Source of the DNA: Mobula hypostoma
Taxonomy: Eukaryota
Length of the DNA stretch: 64,000 nucleotides
Reading direction: 5' to 3'
Assembly (NCBI RefSeq): GCF_963921235.1
Contig: NC_086097.1
Coordinates: 105,774,001-105,838,000 of the forward strand
Shown here: positions 1 to 64,000 of the stretch, one piece after another
Position numbering within the stretch: the first letter of the stretch is position 1
Layout: the number at the start of each line of letters is the position of its first letter
Program-made: the position numbers and the translations under genes
Notes under the pieces: model-generated
Told to the model about the DNA's origin: nothing
Seen by the model: only the letters and a program-made list of their open reading frames with translations
The model's database searches: none

Positions 1-92
1 GGAGATTGGGGCTGAGAGGAAAATTGGATCAGCCATGATGAAATGGTGGAGCAGACTTGATGGGCCGAATGGCCTAATTCTCCTATATCTTG
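1..92 (+). mobile_element. CR1-type LINE 3' end (intronic)
   Basis: gatcagccatgat...gggccgaatggcctaattctcc matches the CR1 3' UTR seen at 15940-16010 in this window. Confidence 0.75.
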
Positions 93-357
93 TTTACTTA
101 CACGTAAGACTTCTGCACAGTACTGTAGTTTTCATGTGGTACAGTGTGCAAGAAAGCTGTTGCATTGAGCTATTCTGATCAGTATATGTGGAGTTTACAA
201 TTCTTTTAATTTTGATGAAAACATTAAAGTAGGGGTCTTACAATTAAATGTTTACCATGCTGTTAGTTAATGCTGATCAGTTTTCTCCTTTCACTCTCAT
301 TTTCCCATTTTTACTCACATGGCGTCAATGTTGCTGTCAATTTTTTTCCCGTTCCAG

Positions 358-476
358 GAGGTGTGAAGCTTGGTTTAGGTGACTTCATATTCTACAGTGT
401 TCTTGTTGGCAAAGCATCAGCAGCAGCAAGTGGAGACTGGAACACAACCCTGGCCTGTTTTGTGGCAATATTAATT
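358..476 (+). CDS. PSEN1: Presenilin-1, penultimate coding exon (TM7 GxGD catalytic motif, TM8)
   Basis: Acceptor ttttcccgttccag|GA at 357/358 and donor ATT|gtgagt at 476/477. The 119-nt exon translates (R)[39 protein letters not shown], with the GLGD catalytic aspartate motif of presenilins. Confidence 0.96.
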
Positions 477-1080
477 GTGAGTATGTTGCAGGCTGTTGCT
501 GTATTGTAAATCTTATCATATGTAGAGTATAAAGTGGGTATGATTACAGGAGAGGGATCTCATTGAGCTACTTCACTATCTTGCCTGTGTTGAGTGTGTT
601 TGGGAGTGGATTATCCTTGGCATACTCCCAGCTGTCATCTTTGTACTTTGATATGCTTTGCTCAATAATGGTATGATAGGATGTGAAATAATGGCAGGCA
701 AGTGGAGTTGCCTCATGATCTAAAAAGGGATCCAGAGATTTCCCACTGTTCCTGTAACTTCCAGTGTTCCTGAGCTTTTCTTCCTCTTTAGTCTGGTGGA
801 GACGGTGTGAGTAGACTCCTGACTAGGCTGGATTTGATCACATGCCTACACCCGCACTTTGGCTCTTCCTGCTTCTGCAGATCCTACAACACTGATGTGA
901 AGGTGACAATAGATTCAGGCCATTATGTCTGAATCAGCCTCTCTAAAGCAAATTATCGGATAACATTGTTCTTTATGGCAACTGTCTGGTTCTTTCTTGC
1001 AATGACTGAGACATCCCGAAGTTGTGAAAAACAAGCCCTTTTTGTTTTCTGTTCCTCATTGTGTTTAATGGAGGGAGTGA

Positions 1081-1263
<183 letters not shown>

Positions 1264-2008
1264 GGCTGTCCTTGCTGTCGGGGAGATTACACTGTAAATC
1301 AGGTTGAGAACTGGAATAGAGACATTTTGTAATTGGTGTAACAATACAAGATTAGGGAAAAGAATGATGAATAGAACTCTGTGAATTATAATTTTCTACT
1401 CAATTCATCTTACTTCTAATTTAAAATCACAGTGACATCAGAAGAAAATCAACCTGGTGCATACTTTGTGTGAAAGTTTAACATCTGGTTGTAAAGAATA
1501 TCTGGAGAGCTTATCGAATGATCCTGTCTGCACTTTGCTTATAAATAGTCTCACAGTGCAATGACAGCAAATAGACTCCAAACATATTTTCTAACATGCC
1601 TCCAAATGTGGACTTGAAATATTACTTCACTAAGCTAGTTTAGTATTCTGAAATATTCTTATATTTCAGAAAGGTGGTGGCCTCTTCTCTGTAAACAGAA
1701 CTCTGTAAACTTTACTTCACCCTGAACTCAACTTATCCTTTCAAATTAAAAGAAAATCAGTTTGTAGTTTTGAAATGAAAACAGGAAATGCCGGGGACAC
1801 TGATGGTGGCTGTGGAGAGGGGGGTAGGGTTAAAGTTCCAAGTTGTCTTCTGCACCACATTTTGTTTTTATTGCAGAATTCTAGCAGCTGTACTGATGCT
1901 TTTTGTACTGATGTACTTTATTTTTTTAAACATTATAAATAAGACACTGTGGATTTTGTGATGTGTTTTGAAAAAATGCATACAAATGTATTGATCTTTT
2001 TAAAAAAA

Positions 2009-2014
2009 AATAAA
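2009..2014 (+). terminator. Candidate PSEN1 polyadenylation signal (AATAAA)
   Basis: AATAAA at the end of an A-run in an AT-rich 3' UTR-like segment, with T/GT-rich sequence downstream. An alternative ATTAAA lies at 2072-2077. Confidence 0.4.
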
Positions 2015-2357
2015 TAATTATTTGGTTCTTCATGACCAGTCAGCTTTTGTCTGGCCCCTGATGAGTTAGCAATTAAAGGTTAGTGATACACTGGAATGTT
2101 GTCTCTTGCTTGTTTCCTTCTAGTAATCAACAGTAATCATGATGGTGGTTTATGGGAGTATGCAGGAAACACTTCAGACTCCCAGCTGCCTGCTCAACCC
2201 TTGGGACATTTGGCATTTTCTTACATGAGACTTTCAAGGCTAAGAAAAGTTAAAAGAAACTAGTTCCTCTGGAGGGGTGGTCTTGACCAAGCCAACAATA
2301 ATTGGAGCCAATCCATCATGCTGATTAGTGTTCCTTCTGGACAGTATTTTAAATTAG

Positions 2358-2485
2358 GGCATCTTGGTGGTGTAGACATTACAGCTCAAGGCGACCCGGA
2401 GTTTGGAGTTTAATTCTGGTGCCGTTTGTATGCTCACTGTGTGACTACGTAGGTTTCCTCCCATGGTTCAAAGATATACTGGTTA
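2358..2485 (+). mobile_element. Degraded tRNA-derived V-SINE-like fragment
   Basis: tRNA-like head (gacccggagtttggagtttaattctgg) followed by the V-domain-like gtttgtatgctcactgtgtgactacgtaggtttcctcc...aaagatatactggttag. Confidence 0.5.
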
Positions 2486-3275
2486 GTCACTCTACTCAGC
2501 AGGGAATATGGCTGTGGTTAAAGAGCATTATAGTCATTAGGTGGATGTGGGAGTGTAGTGTGGGATGTTAAGACCTCAACAGGATATAGTTCAGTGGGAA
2601 ATTTGGGTAGAGAGTTAGCGGGTGGAATTTAACCCTGACAAGTGCGAGGGGGTCCATTTTGGGAAGTCAAATGGGTGTAGGATATACACAAGAATGTCAA
2701 TGAATAAAGGCACCTTGAGGTCGAATGTGGGAACCCTGGCAATAGGGTAGTGACAAAGGCATAACCTGTAGTTGACAATTGGGTGGTGTGGGGCACAGAA
2801 TAAAAGAATTGGGAAAGAATATTGAAACTTTCCAAAACACTGCTGAGACTGCACAGTATTTTCTGAAGTTTTAGTTACCACACTATAAGAAGAATGTAGT
2901 TGTGCCTGGTTAGAGGATTTCAGTTATGGGAGAGATTGGACAGGCTGGGCTTGTTTTCCCTGGAGTAATGGGGGTTGAAGGGTGACTGGATCGAAGATTA
3001 CAAGAAGCATCGATGGGGTATTGGAAATATGAGGGTTTAAGTTGGGAGGGACAAGGTTTAAAGGGGATCTAAGGGCCAAGTTTTTTTATACAGAGAGGGG
3101 ATGCATTGCTCTATGAGATGGTGAGCTCGGATACAATCGCTACATTTACAAACGTGTAGATAGCATTTATAGCAGTATGGTATTGAAGGAAATAGTTCTA
3201 ATGTGGGCAGATGGAATTGGTAGAGATGGGCAACACGTTGGAATGGCTTCTTTCTGTTCTGTGCAGTTCCACAAC
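2486..3275 (+). mobile_element. Heavily degraded CR1 ORF2 3' fragment
   Basis: Remnants of the MEFN..KCEV.HFG, RLGLFSLE and FFTQR motifs and a CR1-like tail. Confidence 0.6.
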
Positions 3276-3683
3276 TATGCAGCAGTTAGATTGTGATCAA
3301 AGGGTAGGGATTTAAATAAATTGGTCCAAGCAGATTGTTTACCAGAGTGGTTTCCTCAAAGGGTGATTTAGTCATCTGTAACTAGCAAAAGGGAGTTGGC
3401 TCAGGTACTTGAAGTTGTCACTGTTGCTGAAGTATTGAAGAATGGTGAAGAAACCAGAGAGATCTCTGAAAGCTTTGGCCTGAGCCAAGATTGTATGAAA
3501 TGGGCTAAACACTGTCCTATTGCTTCACCTCACCCTCTGTCAAAGGCCTCTCCCATTCCTTATCTACTTTTGTTCATGTTTCATTTAACCTGACAAGGTC
3601 ATAAATGATCTCCCTTAAAGAAGATTAAAGTGTAATAACCATGCTCTGATGGTATGCACCATCAACAAGATTTAAACTGTTAA

Positions 3684-4135
3684 TCAGTCAGTGGGTGCCG
3701 TCCTGAATCTGGGGTTGGCGGCTATGCACCTCCATCTTCTTTGATCTTGCAACAGCACCGAGTACAACCTCTCCTTCAGTTTGTTCTCGCTGGCTGCCTT
3801 AGCACCGCCGAACTCGAGCCCGAGGCCGTGTCGGACTCCAGCCACGGCTGCTTCTTTGAGCTCAGCCCTTCCTTGGGCAGGTCCAGGCACACGGTGCAGC
3901 GCCCAAGTTTATCATCTCTCTTCGAACTAGGTGCATATCATACGATTCGTAGATACATGGTGAGGCTTTAATCTCTTCCACAGAAGGTGGTCGTTGACTC
4001 ACAAGGAGCTCATCCGCCCTTTGTCAGGTCTTGTTTTTTTTTAGTCCTGCTGGGTGTCCTCACACCCTCCTCACTAGACTAAGTCCAGTGGGGGAGCCGG
4101 CCCAAGTCGCCGACCACTGCCCCCAGCCAAAAACC
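3684..4135 (-). mobile_element. Possible RTE-type LINE 3' fragment or derived element
   Basis: CpG-rich block in AT-rich DNA. The minus strand ends ...LQDQRRWRCIAANPRFRTAPTD*, resembling the AQDRxxWR terminus of RTE ORFs. Confidence 0.35.
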
Positions 4136-4597
4136 ATGGTCAAGCTGTTAATATTCCCCATGTTAAACCTATTTGAAGGTAATTGTTAATAAAAATTTTA
4201 GAAAGATAATCCTATTACAAAGGATGTTGAATCATAACAAAAGCCATAAAAAGAGGAGCAAAGTAATAAACGGGAAAGATGCAATTGAAATAAATAAATG
4301 GTGGTTTAAAATTAGCGGGTACCATTGGTATTAACTAAACTGAATGACAGTTTCTTGTGTTGGAGATCGTTAATCACAGTGCAATGTGTTAGGAATATTT
4401 TTGTATATGTTGTATACTGCATACTTCAAAAATAAATGTACTTCGAATTCAAATAAGCAGCTGTACTGTAAACAAATAAAAATTATCACTACTCAGAGCA
4501 CTGAAACAAGCCACTGCGTTGTACTAACTATCAAGCACTCAACTTGCCCCAAATTGACTCCAAGCTAACCTATTCTTCATACATTCTGCCCCGAACC

Positions 4598-4812
4598 TAC
4601 ACACTAGGGCCAATTTATGGTGATTGATTAACATGCCAACCAGCATGTATTTGGGATGCCGGAAGAAACTAGAGTGTCCAGGGGAAAGCAATGGAGTCAT
4701 GGAAAACGTGCAAGCACAACATCAGTAGTACTGGAGGGCAGGATTGAACTTACAGTATCTCTTTGGAAATGTTAGGGAATGTCTCTAATGACTACATCAA
4801 TGTGCTACCTAC
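4598..4812 (-). mobile_element. Degraded V-SINE/HE1-like SINE
   Basis: The reverse-oriented pattern gggccaattta...accagcatgtatttgggatgccggaagaaactagagtgtccaggggaaagc...ggattgaac is typical of V-SINEs. Confidence 0.55.
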
Positions 4813-6247
4813 TGTCTGTAAGGGTTGTGTAGCATACGATCACAGGTCACGTGCAAATGTAGACTCATTTTGAGTATCTTACACTGATTAAACTGAGAAG
4901 TAGTATTTTGCCTGATTGGTTTAGAAGAACAGATGGCAATTGAAGTACATATTATCAGATGCTTTGAATTTTATTTGCTCTGGAATATTCATCTTCATGC
5001 TTTTGTTGGAATTTATTGGAAATCTGCCATCATGTCCAAAGATAAATTGGAAATATTGGTGAAGAACATGGCGATGATGATGTCGGAACTAGAGCAGCTA
5101 CAGTTTCACCGCACCAAGCAAACACAGAACTGCAAGGAGAGAACAATGATTTATTGGAAAATGTGCTCAAATCTCTCGTGTTAATTACAACCAAAGAGTT
5201 CATAAGTCAGCTTAAGGACACCATGTTTGATTTTGAAGTCAAGGAATGACAAGCTCCGAAACTTAATAGCCAACTGTCAGACGAAAGTGGTAGAAGTTCA
5301 TGATCCTGATATCTCAGCATGGCATATCATAAGACATAGGAGCAGAACTAGGCCATTTGGCCCATCAAATCTGCTCTGCTATTTCATCATGGCTGACCCA
5401 TTTCCCTCTCAACTCCATCATTCTTCCTGTCTTCCCCCGGAACCTTTCACACCTTGAGTAATCAAGAACCTATCAACCTCTGCCTTAAATACACCCAATG
5501 ACTTGGCCTCCACAGCTGCCTGTGACACATTCACCACCCTCTGGCTAAAGAAATTCTTCCTCATCTTCGTTCTAAGTGAATATCCCTCTATTCTGAAGTT
5601 GTGCCCTGTCCGAGACTCCCCCACCTTAGGAAACATCCTCTCCACATTCACTCTGCTTGGACCTTTCAACATTCAATAGGTTTCAATGAGATTCTCCCTC
5701 ATTCTTCTAAATTTCAGTGAGTAAAGGCCCAGAGCCATCAATCAGTACTTATATAATAACCTTTTCATTCTCAGAAACATTCTTGTTAACCTTCCCTGGA
5801 CCCTCTCCAATGTCAGCATATCCTTTCTTAAATAGGAGCCCAAAACTGTTTGCAATACTCCAAGTGAGACCTCAATGCCTTATAAGCCCGAGGCATTACA
5901 TCCTTGCTTTTATATTATAGTCCTCTTGAAATTAATGCTAACATTGTGTTTGCCTTCCTCACTACTGATTCAACCTGAAAATTAACCTTTAAAGAATCCT
6001 GCACAAGAACTCCCACATCCCTTTGCACCTCGGATTTTTCAGTTTTCTCCCCATTTAGAAAATGGTGCTTTTATTCCTTCTACCAAAGTGCATGTTCATA
6101 CATTTCCCAACACTGTATTCCATCTGCCACTTTGTCCATCACCTAATCTGTCACAGTCCTGCTGCAGCCTCCCTGCTTCCACAACAGTACCAGCCCCTCC
6201 ACCTATCCTCATACTGTCTGCAAACTTGGCCACAAAGCCATCTATTC

Positions 6248-6918
6248 AGAGGGGAGGAGAAGCTGGCGGCGTGATGCAGCACGCGCGTCCACTCCGGAAT
6301 GATATCTGTATTTGTTAAGTAAGGTATCATGCACAATCCTGATTTGACGGAGACAGATGTGAGGAACATCTGGAGAAACTTCTGAAAGTTCAGAAGTTTC
6401 AGTAGCCGCTGCTACTGTGTGATCGAGAATCTCCGGAGGGGAAAGCCCCAAATCCTCGGCTTTGCCTATTGCCTGTTGCCGGGGCTGGGATCAAAGCACT
6501 CGGTAGAGATGGTGCTCGGTGCCAGAGGGCTGGTCGGAGGCTCAAAGTTTTCGGACGGACTCAAGAGTCAGCTGTGGTCGGGTGCTTCCAGGGTGCTGCA
6601 TCGGCAAGTTTGCGGCGCTGGAGGTTAATGGCAGGGAGAGTGTTTCTTCCTTCTACCGTCTGCATGAGATGATGGGACTTTCGACAGACTTTGAGACACT
6701 TTTTACCGTGCCCATGGTCTGTTCTTTATCAAATTACGGTATTGCTTTGTACTGTTGTAACTATATGTTATAATAGTGTGGTTTTTGTCAGTTTTTCAGT
6801 CTTGGTCTGTCTTGTGTTTCTGTGATATCACACTGGAGGAACATTGTATCATTTCTTAATGCATGCATTACTAAATGACAATAAAAGAGGACTGCGTGTC
6901 CTCATAATCTAATCTAAT
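6248..6918 (+). mobile_element. Non-autonomous SINE-like retroposon with (AATCT)n tail
   Basis: Cleanly interrupts the CR1. It has a CpG-rich 5' part and no coding similarity, and ends aaatgacaataaaagagg...ataatctaatctaat. An imperfect duplication atctattc/atcaattc lies at the flanks. Confidence 0.65.
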
Positions 6919-7050
6919 TGGATCAATTCTGTCATCCAAATCATTGGCATACAATGTAAAAGAAGCAGTCCCAGCCCCAACCCATGTGGAACACCAGCAG
7001 CCAATGAGAAAAGGCTCCCTTTATTGCCACGCTTTGCCTCCTGCCAATCT

Positions 7051-7777
7051 GCTAACGAGCCACACTCATGTCCCCATCTACATCAACGGAGCTGTCGTGG
7101 AGCATGTATCAAGCTTCAAATTCCTTGGTGTCCATATTTCCGATGATCTCACCTGGTCCCTGAACTCCTCCATCCTGATCAAAAAGGCGAAAAGCGCCTT
7201 TATTTCCTGTGGAGCATCAGGAAAGCTCACCTCTGTCCCAAGATACTGACGGACTTTTACCGCAGTACCATTGAGCGCATACTCACCAACTGCATCTCAG
7301 TGTGCTATGGCAATTGTCCCATATCAGACTGCAAAGCACTCCAGCTGGTGGTGAAAACTGCCCGGCGGATTATTGGCACCCAATTGCCCACCATTGAGGA
7401 CATCTACCATAAACGCTGCCTGGACAGGGCGAGAAGCATTATCAAGGATGCATCTCACCCTAACCATGGACTTTTTACTCTCCTCCCATCCGGTAGGCGC
7501 TACAGGAGCTTCCACTCCCGCACCAGCAGGCACAGGAAGAGCTTCTTCCCTGAGGCTGTGACCCTGCTGAACGTTACATCACAGTGCTAAGCAGTATTGC
7601 ATCCGTATTGGACTGTCTCAGTACTTTTATATTTGTATGCTGTAGCACTTACTTTTTATTTGCGGTTATTTTGTAAATAATACTACTCTTTTGCACTCCT
7701 GGTCAGATGCTAATTGCATTTCATTGGCTTTGTATCTGTACTCGGCACAATGACAATAAAGTTGAATCTAATCTAAT
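7051..7777 (+). mobile_element. Rex1/Babar-type LINE, 5'-truncated
   Basis: PIYINGAVVEHVSSFKFLGVHISDDLTWS, YGNC...KALQLVVKTARRIIG and IIKDASHPNHGLFTLLPSGRRYRS...SFFPEAV are typical Rex1/Babar C-terminal motifs. Tail aatgacaataaagttgaatctaatctaat. Confidence 0.88.
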
Positions 7778-10700
7778 ACCATGGGCTCTTATATTGTTAC
7801 GTAGCCTCACGTGCAGCCTTCTGAAAATCCAAGTTCACAACATCCACCCATTCTCCTGTGTCTGTCCCAACAGATTTATCAGGCAAGATTTTCCCTTAAG
7901 GAAACCATGCTGTCTTTGGTCTATTTTATCAGGTGCCTCCAAGTACCCCGAAACTATATCCTTAACAATCAACTCTAACATCTTTCTAACCACTGAGGTC
8001 AGGCTAACTGGACTATAATTTCCTTTCTTCTGCCATCCTCTCTTCTTGAAGGGTGGAGTGATATTTGCATTTTCCTCATGCCAGAATCTATTGATTCTTA
8101 GAAGATTGTTACTAATTCCTCACAGTCTCTTCAGCTACTTCTTTCTGAACCCTGGGGTGTATTCCATCTGGTCCAGGTGAGTTAACTTCTTTCAGACCTT
8201 TCAGTTTCCCAAACACTTTCTCCCTGGTCACAGTAACTGCACTCACTTCTGCCCCCTGCCACTCTCAAACTTCCACCATACTTCCACAGTAAAGATTGAT
8301 GCAAAATATTTAAATCAGTTTGTCTGCCATTTCCTTGTCCCCATTACTACCTCTCCAGTGGTCCAATATCTACTCTTGCTTCTTTTACTCTGTATATCTG
8401 AAAAAAAAACTTTTAGTATCTTCTTTGAAATCATTGAATTATTGACTAGCCTATCTTCAGATTTCATCTTCCCCCACCCCCCAAGGCTTCTTAGTTGCCT
8501 TCTGTTGGATTTTAAAAGTTTCCCAATCTTCTAACTTCCCACTAATTCTTGCTCTATTATACGCCCTCTCTTTGACTTCTCTCGTCAGCCATGGTTATGT
8601 CATCTTACCTTTAGAATACTACATTTTTGGGACATCTTACCAAATAAAACTCAAATTAGGCCCAAACCCAGCCAACCATTGGACTCTGCTAACAATCTTT
8701 AAGAACAAAAATACTCTTCCGAATTCTATTTTCCCACAGTTTTGGTTTTGAACAATGATTCTCAGAACTTCACCTCTAGGTTTGGGGTGTGTTACACTTC
8801 CTCTAGGTACAGTAATTTTGATGAACTGAATCTGTTGCCCATTGCATCCATGTAAATCAGATAATCTGTAAAAGACCTCTATGTTTGATGCATATTTAAC
8901 ATAATTTCAGCGATTATATATATTAAAGTTAATTGGAAATCAAATGAAATTTTATTGGAAATTTATTAATTCACTGCATGTGGACGTCGTAACCAGAGTC
9001 AGTGTTTACTGTCCATCCCTGATACCCTGACTTCAGAGACAGGCATATCGATTGCCATGGAGTCACCTTGCAGCCCATATCCGGTAAGGATGGCAGATGT
9101 ATTTGACAGTATTCCAGTAGTTCTGTGGTTATCAGTATTAGCTCAGTTCCAGATTTTTTATTTCCTCAGCTACTGAGGTGGGGTTAAAACACACTTCCTT
9201 ACATTAACTGATACATTAACCATTGTATTGGCAAACAGAGACAGAAGATGTGAGAGATGAACAGAGTTGGAGAGCAGTGATCTGAGAAGTACCAACCAAG
9301 CAAATTACGTATATATCAGCACAATTTTTGCTTTGGTCAAGCAGAGCTAACTTTTGTCTGTTAACATTAAAAATGATTGAAATCTGTTGGTTTTCTTGAA
9401 TCCAAGGCTACAGGTGTAGCTCTGAAGTGTTACAGAGCAGATTTTGAGATTAGTGGAGGCAAGGACCTTTGTTCTCCATGGACTCCCTTTGGCATATTCT
9501 GAGATGGTCCTGACTTCCTCCACCTTACATTCACGGAGGGAGGGGCTTTGGGTCGGGCCCGTAATGGAGGAAAGAGGAGGGGAGAGCTGGGCTGGACACA
9601 TTATGGTTGCTAGGTGGCTGCTTTAAGATGTGTTCAGTGAATGTGGAGGGAAAAATTGTCTGGCAAAGGTATCCTGGAGTTACTCAGCCTCGGGGTTTTG
9701 GGGACATCCCACACTGACTGTGGGACTCTGCTCTCCTTCAAACCAGAGTTGGAGCAACTGTTTCTTGCCCCTGCAGTTTTCCTGTGGAAACCTCGCCTCT
9801 CCCAAATCTCTGTGCAAGGTCCCCGCCTCAGCAGAGACCCTTCAGGCACCCTCTCCTGCCTCCTCTTCGACTCCGCACAATAAACTTGAATACTCTCCTC
9901 TGGTCTGAAGCCCTTCTACATCTTCTCCCTGCCCTTTGTTGCACCCTCCTTGCCTCTCTAATCCCTCTACATTCGTCCTCCAGCTCTAAATACACCTGCT
10001 CCCGCCACCCCATCACAATTTGATGTGACCGGACTTCTTATCCTGATATACCTGACCCCTGCATTCAACTCTGCTTGGCGCCTCTACTCGCAGACACCGC
10101 ATTACATCTCTGCACTGCCTTTCTGTCCTCTCAGAATCTGGTATCCAACACCTTCCCTGGGCTTCAAGTGTCCTTTGACAGAATCTGGGGAAACTGGATG
10201 TGTGCATTCAGAACTGAATCTCTTGCAAAATACAAACTACTGGAGGAACTTAGCAGGTCAAGCAAGTGTTCATATGAGCAGCATTTGCAGTCTCATACCG
10301 ACACTTGTCTCTCACAGTGGAGATTCTGAAACAACATACCGGACTCTACATGGCCATCAGAAACTTGCCTCAGGAGCACAGGGATTACCTGACTTTAACT
10401 CTATACCTCTTCCTCCACATCTCCATTTGTCCTCTCAATTCTTCCAAATCTCCCACCAAATGTGTCTTCATATCCTCCCACCAATCTCTCCTCCTCACCC
10501 TCTGTACATCCCTCTTCCCTGTTTCCACTTCTCATTTCTCTTTTCTCGCCACTCCGCTTTTCCCACCTCTCCTATTCTCTCTTTCATATCTATCCCTTCG
10601 GGTTTTAGACACATGTGATGTGTAAGCACAGCAAGATCCCACAAATAAGTGTTTGGAAGTGATTGGCAGATATGCCTTGGAGTGAGTACAGAGCACATCT

Positions 10701-11055
10701 CAACCAGGCCATCCAAGGTATCTCACACACTCCTTCACGTCCAGCTGGAGAAATACATCCCGTCTCTAGGTCGGACACCCACTGCAAATGGTTCCATGTC
10801 TGGTCAGACAGGACAGGGCCATTCTGCAGTGCTAATACCTGACACTTACTCACCAACACACTTTGGGTTTCACCAGGACAACTCGAATACATCACAATAA
10901 CAGAGTTAAATTCCTGAGGTGAAGGTGACTGAGTAGCGTCTAGCAGCCTCAGTAAAACTGAAGTCAACGGGCATCAAAGTGATAATACTAAAGTGGCTGC
11001 ACCTGCGCTTCATATAAAGGGAGATAGTTGTGGTAGTTGAAGGCCACTTCCCCCA

Positions 11056-11975
11056 GTCATAGAATGTACAGCACAGGAACAGGCCCTTTGGTCCATGATG
11101 TGTCAAACCAATCAAATAGCCAACTAAACTAATGGATTCTGCCTACTCAATATGGTCTGTACCCTTCCATTTCCCTCACATTCACGTGCCTCTCTAAACA
11201 TCTCTTAAAAAGCCCGAATGAGATTGAAAAAGATACTGTCTGTCTACTCTGTGCCTCTCATAATCTTAAAAACCTCTATCAGACCTCCCCTCAGCATCTG
11301 AAACTCCAGAGAAAACGACCCAAGTTTGTCTAACCTCTCATGATAGCACATGCTCTCTAACCCTGGCAACAAACAAGAAAATCTGCAGATGCTGGAAATC
11401 CGAGCAACCACACAAAATGCCGGAGGCACTCAGCAGGCCAGGCAGCATCTATGGAAGAGTACAGTCAACATTTTGGGCCGAAACCCTTCAGCAGGATCCT
11501 GGTAAACCTCTTCTGCGCCCTCTCCAAAGACTCCACTTCCTTCCTACAATGGAGCAACCAGAGCTGTATACAATACTTCAGATGTGGCCTAACCAGAGTT
11601 TATAAAGCTACAACATAACTCCTTGACTTTTGAACTCAATGCCTTGACTGAAAAAGGCAAGCGTGCCACATGCCTTTTTACCCACCCTATCAGCCTCTGT
11701 GGCCACTTTCAGGGAACTCTGAACCTGGACCCCAAGATCCCTCTGCTCATCAATGCTGTTAAGTATCTTATCTTATCAGTGTACTGTCTCTTTATGTGTA
11801 ACCCACCAAGGCGCAACACTTCACAGCTGGCTGGGTTAAACTCCATCTGCCATTTCTCAATCCATATCTACAACTGACCTATATCCCTTTTCCATTCTTC
11901 TGTGCTCTCCACAACACCACCAGTCTTCGTATCAACTGCAAACTTACTAACCCACCCAGCTATATTTTCATCTGC
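11056..11975 (-). mobile_element. CR1 LINE 3' fragment
   Basis: Tail catagaatgtacagcacaggaacaggccc and motif YHERLDKLGSFSLE...LRGGLIEVFKIMRG. Confidence 0.8.
11371..11495 (-). mobile_element. Penelope-like pLTR remnant with degenerate hammerhead core
   Basis: Homologous to the termini at 23.3, 50.3 and 56.6 kb. The minus strand reads cctgctgaagggtttcggcccaaaatgttgact, with both CUGANGA and GAAA mutated. Inserted inside a CR1. Confidence 0.7.
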
Positions 11976-12065
11976 CCAGTCTGTCGAAGCTGACTTCACA
12001 TGCTAGGGCAGGCATGTCCCGATTTTACCAGGGTATGAGCCCGCCTGTCAGAGTGATGTACCAGG

Positions 12066-12850
12066 GTTTCAATAGGTACATTTAATGTCAGAGAAATGTA
12101 TACAATATACATCCTGTAATTCTTTTTCTTCGCAGTCATCCACGAAAACAGAGGAGTGCCCCAAAGAATGATTGAATTAAAATGTTAGAACCTCAAAGAC
12201 CCCCTGCTCCCCTCTCCCACACACAAACAGCAGCAAATCAATGATCCCCCCACCAGCAAAAAAGCATCAGCACCCTCCACTGAGCACTCAAATGTGCAGC
12301 AAAGCATCAGTTAAAGACACAGACTTGCAGAACCCCAAAGACTACTCGTTCACCTGGTATTTGACATACCACAGGCTCTCTCTCTCCCTAATGAGGGAAA
12401 AAGAGATGTCCCCATTTCACAGCGAGAGGGGACACATAACAAAACAATTCGCTGATTTATGGTGTTAAAAGTCTGTTGCATCGCTTTTTCCGAGCTCTGT
12501 GCCCAGAGTCGGCCCCAGAAAGGCGCATCTCTCTGGACACACAGCCCACAGCAGCTAACCTGCTGCTTCTGTTGTTCCGCGTTCTCCCACAATGACCAAT
12601 TAGGGGCAACGGCCTAGAATCAGCCTGTCTCCAGAGTCATGAAAATACAGCACCCTGAAGGTGCGCCAGTCTCCCAGGCTGCGTCCTTGGAATATCAAAA
12701 AGCGGCTGGTCATGAGGCCCTGAGAGCGGGTCCCATTCCCACAAAGAACCAGTCAGAGTGTAACTCCAGGTCACGGTCTTCAAAAGAGGCGAGCTATCAA
12801 AGAAAGAAATAGAGCTTTTTCTGGGTGAGACTGTTGTTATATGCCAACAG
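12066..12850 (-). mobile_element. Non-coding interspersed retroposon-like repeat
   Basis: The minus strand ends in a GT-rich tail, ...tctctgacattaaatgtacctattgaaac, similar in style to the tails at 6880-6918 and 7740-7777. Boundaries are approximate. Confidence 0.4.
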
Positions 12851-12989
12851 CTATTTGGAGCCACAGGTGACAGTTGAGCAGCCTGTGGTGACCAAAGGTG
12901 AGTGAGCTGCCCCTGAAATGACATGACAGGCCCAACACCAGAGGTGCTACCCACCCACCCCACCACCCCCAGACACCTTATATACAGCA

Positions 12990-13239
12990 GTATACACTGG
13001 ATGAATTCCTCCTTCCATAATTATTAGAAACTAATACACATTTACAGTAGTGTAGTAGCATTTGTAGTGTTACAATTTGTTCTGTATTTCATTGAAAAAT
13101 ATAATTTATTACCAGTTAAACAGTAGTTTGCCATTTTTATCTATTTCCATAAAACTTTGGCTAATTGGAGCAGAAGTTTATTTATTTGGGACAAAATGTG
13201 CTTGTCCCCATGTGTCCCAATTAACCGGAATCCACTGTA
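12990..13239. mobile_element. Tc1/mariner (Tigger/pogo-like) DNA transposon end
   Basis: gtgtcccaattaaccggaatccactg|ta at 13212-13239 is the reverse complement of TA-CAGTGGATTCCGGTTAATTGGGACAC, a Tigger-style TIR plus TA. The matching left TIR is not seen. Confidence 0.5.
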
Positions 13240-13683
13240 TATTATAAAGAGCAGAGGGTCCCAGTACAGATCCCTGTGGAACACCACGAATCACAGTTGT
13301 CCAGCCAGAATAAATCCCTTTGACCACTATCTTCTGTCTTCTGTGTGCAAGCGAGTTCTGAATCCAAACAGTCCATGCATCCTAATCTTCTGGATGAGCC
13401 TCCCATGAGAGGGCTTGTCTTACTAAAATGCACGAGGACATCATCCATATCCTTTCCTTCATCAATCACCCTCATCAACTCATCAAAAACTACAATCAGG
13501 TTAGCAGGACACAACTTGCCCCAGGACATTATTGCAGTGTCCTAGGACCAGTGACCCTCATCAGCGGCTGTGCTCCACCATGTGATCAGGAGTGGGGATG
13601 CTCACTGATGATTGCATTTGCAGCATCTTAACAAGGGAACCAGTCCATGCTGCAGGTAACAAGACCTTGAAGCCTTGTTCTAA

Positions 13684-16024
13684 GATGGATTCTTAGAACA
13701 GCTTGTACTGGAGCCTACCAGAGAGAATGCAATTCTAGATTTAGTATTGTGCAATAAACCGGATTTGATCAGGGACCATTTGATCAGGTAAAGGAGCCAT
13801 TAGGAGGTAGTGACCATAATATGATAAGTTTTAATTTACAATTTGAGAGAGAGAAGGGAAAACTCGGAAGTGTCAGTATTACAGTTGAACAAAGGGAACT
13901 ATGATGCTATGAGGGAGGAGCTGGCCAAAGTTCAATGGAACAATACCCTAGCAGGGATGACAGTGGAACAGCAATGGCAAGTGTTTCTGGGAATAATGCA
14001 GAAGATGCAGGATCAGTTCATTCCAAAGAGGAAGAAAGATCCTAAGGGGAGTAAAGGGAGGCCATGGCTGACAAGGGAAGTAAAGGACAGTATAAAAATA
14101 AAAGAGAAGAAGTATAACATAGCAAAGACGAGTGGGAAGCTGGAGGATTGGGAAACTTTTAAAGAGCAACAGAAGGTAACTAAAAAGGCAATAGGATAGT
14201 AAAAGCTTCTTTAGGTATGTGAAAAGGAAAAAAATAGTTAAGACCAAAATTGGGCCCTTGAAGACAGAAGCAGGTGAATTTATTATGGGGAACAAGGAAA
14301 TCGCAGACGAGTTGAACAGGTACTTTGGATCTGTCTTCATTAGGGGAGACACAAACAATCTTCCAGATGTAATAGTGGCCAAAGGACCTAGGGTAATGGA
14401 TGAATTGAAGGAAATTTATATTAGGCAGGAAATGGTGTTGGATAGGCTGTTGGGTCTGAAGGCTGATAAGTCCCCGGGACCTGATGGTCTGCATCCCAGG
14501 ATACTTAAGGAGGTGGCTTTAGAAATCGTAGGCGCATTGGTTATCATTTTCCAATGTTCTATAGATTCAGGATCAGTTCCTGTGGATTGGAGGGTGACTA
14601 ATGTTGTCCCTCTCTTCAAGAAGGGAGGAAGAGAGAAAACAGGGAATTATAGACGGGTTAGCCTGACTGTGGTGGGAGAGATACTGGAGTCAATTATAAA
14701 AGATGAAATTACGACACATAGCAGTAACGGGATTGGTCCCAGTTAGCATGGATTTATGAAGGGGAAATTGTGCTTGACTAATCTTCTGGAATTTTTTGAG
14801 GATGTAACTATGAAAATGGACAAGGGAGAGCCAGTGGATGTAGTGTACCTGGACTTTCAGAAAGCCTTTGATAAAGTCCCACATGGGAGATTAGTGGGCA
14901 AAATTAGGGCACATGGTATTGGGGGCAGAGTACTGACATGGATTGAAAATTGGCTGGCTGACAGAAAACAAAGAGTAGTGATTAATGGGTCCCTTTCGGA
15001 ATGGCAGGCGGTGACCAGTGGGGTACCACAGGGTTCAGTGCTGGGACCACAGCTGTTTACAATATATATCAATGATTTAGATGAGGGAATTCACAGTAAC
15101 ATTAGCAAATTTGCCGATGACACAAAGCTGGGTGGCAGTGTGAAATGTGAGGAGGATGTTATGAGAATGCAGGGTGACTTGGACGGGCTGGGTGAGTGGG
15201 CAGATGCATGGCAGATGCAGTTTAAAGTGGATAAATGTGAGGTTATCCACTTTGGTGATAAGAACGGGAAGACAGGTTATTATCTAAATGGAGTCAAGTT
15301 AGGAAAAGGGGAGGCACAATGAGATCTAGGTGTTCTTGAACATCAGTCACTGAAAGCAAGCATGCAAGTACAGCAGGCAGTGAAGAAAGCTAATGGCATG
15401 CTGGCCTTCATAACAAAGGGAATTGAGTATAAGAGCAAAGAGGTCCTTCTGCAGCTGTACAGGGCCCTGGTGAGACCACGCCTGGAGTACTGTGTGCAGT
15501 TTTGGTCTCCAAATTTGAGGAAGACATTCCTGCTATTGAGGGAGTGCAGCGTAGGTTCACAAGGTTAATTCCCGGGATGGTGGGACTGTCATATGTCGAA
15601 AGATTGGAGCCTCTGGGCTTGTATACTCTGGAATTTAGAAGGCTGAGAGGGGATCTTATTGAAACATATAAGATTATTAAGGGATTGGACACACTGGAGG
15701 CAGGAAGCATGTTCCCGCTGATGGGTGAGTCCAGAACCAGAGGCCACAGTTTAAGAATTAGGGGTAGGCCATTTACAATGGAGTTGAGGAAAAACTTTTT
15801 CACCCAGAGAATGGTGGATATATGGAATGCTCTGCCCCATAAGGTTGTGGAGGCCAAGTCTCTGGATGCTTTCAAAAAAGAAGTGGATAGAGCTCTTAAA
15901 GATAGCGGAATCAAAGGTTATGGGGATAAGGCTGATTGTGGATGATCAGCCATGATCACAGTGAATGGCAATGCTGGCTCGAAGGGCCGAATGGCCTACT
16001 CCTGCACCTATTGTCCATTGTCTA
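13684..16024 (+). mobile_element. CR1 LINE, 5'-truncated, frameshifted ORF2 (reverse transcriptase)
   Basis: Consecutive ORFs carry KADKSPGPDGLHPRILKE, VYLDFQKAFDKVPH, SGVPQGSVLGPQLF, KFADDTKLGG and KNFFTQR, followed by a CR1 3' UTR hairpin and tail. Confidence 0.95.
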
Positions 16025-18039
16025 AAGCCATTCAGTTATGGGCTAATGTGTTGCTGCTGTTACACCAGGCTGCACAGCTCCAATGAGAGATTCCAGCCAC
16101 ATATTCTTCAATTTCAGTGACGCCATCAACCGTCAGCACGCTTAAGGTCACTGCTCTGAGGACAGGCTGCACTGAACATGGAACACAGCACAGTGCAGTG
16201 AATAGGCCTTTTGACCCACCATATTCATGTTGCCAGTCTAGACTCATCCCACTTGTCTGAACTAGTCTATATCCCTCCATTTCCTGCCTGTTCATGTCTG
16301 TCCAAATGCTTCTTACATGTGGCTTTCATAGCTGCTTCCATAACACCTTGGCAACATGTTCCAGCCACCTGCTGTTCTGTGTTTAAAAAAAAGAATAACC
16401 TACAAATCTATAAGCTTTCCCTCCTCACCTCAAACCTGGGAAAATGATTAACCATTTCGCTTAGCTCTGTCTCTCATAATTTTATAAACTTCTACTAGGC
16501 TTCTAGTAGAAACTTCTAGCCCTCCAGAGAAAACAATTCAATATTCCTCTAATACTCTATAGTCTAATAGAGTGCAACTAAAGAGCTGATACTTTCTGAT
16601 CTGGTGAATCTCTCTGGCACCTTGCCTAAAGCCTCCACATCCTTATTGCAGCGGGGTATCCAGAACTGCACACAACACTCCGGGTGCGACTGAACCAATC
16701 TCTTAGACAGCTGCAAAATTACTTGTCAACTTTTATGTTCAAAGTCCCGATCAATGAGGGCAAGTATCCATATGTCAGGTCAGCCATCATCTTACCGAAT
16801 AGCAGAGCTGGATTGGCAGGCCAAGTGGCCGACTCTTGATCCGATTTCTTATGTTCTGATGTTTATCACACTTTCTATTTACATGGTGACTGTCAGGGAG
16901 CCATGGACTTGGACTCTAAGATGTCTCTGTACATCGAGGCTGTTAATGGCCCTGCAATTTACTGCATTGTTTCCCTTTTGACCTCCCAAAATACGACATC
17001 TCACATTGTCCTGATGGATGGGGTTATTTTCATTGCAGCATCCGAGGAGACTGAGGGGGACTTGACAGAGAGGAACAAAGTGACACACAACTTCGGATAA
17101 TAGGCAATATTTCCCCGTAGCAGAGGTGTGTAAGACCAGAGGCCACAGGTGGACGGGTAAAGGTACGAAGTTTTGGAGGATCTGAGGATGAGCGGTTAGC
17201 TGAAGTGTAGAACACACTGCCCGAGAGATGGTGGAGGCAGACACACAACATTTAAGTACCTGAACAAGTACTTGAATCATGACAGGCTGGTCAATGACAG
17301 AGTGTAGATGGGTGGTAACGGACGGCATAAGTCTTTCTGTGCTGTCTGACCTTCACCTGCTTTGGACCCCTCAAAGGGTAACACTGGGCAGGAGGTTGGA
17401 GGCCTTGTGGACAGGAGAGGGCAAGAGGGATCACAGGATGAAGAGTGCAACAGGGAGTGGAGAGGTACAGGAGTCTTAGGGGTAATAGGAAGTCAGAGAA
17501 GTGGGTGCTGTTAGGCAAGGGGAACAGGTTGGTGAGGGGTAACCCTCCTCCCTGCTCTGTTGCAGCCTGTTCTGGGAACTATGGGAGTCCAACAGGTTGA
17601 CTAGCTCGAGTGTAGAGAGAGTGGCTGTCCTTCAGCTCCTCATGCTTGTGACTGTGGTCCTTCCTTTCACTGTCCCTGATATTCCCCTCAACCTGTGACT
17701 GTGATGTTCTGCCAAATCAGCCTGACGAAGAGTTGATTTGAATGAAGAAGAGCAGCTGAAACAGGGTGGGGTGGGAGTCTGAGGGACCGCTCCCTGTCTA
17801 ATACTATTGCAACTGTTCATGATCAAAAGGCCCAAACGCCCCAGTTTTGCAGGATTTCTACAAGAAGGAACATGCAGACAATCTCTGAAATCCTATCATT
17901 TTTATGAGTTCGGCGAAGATGAGCCAGCTGCCACTAATCTTCAACACCCATCCTGGACCTCAAGGTCCAACCCCCCAATTGCCTGCTCCCTCCCCTCAAA
18001 CTGGCCCAACTCAACACCAACTTCATCTGGTGGTTTCCA

Positions 18040-18600
18040 GCGATGGGTGGAGCCTACATCCCCTCCCCTCCCCTCACAAAAACACACCTCATACCCACCC
18101 TACACCTCTCCCCATCACCCACTCAAGTCCCCACCCTACACCCCTCCCCATCACCCACGCACCTCCCTCACATCCCCACCCTTACTCCTTTCACCTCATG
18201 TCAGTCCGCTTTTGCACTGTCACCCTTCCATCTCACACCCTCCCCTCCCCACCCAGCACAGCACTCACCCCTCCCTCCCTCCCCGCAGAGTTGCAGATCC
18301 CCCGCTGGCGCCGCGGCTGAAGCAGTAACAGGGATCGCAGCAGCTTCTAGTGAGGGCGCCGCCCGGAGCCAGACCATCCCAGCCGGAAAGGACCCAGAGC
18401 GGAATCAGGCGCAGCGAGGGAAAGAGCTGGATCAGGGGCCGACCGAGACCGAGACCGGGACCCGGACTCGGACACGATGCTGCCTCTCCAGCCGTTGCCA
18501 GTCGTGCTGCTGCTGACTTGGGTGCCCGCGTCTTTGGTGAGTACGAAACTGCCGCTAGTTCAGGTCGGGAAGGGGGGAGGGGAGGGGAGGGGTAATCCCG
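18040..18600 (+). promoter_or_regulatory. Promoter-like region / small CpG island
   Basis: A C-rich tract with CCCTCCCC boxes (18040-18290) is followed by CpG-dense, non-repeat sequence (18285-18600) in otherwise CpG-depleted DNA. It encloses a signal-peptide exon. Confidence 0.65.
18477..18536 (+). CDS. First coding exon (signal peptide) of a secreted protein, probably papilin
   Basis: acgATGC start with A at -3. Translates MLPLQPLPVVLLLTWVPASL, followed by a phase-0 donor TTG|gtgagt. It lies in a CpG island 17 kb downstream of PSEN1 on the same strand, where human has PAPLN. The identity rests on synteny only. Confidence 0.6.
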
Positions 18601-19984
18601 GGATCAGGTGTGGGTGTGAGTTTGTTGCCGAACAGTAAGGAGAGACCACTCGGCCCCTCATGACCATGCTAGTTGGGGAAGCTTCCTCTGATCTTCACAG
18701 CGCTAGGTTAATCCCTGGCTTCCCCTCCTCAGGTTCACCACCACACCCCCGTAACGGGGAGAATAGGATTTACCCCTCCCGTCCCTCACCTTCCTCGCTC
18801 TATCACTGTAAATCTATGCTCATGGTATCTGATTTCATTGTCTCAGACCCTCATTTTAAACACCCACTCCCCTCCCCTGTTCCATAGGAAATAACCTCAG
18901 TCCATCCAAAAGTCAGGCTTCACCTGTAGGGAGGGAATGAGTTAATGTCAGTCACTTAAGATCACGGTCTCACCACACCGAATCAGGCCCTTTTTAGCCC
19001 ACGTTGTCCAGGGCAACCATCAAATACCCATCCTATTCCCATGGTTATGTCCCTATCTGCCATGTCTCAGCAATTTTAGTGCTTGTCTCCATACTTGTGG
19101 TGAGAGTCTCCCTCTCTCCCTCCACTACCTTCTCAGCTGGTGTATTTCTGATTCCAAACCTGTCTGGGGCAAAAATTCCCCTCAAATCCCCTCTATACAG
19201 AGAAACATAGAAAATCTACAGCACATTACAGGCCCTTCAGCCCACGTTGTTGTGCTGACCATATAACCTATGTTTCAACTCCAGTTTCAGACATCTACCT
19301 TTGGGTAAAGTTTCTTACCTTCAGCCTCTATCAGTCTCCTACATTCCAAGGAGAACTGACCTAGCCTCTTCTCATCTCAGGTAACATCCCAGTGAATCTC
19401 CTTTGCACCATCTGCAATGTAGCCATGTCTGTCTAGTTCCATGCTGAACGGAACTGCAAATGAAGGCTTGCCAGAGATGTAATCGAGATGCTGCAAAGCA
19501 GGTGGATGCAGAAAAATAGAGACTTTTCTGTGACAGGAGGTCGGAGGAGCAGAGGTATCGAGAAGGAGTTTGGGTGAAGGGGAATTGTGGTGGAAGTGAT
19601 TCAGAGGGAAGTTGGAGATGTGCTGGGACATCTTTCAGGCTCTTAGGACAAAGTGTGGAAGTGGGGTTGGGGGGATCTTGCAGGCTGTTAGGGTGAAGAG
19701 GAGAGAGTTACTGCGAACAGGAAGGTAGCAGCACTGGGGAGGAGGTGAACAGGAGCAGGCAAAGGAAGAAGCGGCTGTATACAGTGGAGATCAAGGAGAT
19801 TAGAGAGCTCATAGAATCACACAGCACATAATTAAGCCCTTCAGCCGGCCGATGTCCATGCTGGCCATCAAGCACCCTCCTGCACCCATCTCATTTGGTC
19901 ATTTATATGAGACAGGGCAGCGATGGGAGGCACATGCCTGGCAGTGTTGAGCATTTTGGTAGGTAGCTGGCGACCCTTTGCTGA

Positions 19985-20715
19985 GTAACAATGGGGACCC
20001 AAGTTCAGAGCTCTGTGAAAGTGTCTGCACTGATGGCTAAGAAGGCTTGCCTGTATTAGGCGAGGTATTGAGCTCAAAAAGGTCAGGAAGTTGTGTTGTG
20101 CTTTATACAACTCTCGCTGGGCTGCATCTGGAGTATTGCATACAGTTCTGGTCACCCTTTTATAAGAAGGATGTCAAGGCCTTGGAGAGGATACAGAAGA
20201 ATTTACCAATATGTTGCCTGGATTAGAGGCCACGTGCTATAGCGAGAGGTTAGACAAACTTGGGTTGTTTCCCTTGGAGCGGCGGAGCTGAGGGGAGAGC
20301 TGATAGAGGTTTATTGGATTATGAGAGGCATAGATATAGACGGACGGTATTTTTTCTCTCGGGTCAAGTGTGTAATAGCAGGGAGCATACATATAAGGTG
20401 AGGGGGGTAATTTCAAAGGAGTTGTGAGGGGCAAGTTGTTTTTACACAGAATGGTGGATGCCTGGAATGTGTTCCTGGGGTGGGGTAGAGGCAGATACAT
20501 TCGGGACTTTTAAGAGACGTTATGACAGGCACATGAATGTGAGGAATTTGGACAGATATGGATGTTGTGTCGGCTGAAGGAACTAGTTTAGTTGACCATT
20601 TGATCATTAATTGAATTGGTTTGCCACAACATTCTGGCCTGAGGGGCCTGTTCCTGTTCCTGTGCTGGATCATTCTGGCCTGAAGGGGCCTGTTTCTGTA
20701 TCACTCCATGTTCTA
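19985..20715 (+). mobile_element. CR1 LINE 3' fragment
   Basis: LEYCIQFWSP, ERLDKLGLFPLERRS and FFTQ-like motifs. The 3' hairpin region is locally duplicated at 20630-20700. Confidence 0.8.
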
Positions 20716-21210
20716 AAGTTGGAGAAAATGGACAGATAAACCTTAGCCTCCAACTTTGTCAGGAGCTGGGAGTGTGGTTTGTGAAATGGCCAAGGGAAAT
20801 TTTGGCAAGTGTCCAGGTACTGTGATGGCTGCAGTCAACGTGGTTGTGTTTGTTAACTGAAAGGGTTGGGCTAAATGTCTTGGGCAGAAACTACTGTCAT
20901 AACACAATCAAGAACAGCAGGTGTGGGATTGCTCTGTGCAATTTGCAGCAACACCAGGGAACTGAGGGAGTATGAAATAAGTCAGAGCAAGGGTGTGATT
21001 TTGGTGCAAGCCCTTACTCAGGAGGCAGATGTTGGTGAAGAATTTGACATGATGCAATGTGAATGAGTCCACAGATGAGAGCCTATTTCCTTACCATGTT
21101 GAGGGGGTTGTGTACGCACAGCCTACACATCAGAAGAGAATACAATACTGTAATCACCAATATTGATCCCAACAGAAAAATGGTCTAACTGGGCAATTGG
21201 GCTGTACTGA

Positions 21211-21625
21211 ACATAGAGACACAGAAATCTACAGCACATTACAGCCCTTTGGCCCTCAATGTTGTGCCGACCATGTAACCTACTCTAGAAACTGCCTAGA
21301 ATTTCCCTACAGCATAACCCTCTATTTTTCTCAGCTCTATGTACCTATCTAAGAGTCTCTTAAAAGACCCTATTGTATCTGCCTCTACCACTGTCACTGG
21401 CAGTGCATTCCACGCACTCACCTCCTTCTGTGTGAAAAACTTACCTCTGACATCCCCCTTGTACCTACTTCCAAACACCTTAAAACTGTGCCCCCTCGTG
21501 CTAGCCATTTCAGCCCTTGGAAAAGCCTCTGACTATCCACACGATCAATGCCTCTCATTATCTTATACACCTCTATCAGCTCACCTCTCATCCTCCGTCG
21601 CTCCAAGGAGAAAAGGCTGAGTTCA
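21211..21625 (-). mobile_element. CR1 LINE 3' fragment
   Basis: Tail acatagagacacagaaatctacagcac and motif TRGHSFKV...GKFFTQKEVSAWNALP. Confidence 0.85.
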
Positions 21626-23285
21626 CTCCATAGAACCATAGAACACTACAGCACAGAAAACAGGCCATTTGGCCCTTCTAGTCTGTGCCAAAACTTTATT
21701 CCGCTAGTCCCATTGACCTGCACGCAGTCCATAACCCTCCAGACCTCTCCCATCCATGTATCTATCCAATTTATTCTTAAACCTTAAGAGTGAGTCCACA
21801 TTTACCACATCAGATGGCAGCTTGTTCCACACTCCCACCACTCTCTGAGTGAAGAAGTTCCCCCTAATGTTCCCCCTAAACCTTTCTCCTTTCACCCTAA
21901 AGCAATGTCCTCTTGTATTTATCTCTCCTAATCTAAGTGGAAAGAGCCTATTCACATTTACTCTGTCTATACCCTCATAATTTTGTAAACCTCTGTCAAA
22001 TCTCCCCACATTCTTCTACACTCCAAGGAATAAAGTCCTAACCTGTTCAATCTTTCCCTGTAACTCAACTCCTGAAGACCCAGCAACATCCTGGTAAATC
22101 TTCTCTGCACTCTTTCAATCTTACTGCACACAATACTCCAAATTTGGCCTCACCAATGTTTTGTACAACCTCACATTAACACCCCAACTCCTATACTCAA
22201 TACTTTGATTTATGAATGCCAGGATGCCAAAAGCCTTCTTTACAACTCTGTCTACCTGTGACGCCACTAATTCAGAATTGCAGAACGCAGTTCAGAATTA
22301 TGTATCTGAACTCCCAGATCCCTTTGTTCCTCCGCACTCCTCAGTGCCCTACCATTTATTGTGTATGTCCTACCTTGATTTGTCCTTCCAAATTGCAACA
22401 CCTCACACTTGTCTGCATTAAATTCCATCTGCCATTTTCTGGCCCATTTTTCCAGTTGGTCCAGATCCCTCTGCAAGCTTTGAAAGCCTTCCTCGCTGTC
22501 CACAACGCCTCCAATCTTAGTGTCATCAGCAAACTTGCTGATCCAATTTACCACATTATCATCTAGATCATTGATATAGACAACAAACAACAATGGTCCC
22601 AGCACAGATCCCTGAGGCACACCACTAGTCACAGGCCTCCAGTTTGAGAAGCAATCATCCACTACCAGTCCCTGTCTTCTCCCACACAGCCAATTTTGAA
22701 TCCAGTTTACAACCTCTCCATGGATACCTAGTGTCTGAACCTTCTGAACTAACCTCCCATGTGGGACCTTGTCAAAGGCCTTACTAAAGTCCATGTAGAC
22801 AACATCCACTGCCTTTCCTTCATCTACTTTCTTGGTAACCTCCTCAAAAAACTCTACAAGATTTGTTAAACATGATCTACCACGCACAAAGCCATGCTGG
22901 CTATCCTTATTCAGCCCTTGGCTGTCCAAATACTTGTATATCCGATCTCTCAGAACACCTTCCAATAATTTACCTACCACTGATGTCAGGCTCACTGGCC
23001 TGTAATTACCTGGTTTACTTTTGGAGCCTTTTTTAAACAACGGAACAACATGAGCTAACCTCCAAACCTCCGGCACCGCACCCATGGCTAAGGACATTTT
23101 AAATTTTTCTGCCAGGGCCCCTGCAATTTCCACACTAGTCTCTCTCAAGGTCCGAGGAAATATCATGTCAGGCCCGGGGGATTTATCTACCTTTATTTGC
23201 TGTAAAGCAGCAAGCACCTCCTCCTCTTTAATCTCTATATGTTCCATGACACTACTGCTTGTTTCCCTTCCTTCCATATATGCTA

Positions 23286-23523
23286 ACAACAGGAATTCTG
23301 CAGATGCTGGAAATTCAAGCAACACACATCAAAGTTGCTGGTGAATGCAGCAGGCCAGGCAGCATCTCTAGGAAGAGGTACAGTCGACGTTTCAGGCCGA
23401 GACCCTTCATCAGGTTCGTTGGTCGAGTCCTGACGAAGGGTCTCGGCCTGAAACGTCGACTGTACCTCTTCCTAGAGATGCTGCCTGGTCTGCTGCGTTC
23501 ACCAGCAACTTTGATGTGTGTTG
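23286..23523. mobile_element. Penelope-like element remnant: two inverted pLTR ends with 15-bp TSD
   Basis: Arms 23320-23414 and 23429-23523 are near-perfect inverted repeats. The left arm has an extra ~34-nt tail. cttccatatatgcta occurs at 23271-23285 and 23524-23538. Confidence 0.8.
23426..23461 (+). ncRNA. Minimal type I hammerhead ribozyme
   Basis: AGUC-CUGACGA-AGG(gucucgg)CCU-GAAA-CG-UC-GACU. Stem I is AGUC/GACU, the catalytic core is complete, stem II is 3 bp, and palindromic ACGU replaces stem III. Confidence 0.75.
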
Positions 23524-25089
23524 CTTCCATATATGCTATGCCAGTTTCCTGGGTAAATACTGATGCAAAAAAACTGTTAAGATCTCCCCCATCTCGTGAG
23601 GCTCCACACATAGATGACCACTCTGATCTTCTAGGGGACCAATTTTGTCCCTTACTATCCTTTTACTTTTAATATACTTGTAGAAAACTTTCGGGTTTAA
23701 CTTCACATTATCTGCCAAAGTAACCTCATGTCTTCTTTTTGCCTTCCTGATTTCCTTCTTTAGTAATTTCTTACATTTTCTATACTCTTCAAGTACATCA
23801 TTTGTTCATTGTTGCCTATACCTGCTATACACCTCTCTGTTTTTCTTAACCAGATCACCAATATCCCTCGAAAACCAAGGTTCCCTATGTCTGTTGACTT
23901 TGCCTTTAATCCTGGCAGGAACATGCAAACTCTGCACTCTCAAAATTTTGCCTTTGAAGACCTTCCATTTACTGAACACACCCTTGCCAGAAAACAACTT
24001 ATCCCAATCCACTCTTCCTAGATCCTTTCTCATTTCCACAAAATTGGTCCTTCTCCAATTTAGAACCTCAACTTGAGGACCTGACCTATCCTTATCCTCA
24101 ACTGTATTGGTCTCTGCCTTTCCTTTGGATTCAATCAGCTGCATGGAGAGGGAGAGCCTACTACGTGGGCAACAACTTGCTCTCCATGTCATACGGCCCA
24201 GGCTTGCGTACAGGCTGGCATATCAGGTAGTCAGCTGAAATGCGACCTCCATGGTTGACCTTGACCAACGCAGGGCCTCAAATGGGCTGTACTTCAGATT
24301 TTGTTAGCTTCAGGGCCAGAGCTTCAGGAGTGTGACTGTGGTGACGGAAGGATTGGCAAAGTATGCCTATATTGGAACTGAAGAGGGACTTGCTCACCTT
24401 GTCCTTCTGGGTAGTAGAGATAGCCAGATCAGGAGGAAGCCCCAGTGAGCATCTAGCAGGATGCGCAGTGCAGCTGTGGAGTAGGGGTGGCGGGTAGGAG
24501 AAGTGGTGTAATGATCACACTCTCACCGAGACAGTGACGGGCTTTCTGAGGCAGTTGGGTGTGGAATCAGCTGGGGAGTAATCCAATCACTCCATATGTA
24601 TATTGCGGTTGGTTGAAAGTAGGCGCTGAGTGATTTATAGAAGGTTTGTAGTGTGTAAACTCTGGTGTGTTGTGATACCATTATCAGTGATGCACTAATC
24701 CCATTACCATCGCTGTCAGTGAGAAGAACCCACTCCAGCTGGACTTGCTGAATGAACCACTAACACTTAGGCTGCTCCAAGCCTCCAGAGAAAGGCCATG
24801 TTGAAGTGGAGATTTTCTACACAGTGCTATCCTGTGCCGAGCTGCTTGCTGGCTGGATGTTCACTGCGGAGGACTCATCCTCTGGAAGGAAGTCCAACAT
24901 AACTGAGCATGTATATATAAACCAGGAATACACTGGTAACCCATCCAAAGGACCCGTTTCCATGTGGTAAAACTCTCAGACTGTGTATTTTCCTCTATAG
25001 ATGCTGCTTGACTCAAAGAATTCCTTCAGTTTCTCCAAATATTTCTAATTAACATGTTTGGGTAGAAGTTTTTTGCTTGTTCATGAAGC

Positions 25090-25390
25090 AGTGTTGGTGA
25101 CACTTTCCCTCCTGACTCAGGAGATCAAAATCTGAATGCATTCACAGCTTGCTCCAGAGTCCTGGGCACCAAGTGCAGTGCATCCAATGGGAATCCTGCA
25201 GTGTCAGAGGCTCTGGCCTTGTAGGGACAATGACGAGGACATTGAAAGGTCCCAAAAGCAGTAGTTACAGGAGAACTGGGAAGTTTTGTAGTGAAGCTAA
25301 AGCTAATTATATCGTCACTGTTCGGTCTTGCTTTGCACAACTTGGCTGCTGGTTTCCTAGGTTACAGCAGCGATGACACTTCACAGAGTA
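25090..25390 (+). mobile_element. Ancient DeuSINE-like (SacSINE1/AmnSINE1-type) remnant
   Basis: tcttgctttgcacaacttggctgctggtttcctaggttacagcagcgatgacacttca resembles the DeuSINE 3' region. A decayed head (ctccagagtcctgggcac...ctgcagtgtcagagg) lies upstream. Confidence 0.5.
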
Positions 25391-26182
25391 GTGTCAGAAC
25401 AGGCCTTTCAGCCCGACTCGTTTGTGCCCACCACTTCCAGAACCCACTTTAGGCCTTCAGGGAGGTGGAGCTTTGCAATAAAAATACTTTGCTTGCTACC
25501 TCTCGGTGTAGGACAAAGAGAAGTTGCCCAGAAATACAAATTCTCCTTGTACCAGTCAGCAACATTATAAAAACAGTGCTTCACTCTTGCTGAAAATCAA
25601 TCCTCTTTCAATCATCATCCAGCGACTGATTTAAAAAATCACTAAATTTGCAACTTCTTTGTAGTTGTGATTTAAAAGGGTAAATGATCCTTTTCTTACA
25701 ATGGAAAGCAAACTAATGATGGCTTTGCTTTCACTGAACAATTTGAGCACTCACAATGTGCATTCCTCAGAGCCTGACATCAGGCATGTTATCGTATTTG
25801 CTCCTTCAGTGAACTTCAGAGTATCAGCATCACTTCATTCACCCACTTTAAGGCAGAGACCTTAACCCTTAAAATGCCCGAGAAGGAGGGGATTTTTACC
25901 CAGAATGTATTGATGCAGTTAGTTTTCAGGGCCAGTGTATGCTAACAGTAGACTTAGAAGTGCAGACCTGACAGATAAGCTGATTTTGGGTGGGGCTTTT
26001 GAGATATTGTTTATAATTGTCTTAGTTCCAAGGACAGACTGTGAGCATTCCATTCATTAATAAAAACATGCCATATTTATGAGTGTTCAAAAGCAAAATG
26101 CAGAAACAGACTGTATGAAGAAAACATTACCCCATGTTTCGGCACTTGTGAGGTGTGCTGTTCCCTTCTCACCAAGTTCTGT

Positions 26183-28708
26183 CAGTCACTGTCGCCCTGT
26201 ACCACACTGACTCCCTACAGTCACTGTCGCCCTGTACCACACTGACACCCTACAGTCACTGTCGCCCTGTACCACACTGACACCCTACAGTCACTGTCGC
26301 CCTGTACCACACTGATTCCCTACAATCACTCTCGCCCTGTACCACACTGACACCCTACAGTCACTCTCACCCTGTACCACACTGACACCCTACAGTCACT
26401 CTCACCCTGTACCACACTGACTCCCTGCAGTCACTGTCGCCCTGTACCACACTAACACCCTACAGTCACTCTCACCCTGTACCACACTGACTCCCTACAG
26501 TCACTGTCGCCCTGTACCACACTGATTCCCTACAATCACTCTCGCCCTGTACCACACTGACACCCTACAGTCACTCTCACCCTGTACCACACTGACACCC
26601 TACAGTCACTCTCACCCTGTACCACACTGACTCCCTGCAGTCACTGTCGCCCTGTACCACACTAACACCCTACAGTCACTCTCACCCTGTACCACACTGA
26701 CTCCCTACAGTCACTGTCGCCCTGTACCACACTGACACCCTACAGTCACTCTCACCCTGTACCGCACTGACTCCCTACAGTCACTCTCACCCTGTACCAC
26801 ACTGACTCCCTACAGTCACTGTCGCCCTGTACCACACTGACACCCTACAGTCACTGTCGCCCTGTACCACACTGACTCCCTGCAGTCACTGTCGCCCTGT
26901 ACCACACTGACTCCCTACAGTCACTGTCGCCCTGTACCACACTGACACCCTACAGTCACTCTCACCCTGTACCACACTGACTCCCTACAGTCACTGTCGC
27001 CCTGTACCACACTGATTCCCTACAATCACTCTCGCCCTGTACCACACTGACACCCTACAGTCACTCTCACCCTGTACCATACTGACACCCTACAGTCACT
27101 CTCACCCTGTACCACACTGACTCCCTGCAGTCACTGTCGCCCTGTACCACACTAACACCCTACAGTCACTCTCACCCTGTACCACACTGACTCCCTACAG
27201 TCACTGTCACCCTGTACCACACTGACACCCTACAGTCACTCTCACCCTGTACCACACTGACACCCTACAGTCACTCTCACCCTGTACCACACTGACACCC
27301 TACAGTCACTCTCACCCTGTACCACACTGACTCCCTACAGTCACTGTCGCCCTGTACCACACTGACACCCTACAGTCGCTCTCACCCTGTACCACACTGA
27401 CTCCCTACAGTCACTGTCGCCCTGTACCACACTGATTCCCTACAATCACTCTCGCCCTGTACCACACTGACACCCTACAGTCACTCTCACCCTGTACCAC
27501 ACTGACACCCTACAGTCACTCTCACCCTGTACCACACTGACTCCCTGCAGTCACTGTCGCCCTGTACCACACTAACACCCTACAGTCACTCTCACCCTGT
27601 ACCACACTGACTCCCTACAGTCACTGTCACCCTGTACCACACGGACACCCTACAGTCACTCTCACCCTGTACCACACTGACACCCTACAGTCACTCTCAC
27701 CCTGTACCACACTGACTCCCTACAGTCACTGTCACCCTGTACCACACTGACACCCTACAGTCACTCTCACCCTGTACCACACTGACACCCTACAGTCACT
27801 CTCACCCTGTACCACTCTGACACCCTACAGTCACTCTCACCCTGTACCACACTGACTCCCTACAATCACTGTCGCCCTGTACCACACTGAGTCCCTACAG
27901 TCACTCTCACCCTGTACCACACTGACTCCCTACAGTCACTGTTGCCCTGTACCACACTGACACCCTACAGTCACTCTCACCCTGTACCACTCTGACACCC
28001 TACAGTCACTCTCACCCTGTACCACACTGACTCCCTACAGTCACTCTCACCCTGTACCACACTGACTCCCTACAATCACAGTCGCCCTGTACCACACTGA
28101 GTCCCTACAGTCACTGTCACCCTGTACCACACTGACACCCTACAGTCACTCTCACCCTGTACCACACTGACACCCTACAGTCACTCTCACCCTGTACCAC
28201 TCTGACACCCTACAGTCACTCTCACCCTGTACCACACTGACTCCCTACAGTCACTCTCACCCTGTACCACACTGACTCCCTACAATCACAGTCGCCCTGT
28301 ACCACACTGAGTCCCTACAGTCACTGTCACCCTGTACCACACTGACACCCTACAGTCACTCTCACCCTGTACCACACTGACACCCTACAGTCACTCTCAC
28401 CCTGTACCACTCTGACACCCTACAGTCACTCTCACCCTGTACCACACTGACTCCCTACAATCACAGTCGCCCTGTACCACACTGAGTCCCTACAGTCACT
28501 CTCACCCTGTACCACACTGACTCCCTACAGTCACTGTTGCCCTGTACCACACTGACACCCTACAGTCACTCTCACCCTGTACCACTCTGACACCCTACAG
28601 TCACTCTCACCCTGTACCACACTGACTCCCTACAGTCACTCTCACCCTGTACCACACTGACTCCCTACAATCACAGTCGCCCTGTACCACACTGAGTCCC
28701 TACAGTCA
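26183..28708. repeat. 35-bp minisatellite, about 72 copies
   Basis: Unit tcact(c/g)tc(a/g)ccctgtaccacactgac(a/t)ccctacag. Phase is kept exactly: tcact at 26221 and at 28321, 60 units later. Confidence 0.98.
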
Positions 28709-28709
28709 T

Positions 28710-29250
28710 ACTTGTTCTGTACAACACTTTACTATCTTCATTGAGGATCTTTCTGCTCCACACACGATGTCCACTTTTCCTTCAAAGGTCCCTATTGTTT
28801 TTCTCCTCAGGTACATTAAATCTCTTTGACTTCTTCTTCGTCTTTGGCAAAGACATCTCATGGTCCTTGTGAATTCCTTCTTCAGTACACTGCTGCATCT
28901 CAGGAATTCATGCTTCCAGCTGCCTGTACATAGTTCATGCCTCCTTTTTCTAGACGGAGGCTCAATATTGCTCATCATCCAGGGTTCCCTATTCCTACCA
29001 GCTTTACCCATCACTCTAACAGACGTATGCATACCTCAACATCTTGCCTTTAAATACCATCCTTTTGCCAGATGTCTCTCTGCCTACAAACAGTCTCTCC
29101 AATCAATTCAATATTGTTAAATGCTGTTAAAATTTGCTTTTTCCCAGTTTGGAACTCTGCCTTGTAGACCAGATCTGTCCCTTTCCATAACTATTAGAAG
29201 CATGGCCACTGGTCCCAAAGTGCTCCCCCACTGTCTCTGCAGTCACTTGA
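28710..29250 (-). mobile_element. Degraded CR1 ORF2 fragment
   Basis: VMGKAGRNREPWMMSNIE parallels IKGKVNRHREPWFSRDIG of the CR1 at 23806..24192. Confidence 0.65.
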
Positions 29251-30969
29251 CGCACCCTAAGCAAAGAGAGTCAGTTTTGAGGGCGTTTAGGGAGTCAGAG
29301 TTAGGGGTTGTTTAGGGTGGTTGATGGGGAGCCAGTAGATTGGCTGCTATACCCAGGATGGTGTCAAAGTTCTTGAGGCCACACTCACTCAGACAAACGG
29401 AGGGTGTTCCTTCAGGCTGCTGACCGGTGCCCTGTAGACGGGGACAGAGCTTGGGTGCTGCTCCTCCCCATAGGGTCCCGAGTCTCTGACCTTGCCCCAA
29501 AGTGTCAGTGTTTCACCTTTGGCAGCCTGAAGACTGAATCCCCCTCACCTACGCTCTATGACCCCTTTGCAAAAGCTTCTCTTATAAGCCCAGCTGCAGC
29601 TCAGCCAACACTGTTAAACATAATTTGGTGTCTCCTCTGTAAGAGCAATGTACAACGTTCGACAACAGTGACAGGAGCCATAAGGAATGTGAAGCACATC
29701 TCTGCCACTGTTGTAAGTGTGACCCCAGCACTGTTCAAGAGACCACAAACCCTCCTGCCTCGGGGGGTGGTTCTGCAAGGAGCTGGGTGAATGGGCAGTG
29801 CCAGGGGATCTGAAAGGTACCCAGTTGCCCCGGTTCACGGAACACGGGGAGAAGCAAGGGTAACTCTCAAATCCACTCACCTTTTGTAGGGTGAGTGAGA
29901 ATTAGGATGTCTGTGCTGTGCACAGACACTCAGAAACTCCAGTAACCCCACCCAGTGTACACCTTGGATGGGGCCCGCACCTGCCTCTTTGGTCCTGTGG
30001 TTTCAGTCAGTACTTTATCTTTCCATAGTTAATCTATTACATCACTCTCCAATGATATTACTTCCTTTCACAGCAGTGGTTCTATCTCCATTCCAAGTTT
30101 GTATGAGACTCTTTCTTGGCCAGTTCAGAGAGGCTGGTACCTTTGACCACAGGAACATTAAGTAGACTTGCTTGTCCAATTGCCAGACGTTAGCAAAATT
30201 GATGAAGCACCAAAGGTTGATCAAGGCAGCAAGGAGAACTGTTAGCTTGAGTACCCTGTTGTACATTCTGTGACAGTGACCTGACATTCTGAATTCAGCT
30301 CCCTGGATTGGAACTGCTCCCGTACACTTGTGGCTCAGGCAGCAAAGCTGAGTGTATTGGATAGATCCTATCCACCTGTGCCCTGTAGATGGGGCAGAAC
30401 TTAGGGTACAGCTGGAATAGTCACTCCCCACAGGGTCCCCAGTCCTTATCACCTATAATAACTGGGTTTCTTGCTCCAGACAATCAAAGTCTCCAAAACC
30501 TGCAGTAATTAATTTGTAGTTTGAGTGTGCTGTTGTGGACATTCTGTGCCATTGCTTTGTGCTCCGTGTGGGGTAGTAAAGTGGAATAAAATCTATTTCA
30601 TTGATTGTGTGTTTATATGTTGCCATAACCAGAGGGTTCTCACCATTGAGCTGCTGGGAAGATACTCGCTCCATTAAATCAGAGCCTTTCATTAGAATGC
30701 TTCCTGGCTCTGTTGTTGCCTTTCATTAATCCTGCCAAGCCTGTTGGCCCTCTTGTTCATCAGAGAGCTTTGGCGCTATTTCCGAGACCTGCACATTGCC
30801 AGGTTAACCAGCGACTGAAGTGTGTGGAGCAGAGTTTCGGAACTGGCAGGTTTCCCTGTCTGCTCCAGTTTTCTCGTAGATGTGTGTTGGTGGGTTAGAT
30901 GCCTGCAGCAAGTTCCTCTCGGGCGCAGAGATGTTGGGGAATCTTTAAGGGAAGCAGAGGGGAGTGTGG

Positions 30970-31045
30970 TGAGAAGAGTGATACAGCATAGGAAGAGGCC
31001 CTGAGGCCCACTGCATCCATTCAGACCACTTTGCCCATCTACATT
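30970..31045 (-). mobile_element. CR1 3' terminus running directly into the 39-bp array
   Basis: agagtgatacagcataggaagaggccctgaggcccactgcatccat matches the other minus-strand CR1 tails here (11058, 19810, 21640). Confidence 0.65.
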
Positions 31046-34000
31046 GCCCCCTGTCTCTGCATCAGGACATGCCCATCTGCATAGCCCCCCTGTCTGCATC
31101 AGGACATGCCCATCTACATTGTCCCCCATCCCTGCATCAGGACATGCCCATCTATATTGCCCCCTGTCCCTACATCAGGACATGCCCATCTATATTGCCC
31201 CCTGTCCCTACATCAGGACATGCCCATCTACATTGCCCCCCATCCCTGCATCAGGACATGCTGATCTACATTGCCCCCCATCCCTGCATCAGGACATGCC
31301 CATCTACATTGCCCCCCATCCCTGCATCAGGATATGCCCATCTACATTGCCCCCCCGCCATCCCTGCATCAGGACATGCCCATCTACATTGCCCCCCCTC
31401 CATCCCTGCATCAGGACATGCCCATCTACATTGCCCCCCCTCCATCCCTACATCAGGACATGCCCATCTACATTGCCCCCCCCTCCATCCCTACATCAGG
31501 ACATGCCCATCTACATTGCCCCTGTCTCTGCATCAAGACATGCCCATCTACATTGCCCCCCTGTCTCTGCATCAGGACATGCCCAACTACATTGCCCCCC
31601 TGTCTCTGCATCAGGACATGCCCATCTACATTGCCCCCCTGTCTCTGCATCAGGACATGCCCATCTACATTGCCCCCCTGTCTCTGCATCAGGACATGCC
31701 CATCTATATTGCCCCCCTGTCTCTGCATCAGGACATGCCCATCTACATTGCCCCCCAACCCTGCATCGGGACATGCCCATCTACATTGCCCTTGTCCCTG
31801 CATCAGGACATGCCCATCTACATTGCCCCCCTGTCCCTGCATCAGGACATGCCCATCTACATTGCCCCCCTGTCCCTGCATCAGGACATGCCCATCTACA
31901 TTGCCCCCTTGTCCCTGCATCAGGACATGCCCATCTACATTGCCCCCCTGTCTCTGCATCAGAACATGCCCATCTATATTGTCCCCCATCCCTGCATCAG
32001 GACATGCCCATCTATATTGTCCCCCATCCCTGCATCAGGACATGCCCATCTACATTGCCCCCCCGTCTCTGCATCAGGACATGCCCATCTACATTGCCCC
32101 CTGTCCCTACATCAGGACATGCCCGTCGACATTGTCCCTGTTCCTGCATCAGGACATGCCCATCTACATTGCCCCCTGTCCCTACATCAGGACATGCCCA
32201 TCTACATTGTCCCCCATCCCTGCATCAGGACATGCCCATCTACATTGCCCCCCTGTCCCTGCATCAGGACATGCCCATCTACATTGTCCCTGTTCCTGTA
32301 TCAGGACATGCCCATGTATATTGTCCCCCATCCCTGCATCAGGACATGCCCATCTACATTGCCCCCCTGTCCCTGCATCAGGACATGCCCATCTACATTG
32401 TCCCTGTTCCTGTATCAGGACATGCCCATCTATATTGTCCCCCATCCCTGCATCAGGACATGCCCATCTACATTGTCCCCCTGTCCCTGCATCAGGACAT
32501 GCCCATCTACATTGTCCCCCTGTCCCTGCATCAGGACATGCCCATCTACATTGCCCCCTGTCCCTGCATCAGGACATGCCCATCTACATTGCCCCCCATC
32601 CCTGCATCAGGACATGCTGATCTACATTGCCCCCCATCCCTGCATCAGGACATGCCCATCTACATTGCCCCCCATCCCTGCATCAGGATATGCCCATCTA
32701 CATTGCCCCCCCGCCATCCCTGCATCAGGACATGCCCATCTACATTGTCCCCCTGTCCCTGCATCAGGACATGCCCATCTACATTGCCCCCTGTCCCTGC
32801 ATCAGGACATGCCCATCTATATTGTCCCCCCATCCCTGCATCAGGACATGCCCATCTACATTGCCCCCACCAACCCTGCATCAGGACATGCCCATCTACA
32901 TTGCCCCCTTGTCCCTGCATCAGGACATGCCCATCTACATTGCCCCCCTGTCTCTGCATCAGGACATGCCCATCTACATTGCCCCCTGTCCCTACATCAG
33001 GACATGCCCATCTACATTGTCCCCCATCCCTGCATCAGGACATGCCCATCTACATTGCCCCCCTGTCCCTGCATCAGGACATGCCCATCTACATTGTCCC
33101 TGTTCCTGTATCAGGACATGCCCATCTATATTGTCCCCCATCCCTGCATCAGGACATGCCCATCTACATTGCCCCCCTGTCCCTGCATCAGGACATGCCT
33201 ATCTACATTGTCCCTGTTACTGTATCAGGACATGCCCATCTATATTGTCCCCCATCCCTGCATCAGGACATGCCCATCTACATTGTCCCCCTGTCCCTGC
33301 ATCAGGACATGCCCATCTACATTGCCCCCCATCCCTGCATCAGGATATGCCCATCTACATTGCCCCCCCGCCATCCCTGCATCAGGACATGCCCATCTAC
33401 ATTGCCCCCCCTCCATCCCTACATCAGGACATGCCCACCTATATTGCCCCTGTCTCTGCATCAAGACATGCCCATCTACATTGCCCCCCTGTCTCTGCAT
33501 CAGGACATGCCCAACTACATTGCCCCTGTGTCTCTGCATCAGGACATGCCCATTTACATTGCCCCCCTGTCTCTGCATCAAGACACGCCCATCTACATTG
33601 CCCCCCTGTCTCTGCATCAGGACATGCCCATCTACATTGCCCCCTGTCCCTGCATCAGGACATGCCCATCTACATTGCCCCCCAACCCTGCATCGGGACA
33701 TGCCCATCTACATTGCCCTTGTCCCTGCATCAGGACATGCCCATCTACATTGCCCCCCTGTCCCTGCATCAGGACATGCCCATCTACATTGCCCCCAACC
33801 CTGCATCGGGACATGCCCATCTACATTGCCCCCCTGTCCCTGCATCAGGACATGCTGATCTAATTGCCCCTCATCCCTGCATCAGGACATGCCCATCTAC
33901 ATTGCCCTTGTCCCTGCATCAGGAAATGCCCATCTACATTGCCCCCCTGTCCCTGCATCAGGACATGCCCATCTACATTGTCCCCCATCCCTGCATCAGG

Positions 34001-37000
34001 ACATGCCCATCTACATTGCCCCCCTGTCCCTGCATCAGGACATGCCCATCTACATTGTCCCCCATCCCTGCATCAGGACATGCCCATCTACATTGCCCCC
34101 CTGTCCCTGCATCAGGACATGCCCATCTACATTGCCCCCCTGTCTCTGCATCAGGACATGCCCATCTACATTGCCCCCTGTCCCTGCATCAGGACATGCC
34201 CATCTACATTGCCCCCCAACCCTGCATCGGGACATGCCCATCTACATTGCCCTTGTCCCTGCATCAGGACATGCCCATCTACATTGCCCCCCTGTCCCTG
34301 CATCAGGACATGCCCATCTACATTGCCCCCAACCCTGCATCGGGACATGCCCATCTACATTGCCCCCCTGTCCCTGCATCAGGACATGCTGATCTAATTG
34401 CCCCCCATCCCTGCATCAGGACATGCCCATCTACATTGCCCTTGTCCCTGCATCAGGACATGCCCATCTACATTGCCCCCCTGTCCCTGCATCAGGACAT
34501 GCCCATCTACATTGTCCCCCATCCCTGCATCAGGACATGCCCATCTACATTGCCCCCCTGACCCTGCATCAGGACATGCCCATCTACATTGTCCCCCATC
34601 CCTGCATCAGGACATGCCCATCTACATTGCCCCCCTGTCCCTGCATCAGGACATGCCAATCTACATTGCCCCCCTGTCTCTGCATCAGGACATGCCCATC
34701 TACATTGCCCCCTGTCCCTGCATCAGGACATGCCCATCTACATTGTCCCCCATCCCTGCATCAGGACATGCCCATCTACATTGCCCCCTGTCCCTGCATC
34801 AGGACATGTCCATGTACATTGTCCCCCATCCCTGCATCAGGACATGCCCATCTACATTGCCCCCTGTCCCTGCATCAGGACATGCCCATCTACATTGCCC
34901 CCTGTCCCTGCATCAGGACATGCCCATCTATATTGCCCCCTGTCCCTGCATCAGGACATGCCCATCTACATTGTTCCCTTGTCCCTGCATCAGGACATGC
35001 CCATCTGCATTGCCCCCATCCCTGCATCAGGACATGCCCATCGACATTGTCCCCCATCCCTACATCAGGACATGCCCATCTGCATTGCCCCCCATCCCTA
35101 CATCAGGACATGCCCATCTACATTGCCCCCCATCCCTGCATCAGGACATGCCCATCTACATTGTCCCCCTGTGTCTGCATCAGGACATGCCCATCTACAT
35201 TGCCCCCCATCCCTGCATCAGGACATGCCCATCTGCATTGTCCCCCTGTCCCTGCATCAGGACATGCCCATCTACATTGCCCCCCTGTCCCTGCATCAGG
35301 ACATGCCCATCTATATTGCCCTTGTCCCTGCATCAGGACATGCCCGTCGACATTGTCCCCCATCCCTGCATCAGGACATGCCCATCTGCATTGCCCCTTG
35401 TCCCTGCATCAGGACATGCCCATCTACATTGCCCCCTGTCCCTGCATCAGGACATGCCCATCTACATTGCCCCCTGTCCCTGCATCAGGACATGCCCATC
35501 TATATTGCCCCCTGTCCCTGCATCAGGACATGCCCATCTACATTGCCCCCTGTCCCTGCATCAGGACATGCCCATCTATATTGCCCCCTGTCCCTGCATC
35601 AGGACATGCCCATCTACATTGCCCCCCTGTCCCTGCATCAGGACATGCCCATCTACATTGTCCCTGTTCCTGTATCAGGACATGCCCATCTATATTGTCC
35701 CCCATCCCTGCATCAGGACATGCCCATCTACATTGTCCCCCTGTCCCTGCATCAAGACATGCCCATCTACATTGCCCCCTGTCCCTGCATCAGGACATGC
35801 CCATCTACATTGCCCCCCATCCCTGCATCAGGACATGCTGATCTACATTGCCCCCCATCCCTGCATCAGGACATGCCCATCTACATTGCCCCCCATCCCT
35901 GCATCAGGATATGCCCATCTACATTGCCCCCCCGCCATCCCTGCATCAGGACATGCCCATCTACATTGCCCCCCCTCCATCCCTGCATCCGGACATGCCC
36001 ATCTACATTGCCCCCCCTCCATCCCTACATCAGGACATGCCCATCTACATTGCCCCCCCTCCATCCCTACATCAGGACATGCCCATCTACATTGCCCCTG
36101 TCTCTGCATCAAGACATGCCCATCTACATTGCCCCCCTGTCTCTGCATCAGGACATGCCCATCTACATTGCCCCTGTCTCTGCATCAAGACATGCCCATC
36201 TACATTGCCCCCCTGTCTCTGCATCAGGACATGCCCAACTACATTGCCCCCCTGTCTCTGCATCAGGACATGCCCATCTACATTGCCCCCCTGTCTCTGC
36301 ATCAAGACATGCCCATCTACATTGCCCCCTCGCCATCCCTACATCAGGACATGCCCATCTACATTGCCCCCCTGTCCCTGCATCAGGACATGCCCATCTA
36401 CATTGCCCCCAACCCTGCATCGGGACATGCCCATCTACATTGCCCCCCTGTCTCTGCATCAGGACATGCCCAACTACATTGCCCCTGTGTCTCTGCATCA
36501 GGACATGCCCATCTACATTGCCCCCCTGTCTCTGCATCAAGACATGCCCATCTACATTGCCCCCCTGTCTCTGCATCAGGACATGCCCATCTACATTGCC
36601 CCCTGTCCCTGCATCAGGACATGCCCATCTACATTGCCCCCCAACCCTGCATCGGGACATGCCCATCTACATTGCCCCCCTGTCCCTGCATCAGGACATG
36701 CCCATCTACATTGCCCCCAACCCTGCATCGGGACATGCCCATCTACATTGCCCTTGTCCCTGCATCAGGACATGCCCATCTACATTGCCCCCTGTCCCTG
36801 CATCAGGACATGCCCATCTACATTGCCCCCCATCCCTGCATCAGGACATGCTGATCTACATTGCCCCCCATCCCTGCATCAGGACATGCCCATCTACGTT
36901 GCCCCCCTCCATCCCTGCATCCGGACATGCCTATCTACATTGCCCCCCCTCCATCCCTACATCAGGACATGCCCATCTACATTGCCCCCCTCCATCCCTA

Positions 37001-40000
37001 CATCAGGACATGCCCATCTACATTGCCCCTGTCTCTGCATCAAGACATGCCCATCTACATTGCCCCCCTGTCTCTGCATCAGGACATGCCCATCTACATT
37101 GCCCCTGTCTCTGCATCAAGACATGCCCATCTACATTGCCCCCCTGTCTCTGCATCAGGACATGCCCAACTACATTGCCCCTGTGTCTCTGCATCAGGAC
37201 ATGCCCATCTACATTGCCCCCCTGTCTCTGCATCAAGACATGCCCATCTACATTGCCCCCCTGTCTCTGCATCAGGACATGCCCATCTACATTGCCCCCT
37301 GTCCCTGCATCAGGACATGCCCATCTACATTGCCCCCCAACCCTGCATCGGGACATGCCCATCTACATTGCCCCCCTGTCCCTGCATCAGGACATGCCCA
37401 TCTACATTGCCCCCAACCCTGCATCGGGACATGCCCATCTACATTGCCCTTGTCCCTGCATCAGGACATGCCCATCTACATTGCCCCCCTGTCCCTGCAT
37501 CAGGACATGCCTGCCCCCCATCCCTGGACATGCCCATCTACATTGCCCTTGTCCCTGCCAGGACATGCCCATCTACATCAGGACATGCCCATCTACATTG
37601 CCCCCCTCAGGACATGCCCATCTCATTGTCCCCATCAGGACATGCCCATCTACATTGCCCCTCCCTGCATCAGGACATGCCCATCTACATTGCCCCCCTG
37701 TCTCTGCATCAGGACATGCCCATCTACATTGCCCCCCTGTCTCTGCATCAAGACATGCCCATCTACATTGCCCCCCTGTCTCTGCATCGGACATGCCCAT
37801 CTACATTGCCCCCTGTCCCTGCATCAGGACATGCCCATCTACATTGCCCCCCAACCCTGCATCGGGACATGCCCATCTACATTGCCCCCCTGTCCCTGCA
37901 TCAGGACATGCCCATCTACATTGCCCCCAACCCTGCATCGGGACATGCCCATCTACATTGCCCTTGTCCCTGCATCAGGACATGCCCATCTACATTGCCC
38001 CCTGTCCCTGCATCAGGACATGCCCATCTACATTGCCCCCCATCCCTGCATCAGGACATGCTGATCTACATTGCCCCCCATCCCTGCATCAGGACATGCC
38101 CATTTACGTTGCCCTCCCTCCATCCCTGCATCCGGACATGCCCATCTACATTGCCCCCCCTCCATCCCTACATCAGGACATGCCCATCTACATTGCCCCC
38201 CCTCCATCCCTACATCAGGACACGCACATCTACATTGCCCCTGTCTCTGCATCAAGACATGCCTATCTACATTGCCCCCCTGTCTCTGCATCAGGACATG
38301 CCCATCTACATTGCCCCTGTCTCTGCATCAAGACATGCCCATCTACATTGCCCCCCTGTCTCTGCATCAGGACATGCCCAACTACATTGCCCCCCATGTG
38401 TCTGCATGCATGCCCATCTACATTGCCCCCCTGACATGCCCATCTACATTGCCCCCCTGTCCCTGCATCAGGACATGCCCATCTACATTGCCCCCTGTCC
38501 CTGCATCAGGACATGCCCATCTACATCCCTTGTCCCTGCATCAGGACATGCCCATCTGCCGCCCTGCATCTGCCCATCTACATTGCCCCCCTGTCCCTGC
38601 ATCAGGACATGCCCATCTAATTGCCCCCCATCCCTGCATCAGGACATGCCCATCTACATTGCCCTTGTCCCTGCATCAGGACATGCCCATCTACATTGCC
38701 CTTGTCCCTGCATCAGGACATGCCCATCTACATTGCCCCATCATGTCCCTGCATCAGGACATGCCCATCTACATTGCCCCCCTGTCCCTGCATCAGGACA
38801 TGCCCATCTACATTGCCCCCTGTCCCTGCATCAGGACATGCCCATCTACATTGTCCCCCTGTGTCTGCATCAGGACATGCCCATCTACATTGCCCCCCTG
38901 TCCCTGCATCAGGACATGCCCATCTACATTGCCCCTGTGTCCCTGCATCAGGACATGCCCATCTGCATTGTCCCCCTGTCCCTGCATCAGGACATGCCCA
39001 TCTGCATTGCCCCCCTGTCCCTGCATCAGGACATGCCCATCTACATTGCCCCCTGTCCCTGCATCAGGACATGCCCATCTACATTGCCCCCTGTCCCTGC
39101 ATCAGGACATGCCCATCTATATTGCCCCCCTGTCCCTGCATCAGGACATGCCCATCTACATTGTTCCCTTGTCCCTGCACCAGGACATGCGCATCTGCAT
39201 TGCCCCTTGTCCCTGCATCAGGACATGCCCATCTACATTGCCCCCTGTCCCTGCATCAGGACATGCCCATCTACATTGCCCCCTGTCCCTGCATCAGGAC
39301 ATGCCCATCTATATTGCCCCCTGTCCCTGCATCAGGACATGCCCATCTACATTGTTCCCTTGTCCCTGCATCAGGACATGCCCATCTGCATTGCTCCCCA
39401 TCCCTACATCAGGACATGCCCATCGACATTGTCCCCCTGTGTCTGCATCAGGACATGCCCATCTACATTGCCCCCCATCCCTGCATCAGGACATGCCCAT
39501 CTACATTGTCCCCCTGTCCCTGCATCAGGACATGCCCATCTACATTGCCCCCCTGTCCCTGCATCAGGACATGCCCATCTACATTGCCCCCCATCCCTGC
39601 ATCAGGACATGCCCATCTGCATTGCCCCTCATCCCTGCATCAGGACATGCCCATCTACATTGTCCCCCTGTCCCTGCATCAGGACATGCCCATCTACATT
39701 GCCCCCCCCTGTCCCTGCATCAGGACATGCCCATCTACATTGCCCCCCTCCCTGCATCAGGACATGCCCATCTACATTGCCCCCCATCCCTGCATCAGGA
39801 CATGCCCATCTACATTGCCCCTGTGTCTGCATCAGGACATGCCCATCTACATTGCCCCCCATCCCTGCATCAGGACATGCTGATCTACATTGCCCCCCAT
39901 CCCTGCATCAGGACATGCCCATCTACATTGCCCCCCATCCCTGCATCAGGAATGCCCATCTACATTGCCCCCCCGCCATCCCTGCATCAGGACATGCCCA

Positions 40001-43000
40001 TCTTCATTGCCTCCCCTCCATCCTTGCATCCGGACATGCCCATCTACATTGCCCCCCCCATCCCTACATCAGGACATGCCCATCTACATTGCCCCCCCTC
40101 CATCCCTACATCAGGACATGCCCATCTACATTGCCCCTGTCTCTGCATCAAGACATGCCCATTTACATTGCCCCCCTGTCTCTGCATCAGGACATGCCCA
40201 TCTACATTGCCCCTGTCTCTGCATCAAGACATGCCCATCTACATTGCCCCCCTGTCTCTGCATCAGGACATGCCCAACTACATTGCCCCTGTGTCTCTGC
40301 ATCAGGACATGCCCATCTACATTGCCCCCCTGTCTCTGCATCAAGACATGCCCATCTACATTGCCCCCCTGTCTCTGCATCAGGACATGCCCATCTACAT
40401 TGCCCCCTGTCCCTGCATCAGGACATGCCCATCTACATTGCCCCCCAACCCTGCATCGGGACATGCCCATCTACATTGCCCCCCTGTCCCTGCATCAGGA
40501 CATGCCCATCTACATTGCCCCCTGTCCCTGCATCAGGACATGCCCATCTACATTGCCCTTGTCCCTGCATCAGGACATGCCCATCTACATTGCCCCCTGT
40601 CCCTGCATCAGGACATGCCCATCTACATTGCCCCCCATCCCTGCATCAGGACATGCTGATCTACATTGCCCCCCATCCCTGCATCAGGACATGCCCATCT
40701 ACGTTGCCCCCCCTCCATCCCTGCATCCGGACATGCCCATCTACATTGCCCCCCCTCCATCCCTACATCAGGACATGCCCATCTACATTGCCCCCCCTCC
40801 ATCCCTACATCAGGACATGCCCATCTACATTGCCCCTGTCTCTGCATCAAGACATGCCCATCTACATTGCCCCCCTGTCTCTGCATCAGGACATGCCCAA
40901 CTACATTGCCCCTGTGTCTCTGCATCAGGACATGCCCATCTACATTGCCCCCCTGTCTCTGCATCAAGACATGCCCATCTACATTGCCCCCCTGTCTCTG
41001 CATCAGGACATGCCCATCTACATTGCCCCCTGTCCCTGCATCAGGACATGCCCATCTACATTGCCCCCTGTCCCTGCATCGGGACATGCCCATCTACATT
41101 GCCCCCCTGTCCCTGCATCAGGACATGCCCATCTACATTGCCCCCAACCCTGCATCGGGACATGCCCATCTACATTGCCCTTGTCCCTGCATCAGGACAT
41201 GCCCATCTACATTGCCCCCCTGTCCCTGCATCAGGACATGCCCATCTACATTGCCCCCCATCCCTGCATCAGGACATGCCCATCTACATTGCCCCCCTGT
41301 CCCTGCATCAGGACATGCCCATCTACATTGTCCCCCTGTCCCTGCATCAGGACATGCCCATCTACATTGCCCCCCTGTCCCTGCATCAGGACATGCCCAT
41401 CTACATTGCCCCCCTGTCCCTGCATCAGGACATGCCCATCTACATTGTCCCCCATCCCTGCATCAGGACATGCCCATCTACATTGCCCCCCTGTCCCTGC
41501 ATCAGGACATGCCCATCTACATTGCCCCCCTGTCCCTGCATCAGGACATGCCCATCTACATTGCCCCCCATCCCTGCATCAGGACATGCCCATCTACATT
41601 GCCCCCCTGTCCCTGCATCAGGACATGCCCAACTACATTGCCCCTGTGTCTCTGCATCAGGACATGCCCATCTACATTGCCCCCCTGTCTCTGCATCAAG
41701 ACATGCCCATCTACATTGCCCCCCTGTCTCTGCATCAGGACATGCCCATCTACATTGCCCCCTGTCCCTGCATCAGGACATGCCCATCTACATTGCCCCC
41801 CAACCCTGCATCAGGACATGCCCATCTACATTGCCCCCCTGTCCCTGCATCAGGACATGCCCATCTACATTGTTCCCTTGTCCCTGCATCAGGACATGCC
41901 CATCTGCATTGCCCCCCATCCCTGCATCAGGACATGCCCATCTACATTGTCCCCCTGTCCCTGCATCAGGACATGCCCATCTACATTGCCCCCCATCCCT
42001 GCATCAGGACATGCCCATCTACATTGCCCCCCCTCCATCCCTGCATCCGGACATGCCCATCTACATTGCCCCCCCTCCATCCCTACATCAGGACATGCCC
42101 ATCTACATTGCCCCCCCTTCATCCCTGCATCAGGACATGCCCATCTACATTGCCCCCCTGTCTCTGCATCAGGACATGCCCATCTACATTGCCCCTGTCT
42201 CTGCATCAAGACATGCCCATCTACATTGCCCCCCTGTCTCTGCATCAGGACATGCCCAACTACATTGCCCCTGTGTCTCTGCATCAGGACATGCCCATCT
42301 ACATTGCCCCCCTGTCTCTGCATCAAGACATGCCCATCTACATTGCCCCCCTGTCTCTGCATCAGGACATGCCCATCTACATTGCCCCCTGTCCCTGCAT
42401 CAGGACATGCCCATCTACATTGCCCCCCAACCCTGCATCGGGACATGCCCATCTACATTGCCCCCCTGTCCCTGCATCAGGACATGCCCATCTACATTGC
42501 CCCCAACCCTGCATCGGGACATGCCCATCTACATTGCCCCCCTGTCCCTGCATCAGGACATGCCCATCTACATTGTCCCCCATCCCTGCATCAGGACATG
42601 CCCATCTACATTGCCCCCCTGTCCCTGCATCAGGACATGCCCATCTACATTGTCCCCCATCCCTGCATCAGGACATGCCCATCTACATTGCCCCCCTGTC
42701 CCTGCATCAGGACATGCCCATCTACATTGCCCCCCTGTCTCTGCATCAGGACATGCCCATCTACATTGCCCCCTGTCCCTGCATCAGGACATGCCCATCT
42801 ACATTGCCCCCCATCCCTGCATCAGGACATGCCCATCTACATTGCCCCCCTGTCCCTGCATCAGGACATGCCCATCTACATTGCCCCCTGTCCCTGCATC
42901 AGGACATGCCCATCTACATTGCCCCCTGTCCCTGCATCAGGACATGCCCATCTACATTGCCCCCTGTCCCTGCATCAGGACATGCCCATCTATATTGCCC

Positions 43001-44720
43001 CCTGTCCCTGCATCAGGACATGCCCATCTACATTGTTCCCTTGTCCCTGCATCAGGACATGCCCATCTGCATTGCCCCCCATCCCTACATCAGGACATGC
43101 CCATCTGCATTGCCCCCCATCCCTACATCAGGACATGCCCATCTACATTGCCCCCCATCCCTGCATCAGGACATGCCCATCTACATTGTCCCCCTGTGTC
43201 TGCATCAGGACATGCCCATCTACATTGCTCCCCCTCCCTGCATCAGGACATGCCCATCTGCATTGCCCCCCTGTCCCTGCATCAGGACATGCCCATCTAC
43301 ATTGTCCCCCTGTCCCTGCATCAGGACATGCCCATCTACATTGCCCCCTGTCCCTGCATCAGGACATGCCCATCTACATTGCCCCCTGTCCCTGCATCAG
43401 GACATGCCCATCTACATTGCCCCCTGTCCCTGCATCAGGACATGCCCATCTACATTGCCCCCTGTCCCTGCATCAGGACATGCCCATCTACATTGTCCCC
43501 CTGTCCCTGCATCAGGACATGCCCATCTGCATTGCCCCCCTGTCCCTGCATCAGGACATGCCCATCTGCATTGCCCCCCTGTCCCTGCATCAGGACATGC
43601 CCATCTACATTGCCCCCTGTCCCTGCATCAGGACATGCCCATCTACATTGTCCCCCTGTCCCTGCATCAGGACATGCCCATCTACATTGCCCCCTGTCCC
43701 TGCATCAGGACATGCCCATCTACATTGTCCCCCTGTCCCTGCATCAGGACATGCCCATCTACATTGCCCCCTGTCCCTGCATCAGGACATGCCCATCTAC
43801 ATTGTCCCCCATCCCTGCATCAGGACATGCCCATCTACATTGCCCCCCATCCCTGCATCAGGACATGCCCATCTACATTGCCCCCCATCCCTGCATCAGG
43901 ACATGCCCATCTACATTGTCCCCCTGTCCCTGCATCAGGACATGCCCATCTACATTGCCCCCTGTCCCTGCATCAGGACATGCCCATCTGCATTGCCCCT
44001 CATCCTTGCATCAGGACATGCGCATCTACATTGTCCCCCTGTCCCTACATCAAGACATGCCCATCTGCATTGCCCCTCATCCCTGCATCAGGACATGCCC
44101 ATCTGCATTGCCCCCCTGTCCCTGCATCAGGACATGCCCATCTACATTGCCCCCCATCCCTGCATCAGGACATGCCCATCTACATTGTCCCCCTGTGTCT
44201 GCATCAGGACATGCCCATCTACATTGCCCCCCATCCCTGCATCAGGACATGCCCATCTACATTGCCCCTGTGTCTGCATCAGGACATGCCCATCTGCATT
44301 GCCCCTCATCCCTGCATCAGGACATGCCCATCTATATTGCCCCCTGTCACTGCATCAGGACATGCCCATCTGCATTGCCCCCCTGTCCCTGCATCAGGAC
44401 ATGCCCATCTACATTGTTCCCTTGTCCCTGCATCAGGACATGCCCATCTGCATTGCCCCCCTGTCCCTACATCAGGACATGCCCATCTACATTGTCCCCC
44501 TGTCCCTGCATCAGGACATGCCCATCTACATTGCCCCCTGTCCCTGCATCAGGACATGCCCATCTTCATTGGTCCCTTGTCCCTGCATCAGGACATGCCC
44601 ATCTACATTGCCCCCCTGTCCCTGCATCAGGACATGCCCATCTACATTGTCCCCCTGTCCCTGCATCAGGACATGCCCATCTACATTGCCCCCCATCCCT
44701 GCATCAGGACATGCCCATCT
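31033..44720. repeat. ~39-bp (37-42) C-rich minisatellite, roughly 350 copies, truncated by gap
   Basis: Unit gcccatctacattgcccccctgtccctgcatcaggacat. Length varies through the poly-C tract. Confidence 0.98.
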
Positions 44721-44920
44721 NNNNNNNNNNNNNNNNNNNNNNNNNNNNNNNNNNNNNNNNNNNNNNNNNNNNNNNNNNNNNNNNNNNNNNNNNNNNNNNN
44801 NNNNNNNNNNNNNNNNNNNNNNNNNNNNNNNNNNNNNNNNNNNNNNNNNNNNNNNNNNNNNNNNNNNNNNNNNNNNNNNNNNNNNNNNNNNNNNNNNNNN
44901 NNNNNNNNNNNNNNNNNNNN
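44721..44920. other. Scaffold gap (200 N)
   Basis: A run of exactly 200 N between two different tandem arrays. The true size is unknown. Confidence 0.99.
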
Positions 44921-47900
44921 TTTCAAAGAACTCAGAATCATGTGGGAAGTTAACCAAAGGTGTTTCCATTAGGTTTGCAGTAAGTACCATGGTGTAAAAT
45001 TGAAATGTATACTATTTGTACCGTTAAAGCTTTGTATGCACTGAGATAACAACTTTTTTGACTTGATGTGTAGAGACATGAGACAACTTTCAGACATCTC
45101 AGAATCATGTGGGAAGTTAACCTAAGGTGTTTCCATTAGGTTTGCAGTAAGTACTTTGGTGTAAAATTGAAGTGCATACTAATTGCATTGTCAAAGCTTT
45201 GTACGCACTGAGATAACAACTTTCTTGTCTTGATGTGTAGAGGCATGAAACAACTTTCAAACTACTCATACTCATGTGGGAAGTTAACTTAAAATGTTTC
45301 CGTCAGGTTTGCACTCTGCACTTTGGTGGAAAATTGAAATGTATACAACTTTAATGTCAGAACATTGTATGCACTGAGAAAGCAACTTTTTTGTCTTTAT
45401 GAGCAGAGGCATGAAACAACTTGAAAACTGCTCACCATCATCTGTGAAGGCAACCAAAGTTGTTTCCATCAGGTTTGCAGTAAGTAGATTGGTGTAAAAT
45501 TGAAATGTATACTATTTGTATTGTTATAGCTTTGTATGCACTGAGATAACAACTTTATTGTCTTGATGTGTAGAGGCATGAAACAACTTTCAAACTACTC
45601 ATAATCATGTGGGAAGTTAACCTGAGGTGTTTCCATTAGGTTTGCAGTAAGTACTTTGGTGTAAAATTGAAGTGCATACTAATTGCATTGTCAAAGCTTT
45701 GTACACACTGAGATAACAACTTTTTTGTCTTGATGTGTAGAGGCATGAAACAACTTTCAAACTACTCATACTCATGTGGGAAGTTAACTTCAAATGTTTC
45801 CGTCAGGTTTGCACTCTGAACTTTGGTGGAAAATTGAAATGTATACTACTTGAATGTCAGAACATTGTACGCACTGAGAAAGCAACCTTTTTGTCTTGAT
45901 GAGCAGAGTGATGAAACAACTTTCAAACTACTCATAATCATGTGGGAAGTTAACCAAAGGTGTTTCCATTAGGTTTGCAGTCAGGACTTTTGAGTACAAT
46001 TGAAATGTATACTACTTTTATGTCAAAGCATTGTATTCACTGAGAAATCAACTTTTTTGTCTTTACGTGCAGAGGCATGAAACAACTTTAAAACTACTCA
46101 TAATCATGTTGGAAGTTAACTTAAAATGTTTCCATGAGGTTTGCACTCTGCACTTTGATGTAAAATTGAAATGTATGCTACTTGAATGTCAGAACATTGT
46201 ATGCACTGAGATAACAACTTTTTTGTCTTGATGTGTAGAGACATGAAACAACTTTCAGACATCTCTGAATCATGTGGGAAGTTAACCTAAGGTGTTTCCA
46301 TTAGGTTTGCAGTAAGTACTTTGGTGTAAAATTGAAGTGCATACTAATTGCATTGTCAAAGCTTTGTACGCACTGAGATAACAACTTTCTTGTCTTGATG
46401 TGTAGAGGCATGAAACAACTTTCAAACTACTCATACTCATGTGGGAAGTTAACTTAAAATGTTTCCGTCAGGTTTGCACTTTGCACTTTGGTGGAAAATT
46501 GAAATGTATACAACTTTAATGTCAGAACATTGTATGCACTGAGAAAGCAACTTTTTTGTCTTTATGAGCAGAGGCATGAAACAACTTGAAAACTGCTCAC
46601 CATCATCTGTGAAGGCAACCAAAGTTGTTTCCATCAGGTTTGCAGTAAGTAGATTGGTGTAAAATTGAAATGTATACTATTTGTATTGTCAAAGCTTTGT
46701 ATGCACTGAGATAACAACTTTATTGTCTTGATGTGTAGAGGCATGAAACAACTTTCAAACTACTCATAATCATGTGGGAAGTTAACCTGAGGTGTTTCCA
46801 TTAGGTTTGCAGTAAGTACTTTGGTGTAAAATTGAAGTGCATACTAATTGTATTGTCAAAGCTTTTTTATGCACTCAGATAACAACTTTTTTGTCTTGAT
46901 GTGTAGAGGCATGAAACAACTTTCAAACTACTCATACTCATGTGAGAAGTTAACTTAAAATGTTTCCATCAGGATTGCACTCTGCACTTTGGTGGAAAAT
47001 TGAAATGTATACTACTTGAATGTCAGAACATTGTACGCACTGAGAAAGCAACTTTTTTGTCTTGATGAGCAGAGTCATGAAACAACTTTCAAACTACTCA
47101 TATTCATGTTGGAAGTTACCCAAAGGTGTTTCCTTTAGGTTTGCAGTCAGGACTTTTAAGTACAATTGAAATGTATACTACATTTAAGTCAAAGCATTGT
47201 ATTCACTGAGAAATCAACTTTTTTGTCTTCATGTGCAGAGGCATGAAAGAACTTTCAGACATCTCAGAATCATGTGGGAAGTTAACCTAAGGTGTTTCCT
47301 TTAGGTTTGCAGTCAGGACTTTTGAGTACAATTGAAATGTATACTACTTCTATGTCAAAGAATTGTATTCACTGAGAAATCAACTTTTTTGTCTTTATGT
47401 GCAGAGGCATGAAACAACTTTCAGATATCTCAGAATCATGGTGGAAGTTAACCTAAGGCGTTTCCATTTGGTCTGAAGTCAGTACTTTGGTGTAAAATTG
47501 AAATGTATACTATTTGTATTGTCAAAGCACTGTATGCACTCAGAAAACAACTCTTTTGTCTTGCTGTGCAGAGGCATGAAACAACTTTCAAACATCTCAG
47601 TATCATGTGGGAAGTTAACCTAAGTTGTTTCCATTAGGTTTGCAGTAAATACTTTGGTGTAAAATTGAAATGTATGCTAAGTGTATTGTCAAAGCTTTGT
47701 ATGCATTGAGATAACAACTTTTTTGTCTTTATGAGCAGAGGCATGAAACAACTTGAAAACTGCTCACCATCATCTGTGAAGGCAACCAAAGTTGTTTCCA
47801 TCAGGTTTGCAGTAAGTAGATTGGTGTAAAATTGAAATGTATACTATTTGTATTGTCAAAGCTTTGTATGCACTGAGATAACAACTTTATTGTCTTGATG

Positions 47901-50297
47901 TGTAGAGGCATGAAACAACTTTCAAACTACTCATAATCATGTGGGAAGTTAACCTGAGGTGTTTCCATTAGGTTTGCAGTAAGTACTTTGGTGTAAAATT
48001 GAAGTGCATACTAATTGTATTGTCAAAACTTTTTTATGCACTCAGATAACAACTTTTTTGTCTTGATGTGTAGAGGCATGAAACAACTTTCAAACTACTC
48101 ATACTCATGTGAGAAGTTAACTTAAAATGTTTCCATCAGGATTGCACTCTGCACTTTGGTGGAAAATTGAAATGTATACTACTTGAATGTCAGAACATTG
48201 TACGCACTGAGAAAGCAACTTTTTTGTCTTGATGAGCAGAGTCATGAAACAACTTTCAAACTACTCATAATCATGTGGGAAGTTAACCAAAGGTGTTTCC
48301 TTTAGGTTTGCAGTCAGGACTTTTAAGTACAATTGAAATGTATACTACATTTAAGTCAAAGCATTGTATTCACTGAGAAATCAACTTTTTTGTCTTCATG
48401 TGCAGAGGCATGAAAGAACTTTCAGACATCTCAGAATCATGTGGGAAGTTAACCTAAGGTGTTTCCTTTAGGTTTGCAGTCAGGACTTTTGAGTACAATT
48501 GAAATGTATACTACTTCTATGTCAAAGAATTGTATTCACTGAGAAATCAACTTTTTTGTCTTTATGTGCAGAGGCATGAAACAACTTTCAGATATCTCAG
48601 AATCATGGTGGAAGTTAACCTAAGGCGTTTCCATTTGGTCTGAAGTCAGTACTTTGGTGTAAAATTGAAATGTATACTATTTGTATTGTCAAAGCACTGT
48701 ATGCACTCAGAAAACAACTCTTTTGTCTTGCTGTGCAGAGGCATGAAACAACTTTCAAACATCTCAGTATCATGTGGGAAGTTAACCTAAGTTGTTTCCA
48801 TTAGGTTTGCAGTAAATACTTTGGTGTAAAATTGAAATGTATACTAAGTGTACTGTCAAAGCTTTGTATGCATTGAGATAACAACTTTTTTGTCTTCATG
48901 TGTAGAGGCATGAAACAACTTTCAAACTACTCATAATCATGTGGGAAATCAACCTAAGGTGTTTCCATCAGGTTTGCATTCTGCACTTTGGTGGAAAATT
49001 GAAATGTATACTACTTGAATGTCAGAACATTGTATGCACTGAGAAAGCAACCTTTTTGTCTTGATGAGCAGAGTCATGAAACAACTTTCAAACCACTCAT
49101 AATCATGTGGGAAGTTAACCAAAGGTGTTTCCATTAGGTGTGCTGTCAGGACTTTGGAGTACAATTGAAATGTATACTACATTTATGTCAAAGCATTGTA
49201 TTCACTGAGAAATCAACTTTATTGTCTTCATGTGCAGAGGCATGAAACAACTTTCAGACATCTCAGAATCATGTGGGAAGTTAACCTAAGGTGTTTCCTT
49301 TAGGTTTGCAGTCAGGACTTTTCAGTACAATTGAAATGTATACTAATTTTATGTCAAAGCATTGTATTCACTGAGAAATCAACTTTTTTGTCTTTACGTG
49401 CAGAGGCATGAAACAACTTTAAAACTACTCATAATCATGTTGGAAGTTAATTTAAAATGTTTCCATGAGGTTTGCACTCTGCACTTTGATGTAAAATTGA
49501 AATGTATGCTACTTGAATGTCAGAACATTGTTTGCACTGAGAAAGCAACTTTTTTGTCTTAATGAGCAGAGGCATGAAACAACTTTCAAACTACTCATAA
49601 CGATGTGGGAAAGTAAGCAAAGGTGTTTGCATTAGGTTTGCAGTCCGGACTTTTCAGTACAATTGAAATGTATGTCAGAGAATGTCAAAGAATTCTATTC
49701 ACTGAGAAATCAACTTTTCTGTCTTTATGTGCAGAGGCATGAAACAACTTTCACACATCTCAGAATCATTTGGGAAGTTAACCTAATGTGTTTCCATTAG
49801 GTTTGCAGTAAGTGCTTTGGTGTAAAATTGAAAAGTATACAATTTGTATTATCAAAGCTTTGTATGCACTGAGATAACAAATTTTTTGTCTTGATGTGTA
49901 GTGGCATGAAACAACTTTCAAACTACTCATAATCATGTGGGAAGTTAACCTAAGGTGTTTCCATTAGGCTTGCAGTAAGTACTTTGGTGTAAAATTGAAA
50001 TGAAATCTATTTGTATTCTCAAAGCATTGTATACACTGAGAAAACAACTTGTTTGTCTTGCGGTGCAGAGGCATGAAACAACTTTCACACATCTCAGAAT
50101 CATTTGGGAAGTTAACCTAAGGTGTTTCCATTAGGCTTGCAGTAAGTACTTTGGTGTAAAATTGAAATGAAATCTATTTGTGTTCTCAAAGCATTGTATA
50201 CACTGAGAAAACAACTTGTTTGTCTTGCTGTGCAGAGGCATGAAACAACTTTCAAAGAACTCAGAATCATGTGGGAAGTTAACTTAAAATGTTTCCA

Positions 50298-50722
50298 ACA
50301 GGAATTCTGCAGATGCTGGAAATTCAACCAACATACATCAAAGTTGCTGGTGAACGCAGCAGGCCAGGCAGCATCTATAGGAAGAGGCGCAGTCGACGTT
50401 TCAGGCCGAGACCCTTCGTCAGGACTAACTGAAGGAAGAGTGAGTAAGGGATTTGAAAGCTGGAGGGGGAGGGGGAGATACAAAATGATAGGAGAAGACA
50501 GGAGGGGGAGGGATGGAGCCGAGAGCTGGACAGCTGATAGGCAGAAGGGGATACGAGAGGATCATGGGACAGGAGGTCCGGGAAGAAAGACGGGGGGGGG
50601 GCGGTGACCCAGAGGATGGGCAAGAGGTATATTCAGAGGGACAGAAGGAGAAAAAGGAGAGTGAGAGAAAGAATGTGTGCATAAAAAAGAGTAACAGATG
50701 GGGTACGAGGGGGAGGTGGGGC
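50298..50722 (-). mobile_element. Penelope-like element 3' end/pLTR (left arm, with tail)
   Basis: Same terminus as 23286 (acaggaattctgcagatgctggaaattcaa), continuing into purine-rich pLTR sequence. Contains a hammerhead motif. Confidence 0.8.
50391..50426 (-). ncRNA. Minimal type I hammerhead ribozyme
   Basis: The reverse complement reads agtc-ctgacga-agggtctcggcct-gaaa-cg-tc-gact, an intact core. Confidence 0.75.
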
Positions 50723-53291
50723 CTCATGGAAACATTTTAAATTAACTTCCAACATGATTATGAGTAGTTTTAAAGTTGTTTCATGCCTCTGCACGTAAAG
50801 ACAAAAAAGTTGATTTCTCAGTGAATACAATGCTTTGACATAAAATTAGTATACATTTCAATTGTACTGAAAAGTCCTGACTGCAAACCTAAAGGAAACA
50901 CCTTAGGTTAACTTCCCACATGATTCTGAGATGTCTGAAAGTTGTTTCATGCCTCTGCACATGAAGACAATAAAGTTGATTTCTCAGTGAATACAATGCT
51001 TTGACATAAATGTAGTATACATTTCAATTGTACTCCAAAGTCCTGACAGCACACCTAATGGAAACACCTTTGGTTAACTTCCCACATGATTATGAGTGAT
51101 TTGAAAGTTGTTTCATGACTCTGCTCATCAAGACAAAAAGGTTGCTTTCTCAGTGCATACAATGTTCTGACATTCAAGTAGTATACATTTCAATTTTCCA
51201 CCAAAGTGCAGAATGCAAACCTGATGGAAACACCTTAGGTTGATTTCCCACATGATTATGAGTAGTTTGAAAGTTGTTTCATGCCTCTACACATCAAGAC
51301 AAAAAAGTTGTTATCTCAATGCATACAAAGCTTTGACAATACACTTAGTATACATTTCAATTTTACACCAAAGTATTTACTGCAAACCTAATGGAAACAA
51401 CTTAGGTTAACTTCCCACATGATACTGAGATGTTTGAAAGTTGTTTCATGCCTCTGCACAGCAAGACAAAAGAGTTGTTTTCTGAGTGCATATAGTGCTT
51501 TGACAATACAAATAGTATACATTTCAATTTTACACCAAAGTACTGACTTCAGACCAAATGGAAACGCCTTAGGTTAACTTCCACCATGATTCTGAGATAT
51601 CTGAAAGTTGTTTCATGCCTCTGCACATAAAGACAAAAAAGTTGATTTCTCAGTGAATACAATTCTTTGACATAGAAGTAGTATACATTTCAATTGTACT
51701 CAAAAGTCCTGACTGCAAACCTAAAGGAAACACCTTAGGTTAACTTCCCACATGATTCTGAGATGTCTGAAAGTTCTTTCATGCCTCTGCACATGAAGAC
51801 AAGAAAGTTGATTTCTCAGTGAATACAATGCTTTGACTTAAATGTAGTATACATTTCAATTGTACTGAAAAGTCCTGACAGCAAACCTAAAGGAAAAACC
51901 TTTGGTTAACTTCCCACATGATTATGAGTAGTTTGAAAGTTGTTTCATGACTCTGCTCATCAAGACAAAAAAGTTGCTTTCTCAGTGCGTACAATGTTCT
52001 GACATTCAAGTAGTATACATTTCAATTTTCCACCAAAGTGCAGAGTGCAATCCTGATGGAAACATTTTAAGTTAACTTCTCACATGAGTATGAGTAGTTT
52101 GAAAGTTGTTTCATGCCTCTACACATCAAGACAAAAAAGTTGTTATCTGAGTGCATAAAATAGTTTTGACAATACAATTAGTATGCACTTCAATTTTACA
52201 CCAAAGTACTTACTGCAAACCTAATGGAAACACCTCAGGTTAACTTCCCACATGATTATGAGTAGTTTGAAAGTTGTTTCATGCCTCTACACATCAAGAC
52301 AATAAAGTTGTTATCTCAGTGCATACAAAGCTTTGACAATACAAATAGTATACATTTCAATTTTACACCAATCTACTTACTGCAAACCTGATGGAAACAA
52401 CTTTGGTTGCCTTCACAGATGATGGTGAGCAGTTTTCAAGTTGTTTCATGCCTCTGCTCATAAAGACAAAAAAGTTGCTTTCTCAGTGCATACAATGTTC
52501 TGACATTAAAGTTGTATACATTTCAATTTTCCACCAAAGTGCAGAGTGCAAACCTGACGGAAACATTTTAAGTTAACTTCCCACATGAGTATGAGTAGTT
52601 TGAAAGTTGTTTCATGCCTCTACACATCAAGACAAGAAAGTTGTTATCTCAGTGCGTACAAAGCTTTGACAATGCAATTAGTATGCACTTCAATTTTACA
52701 TCAAAGTGCTTACTGCAAACCTAATGGAAACACCTTAGGTTAACTTCCCACATGATTCAGAGATGTCTGAAAGTTGTTTCATGTCTCTACACATCAAGAC
52801 AAAAAAGTTGTTATCTCAGTGCATACAATGTTCTGACATTCAAGTAGCATACATTTCAATTTTACATCAAAGTGCAGAGTGCAAACCTCATGGAAACATT
52901 TTAAGTTAACTTCCAACATGATTATGAGTAGTTTTAAAGTTGTTTCATGCCCTGCACGTAAAGACAAAAAAGTTGATTTCTCAGTGAATACAATGCTTTG
53001 ACATAAAATTAGTATACATTTCAATTGTACTGAAAAGTCCTGACTGCAAACCTAAAGGAAACACCTTAGGTTAACTTCCCACATGATTCTGAGATGTCTG
53101 AAAGTTGTTTCATGCCTCTGCACATGAAGACAATAAAGTTGATTTCTCAGTGAATACAATGCTTTGACATAAATGTAGTATACATTTCAATTGTACTCAA
53201 AAGTCCTGACTGCAACCCTAATGGAAACACCTTTGGTTAACTTCCCACATGATTATGAGTAGTTTGAAAGTTGTTTCATCACTCTGCTCAT

Positions 53292-53540
53292 TGTTACGAG
53301 AATACACATAAAATTAAGATGTTTGCTGGCCTGGGCTAGCATCAGTGGCATCAGCAGTTGGTCTGCCACCTGCCCTCAGGGGAAGGAGAGATAAGGAACA
53401 ATGGAGCAGCGTCTGGAGATGTGTAATGAAGGGATGTGGGAGAGAGAGCTGTCTGGAGCGGCTCCCCCCTTTGAACCCTGAACTGTTTTGAAGTGATGGA
53501 CAGGCGATACCCCAGCAGGGGGATAAAAAGGGGGATAAAA
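53292..53540. mobile_element. Truncated LTR-like fragment
   Basis: Non-satellite block starting abruptly with TGTTACG (LTR-type TG end). It ends after a duplicated ggggataaaaag, with no closing CA and no TSD. Confidence 0.55.
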
Positions 53541-56466
53541 AGTTGTCTCATGTCTCTACACATCAAGTCAAAAAAGTTGTTATCTCAGTGCATACAAAGC
53601 TTTAACAGTACAAATAGTATACATTTCAATTTTACACCATGGTACTTACTGCAAACCTAATGGAAACACCTTTGGTTAACTTCCCACATGATTCTGAGTT
53701 CTTTGAAAGTTGTTTCATGCCTCTGCTCATCAAGACAAAAAAGTTGCTTTCTCAGTGCATACAATGTTCTGACATTCAAGTAGTATACATTTCAATTTTA
53801 CATCAAAGTGCAGATTGCAAACCTGATGGAAACATTTTAAGGTAACTTCTGACATGATTATGAGTAGTTTTAAAGTTGTTTCATGGCTCCACACATCAAG
53901 AAAAAAAAGTTGCTTTCTCAGTACATACAACGTTCTGACTTTAAAGTTGCATGCATTTCAATTTTCCAACAAAGTGCAAAGTGCAAACCTGATGGAAACA
54001 CCTTAGGTTAACTTCCCACATGATTCTGAGATGTCTGAAAGTTGTTTCATGCCTCTGCACATAAAGACATAAAACTTGATTTCTCAGTGAATACAATGCT
54101 TTGACATAAAAGTAGTATACATTTCAATTGCACTCAAAAGACCTGACTGCAAACCTGATGGAAACCATTTAAGTTAACTTCCCACATGATTATGAGTAGT
54201 TTGAAAGTTGTTTCATGCCTCTGCACATAAAGACATAAACCTTGATTTCTCAGTGAATACAAAGCTTTGGCATAAATGTAGTATACATTTAAAATGTAGT
54301 TAAAAGTCCTGACTGCAAACCTAATGGAAACACCTTTGGTTAACTTCCCACATGATTATGAGTAGTTTGAAAGTTGTTTCATGACTCTGCTCATAAAGAC
54401 AAAAAAGTTGCTTTCTCAGTGCATACAATGTTCTGACATTCAAGTAGTATACATTTCAATGTTCCACCAAAGGTCAGAGTGCAAACCTGATGGAAACATT
54501 TTAAGTTAACTTCCAACATGATTATGAGTAGTTTGAAAGTTTTTTTCATGGCTCTACACATCAAGACAACAAAGTTGTTATCTCAGTGCGTACAAAGCTT
54601 TGACAATACAATTAGTATGCATTTCAATTTTACACCAAAGTACTTACTGCAAACCGAATGGAAACACCTTTGGTTAACTTCCCAGATGATGGTGAGTAAT
54701 TTTCAAGTTGTTTCATGCCTCTGCTCATCAAGAGAAAAAAGTTGCTTTCTCAGTGCATACAATGTTCTGACAATAAAGTAGTATACATTTCAGTTTTTCA
54801 CCGAAGTGCAGAGTGCAAACCTAATGGAAACATTTTAAGTTAACTTCCCACATGATTATGAGTTCTTTGAAAGTTGTTTCATGCCTCTGTACAGCAAGAC
54901 AAAAAAGTTGCTATCTCAGTGCATACAAAGCTTTGACAATACAAATAGTATACATTTCAATTTTACACCAAAGTACTTACTGCAAACCTAATGGAAACAA
55001 CTTAGGTTAACTTCCCACATGATTCTGAGATGTCTGAAAGTTGTTTCATGTCACTGCAGTGTAAGACAAAAAAGTTGATTTCTCAGTGCATACAATCCTT
55101 TGACAATACAAGTAGTGAACAGTTCAATTTTACACCAAAGTACTTACTGCAAACCTAATGGAAACACCTTAGGTTAACTTCCCACATGATTCTGAGATGT
55201 CTGAAAGTTGTTCCATGCCTCTGCACATAAAGACAAAAAAGTTGATTTCTCAGTGAATACAATGCTTTGACATAAAAGTAGTATACATTTCAATTGTACT
55301 CAAAAGACCTGACTACAAACCTGATGGAAACCATTTAAGTTAACTTCCCACATGATTATGAGTAGTTTGAAAGTTTTTTCATGGCTCTACACATCAAGAC
55401 AACAAAGTTGTTATCTCTGTGCGTACAAAGCTTTGACAATAGAATTAGTATGCATTTCAACTTTACACCAAAGTACTTACTGCAAACCTAATGGAAACAC
55501 CTTTGGTTAACTTCCCAGATGTGGGTGAGTAGTTTTCAAGTTGTTTCATGCCTCTGCTCATCAAGACGAAAAAGTTACTTTCTTGGTGCATACAATGTTC
55601 TGACATTCAAGTAGTATACAGTTCAATTTTCCACCAAAGTGCAGAGTGCAAACCTGATGGAAACATTTTAAGTGAACTTCCCACATGATTCTGAGTTCTT
55701 TGAAAGTTGTTTCATGCCTTTGTACAGCAAGACAAAAAAGTTGTTTTCTCAGTGCATACAATGCTTAGACAATACCAATAGTATACATTACAATTTTACA
55801 CCAAAGTACTTACTGCAAACCTAATGGACACAATTTAAGCTTAATTTACCACATGATTATGAGTAGTTTGAAAGTTGTTTCATGCCTCTACACATCAAGA
55901 CAAAAAAGTTGTTATCTCAGTGCGTACAAAACTTTGACAAAACAATTAGTATGCACTACAATTTTACACCAAAGTACTTACTGCAAACTTAATGGAAACA
56001 CCTTAGGTTAACTTCCCACATGATTCTGAGATATCTGAAAGTTGTTTCATGCCTCTGCACATAAAGACAAAAAAGTTGATTTCTCAGTGAATACAATTCT
56101 TTGACATAAAAGTAGTATACATTTCAATTGTACTGAAAAGTCCTGACTGCAAACCTAATGGAAACAACTTTTCTTACCTTCCCACATGATTATGAGTAGT
56201 TTGAAAGTTGTTTCATGACTCTGCTCATCAAGACAAAAAAGTTGCTTTCTCAGTGCGTACAATGTTCTGACATTCAAGTAGTATACATTTCAATTTTCCA
56301 CCAAAATGCAGAGTGCAAACCTGATGGAAACATTTTAAGTTAACTTCTCACATGAGTATGAGTAGTTTGAAAGTTGTTTCATGCCTCTACACATCAAGAC
56401 AAAAAAGTTGTTATCTCAGTGCATACAAAGCTTTGACAATACAAATAGTATACATTTCAATTGTTA

Positions 56467-56726
56467 TTTCTTCCCGGACCTCCTGTCCCATGATCCTCTC
56501 GTATCCCCTTCTGCCTATCACCTGTCCAGCTCTCGGCTCCATCCCTCCCCCTCCTGTCTTCTCCTATCATTTTGCATCTCCCCCTCCCCCTCCAGCTTTC
56601 AATTCCCTTACTCACTCTTCCTTCAGTTAGTCCTGACGAAGGGTCTCGGCCTGAAACGTCGACTGCGCCTCTTCCTATAGATGCTGCCTGGCCTGCTGCG
56701 TTCACCAGCAACTTTGATGTATGTTG
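56467..56726 (+). mobile_element. Penelope-like inverted pLTR (right arm, no tail)
   Basis: Reverse complement of 50329-50588 with about three substitutions by eye. Confidence 0.8.
56629..56664 (+). ncRNA. Minimal type I hammerhead ribozyme
   Basis: agtc-ctgacga-agggtctcggcct-gaaa-cg-tc-gact, identical to 23426-23461. Confidence 0.75.
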
Positions 56727-59604
56727 CTTAAAATGTTTCCATCAGGTTTGCATTCTGCACTTTGGTGTAAAATTGAAATGTATACTATTTATATTGTCAA
56801 AGCTTTGTATGCACTGAGATAACAACTTTTTTGTCTTGATTTGCAGAGGCATGACACAACTTTCAGACATCTCAGCATCACGTGGGAAGTTAACCTAAGG
56901 TGTTTCCATTAGGCATGCAGTAAGTACTTTGGTGTAAAATTGAAGTGCATACTAATTGTATTGTCAAAGCTTTGTACGCACTCAGATAACAACTTTTTTG
57001 TCTTGATGTGTAGAGGCATGAAACAACTTTCAATCTACTCATAATCATGTGGGAAGTTAACTTAAAATGTTTCCATCAGGTTTGCACTCTGCACTTTGGT
57101 GGAAAATTGAAATGTATACTACTTGAATGTTAGAACATTGTATGCACTGAGAAAGCAACTTTTTTCTCTTGATGAGCGGAGGCATGAAACAACTTTCAAA
57201 CTACTCATACTGATGTGGGAAGGTAAGCAAAGGTGTTTCCATTAGGTTTGCAGTCAGGACTTTTCAGTAAAATTGAAATGTATACTACTTTTGCCAAAGC
57301 ATTTTATTCACTGAGAAATCAAATTTTATGTCTTTATGTGCAGAGGCATGAAACAACTTTCAGACATCTCAGAATCATGTAGGAAGTAAAACTAATGTGC
57401 TTCCATCAAGTTTGCAGTCAGTACTTTGGTGTAAAATTGAAGTGCATACTAATTGTATTGCCAAAGCTTTGAACGCACTCAGATAACAACTTTTTTGTCT
57501 TGATGTGCAGAGGCATGAAACAACTTTTAAACTACTCATAATCATGTGGGAAATTAACTTAAAATGTTTCCATCAGGTTTGCACTCTGTACTTTGGTGGA
57601 AAATTGAAATGTATACTACTTCAATGTCGGAACATTGTATGCACTGGGAAAGCAACTTTTTTGTCTTGATGAGCAGAGTCATGAAACAACTTTCAAACTA
57701 CTCATAATCATGTGGGATGTTATCAAAGGTGTTTCCATTAGGTTTTCACTCAGGACTATTCAGTACAATTGAAATGTATACTACTTTTATGCCAAGCATT
57801 GTATTCACTGAGAAATCAACTTTGTCTTTATGTGCAGAGGCATAAAACAACTTTCAGACATCTCAGAATCAGGTGGGAATTTAACCTAAGGTGTTTCCAT
57901 TAGGTATGCAGTAAGTACTTTGGTGTGAAATGGAAATGTATACTATTTGTATTGTCAAAGCTTTGTATGCACTGAGATAACAACTTTTTTTCTTGATGTG
58001 TGGAGGCATGAAACAACTTTCAAACTACTCATAATCATGTGGGAAGTTAACCTGAGTTGTTTCCATTAGGTTTGCAGTAAGTACTTTGGTGTAAAATTGA
58101 AATGTATTGTCAAAGCTTTGTATGCACTGAGATAACAACTTTTTTGTCTTGATGTGTAGAGGCATGAAACAACTTTCAGACATCTCAGAATCATGTGGGA
58201 AGTTAACCAAAGGTGTTTCCATCAGGTATGCAGTAAGTACTTTGGTGTAAACTTGAAATGTATACAACTTTATTGTCAGAATGTTGTATGCACTGAGAAA
58301 GCAACTTTTTTGTCTTGATGTGTAGAGGCATTAAACAACTTTAACACTACTCATAATCATGTGGGAAGTTAACTTAAAATGTTACCATCAGGTTTGCACT
58401 CTGCACTTTGGTGGAAAATTGAAATGTATACTACATGAATGTCAAAACATTGTACGCACTGAGAAAGCAATTTTATTGTCTTGATGAGCAGAGTCATGAA
58501 ACAACTTTCAAACTGCTCATAATCATGTGGGAAGTTAACCTGAGTTGTTTCCATTAGGTTTGCAGTAAGTACTTTGGTGTAAAATTGAAATGTATTGTCA
58601 AAGCTTTGTATGCACTGAGATAACAACTTTTTTGTCTTGATGTGTAGAGGCATGAAACAACTTTCAGACATCTCAGAATCATGTGGGAAGTTAACCAAAG
58701 GTGTTTCCATTAGGTTTGCATTCAGTACTTTGGTGTAAAATTGAAGTGCATACTAATTGTATTGTCAAAGCTTTGTACGCACTGAGATAACAACTTTTTT
58801 GTCTTGATGTGTAGAGGCATGGAACAACTTTCAAACTACTCATAATCATGTGGGAAGTTAACTTAAAATGATTCCATCAGGTTTGCACTCTGCACTTTGG
58901 TGGAAAATTGAAATGTATACTACTTCAATGTCAGAACATTGTACGCACTGAGAAAGCAACTTTTTTGTCTTGATGAGCAGTGTCATGAAACAACTTTCAA
59001 ACTACTCATAATCATGTGGGAAGTTAACTTAAAATGTTTCCATCAGGTTTGCACTCTGCACTTTGGTGGAAAATTGAAATGTATACTACTTGAATGTCAG
59101 AACATTGTACGCACTGAGAAAGCAACTTTTTTGTCTTGATGAGCAGAGTCATGAAACAACTTTCAAACTACTCATAATCATGTGGGAAGTTAACCAAAGG
59201 TGTTTCCATTAGGTTTGCAGTCAGGACTTCTCAGTACAATTGAAATGTACACTAGTTTCGACAAAGCATTGTATTCACTGAGAAATCAAGTTTTATGTCT
59301 TTATGTGCAGAGGCATGAAACAACTTTCAGACATCTCAGAATCATGTGGGAAGTTAACCTAATGTGTTTCCATTAGGTTTGCAGTCAGTACATTGGGGTA
59401 AAATTGAAGTGCATACATATTGTATTGTCAAAGGTTTGTACGCACTGAGATAACAACTTGTTTGTCCTGATGTGTAGAGGCATGAAACAACTTTCAAACT
59501 ACTCATAATCATGTGGGACGTTAACCTCAGGTGTTTCCATTAGGTTTGCAGTAAGTACTTAGGTGTAAAATTGAAGTACATACTAATTGTATTGTCAAAG
59601 CTTT

Positions 59605-60706
59605 ACATAGAAACATAGAAAATAGGTGCAGGAGTAGGCCATTCGGCCCTTTGAGCCTGCACCGCTATTTATTATGATCATGGCTGATCATCCAACTCAG
59701 AACCCAGCCTTCCCTCCATACCCCCTGACCCCTGTAGCCACAAGGGCCATATCTAACTCCCTCTTAAACATAGCCAATGAACTGGCCTCAACAGTTTGCT
59801 GTGGCAGAGAATGCCACATATTCACCACTCTCTGTGTGAAGAAGTTTTTCCTAATCTCGGTCCTAAAAGGCTTCCCCTCTATCCTCAAACTGTGACCCCT
59901 CGTTCTGGACCTCCCCAACATCGGGAACAATCTTCCCGCATCTAGCCTGTTCAATCCCTTTAGGATCTTATACGTTTCAATCAGATCCCCCTCAATCTTC
60001 TAAATTCCAACGAGTACAAGCCCAGTTCATCCAGTCTTTCTTCATTGAAAGACCTGACATCCCAGGAATCAATCTGGTGAACCTTCTTTGTACTCCCTCT
60101 ATGGCAAAGATGTCTTTCCTCAGATTAGGGAACAAAACTGCACACAATACTCCAGGTGTGGTCTCACCAAGGCCTTGTACAACTGCAGTAGTACCTCCCT
60201 GCTCCTGTACTCGAATCCTCTCGCTATAAATGCCAGCATACCATTCGCCTTTTTCACCGCCTGCTGTACCTGCATGCCCACTTTCAATGACTGGTGTATA
60301 ATGACACCCAGGTCTCGTTGCACCTCCCCTTTTCCTAATCGGCCACCATTCAGATAATAATCTGTTTTCCTATTTTTGCCACCAAAATGGATAACTTCAC
60401 ATTTATCCACATTAAATTGCATCTCCCATGAGTTTGCCCACTCACCCAACCTATCCAAGTCACCCTGCATCCTCTTAGCATCCTCCTCACTGCTAACACT
60501 GCCACCCAGCTTCGTGTCATCCGCAAACTTGGAGATGCTGCATTTAATTCCCTCATCCAAGTCATTAATATATATTGTAAACAACTGGGGTCCCAGCACT
60601 GAGCCTTGCGGTACCCCACTAGTCACCGCCTGCCATTCTGAAAAGGTCCCGTTTATTCTCACACTTTGCTTCCTGTCTGCTAACCAATTCTCCACCCACA
60701 CCAATA
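59605..60706 (-). mobile_element. CR1 LINE 3' fragment inserted in the satellite
   Basis: Tail acatagaaacatagaaa and motifs WVENWLADRKQ...GVPQGSVLGPQLF...KFADDTKLGG...LVRPHLEYCVQF. Confidence 0.95.
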
Positions 60707-63700
60707 TCTGAGATAACAACGTTTTTGTCTTGATGTGTAGAGGCATGAAGCAACTTTCAAACTACTCATAATCATTTGGGAAGTTAACTTAAAATGTTTC
60801 CATCAGGTTTGCACTCTGCACTTTGGTGGAAAATTGAAATGTATGCTACTTGAATGTCAGAACATTGTACGCACTGAGAAAGCAACTTTTTTGTCTTGAT
60901 GAGCAGAGTCATGAAACAACTTTCAAAGTACTCATAATCATGTGGGAAGTTAACCAAAGGTGTTTCCATGAGGTTTGCAGTCAGGACTTTGGAGTCAATT
61001 GAAATGTATACTACTTTTGCCAAAGCATTTTATTCACTGAGAAATCAAATTTTATGCCTTTATGTGCAGAGGCATGAGACAACTTTCAGACATCTCAGAA
61101 TCATGTGGGAAGTTAACCTAATGTGTTTCCATTAGGTTTGTAGTCAGTACTTTGGTGTAAAATTGAAGTGCATACTAATTGTATTGTCAAAGCTTTGTAC
61201 GCACTGAGATAACAACTTTTTTGTCTTGATTTGTAGAGGGATGAAACAACTTTCAAACTACTCATAATCATGTCAGAAGTTAACTTAAAATGATTCCATC
61301 AGGTTTGCACTCTGCACTTTGATGTAAAATTGAAATGTATACTACTTGAATGTCAGAACATTGTATGCACTGAGACAGCAACTTTTTTCTCTTGTTGAGC
61401 AGAGGCATGAAACAACTTTCAAAGAACTCAGAATCATGTGGGAACGTAACTTAAAATGCTTCCATCAGGTTTGCACTCTGCACTTGTAAAATTGAAATGT
61501 ACACTATTTGTATTGTCAAAGCTTTGTATGCACTGAGATAACAACTTTTTTGTCTTGATGTGTAGAGGCATGAAACAACTTTCAGACATCTCAGAATCAC
61601 GTGGGAAGTTAACCTAAGGTGTTTCCATCAGGTTTGCAGTAAGTACTTTGGTGTAAAATTGAAGTGCATACTAATTGTATTGTCAAAGCTTTGAACGCAC
61701 TCAGATAACAACTTTTTTGTCTTGATGTGCAGAGGCATGAAACAACTTTCAAACTACTCATAATCATGTGGGAAGTTAACTTACAGTGTTTCCATCAGCT
61801 TTGCACTCTGTACTTTGGTGGAAAATTGAAATGTATGCTACTTCAATGTCGGAACATTGTATGCACTGAGAAAGCAATTTTTTTGTCTTGATGAGCAGAG
61901 TCATGAAACAACTTTCAAACTACTCATAATCATGTGGGAAGTTATCCAAAGGTGTTTCCATTAGGTTTGCACTCAGGACTTTTGAGTACAATTGAAATGC
62001 ATACTACTTTTATGTCAAAGCATTGTATTCACTGAGAAAACAACTTTTTTGTCTTGCTGTGCAGAGGCATGAAACAACTTTCAAACTACTCATAATCATG
62101 TGGGAAATTAACCTAAGTTGTTTCCACCAGGTTTGCAGTAAGTTCTTTGGAGTAAAACTCTAATGTATACTATTTGTTTTATCAAAGCATTGTATGCACT
62201 GATAAAACTACTTTTTTGTCTTGCTGTACAGAGGCATCAAACAACGTTCAAAGAACTCCAAATCATGTGGGAAGTTAACTTAAAATTTTCCATCAGGTTT
62301 GCAATCTGCACTTTGGTGTAAAATTGAACTGTATACTACTTGAATGTCAGAACATTGTATGCACTGAGAAAGCAACTTTTTCGTCTTGATGAGCAGAGTC
62401 ATGAAACAACTTTCAAACTACTCAGTATCATGTGGGAAGTTAACCTTAGTTGTTTTCATTAGGTTTGCAGTCAGGACTATTGAGTACAATTGAAATGTAT
62501 ACTACTTTTATGTCAAAGCATTGTATTCACTGAGAAATCAACTTATTTCTCTTTATGTGCAGAGGCGTGATACAACTTTCAGACATCTCAGAATCATGTG
62601 GGAATTTAACCTAAGGTGTTTCCATTAGGTATGCAGTAAGTACTTTGGTGTGAAATGGAAATGTATACTATTTGTATTGTCAAAGCTTTGTATGCACTGA
62701 GATAACAACTTTTTTTCTTGATGTGTGGAGGCATGAAACAACTTTCAAACTACTCATAATCATGTGGGAAGTTAACCTGAGTTGTTTCCATTAGGTTTGC
62801 AGTAAGTACTTTGGTGTAAAATTGAAATGTATTGTCAAAGCTTTGTATGCACTGAGATAACAACTTTTTTGTCTTGATGTGTAGAGGCATGAAACAACTT
62901 TCAGACATCTCAGAATCATGTGGGAAGTTAACCAAAGGTGTTTCCATCAGGTATGCAGTAAGTACTTTGGTGTAAACTTGAAATGTATACAACTTTATTG
63001 TCAGAATGTTGTATGCACTGAGAAAGCAACTTTTTTGTCTTGATGTGTAGAGGCATTAAACAACTTTAACACTACTCATAATCATGTGGGAAGTTAACTT
63101 AAAATGTTACCATCAGGTTTGCACTCTGCACTTTGGTGGAAAATTGAAATGTATACTACATGAATGTCAAAACATTGTACGCACTGAGAAAGCAACTTTA
63201 TTGTCTTGATGAGCAGAGTCATGAAACAACTTTCAAACTGTTCATAATCATGTGGGAAGTTAACCAAAGGTGTTTCCATTAGGTTTGCAGTAAGTCCTTT
63301 GGTGTAAAATTGAAATGTATACTATTTGTATTGTCAAAGCTTTGTATGACTGAGATAACAACTTTTTTGTCTTGATGTGTAGAGGCATGAAACAACTTTC
63401 AAACTACTCGTAATCATGTGGAAAGTTAACCTGAGGTGTTTCCATTAGGTTTGCATTCAGTACTTTGGTGTAAAATTGAAGTGCATACTAATTGTATTGT
63501 CAAAGCTTTGTACGCACTGAGATAACAACTTTTTTGTCTTGATGTGTAGAGGCATGGAAGAACTTTCAAACTGCTCATAATCATGTGGGAAGTTAACTTA
63601 AAATGATTCCATCAGGTTTGCACTCTGTACTTTGGTGGAAAATTGAAATGTATACTACTTCAATGTCAGAACATTGTACGCACTGAGAAAGCAACTTTTT

Positions 63701-64000
63701 TGTCTTGATGAGCTTTGTCATGAAACAACTTTCAAACTACTCATAATCATGTGGGAAGTTAACCAAAGGTGTTTCCATTAGGTTTGCAGTCAGGACTTCT
63801 CAGTACAATTGAAATGTACACTAGTTTCGACAAAGCATTGTATTCACTGAGAAATCAAGTTTTATGTCTTTATGTGCAGAGGCATGAAACAACTTTCAGA
63901 CATCTCAGAATCATGTGGGAAGTTAACCTAATGTGTTTCCATTAGGTTTGCAGTCAGTACATTGGGGTAAAATTGAAGTGCATACATATTGTATTGTCAA

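Follow-up and report, generated by a model that had tools for sequence, protein, structure and literature searches.

In the window analysed here, a stretch of 64,000 nucleotides, an array of 166-bp satellite monomers is broken by a block (50298-56726) in which an inverted copy of the neighbouring array lies between two Penelope-like terminal repeats (pLTRs). We believe that one insertion of an endonuclease-bearing Penelope-like element made this whole block through snap-back of its cDNA, and we give this reading a probability of roughly 0.65. The mirror, its collinearity, the spacer between the arms, the head-to-head pLTRs, the tail on one side only, and the 15-base target duplication are all observed directly, and a 3' end that folds back onto the strand upstream of it would necessarily give the inverted orientation. 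The block is a scar of insertion and repair, and it shows no sign of function.

The donor, or forward arm, consists of plus-strand satellite monomers at 44921-49470, and the inverted copy begins abruptly at 50722, which pairs with 49470 and proceeds leftwards from there. The first part of the cargo (50722-53291, minus strand) is an inverted copy of 49470 to 45899, and a further part (53542-53708, minus strand) is an inverted copy of 45087 to 44921. The ungapped mirror paths contain 9 differences in 1752 bases (50726-52477 against 49466-47715), 3 in 474 (52478-52951 against 46547-46074), 1 in 93 (53199-53291 against 45991-45899), and 1 in 167 for the further part, whose next-best monomer has 11. 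This amounts to 14 differences in 2486 bases (0.56%) between the arms, compared to a mean divergence of 15.5% between monomers of the satellite (4851 pairs). The 247 bases at 52952-53198 were excluded from this total because their mirror partner is missing, and they match 49157-49403 exactly. Divergence is even along the length of the arm (9/1752 versus 5/734, p = 0.57), and of the 14 differences, nine look derived in the cargo, four look derived in the forward arm, and one is unclear. A preliminary description of this DNA had claimed that the sequence from 50722 onward is the reverse complement of 49470 read backwards, and the alignment bears this out. The six rare variants cited in its support each occur once forward and once reversed within 44.9-64 kb; coordinates had been given for four of them and agree with ours, while the other two had none. 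The same description placed the resumption of the mirror, past an LTR-like fragment, at 53543; the match to 45087-44921 holds, but it starts at 53542.

Both copies are present and are separated by a spacer of 1251 bases (49471-50721), which supports the earlier proposal of an inverted duplication rather than a simple inversion. The genomic, single-copy part of this spacer (49471-50297, plus strand) spans 827 bp and five monomers, and its four full monomers differ by at least 8% from any cargo monomer. The donor of 50722-53708 lies in cis. Within the window, all 15 full monomers of 50722-53291 match the left forward array more closely, at a mean divergence of 0.7% compared to 7.2% for the right arrays, and of the 1718 21-mers of this segment 952 are common to the left arm only and none to the right arrays only.

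Units have demonstrably been gained or lost in both arms since the copying. The forward side holds a tandem pair of 7-monomer units of 1167 bp each (46548-47714 and 47715-48881, plus strand), of which the cargo has one. The unit itself is real, although "has an extra", the preliminary phrase for the forward side, can stand only as a description: a derived base of the cargo recurs in only one of the twins, and a unit may therefore equally have been lost from the cargo. Two sites bear on this change, of which one favours loss from the cargo and one is ambiguous. The monomer that the forward side had been said to lack is indeed absent, and a hybrid monomer stands in its place at 45906-46071 (plus strand), with its first 110 bases resembling one cargo monomer and its last 56 identical to the next; the simplest reading is that one monomer was probably lost from the forward arm. 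For about five further forward monomers (45088-45898, plus strand, 811 bp) the cargo lacks a mirror copy and holds the LTR-like fragment where that copy would stand. This fragment (53292-53541, plus strand) is a truncated piece of a high-copy element and is present only in the cargo. It begins with TG at the family terminus at 53292 and is cut near 53532, with a 12-base tandem at the cut; its other end is missing, and we did not find a second copy within the window.

The two pLTRs and the cargo, 6.4 kb in all, are framed by a single 15-bp target-site duplication (50283-50297 and 56727-56741, plus strand; 15/15 bases identical), after which the forward satellite resumes. The left pLTR (50298-50721, minus strand) is truncated at its 5' end and carries a 31-base tail (50298-50328), while the second (56467-56726, plus strand) is tail-less and stands head-to-head with the first. 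The four bases at 56463-56466 do not follow the left pLTR copy, and no microhomology was seen there. The pLTRs differ from each other at 3 of 260 bases (1.2-1.5%). A motif scan with a minimal hammerhead descriptor (taken from PMC4209133) identified CUGAnGA, stem II, GAAA, a palindromic centre, and a closing stem I in both arms (about 50391-50426 and 56629-56664), as well as a minimal core in both copies of a second insertion of the same family described below. The pLTRs thus carry the minimal core, for which cleavage is only predicted; an Rfam search at E up to 1 returned no hammerhead and only a chance microRNA match, and the monomer fold scores no better than shuffled sequences (z = 0.37). 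Both pLTR copies are truncated to the terminal repeat and have no reverse-transcriptase or endonuclease gene, and the Penelope assignment therefore rests on non-coding features. Longer copies of the element were sought twice by motif in metagenome contigs, with 0 loci found.

The window also contains a cargo-free insertion of the same pLTR family (23271-23538), which serves as an internal control. It consists of a tailed copy and a tail-less inverted copy with only about 13 bases between them, for which we found no local template with fewer than two mismatches. As in the block, the 31-base tail is present on one terminal repeat only. The two cargo-flanking pLTRs share three diagnostic states relative to the two control copies. 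The control supports a single insertion, as it has the same duplication length, the same CTT at the start of its 15-bp duplication, and the same tail-less end. Further support comes from the outer half-monomers, both of which have the intact monomer at 61402-61564 among their closest matches: the left one differs from it at 3 positions (third best match) and the right one at 7 (best match). This reading is weakened by the fact that it concerns one event only, that the best stand-in for an empty site, a paralogous run of monomers, is only 91% identical over 401 bases, compared to 89% for the next, and that the target 15-mer is not unique, with 9 forward and 7 reversed copies in the satellite. 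Arm divergence (14/2486) and pLTR divergence (3/260) are compatible with a single event (Fisher p = 0.21, in a test of low power; p = 0.08 when the duplication's first base is included).

A Penelope-type protein has been found to cut and extend both strands, and the tail sits between two reverse-transcription starts (PMC11167929). Based on this biochemistry and on the anatomy of the block, the endonuclease would first have cut both strands, 15 bases apart, inside a satellite monomer, and both 3' ends would then have served as primers for reverse transcription of pLTR RNA, with about 425 bases copied from the start at the tail on the left and 260 bases from the inner start on the right. The left cDNA end may have failed to join its partner at once and switched instead to the plus strand of the array at 49470, with a base or so of pairing at most, the template being the same chromatid after resection or its sister and the landing point lying 827 bases upstream. 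Backward extension would have covered at least 5.5 kb, and probably 6.3-7.5 kb. The extended end would then have been released and joined to the right cDNA via the four filler bases, with second-strand fill-in restoring the flank. Finally, the arms would have diverged by 0.56%, whole monomers would have been lost or gained, and the cargo would have taken an LTR-like insertion, most of which was then deleted along with five monomers; for these last changes the end states are observed. In R2, cDNA 3' ends are reported to start synthesis on target DNA close by, ahead of the formation of the 5' junction (PMC11371274), and L1 insertions with local inverted duplications have been described whose fold-back junctions contain the insert (bioRxiv 10.1101/2024.12.14.628481). 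The fold-back reading is weakened by the junction, where no clear microhomology is visible in the truncated copy. The multi-kilobase tract also far exceeds the 5-34 bases reported for yeast fold-backs (PMC11724301).

A single insertion could also have copied RNA, if the reverse transcriptase jumped to a long plus-strand satellite transcript, and we consider this unlikely. R2 proteins are reported to switch RNA templates and to capture other RNAs at 5' junctions (PMC11371274), there is little homology at the junction, and the excess of cargo-derived over forward-derived differences (9 versus 4) lies in the direction expected of an error-prone polymerase, but falls short of significance (p = 0.27). 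The very array that was cut would have had to yield a transcript of at least 5.5 kb, ending 827 bases from the cut, and none of the runs listed in our search is an RNA run with this stretch, although that search was of a DNA kind and is weak on this point. From the block itself, a DNA and an RNA template cannot be told apart, nor can the same and the sister chromatid.

It is improbable, in our view, that the inverted copy arose separately from the insertion, whether through replication template switching or break repair at a head-to-head pLTR pair or through gene conversion that homogenised an older cargo with its neighbour. The array has been rearranged frequently, 247 cargo bases are identical to another place in the arm, and pLTR divergence is nominally above arm divergence; however, that difference is not significant by either Fisher comparison, divergence is even along the arm, and the cargo directly adjoins the truncated 5' end of each pLTR, where nothing is left over apart from four filler bases at most.

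Quite improbable is a tandem duplication followed by two independent insertions at equivalent monomer positions and a flip of the middle by recombination between inverted pLTRs, the target duplication being coincidental. The fold-back point has phase 67 and the end of the duplication phase 62, only 5 bases apart, so the inner left junction does resemble a target site, and the 15-mer is common in the array. Against this, the phase at the other inner junction is off by about 30 bases (91 versus 62), and the right flank, which should continue the monomer at 49470, differs from it at 17 of 117 positions, compared to 7 of 114 for its best match. At least four events would be needed, whereas the control insertion has the same outer geometry from one. 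An assembly artefact, in which another haplotype or a fold-back read was joined in through the pLTR repeats, is very improbable. It is true that the contig stops 167 bases beyond the last mirror that can be checked, with repeats throughout, and that contigs of 3 of 4 public runs leave 53539-53561 uncovered (such a hole proves nothing). However, the two arms are distinguished by base substitutions, by whole monomers, and by an insertion, as those of a fold-back read would not be; the outer junctions repeat the geometry specific to the element that the control shows; and each inner junction is an abrupt truncation without homology.

If the block was made by a single snap-back, the remaining 2754 bp of inverted satellite (53709-56462, minus strand) would map into the assembly gap at 44721-44920. 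This gap, a nominal 200 N, separates a 38/77-bp minisatellite from the 166-bp satellite, with none of 106 hits of the 166-bp monomer lying to its left. We think it quite likely that 53709-56462 is a mirror of gap DNA, which is a fair extrapolation from the sequence, as the mirror resumes past the LTR-like fragment and reaches the last assembled base at 1/167; it is not certain, since both arms have gained or lost units since the copy. By the same token, at least 2.75 kb more satellite is to be expected left of 44921, unless it was deleted later. Within the window, this outer cargo has no collinear partner, and 1132 of its 1936 21-mers do not recur in the rest of the satellite compared. Eight of 17 cargo monomers (one being the known mirror) lie nearer the left array than the right ones, and exclusive 21-mers number 173 for the left against 138 for the right, which gives no signal. 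Public data contain part of 50200-56900 in 15 of 18 runs listed, all as contigs and none with half its words. None of the contigs of four runs compared with 53240-53900 spans that stretch or lists variant bases, and they have no power to detect the hidden arm, as even the known arm difference at 53607 is not shown. An 81-base contig of one run matches 53804-53881 exactly, at a depth that is not readable as copy number.

The snap-back reading offers a concrete origin for a strand switch within a satellite array, and the 2.75-kb sequence prediction could be used to size and close the gap. How Penelope-like elements carry intron-containing host DNA is an open question, for which an antisense or unspliced RNA template has been proposed (PMC3846280). 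An adjacent inverted donor and a single-copy loop are what DNA-templated snap-back predicts. It is tentatively possible that the cDNA end, once the pLTR was finished, jumped almost unpaired onto a second endonuclease nick, made at an equivalent target word five monomers upstream, and that kilobases were then copied by strand displacement; the 5-base distance of the fold-back point from the target phase would occur by chance in about 7% of cases. If true, such DNA-templated cargo capture would explain the introns kept in host genes carried between pLTRs, and Penelope insertion would repeatedly give rise to strand switches and quasi-palindromes within arrays of satellite DNA. The weight of this is modest, as we describe a single scar without function and precedents exist in R2 and L1. 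Among titles and the beginnings of abstracts, we found no published Penelope insertion in which the flank of the insertion itself is copied in inverted orientation, which is weak evidence of absence.

The closest known arrangement is the pLTR-captured host DNA of Adineta vaga, where inverted pLTRs, an optional 31-base tail on one of them, and a single target duplication around pLTRs and cargo are reported, and non-coding cargos between solo pLTRs are mentioned (PMC3846280). The cargo described there belongs to a gene family with dispersed members, is flanked by direct pLTRs, and has an empty allele, whereas the block described here has a neighbouring donor in inverted orientation and a cargo enclosed by a pair of inverted pLTRs, and we saw no empty allele. 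At the snap-back 5' junctions of R2, the cDNA 3' end likewise primes on nearby target DNA, but that system is engineered, with a site-specific element and one cDNA, and a several-kilobase tract and a second element arm are not among its described features (PMC11371274). The L1 inverted duplications share the two-strand cut in target-primed reverse transcription, resection, self-priming, a flank copied in inverted orientation, a retained target duplication, and an insert inside the fold-back junctions; those reported are somatic and human, with duplications on the reciprocal end and small hairpins (bioRxiv 10.1101/2024.12.14.628481), while here the copy starts from the cDNA end, the loop is 1.25 kb, cDNA is present at both ends, and the copy is old enough to have diverged. 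Human fold-back inverted duplications are also separated from their source by a normal-copy spacer that marks the loop, but those described involve dicentric chromosomes and short inverted sequences at the spacer edge (PMC3907307), and local fold-backs in yeast have an inverted copy and a loop-marking spacer with tracts of only 5-34 bases (PMC11724301). In contrast to these fold-back duplications, the loop described here contains retroelement cDNA, and the chromosome continues intact.

The window is eukaryotic, repeat-rich DNA in which a 166-bp satellite extends from 44921 to the window end, running forward at 44921-50297, reversed at 50722-56462 (53292-53541 interrupts it), and returning to forward orientation at 56727. 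The reversed block, or cargo, reproduces the forward array to its left as a reverse complement, starting with the pair 50722/49470. Along four ungapped paths, the cargo and this forward arm differ at 14 of 2486 bases (0.56%, 95% interval 0.31-0.94%), against a background divergence of 15.5% among satellite monomers (4851 pairs); the count leaves out 52952-53198 (247 bases), which is identical to 49157-49403. Within 50722-53291, each of the 15 full monomers is closer to the left array than to the right arrays, and 952 of the 1718 21-mers in this segment are common only to the left arm, with none common only to the right. Past the interruption, 53542-53708 pairs with 45087-44921 with one difference (11 for the next-best monomer), confirming the resumption claimed in the preliminary description, and the six rare variants listed there as common to both arms all occur once forward and once reversed. 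The low divergence relative to background, the variants, the monomer ranking, and the exclusive 21-mers together show that the mirror is real, collinear, and, among the arrays of this window, specific to the adjacent arm. The mirror first noticed from the sequence alone is thus confirmed, as is its preference for the adjacent array within the window, and because reversed and forward copies are both present and collinear, the proposal of an inverted duplication rather than a simple inversion is supported. To the right of the insertion, the satellite also contains a recent, roughly 4.7-kb duplication, seen as near-identical blocks at 57.9-59.4 kb and 62.6-64.0 kb (offset 4725, 599/600; offset 4569, 96-100 of 100 per bin), and a dispersed 1.1-kb repeat at 59605-60707 (77% identity to 14939-16018), which we take to resemble a LINE fragment.

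The two arms also differ in structure. In the forward monomer 45906-46071, the first 110 bases align with one cargo monomer at a single difference, and the remaining bases are identical to the following cargo monomer. As this forward monomer joins two successive cargo monomers, it is most simply explained by loss of one monomer from the forward arm, in agreement with the earlier statement that this side is one monomer short; the same pattern would arise if the template had switched twice while the cargo was made. The extra seven-monomer duplication reported on the forward side is present as a 1167-base unit occurring twice (46548-47714 and 47715-48881). These twins differ at six sites, and the cargo agrees with the second at five, one of which is a derived base without counterpart in the first. 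For this reason the duplication may predate the cargo, with one unit later lost from the latter, but a single site is too little to decide between gain on one side and loss from the other. Within the forward arm, 45.1-45.6 kb and 46.3-46.8 kb form a further near-identical duplication, offset by 1165 bases (98-100 of 100 per bin). The cargo lacks a counterpart of five forward monomers (45088-45898) and has in their place 250 bases of a high-copy element. In public contigs, many different flanks precede 53292 and one shared, differing continuation follows about 53532, indicating that 53292 is the true element end and that the other side was cut off; we call the fragment (53292-53541) LTR-like solely because it begins with TG.

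To the left of the satellite, 200 N follow position 44720, a placeholder of arbitrary size that is abutted on its other side by a 13.7-kb C-rich minisatellite (31032-44720; 38/39-bp unit with a 77-bp dimer). Another C-rich minisatellite, with a 35-bp unit, lies at 26183-28708. The remaining cargo, 53709-56462, has no collinear partner within the window and is overall no closer to the left array than to the right. By extrapolation it probably mirrors sequence inside the gap, since the mirror reaches the last assembled base, yet template switches and later deletions could have intervened. The far end of the cargo, 56178-56416, is a close match to 48044-48282, a pairing that does not follow the mirror order, and carries a variant otherwise found only in the left arm and cargo, a slight hint of local origin. 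Public contigs over 53240-53900 lack even the known arm difference and so have no power on this point.

The cargo is framed by two copies of one repeat, the putative Penelope-like terminal repeats (pLTRs), which differ at 3 of 260 bases and have their 5' ends facing inwards. The left copy (50298-50721, minus strand) has 31 extra bases at its 3' end that are lacking in the right copy (56467-56726, plus strand). The family is assigned as Penelope-like from non-coding features, the Penelope-defining coding region being absent from the copies in the window. A motif scan found a minimal hammerhead core in both pLTRs, a feature described for Penelope pLTRs (PMC4209133); an Rfam search detected no hammerhead in them. 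An identical 15-base word brackets the whole block (50283-50297 and 56727-56741), and is weak evidence by itself because it recurs in the satellite (nine forward copies). However, the family has also inserted independently outside the satellite, at 23271-23538, and that insertion likewise has one tailed and one tail-less arm and a 15-base duplication with the same CTT start, with about 13 bases between its arms. These junction bases have no clear local origin. An older, more diverged solo copy of the terminal repeat lies at 11376-11496, with 78% identity to the left arm.

In a low-power test, the arms and the pLTRs show no significant difference in divergence (p 0.21, or p 0.08 when the first base of the target duplication is included). 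Both cargo-framing pLTRs share three states that differ from the control copies at 23271-23538, as would be expected if the two came from one template or belong to one subfamily. Two insertions followed by an inversion could also have produced such a block, but this is improbable: the right flank should then continue the monomer at 49470, and it shows 17/117 differences against 7/114 for its best match, and at the other inner junction the phase is off by about 30 bases. Under the favored reading of one insertion whose cDNA end snapped back onto the adjacent array (probability roughly 0.65), the plus-strand 3' end at 50297 would be extended by cDNA to 50721 and then copy leftwards from 49470, leaving a loop of 1251 bases. 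To yield an inverted copy of the sequence running left from 49470, this end would need as its template either the upstream array's plus strand or an RNA of equal sense; a two-strand cut followed by resection of the opposite strand would bare that plus strand. The copied tract would be at least 5.5 kb, or 6.3 kb including the five deleted monomers and 7.5 kb if a seven-monomer unit was also lost, and the extended end would then be joined via four filler bases to the opposite end's cDNA. The switch point (49452-49470) lies 5 bases past the phase of the target-duplication end (50283-50297), in a near-copy of the target word five monomers upstream; because this proximity has a chance of about 11/166, a second nick there is possible. 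Nine arm differences fall on the cargo side and four on the forward side, with one unclear, a nonsignificant excess.

Every ingredient of the proposed event has been published. A Penelope-type protein cuts and extends both strands, with the tail between two start sites (PMC11167929). Among open-access papers, searched by titles and abstract starts, none was found that reports a Penelope insertion carrying an inverted duplicate of the DNA that flanks it. Direct precedents for the proposed mechanism are the snap-back of R2 onto target DNA nearby (PMC11371274) and, for L1, associated inverted duplications as well as fold-backs that contain the insert (bioRxiv 10.1101/2024.12.14.628481). The insertions described in PMC3846280 resemble this one in their inverted pLTRs, optional 31-base tail, and cargo enclosed in a single duplication; what is distinctive here is that the donor of the cargo is adjacent and identifiable.

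Follow-up and report, generated by a model that had tools for sequence, protein, structure and literature searches.

Penelope-like arms enclosing an inverted copy of adjoining satellite DNA: a probable product of fold-back repair at a broken target

A Penelope-like enzyme is reported to cut and extend both strands of its target, and its two start sites for reverse transcription define the tail of the product (PMC11167929). Fold-back inverted duplications formed at double-strand breaks in yeast are marked by microhomology at one junction, with end-joining at the second (PMC11724301), and L1 breaks leave a comparable signature with the target-site duplication kept (10.1101/2024.12.14.628481). 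The available part of PMC9977147 makes no mention of Penelope-linked inversions, and a search of the open-access literature found no paper on such an outcome of Penelope insertion. We analyzed a stretch of 64,000 nucleotides (the window) in which two inverted Penelope-like arms and the 5.7 kb of mostly reversed satellite between them are enclosed by a single 15-bp duplication.

Target duplication and Penelope-like arms

The same 15-mer was found in direct orientation at both outer borders of the structure (Table 1), and the satellite resumes in register from position 56727. The preliminary description had placed a single duplication of this kind around the whole structure. The caution it attached, that the duplicated word is itself a satellite motif, was justified: the 15-mer is frequent in the window (9 copies on the + strand and 7 on the - strand), which weakens the duplication as evidence. 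A paralogous-monomer empty-site test over 1,383 sites was weak, and biased since the donor monomer is divergent. Short target-site duplications characterize Penelope-like elements, and 15 bp resembles the lengths in control copies. As described earlier, the 23-kb copy in the window has the same geometry as the satellite insertion, and it too has a 15-bp duplication. The strand map of the 166-bp satellite (+ at 44921-50297, - at 50722-56462 and + again from 56727, kept for ∼55 kb past the window end) confirmed that orientation flips at each arm.

Table 1. Coordinates of the features at the insertion locus (positions in the window)
Feature	Position	Strand	Remarks
Donor satellite, left flank	44921..49470	+	Starts at N gap 44721-44920; its reverse complement is the first spacer part
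Uncopied satellite, fold-back point to target	49471..50282	+	827 bp including the duplicated word
Left target-site duplication copy	50283..50297	+	15-mer match
Left Penelope-like arm	50298..50724	- (element sense)	Tail ∼50298-50328, then pseudo-LTR; ends at ORF stop codon
Minimal hammerhead core motif, left arm	50398..50422	-	Pattern match only
Junction 1	50722..50724		3-bp microhomology CCT common to element and donor 49468-49470
Mirror copy of 49470-47715 plus 46547-46074	50722..52951	-	12 differences in 2,230 bp
Inverted satellite related to left flank, co-linearity lost	52952..53291	-	From comparison with left flank
LTR-like repeat, young, 5' fragment	53292..53532	+	241 bp; missing from donor
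Mirror copy of 45090-44921, up to gap edge	53539..53708	-	1 difference in 170 bp
Inverted satellite lacking an assembled donor	53709..56462	-	Donor presumably in gap or lost
Junction 2	56463..56466		No microhomology; ∼4 nt from neither side, or a single inserted base
Right Penelope-like arm	56467..56726	+ (element sense)	5'-truncated, no tail
Minimal hammerhead core motif, right arm	56633..56657	+	Pattern match only
Right target-site duplication copy	56727..56741	+	First 3 nt match element too; satellite resumes in register

The arms are identical at 257 of 260 aligned positions (50329-50588 vs. 56726-56467), in agreement with the ∼3 differences first reported, and the first ∼28-31 nt are present solely in the left arm, likewise as reported. 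A pseudo-LTR with a 30-40-nt tail at one end is the arrangement known from Penelope-like elements. Arm-arm identity (98.5-98.8%) falls within the range of 12 ordinary twin-arm insertions (97.5-100%), and the right arm starts at element position 24-35, as it does in 11 of those 12. Ordinary single insertions also differ between their arms at positions 183 and 237, so these two differences are no marker of two sources; we rejected them as proof of such. Three variants (catacatc, ctatagg and gcgcagtc) had been taken as specific to the two arms. They turned out to be subfamily-wide: among 29 other genomic copies they occur in 22, 28 and 27, respectively, so that they do not prove a single template, and comparison with those 29 copies revealed no private variant common to both arms. 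Both arms, which are non-coding within the window, read inward from the target and are antisense to the element RNA, which argues for two separately primed cDNAs.

Three long copies of the family (L045, L048 and L052) contain open frames, 748-965 codons in length, whose ends lie at the arm. Their Pfam matches to RVT_1 (E 2.5e-6 to 3e-5) and GIY-YIG (E 7e-4 to 1.9e-3) are below curated cut-offs and point to one ORF, linked to the arm terminus, with a predicted reverse transcriptase (RT) plus a GIY-YIG domain at the C-terminus, as in endonuclease-bearing Penelope-like elements. The Penelope-like identity of the termini, proposed at the outset, is upheld by the linked frames and the arm geometry. 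A C-X4-C-X2-C pattern was seen by eye ahead of GIY-YIG in P0001. A zinc-finger-like CX2-5CxxC linker between RT and endonuclease marks the Neptune and Nematis clades (PMC8557442); the putative linker makes this family Neptune/Nematis-like and excludes Penelope/Poseidon. Minimal hammerhead motifs, such as those matched in both arms, are thought to function as dimers (PMC4209133). Rfam gave no hammerhead match for the arms, and single-strand folding of the monomer did not detect one (z -0.38).

The reversed spacer and its donor

By alignment, the part of the spacer that can be traced reproduces the adjoining left flank in reverse complement. The copy begins 827 bp upstream of the insertion site, and the donor is still in place to the left of the insertion. 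Mirror order was kept over 13 consecutive monomers with 0-3 differences each, compared with a median of 27 differences (5th percentile 10) over 4,465 monomer pairs. Divergence between spacer and donor (12/2,230) was indistinguishable from that between the arms (3/260; Fisher p = 0.20). Arrays of this satellite were found on at least eight contigs; with the donor dimer, 99% identity was reached only by the flank and the spacer, and other contigs gave at most 94% among the 150 of 257 matches listed. In a scan of the arrays covering 1,383 in-phase sites, the 20-mer at the spacer start appeared at exactly two, one in the donor and one in the spacer. An inverted copy of adjacent DNA with the donor kept, as in L1-type events, was found for the ∼2.4 kb that is strictly co-linear.

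Co-linearity with the left flank is interrupted at 52952-53538, and the donor carries one extra tandem duplication of seven monomers (1,167 bp). The LTR-like fragment in the spacer is likely a later insertion that then suffered a deletion. The 5.7 kb of inverted satellite originally described is thus reversed satellite, but not in pure form. For ∼2.75 kb of the 5.74-kb spacer no assembled donor was found: a donor for this last part was absent from the window and the next 60 kb, and the single 64-nt probe taken from it had no other genome-wide match with fewer than two mismatches. The rest of the donor would lie in the assembly gap on the left or be lost.

No near-identical copy of the uncopied satellite (49471-50282) was detected in the window or the next 60 kb. 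This bears on an inversion in place, in which an existing tandem duplicate changed direction between two cuts at one motif, the arms filled the seams and the 15-bp duplication is a coincidence. Such an origin is highly improbable, although the duplicated motif is common and the first 20 nt of the spacer match the first 20 nt of the right flank, reversed, at 18 positions. The start of the right flank equals the end of the left flank at 15/15 positions, but at the site of a rare allele present in both spacer and donor it shows the common one. The right flank is no duplicate of 49471-50297, and therefore the boundary of the old duplication and the inversion break would need to fall within ∼20 bp of each other.

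Contigs from four public read runs over 50240-50860 were mostly ∼60 nt long (three of the runs are one sample, perhaps the source of the assembly), and no piece among those listed crossed a junction with 31 nt on both sides. This result is compatible with an assembly artefact, a fold-back beside a contig end, as are the N gap at which the left flank begins, 5.4 kb away, and the location of the two other strand switches of this satellite, which also lie near gaps. We regard an artefact as extremely improbable: copy and donor differ by 12 substitutions, the seven-monomer duplication and the LTR-like fragment, and a fold-back read would not yield an arm pair with and without a tail together with an in-register duplication.

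Origin of the reversed block

We favor, with a probability of roughly 0.6, a single insertion whose arms lie in one 15-bp duplication and whose reversed block would derive from DNA-templated fold-back repair of the broken target. The mirrored monomer order, the divergence equal to that of the arms, the local donor and the microhomology at one end suggest this reading, and equal divergence and arm geometry would be consistent with one event starting from element-cut ends. A DNA template in cis is favored because the donor lies so close to the site despite the arrays on other contigs. Microhomology at the turn (3-bp CCT) together with a preserved duplication (15 bp) reproduces the L1-type pattern.

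In the proposed course of events, (1) the element endonuclease would make a staggered double-strand cut; (2) both 3' ends would prime reverse transcription on element RNA, the left one at the tail start and the right one ∼30 nt further in; (3) direct joining of the cDNAs, the route taken in ordinary copies, would not take place, the left end would lose at least 827 nt by resection, and the left cDNA end would pair via CCT/AGG with upstream satellite, either of the same strand or, once the site had been replicated, of the sister chromatid; (4) ∼5.7 kb of reversed flank would be added by DNA synthesis or by fusion of the sisters; and (5) the new end would be joined to the right arm without homology. 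Later, the mirror would have been partly blurred, in the copy by the LTR-like insertion with a deletion and in the donor by tandem changes.

Besides the read result, the donorless ∼2.75 kb, the break in co-linearity and the commonness of the duplicated word, two further observations speak against this reading. The fold-back point falls within the closest upstream monomer that has the target's subtype, 2-5 nt from the equivalent cut phase, as holds for only 4 of the 84 AGG sites in the flank (noticed after the fact), and this fits a second cut or insertion better than a free fold-back. The fold-back loop would also be ∼1.25 kb, vs. the small hairpins of L1 inverted duplications (10.1101/2024.12.14.628481).

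A second cut would have been made by the endonuclease at the matching motif 49452-49470 on the sister or homologous chromosome, either simultaneously or as an earlier single-arm insertion; the left arm would have become linked to that end by joining or recombination, and the piece thus captured would then have been attached to the right arm. Besides the position of the switch point, it draws support from the family's single-arm copies, which form their 5' junctions by microhomology between the genomic 3' end and the cDNA, and a homologue as donor would suit the structural differences between spacer and flank. We still judge it unlikely: more breaks or events are required, the arm differences at 183 and 237 are those of ordinary single insertions, and a target preference for this motif was not seen. 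None of the 19 other loci fetched (of 41 other matches) with GTTTCC ahead of the tail lay in this satellite, and the family's other satellite insertion, on C66, is at a different phase.

The preliminary description proposed instead that a template switch copied the satellite. Its derivation of the spacer from local satellite stands; its single cDNA finishing on the pLTR is not supported by the arms, which read as two separately primed cDNAs. In a revised form, the RT itself would have copied 427 nt of its own RNA before switching to neighboring satellite (a transcript, nascent RNA or resected DNA) and polymerizing >5 kb of cDNA, later joined to the second arm. The orientation fits a + strand satellite RNA ending at 49470, and Penelope machinery has reportedly mobilized host genes with their introns, as well as non-coding DNA, between pLTRs (PMC3846280). 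The satellite itself, having neither introns nor poly(A), carries nothing that would betray an RNA origin. Diffusible RNA, however, would rarely come from a donor 827 bp away when arrays exist on at least eight contigs, and the longest arms found are ∼3.4 kb per unit. We hold RT copying to be quite unlikely, and less likely than fold-back at the DNA level. An RT on a DNA template is indistinguishable in this case from a host polymerase, and sequence alone cannot name the polymerase that copied the satellite.

Frequency, significance and comparison with known systems

A search for inverted pairs of the terminus, as had been suggested, found the twin-arm form in 23 of the 48 other insertions of the family, with the arms adjacent (spacer at most ∼45 bp) in 23/23 and a large spacer in none; tandem copies also occur (L013, L046 and L119). 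None of the 48 showed an event like this one, which is rare in this sample. A contiguous 200-kb survey, kept apart from the 48, gave 12 element matches and no cargo case. Two insertions without a duplication (L055 and L124) had no partner arm and no mirror copy within ∼19 kb downstream and 10 kb upstream. Three strand-switch events were counted in 256,511 bp of satellite (12 stretches), two of them without Penelope, so that strand switches showed no enrichment for the terminus (1/3).

The locus provides a fixed, base-resolved Penelope-like insertion with a kilobase mirror copy of its own flank. It supports insertion of Penelope-like elements via a true double-strand break with both ends primed and repair that can be diverted, a step left open by in vitro work (PMC11167929), and it would show in another retroelement class an outcome described in somatic cells for L1. 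One concrete way in which a satellite array can switch strand and gain 5.7 kb is also seen here, and such arrays would thereby have a route to lengthen and flip direction. Its importance is limited by its rarity (0/48), by the two other satellite switches without Penelope and by the sufficiency of host repair without new enzymology. Were the RT itself responsible, a telomerase-related enzyme would directly lengthen and invert satellite arrays in the vertebrate germ line.

The insertion shares with reported inverted-pLTR Penelope-like insertions the head-to-head truncated copies, the 30-40-nt tail at one end, the short duplication, the predicted RT with C-terminal GIY-YIG and, as a candidate by pattern, the minimal hammerhead motif; there the arms are normally adjacent, whereas 5.7 kb of host DNA separates them at this locus (PMC3846280, PMC8557442, PMC11167929). 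Penelope-framed host genes and non-coding DNA of the rotifer Adineta vaga likewise lie between pLTRs in one duplication, but what was carried there is a gene that reached a new location by copying, interpreted as RNA-mediated action in trans (PMC3846280). At the present locus the 5'-truncated arms are joined to a mirror copy of the immediate flank. Yeast fold-backs resemble it in microhomology-primed DNA synthesis at one end and end-joining at the other; they are mostly 5-34 bp and involve no retroelement, in contrast to the kilobases copied here (PMC11724301). Local inverted duplications, inversions and foldbacks of L1, described in cancer genomes and L1-expressing clones, share a retroelement-made break, a kept duplication, reversed neighboring DNA and short microhomology at the turn (10.1101/2024.12.14.628481). 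The L1 events belong to somatic clones, and the inverted duplications shown among them turn in small hairpins on the reciprocal end. The present event involves another retroelement class and a satellite target, is fixed in an assembled animal genome, carries element cDNA at both ends, and would have turned after a cDNA-extended end, through a loop of ∼1.25 kb.

Arms and target duplication of the Penelope-like insertion

The 15-mer that precedes the left arm was found again directly behind the right arm, and the two copies enclose, in order, the left arm (427 bp), satellite on the opposite strand (5.74 kb) and the right arm (260 bp). The arms were identical at 257 of 260 positions over the right-arm length, and the first ∼28–31 nt of the terminus were present in the left arm only. 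As a word the 15-mer is common (16 copies within the window), so the weight of the target duplication rests on register and geometry. If there is no target preference, the chance that the satellite resumes 10–17 bp back, within a monomer of matching subtype, is about 1% (rough estimate). A preference for the motif was not seen: this satellite holds 0 of the 19 other fetched loci with a tail preceded by GTTTCC, and the second insertion detected in the satellite, on contig C66, is at a different monomer phase.

Inward from the target, each arm runs antisense to the element RNA; therefore, each is a cDNA for which one cut end served as primer. Two-ended priming agrees with the available text of PMC11167929: there, a Penelope-like protein carried out both cleavage and extension on the two strands, with two RT start sites that define the tail.

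Among Penelope-like elements, a tailed pair of inverted pseudo-LTRs is standard. As controls, 48 other tail-bearing insertions (29 best arm matches, biased to long copies, and 19 pattern matches) were classified by inspecting script output. The inverted twin-arm form accounted for 23, and its spacers did not exceed about 45 bp; a single arm or fragments with a duplication made up 20, tandem or complex forms 3, and the other 2 had neither duplication nor partner. Kilobase cargo was present in 0 of the 48. Arm–arm identity was 97.5–100% in the 12 twin-arm controls measured, and in 11 of them the right arm begins at position 24–35, as at this locus. A short twin-arm copy of an older variant in the window (23289–23529) serves as the ordinary form of the family. 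The variants that the preliminary description took as shared by the arms are carried by 22–28 of 29 other copies, with no private change common to the arms; they mark the subfamily and not a common template. In other fetched stretches (L011, L061, L113, L117 and L123), inner junctions hold brief duplications or patchworks of element sequence, as expected for end-joining repair.

In the own-genome search with the arm, 40 of 2,115 candidates were scored, and copies among these were 97–99% identical along the whole arm. Open frames of 748–965 codons, in the orientation opposite to that of the left arm, occur in three long copies and stop at the inner end of the arm. The frames match RVT_1 and GIY-YIG below the curated Pfam cut-offs. 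A YIDD motif and a C-X4-C-X2-C linker can be read by eye in the protein. This type of linker separates Neptune/Nematis from Penelope/Poseidon in the part of PMC8557442 available, a criterion that places the family, from its predicted protein, with the former pair. A hammerhead core motif occurs in both arms (motif match); the Rfam search returned no score for it.

Coordinates of features in the window (G000:C1:105774001-105838000; assembly size, 3.48 Gb) and in other stretches of the genome (L-numbers; C21 and C66 are contigs)
Feature	Position	Remarks
Twin-arm copy, older variant of same family	23289–23529	15-bp duplication, 11-nt spacer
Two other tandem arrays	26183–28708 and 31032–44720	units 35-bp and 38/39-bp; 31032–44720 runs up to the N gap
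200-N gap	44721–44920	adjoins satellite start
166-bp satellite	44921 onward	starts directly after N gap
15-bp direct repeats	50283–50297 and 56727–56741	
Left arm	50298–50724	with tail
Spacer	50722–56462	
Right arm	56467–56726	without tail
5′ fragment of young LTR-like repeat	53292–53540	ends in 9–12-nt local duplication, then satellite resumes
Recent duplication, right flank	57825–59431 and 62550–64000	4.6–4.7-kb period, 97–99% identity
Non-satellite insertion	59602–60707	1.1 kb, breaks the satellite array
Complete LTR-like repeat	L095:525–1394	about 870 bp, TG...CA ends, short duplication, same satellite
Switch junction, two arrays	L095:4795 and L099:4704 (C21)	Penelope-free, each near assembly gap; phase as right junction of this locus
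Inverted monomer	17115–17268 and 22150–22303 of L099–L103 (C21)	identical copies 5,035 bp apart
Single-arm insertion of family	L108:3255–5421 (C66)	2.2 kb, same satellite; short patchwork insert at 5′ junction

The spacer and the left flank

What is new here above all is the origin of the spacer, which by sequence comparison mirrors the left flank. The first 1,756 bp of the spacer show 9 differences from 49470–47715 (reverse), and the next 474 bp show 3 from 46547–46074; one additional 7-monomer duplication lies in the flank between the two matching segments. An unbroken run of 13 monomers pairs with the flank in reversed order, each at 0–3 differences, versus a median of 27. Because the mirrored donor is present in the flank, the 827 bp between switch point and target are single-copy locally, and other arrays reach at most 94% against the donor dimer (among the matches listed), the block was added, not moved, and its source was next door. 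Inversion of a satellite block in place would require the spacer's rare junction allele in the right flank, which lacks it, and is very improbable.

After 13 monomers, co-linearity with the flank is broken by two further satellite monomers, an LTR-like fragment (241 bp, identical to many other copies in the genome) and a deletion. Past the fragment the spacer again follows the flank as far as the edge of the gap (45090–44921; 1 of 170 positions differs). Copying from local satellite, as the preliminary description proposed, therefore holds for the mirrored segments, but the last 2.75 kb of the spacer had no assembled donor in the window, in the next 60 kb, or genome-wide (one probe). Copy–donor divergence (12/2,230) and arm–arm divergence (3/260) did not differ significantly (p = 0.20). 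The junctions are those of the assembly; among the contig pieces of 4 public runs listed for 50240–50860, mostly about 60 nt long, none bridged a junction with 31 nt on each side. An artefact, which would leave the accumulated copy–donor differences and the arm geometry unaccounted for, is scarcely credible.

The satellite array is still on the + strand for ∼55 kb past the window end. The right-flank duplication shows fast local turnover of the array, and the 1.1-kb insertion resembles what we take to be the 3′ end of a CR1-type LINE.

Junctions and the origin of the strand switch

At 50722–50724, CCT is common to element and donor, and the element continues CCTAGC in 24 of 29 copies, with close variants in the other 5. 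At 56463–56466, about 4 nt match neither side. We favor, with a probability of roughly 0.6, a single insertion primed at both ends, followed by fold-back copying of the left flank at the DNA level and joining. We infer every step: (i) one insertion would prime both ends of the cut; (ii) the left end would be resected, and its cDNA would pair with satellite located upstream, whether on the same strand or on the sister; (iii) about 5.7 kb of reversed flank would be added at the DNA level; and (iv) the extended product would be joined to the right arm. An RT that copied satellite RNA, or itself copied DNA, is improbable, the donor being strictly local, contrary to a diffusible template.

The switch point (49470) falls 2–5 nt from the equivalent cut phase in the first monomer upstream that shares the subtype of the target, as do 4 of 84 AGG sites; fold-back copying leaves this position unexplained. 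Since it adjoins that phase, a second cut or second insertion as its source is kept alive, although unlikely.

The survey of strand switches (256,511 bp of 166-bp satellite, 12 stretches) revealed three independent events: this locus, a junction shared by two arrays on C21, and the inversion of one monomer, which occurs twice within one C21 array. Enrichment of the terminus at such switches was not borne out, with Penelope at 1 of the 3 and none seen at the junctions of both C21 events. At their far ends, the inverted blocks on C21 are cut off by gaps. At the single-arm insertion on C66 the satellite array is not inverted. Given two C21 events with no Penelope at the junctions seen and a C66 insertion without inversion, Penelope is one route among several to strand switches.

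Relation to known systems

Among the entries listed by searches of an open-access library, none described a kilobase-long mirror copy of a flank framed by two Penelope arms. The structure is real: a local inverted duplication of the L1-like kind that accompanies a Penelope-like insertion in satellite DNA. In the available portion of 10.1101/2024.12.14.628481, L1 breaks yield inversions and inverted duplications of local DNA as well as foldbacks, in which the target duplication is preserved; these are ascribed to resection, self-annealing or replication plus fusion. Like the fold-back inverted duplications at yeast breaks in the accessible text of PMC11724301, which combine one microhomology end with one end-joined end, the locus has one end of each kind. 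Host DNA lies between the pseudo-LTRs inside the target duplication, as in the rotifer case described in the sections available of PMC3846280.
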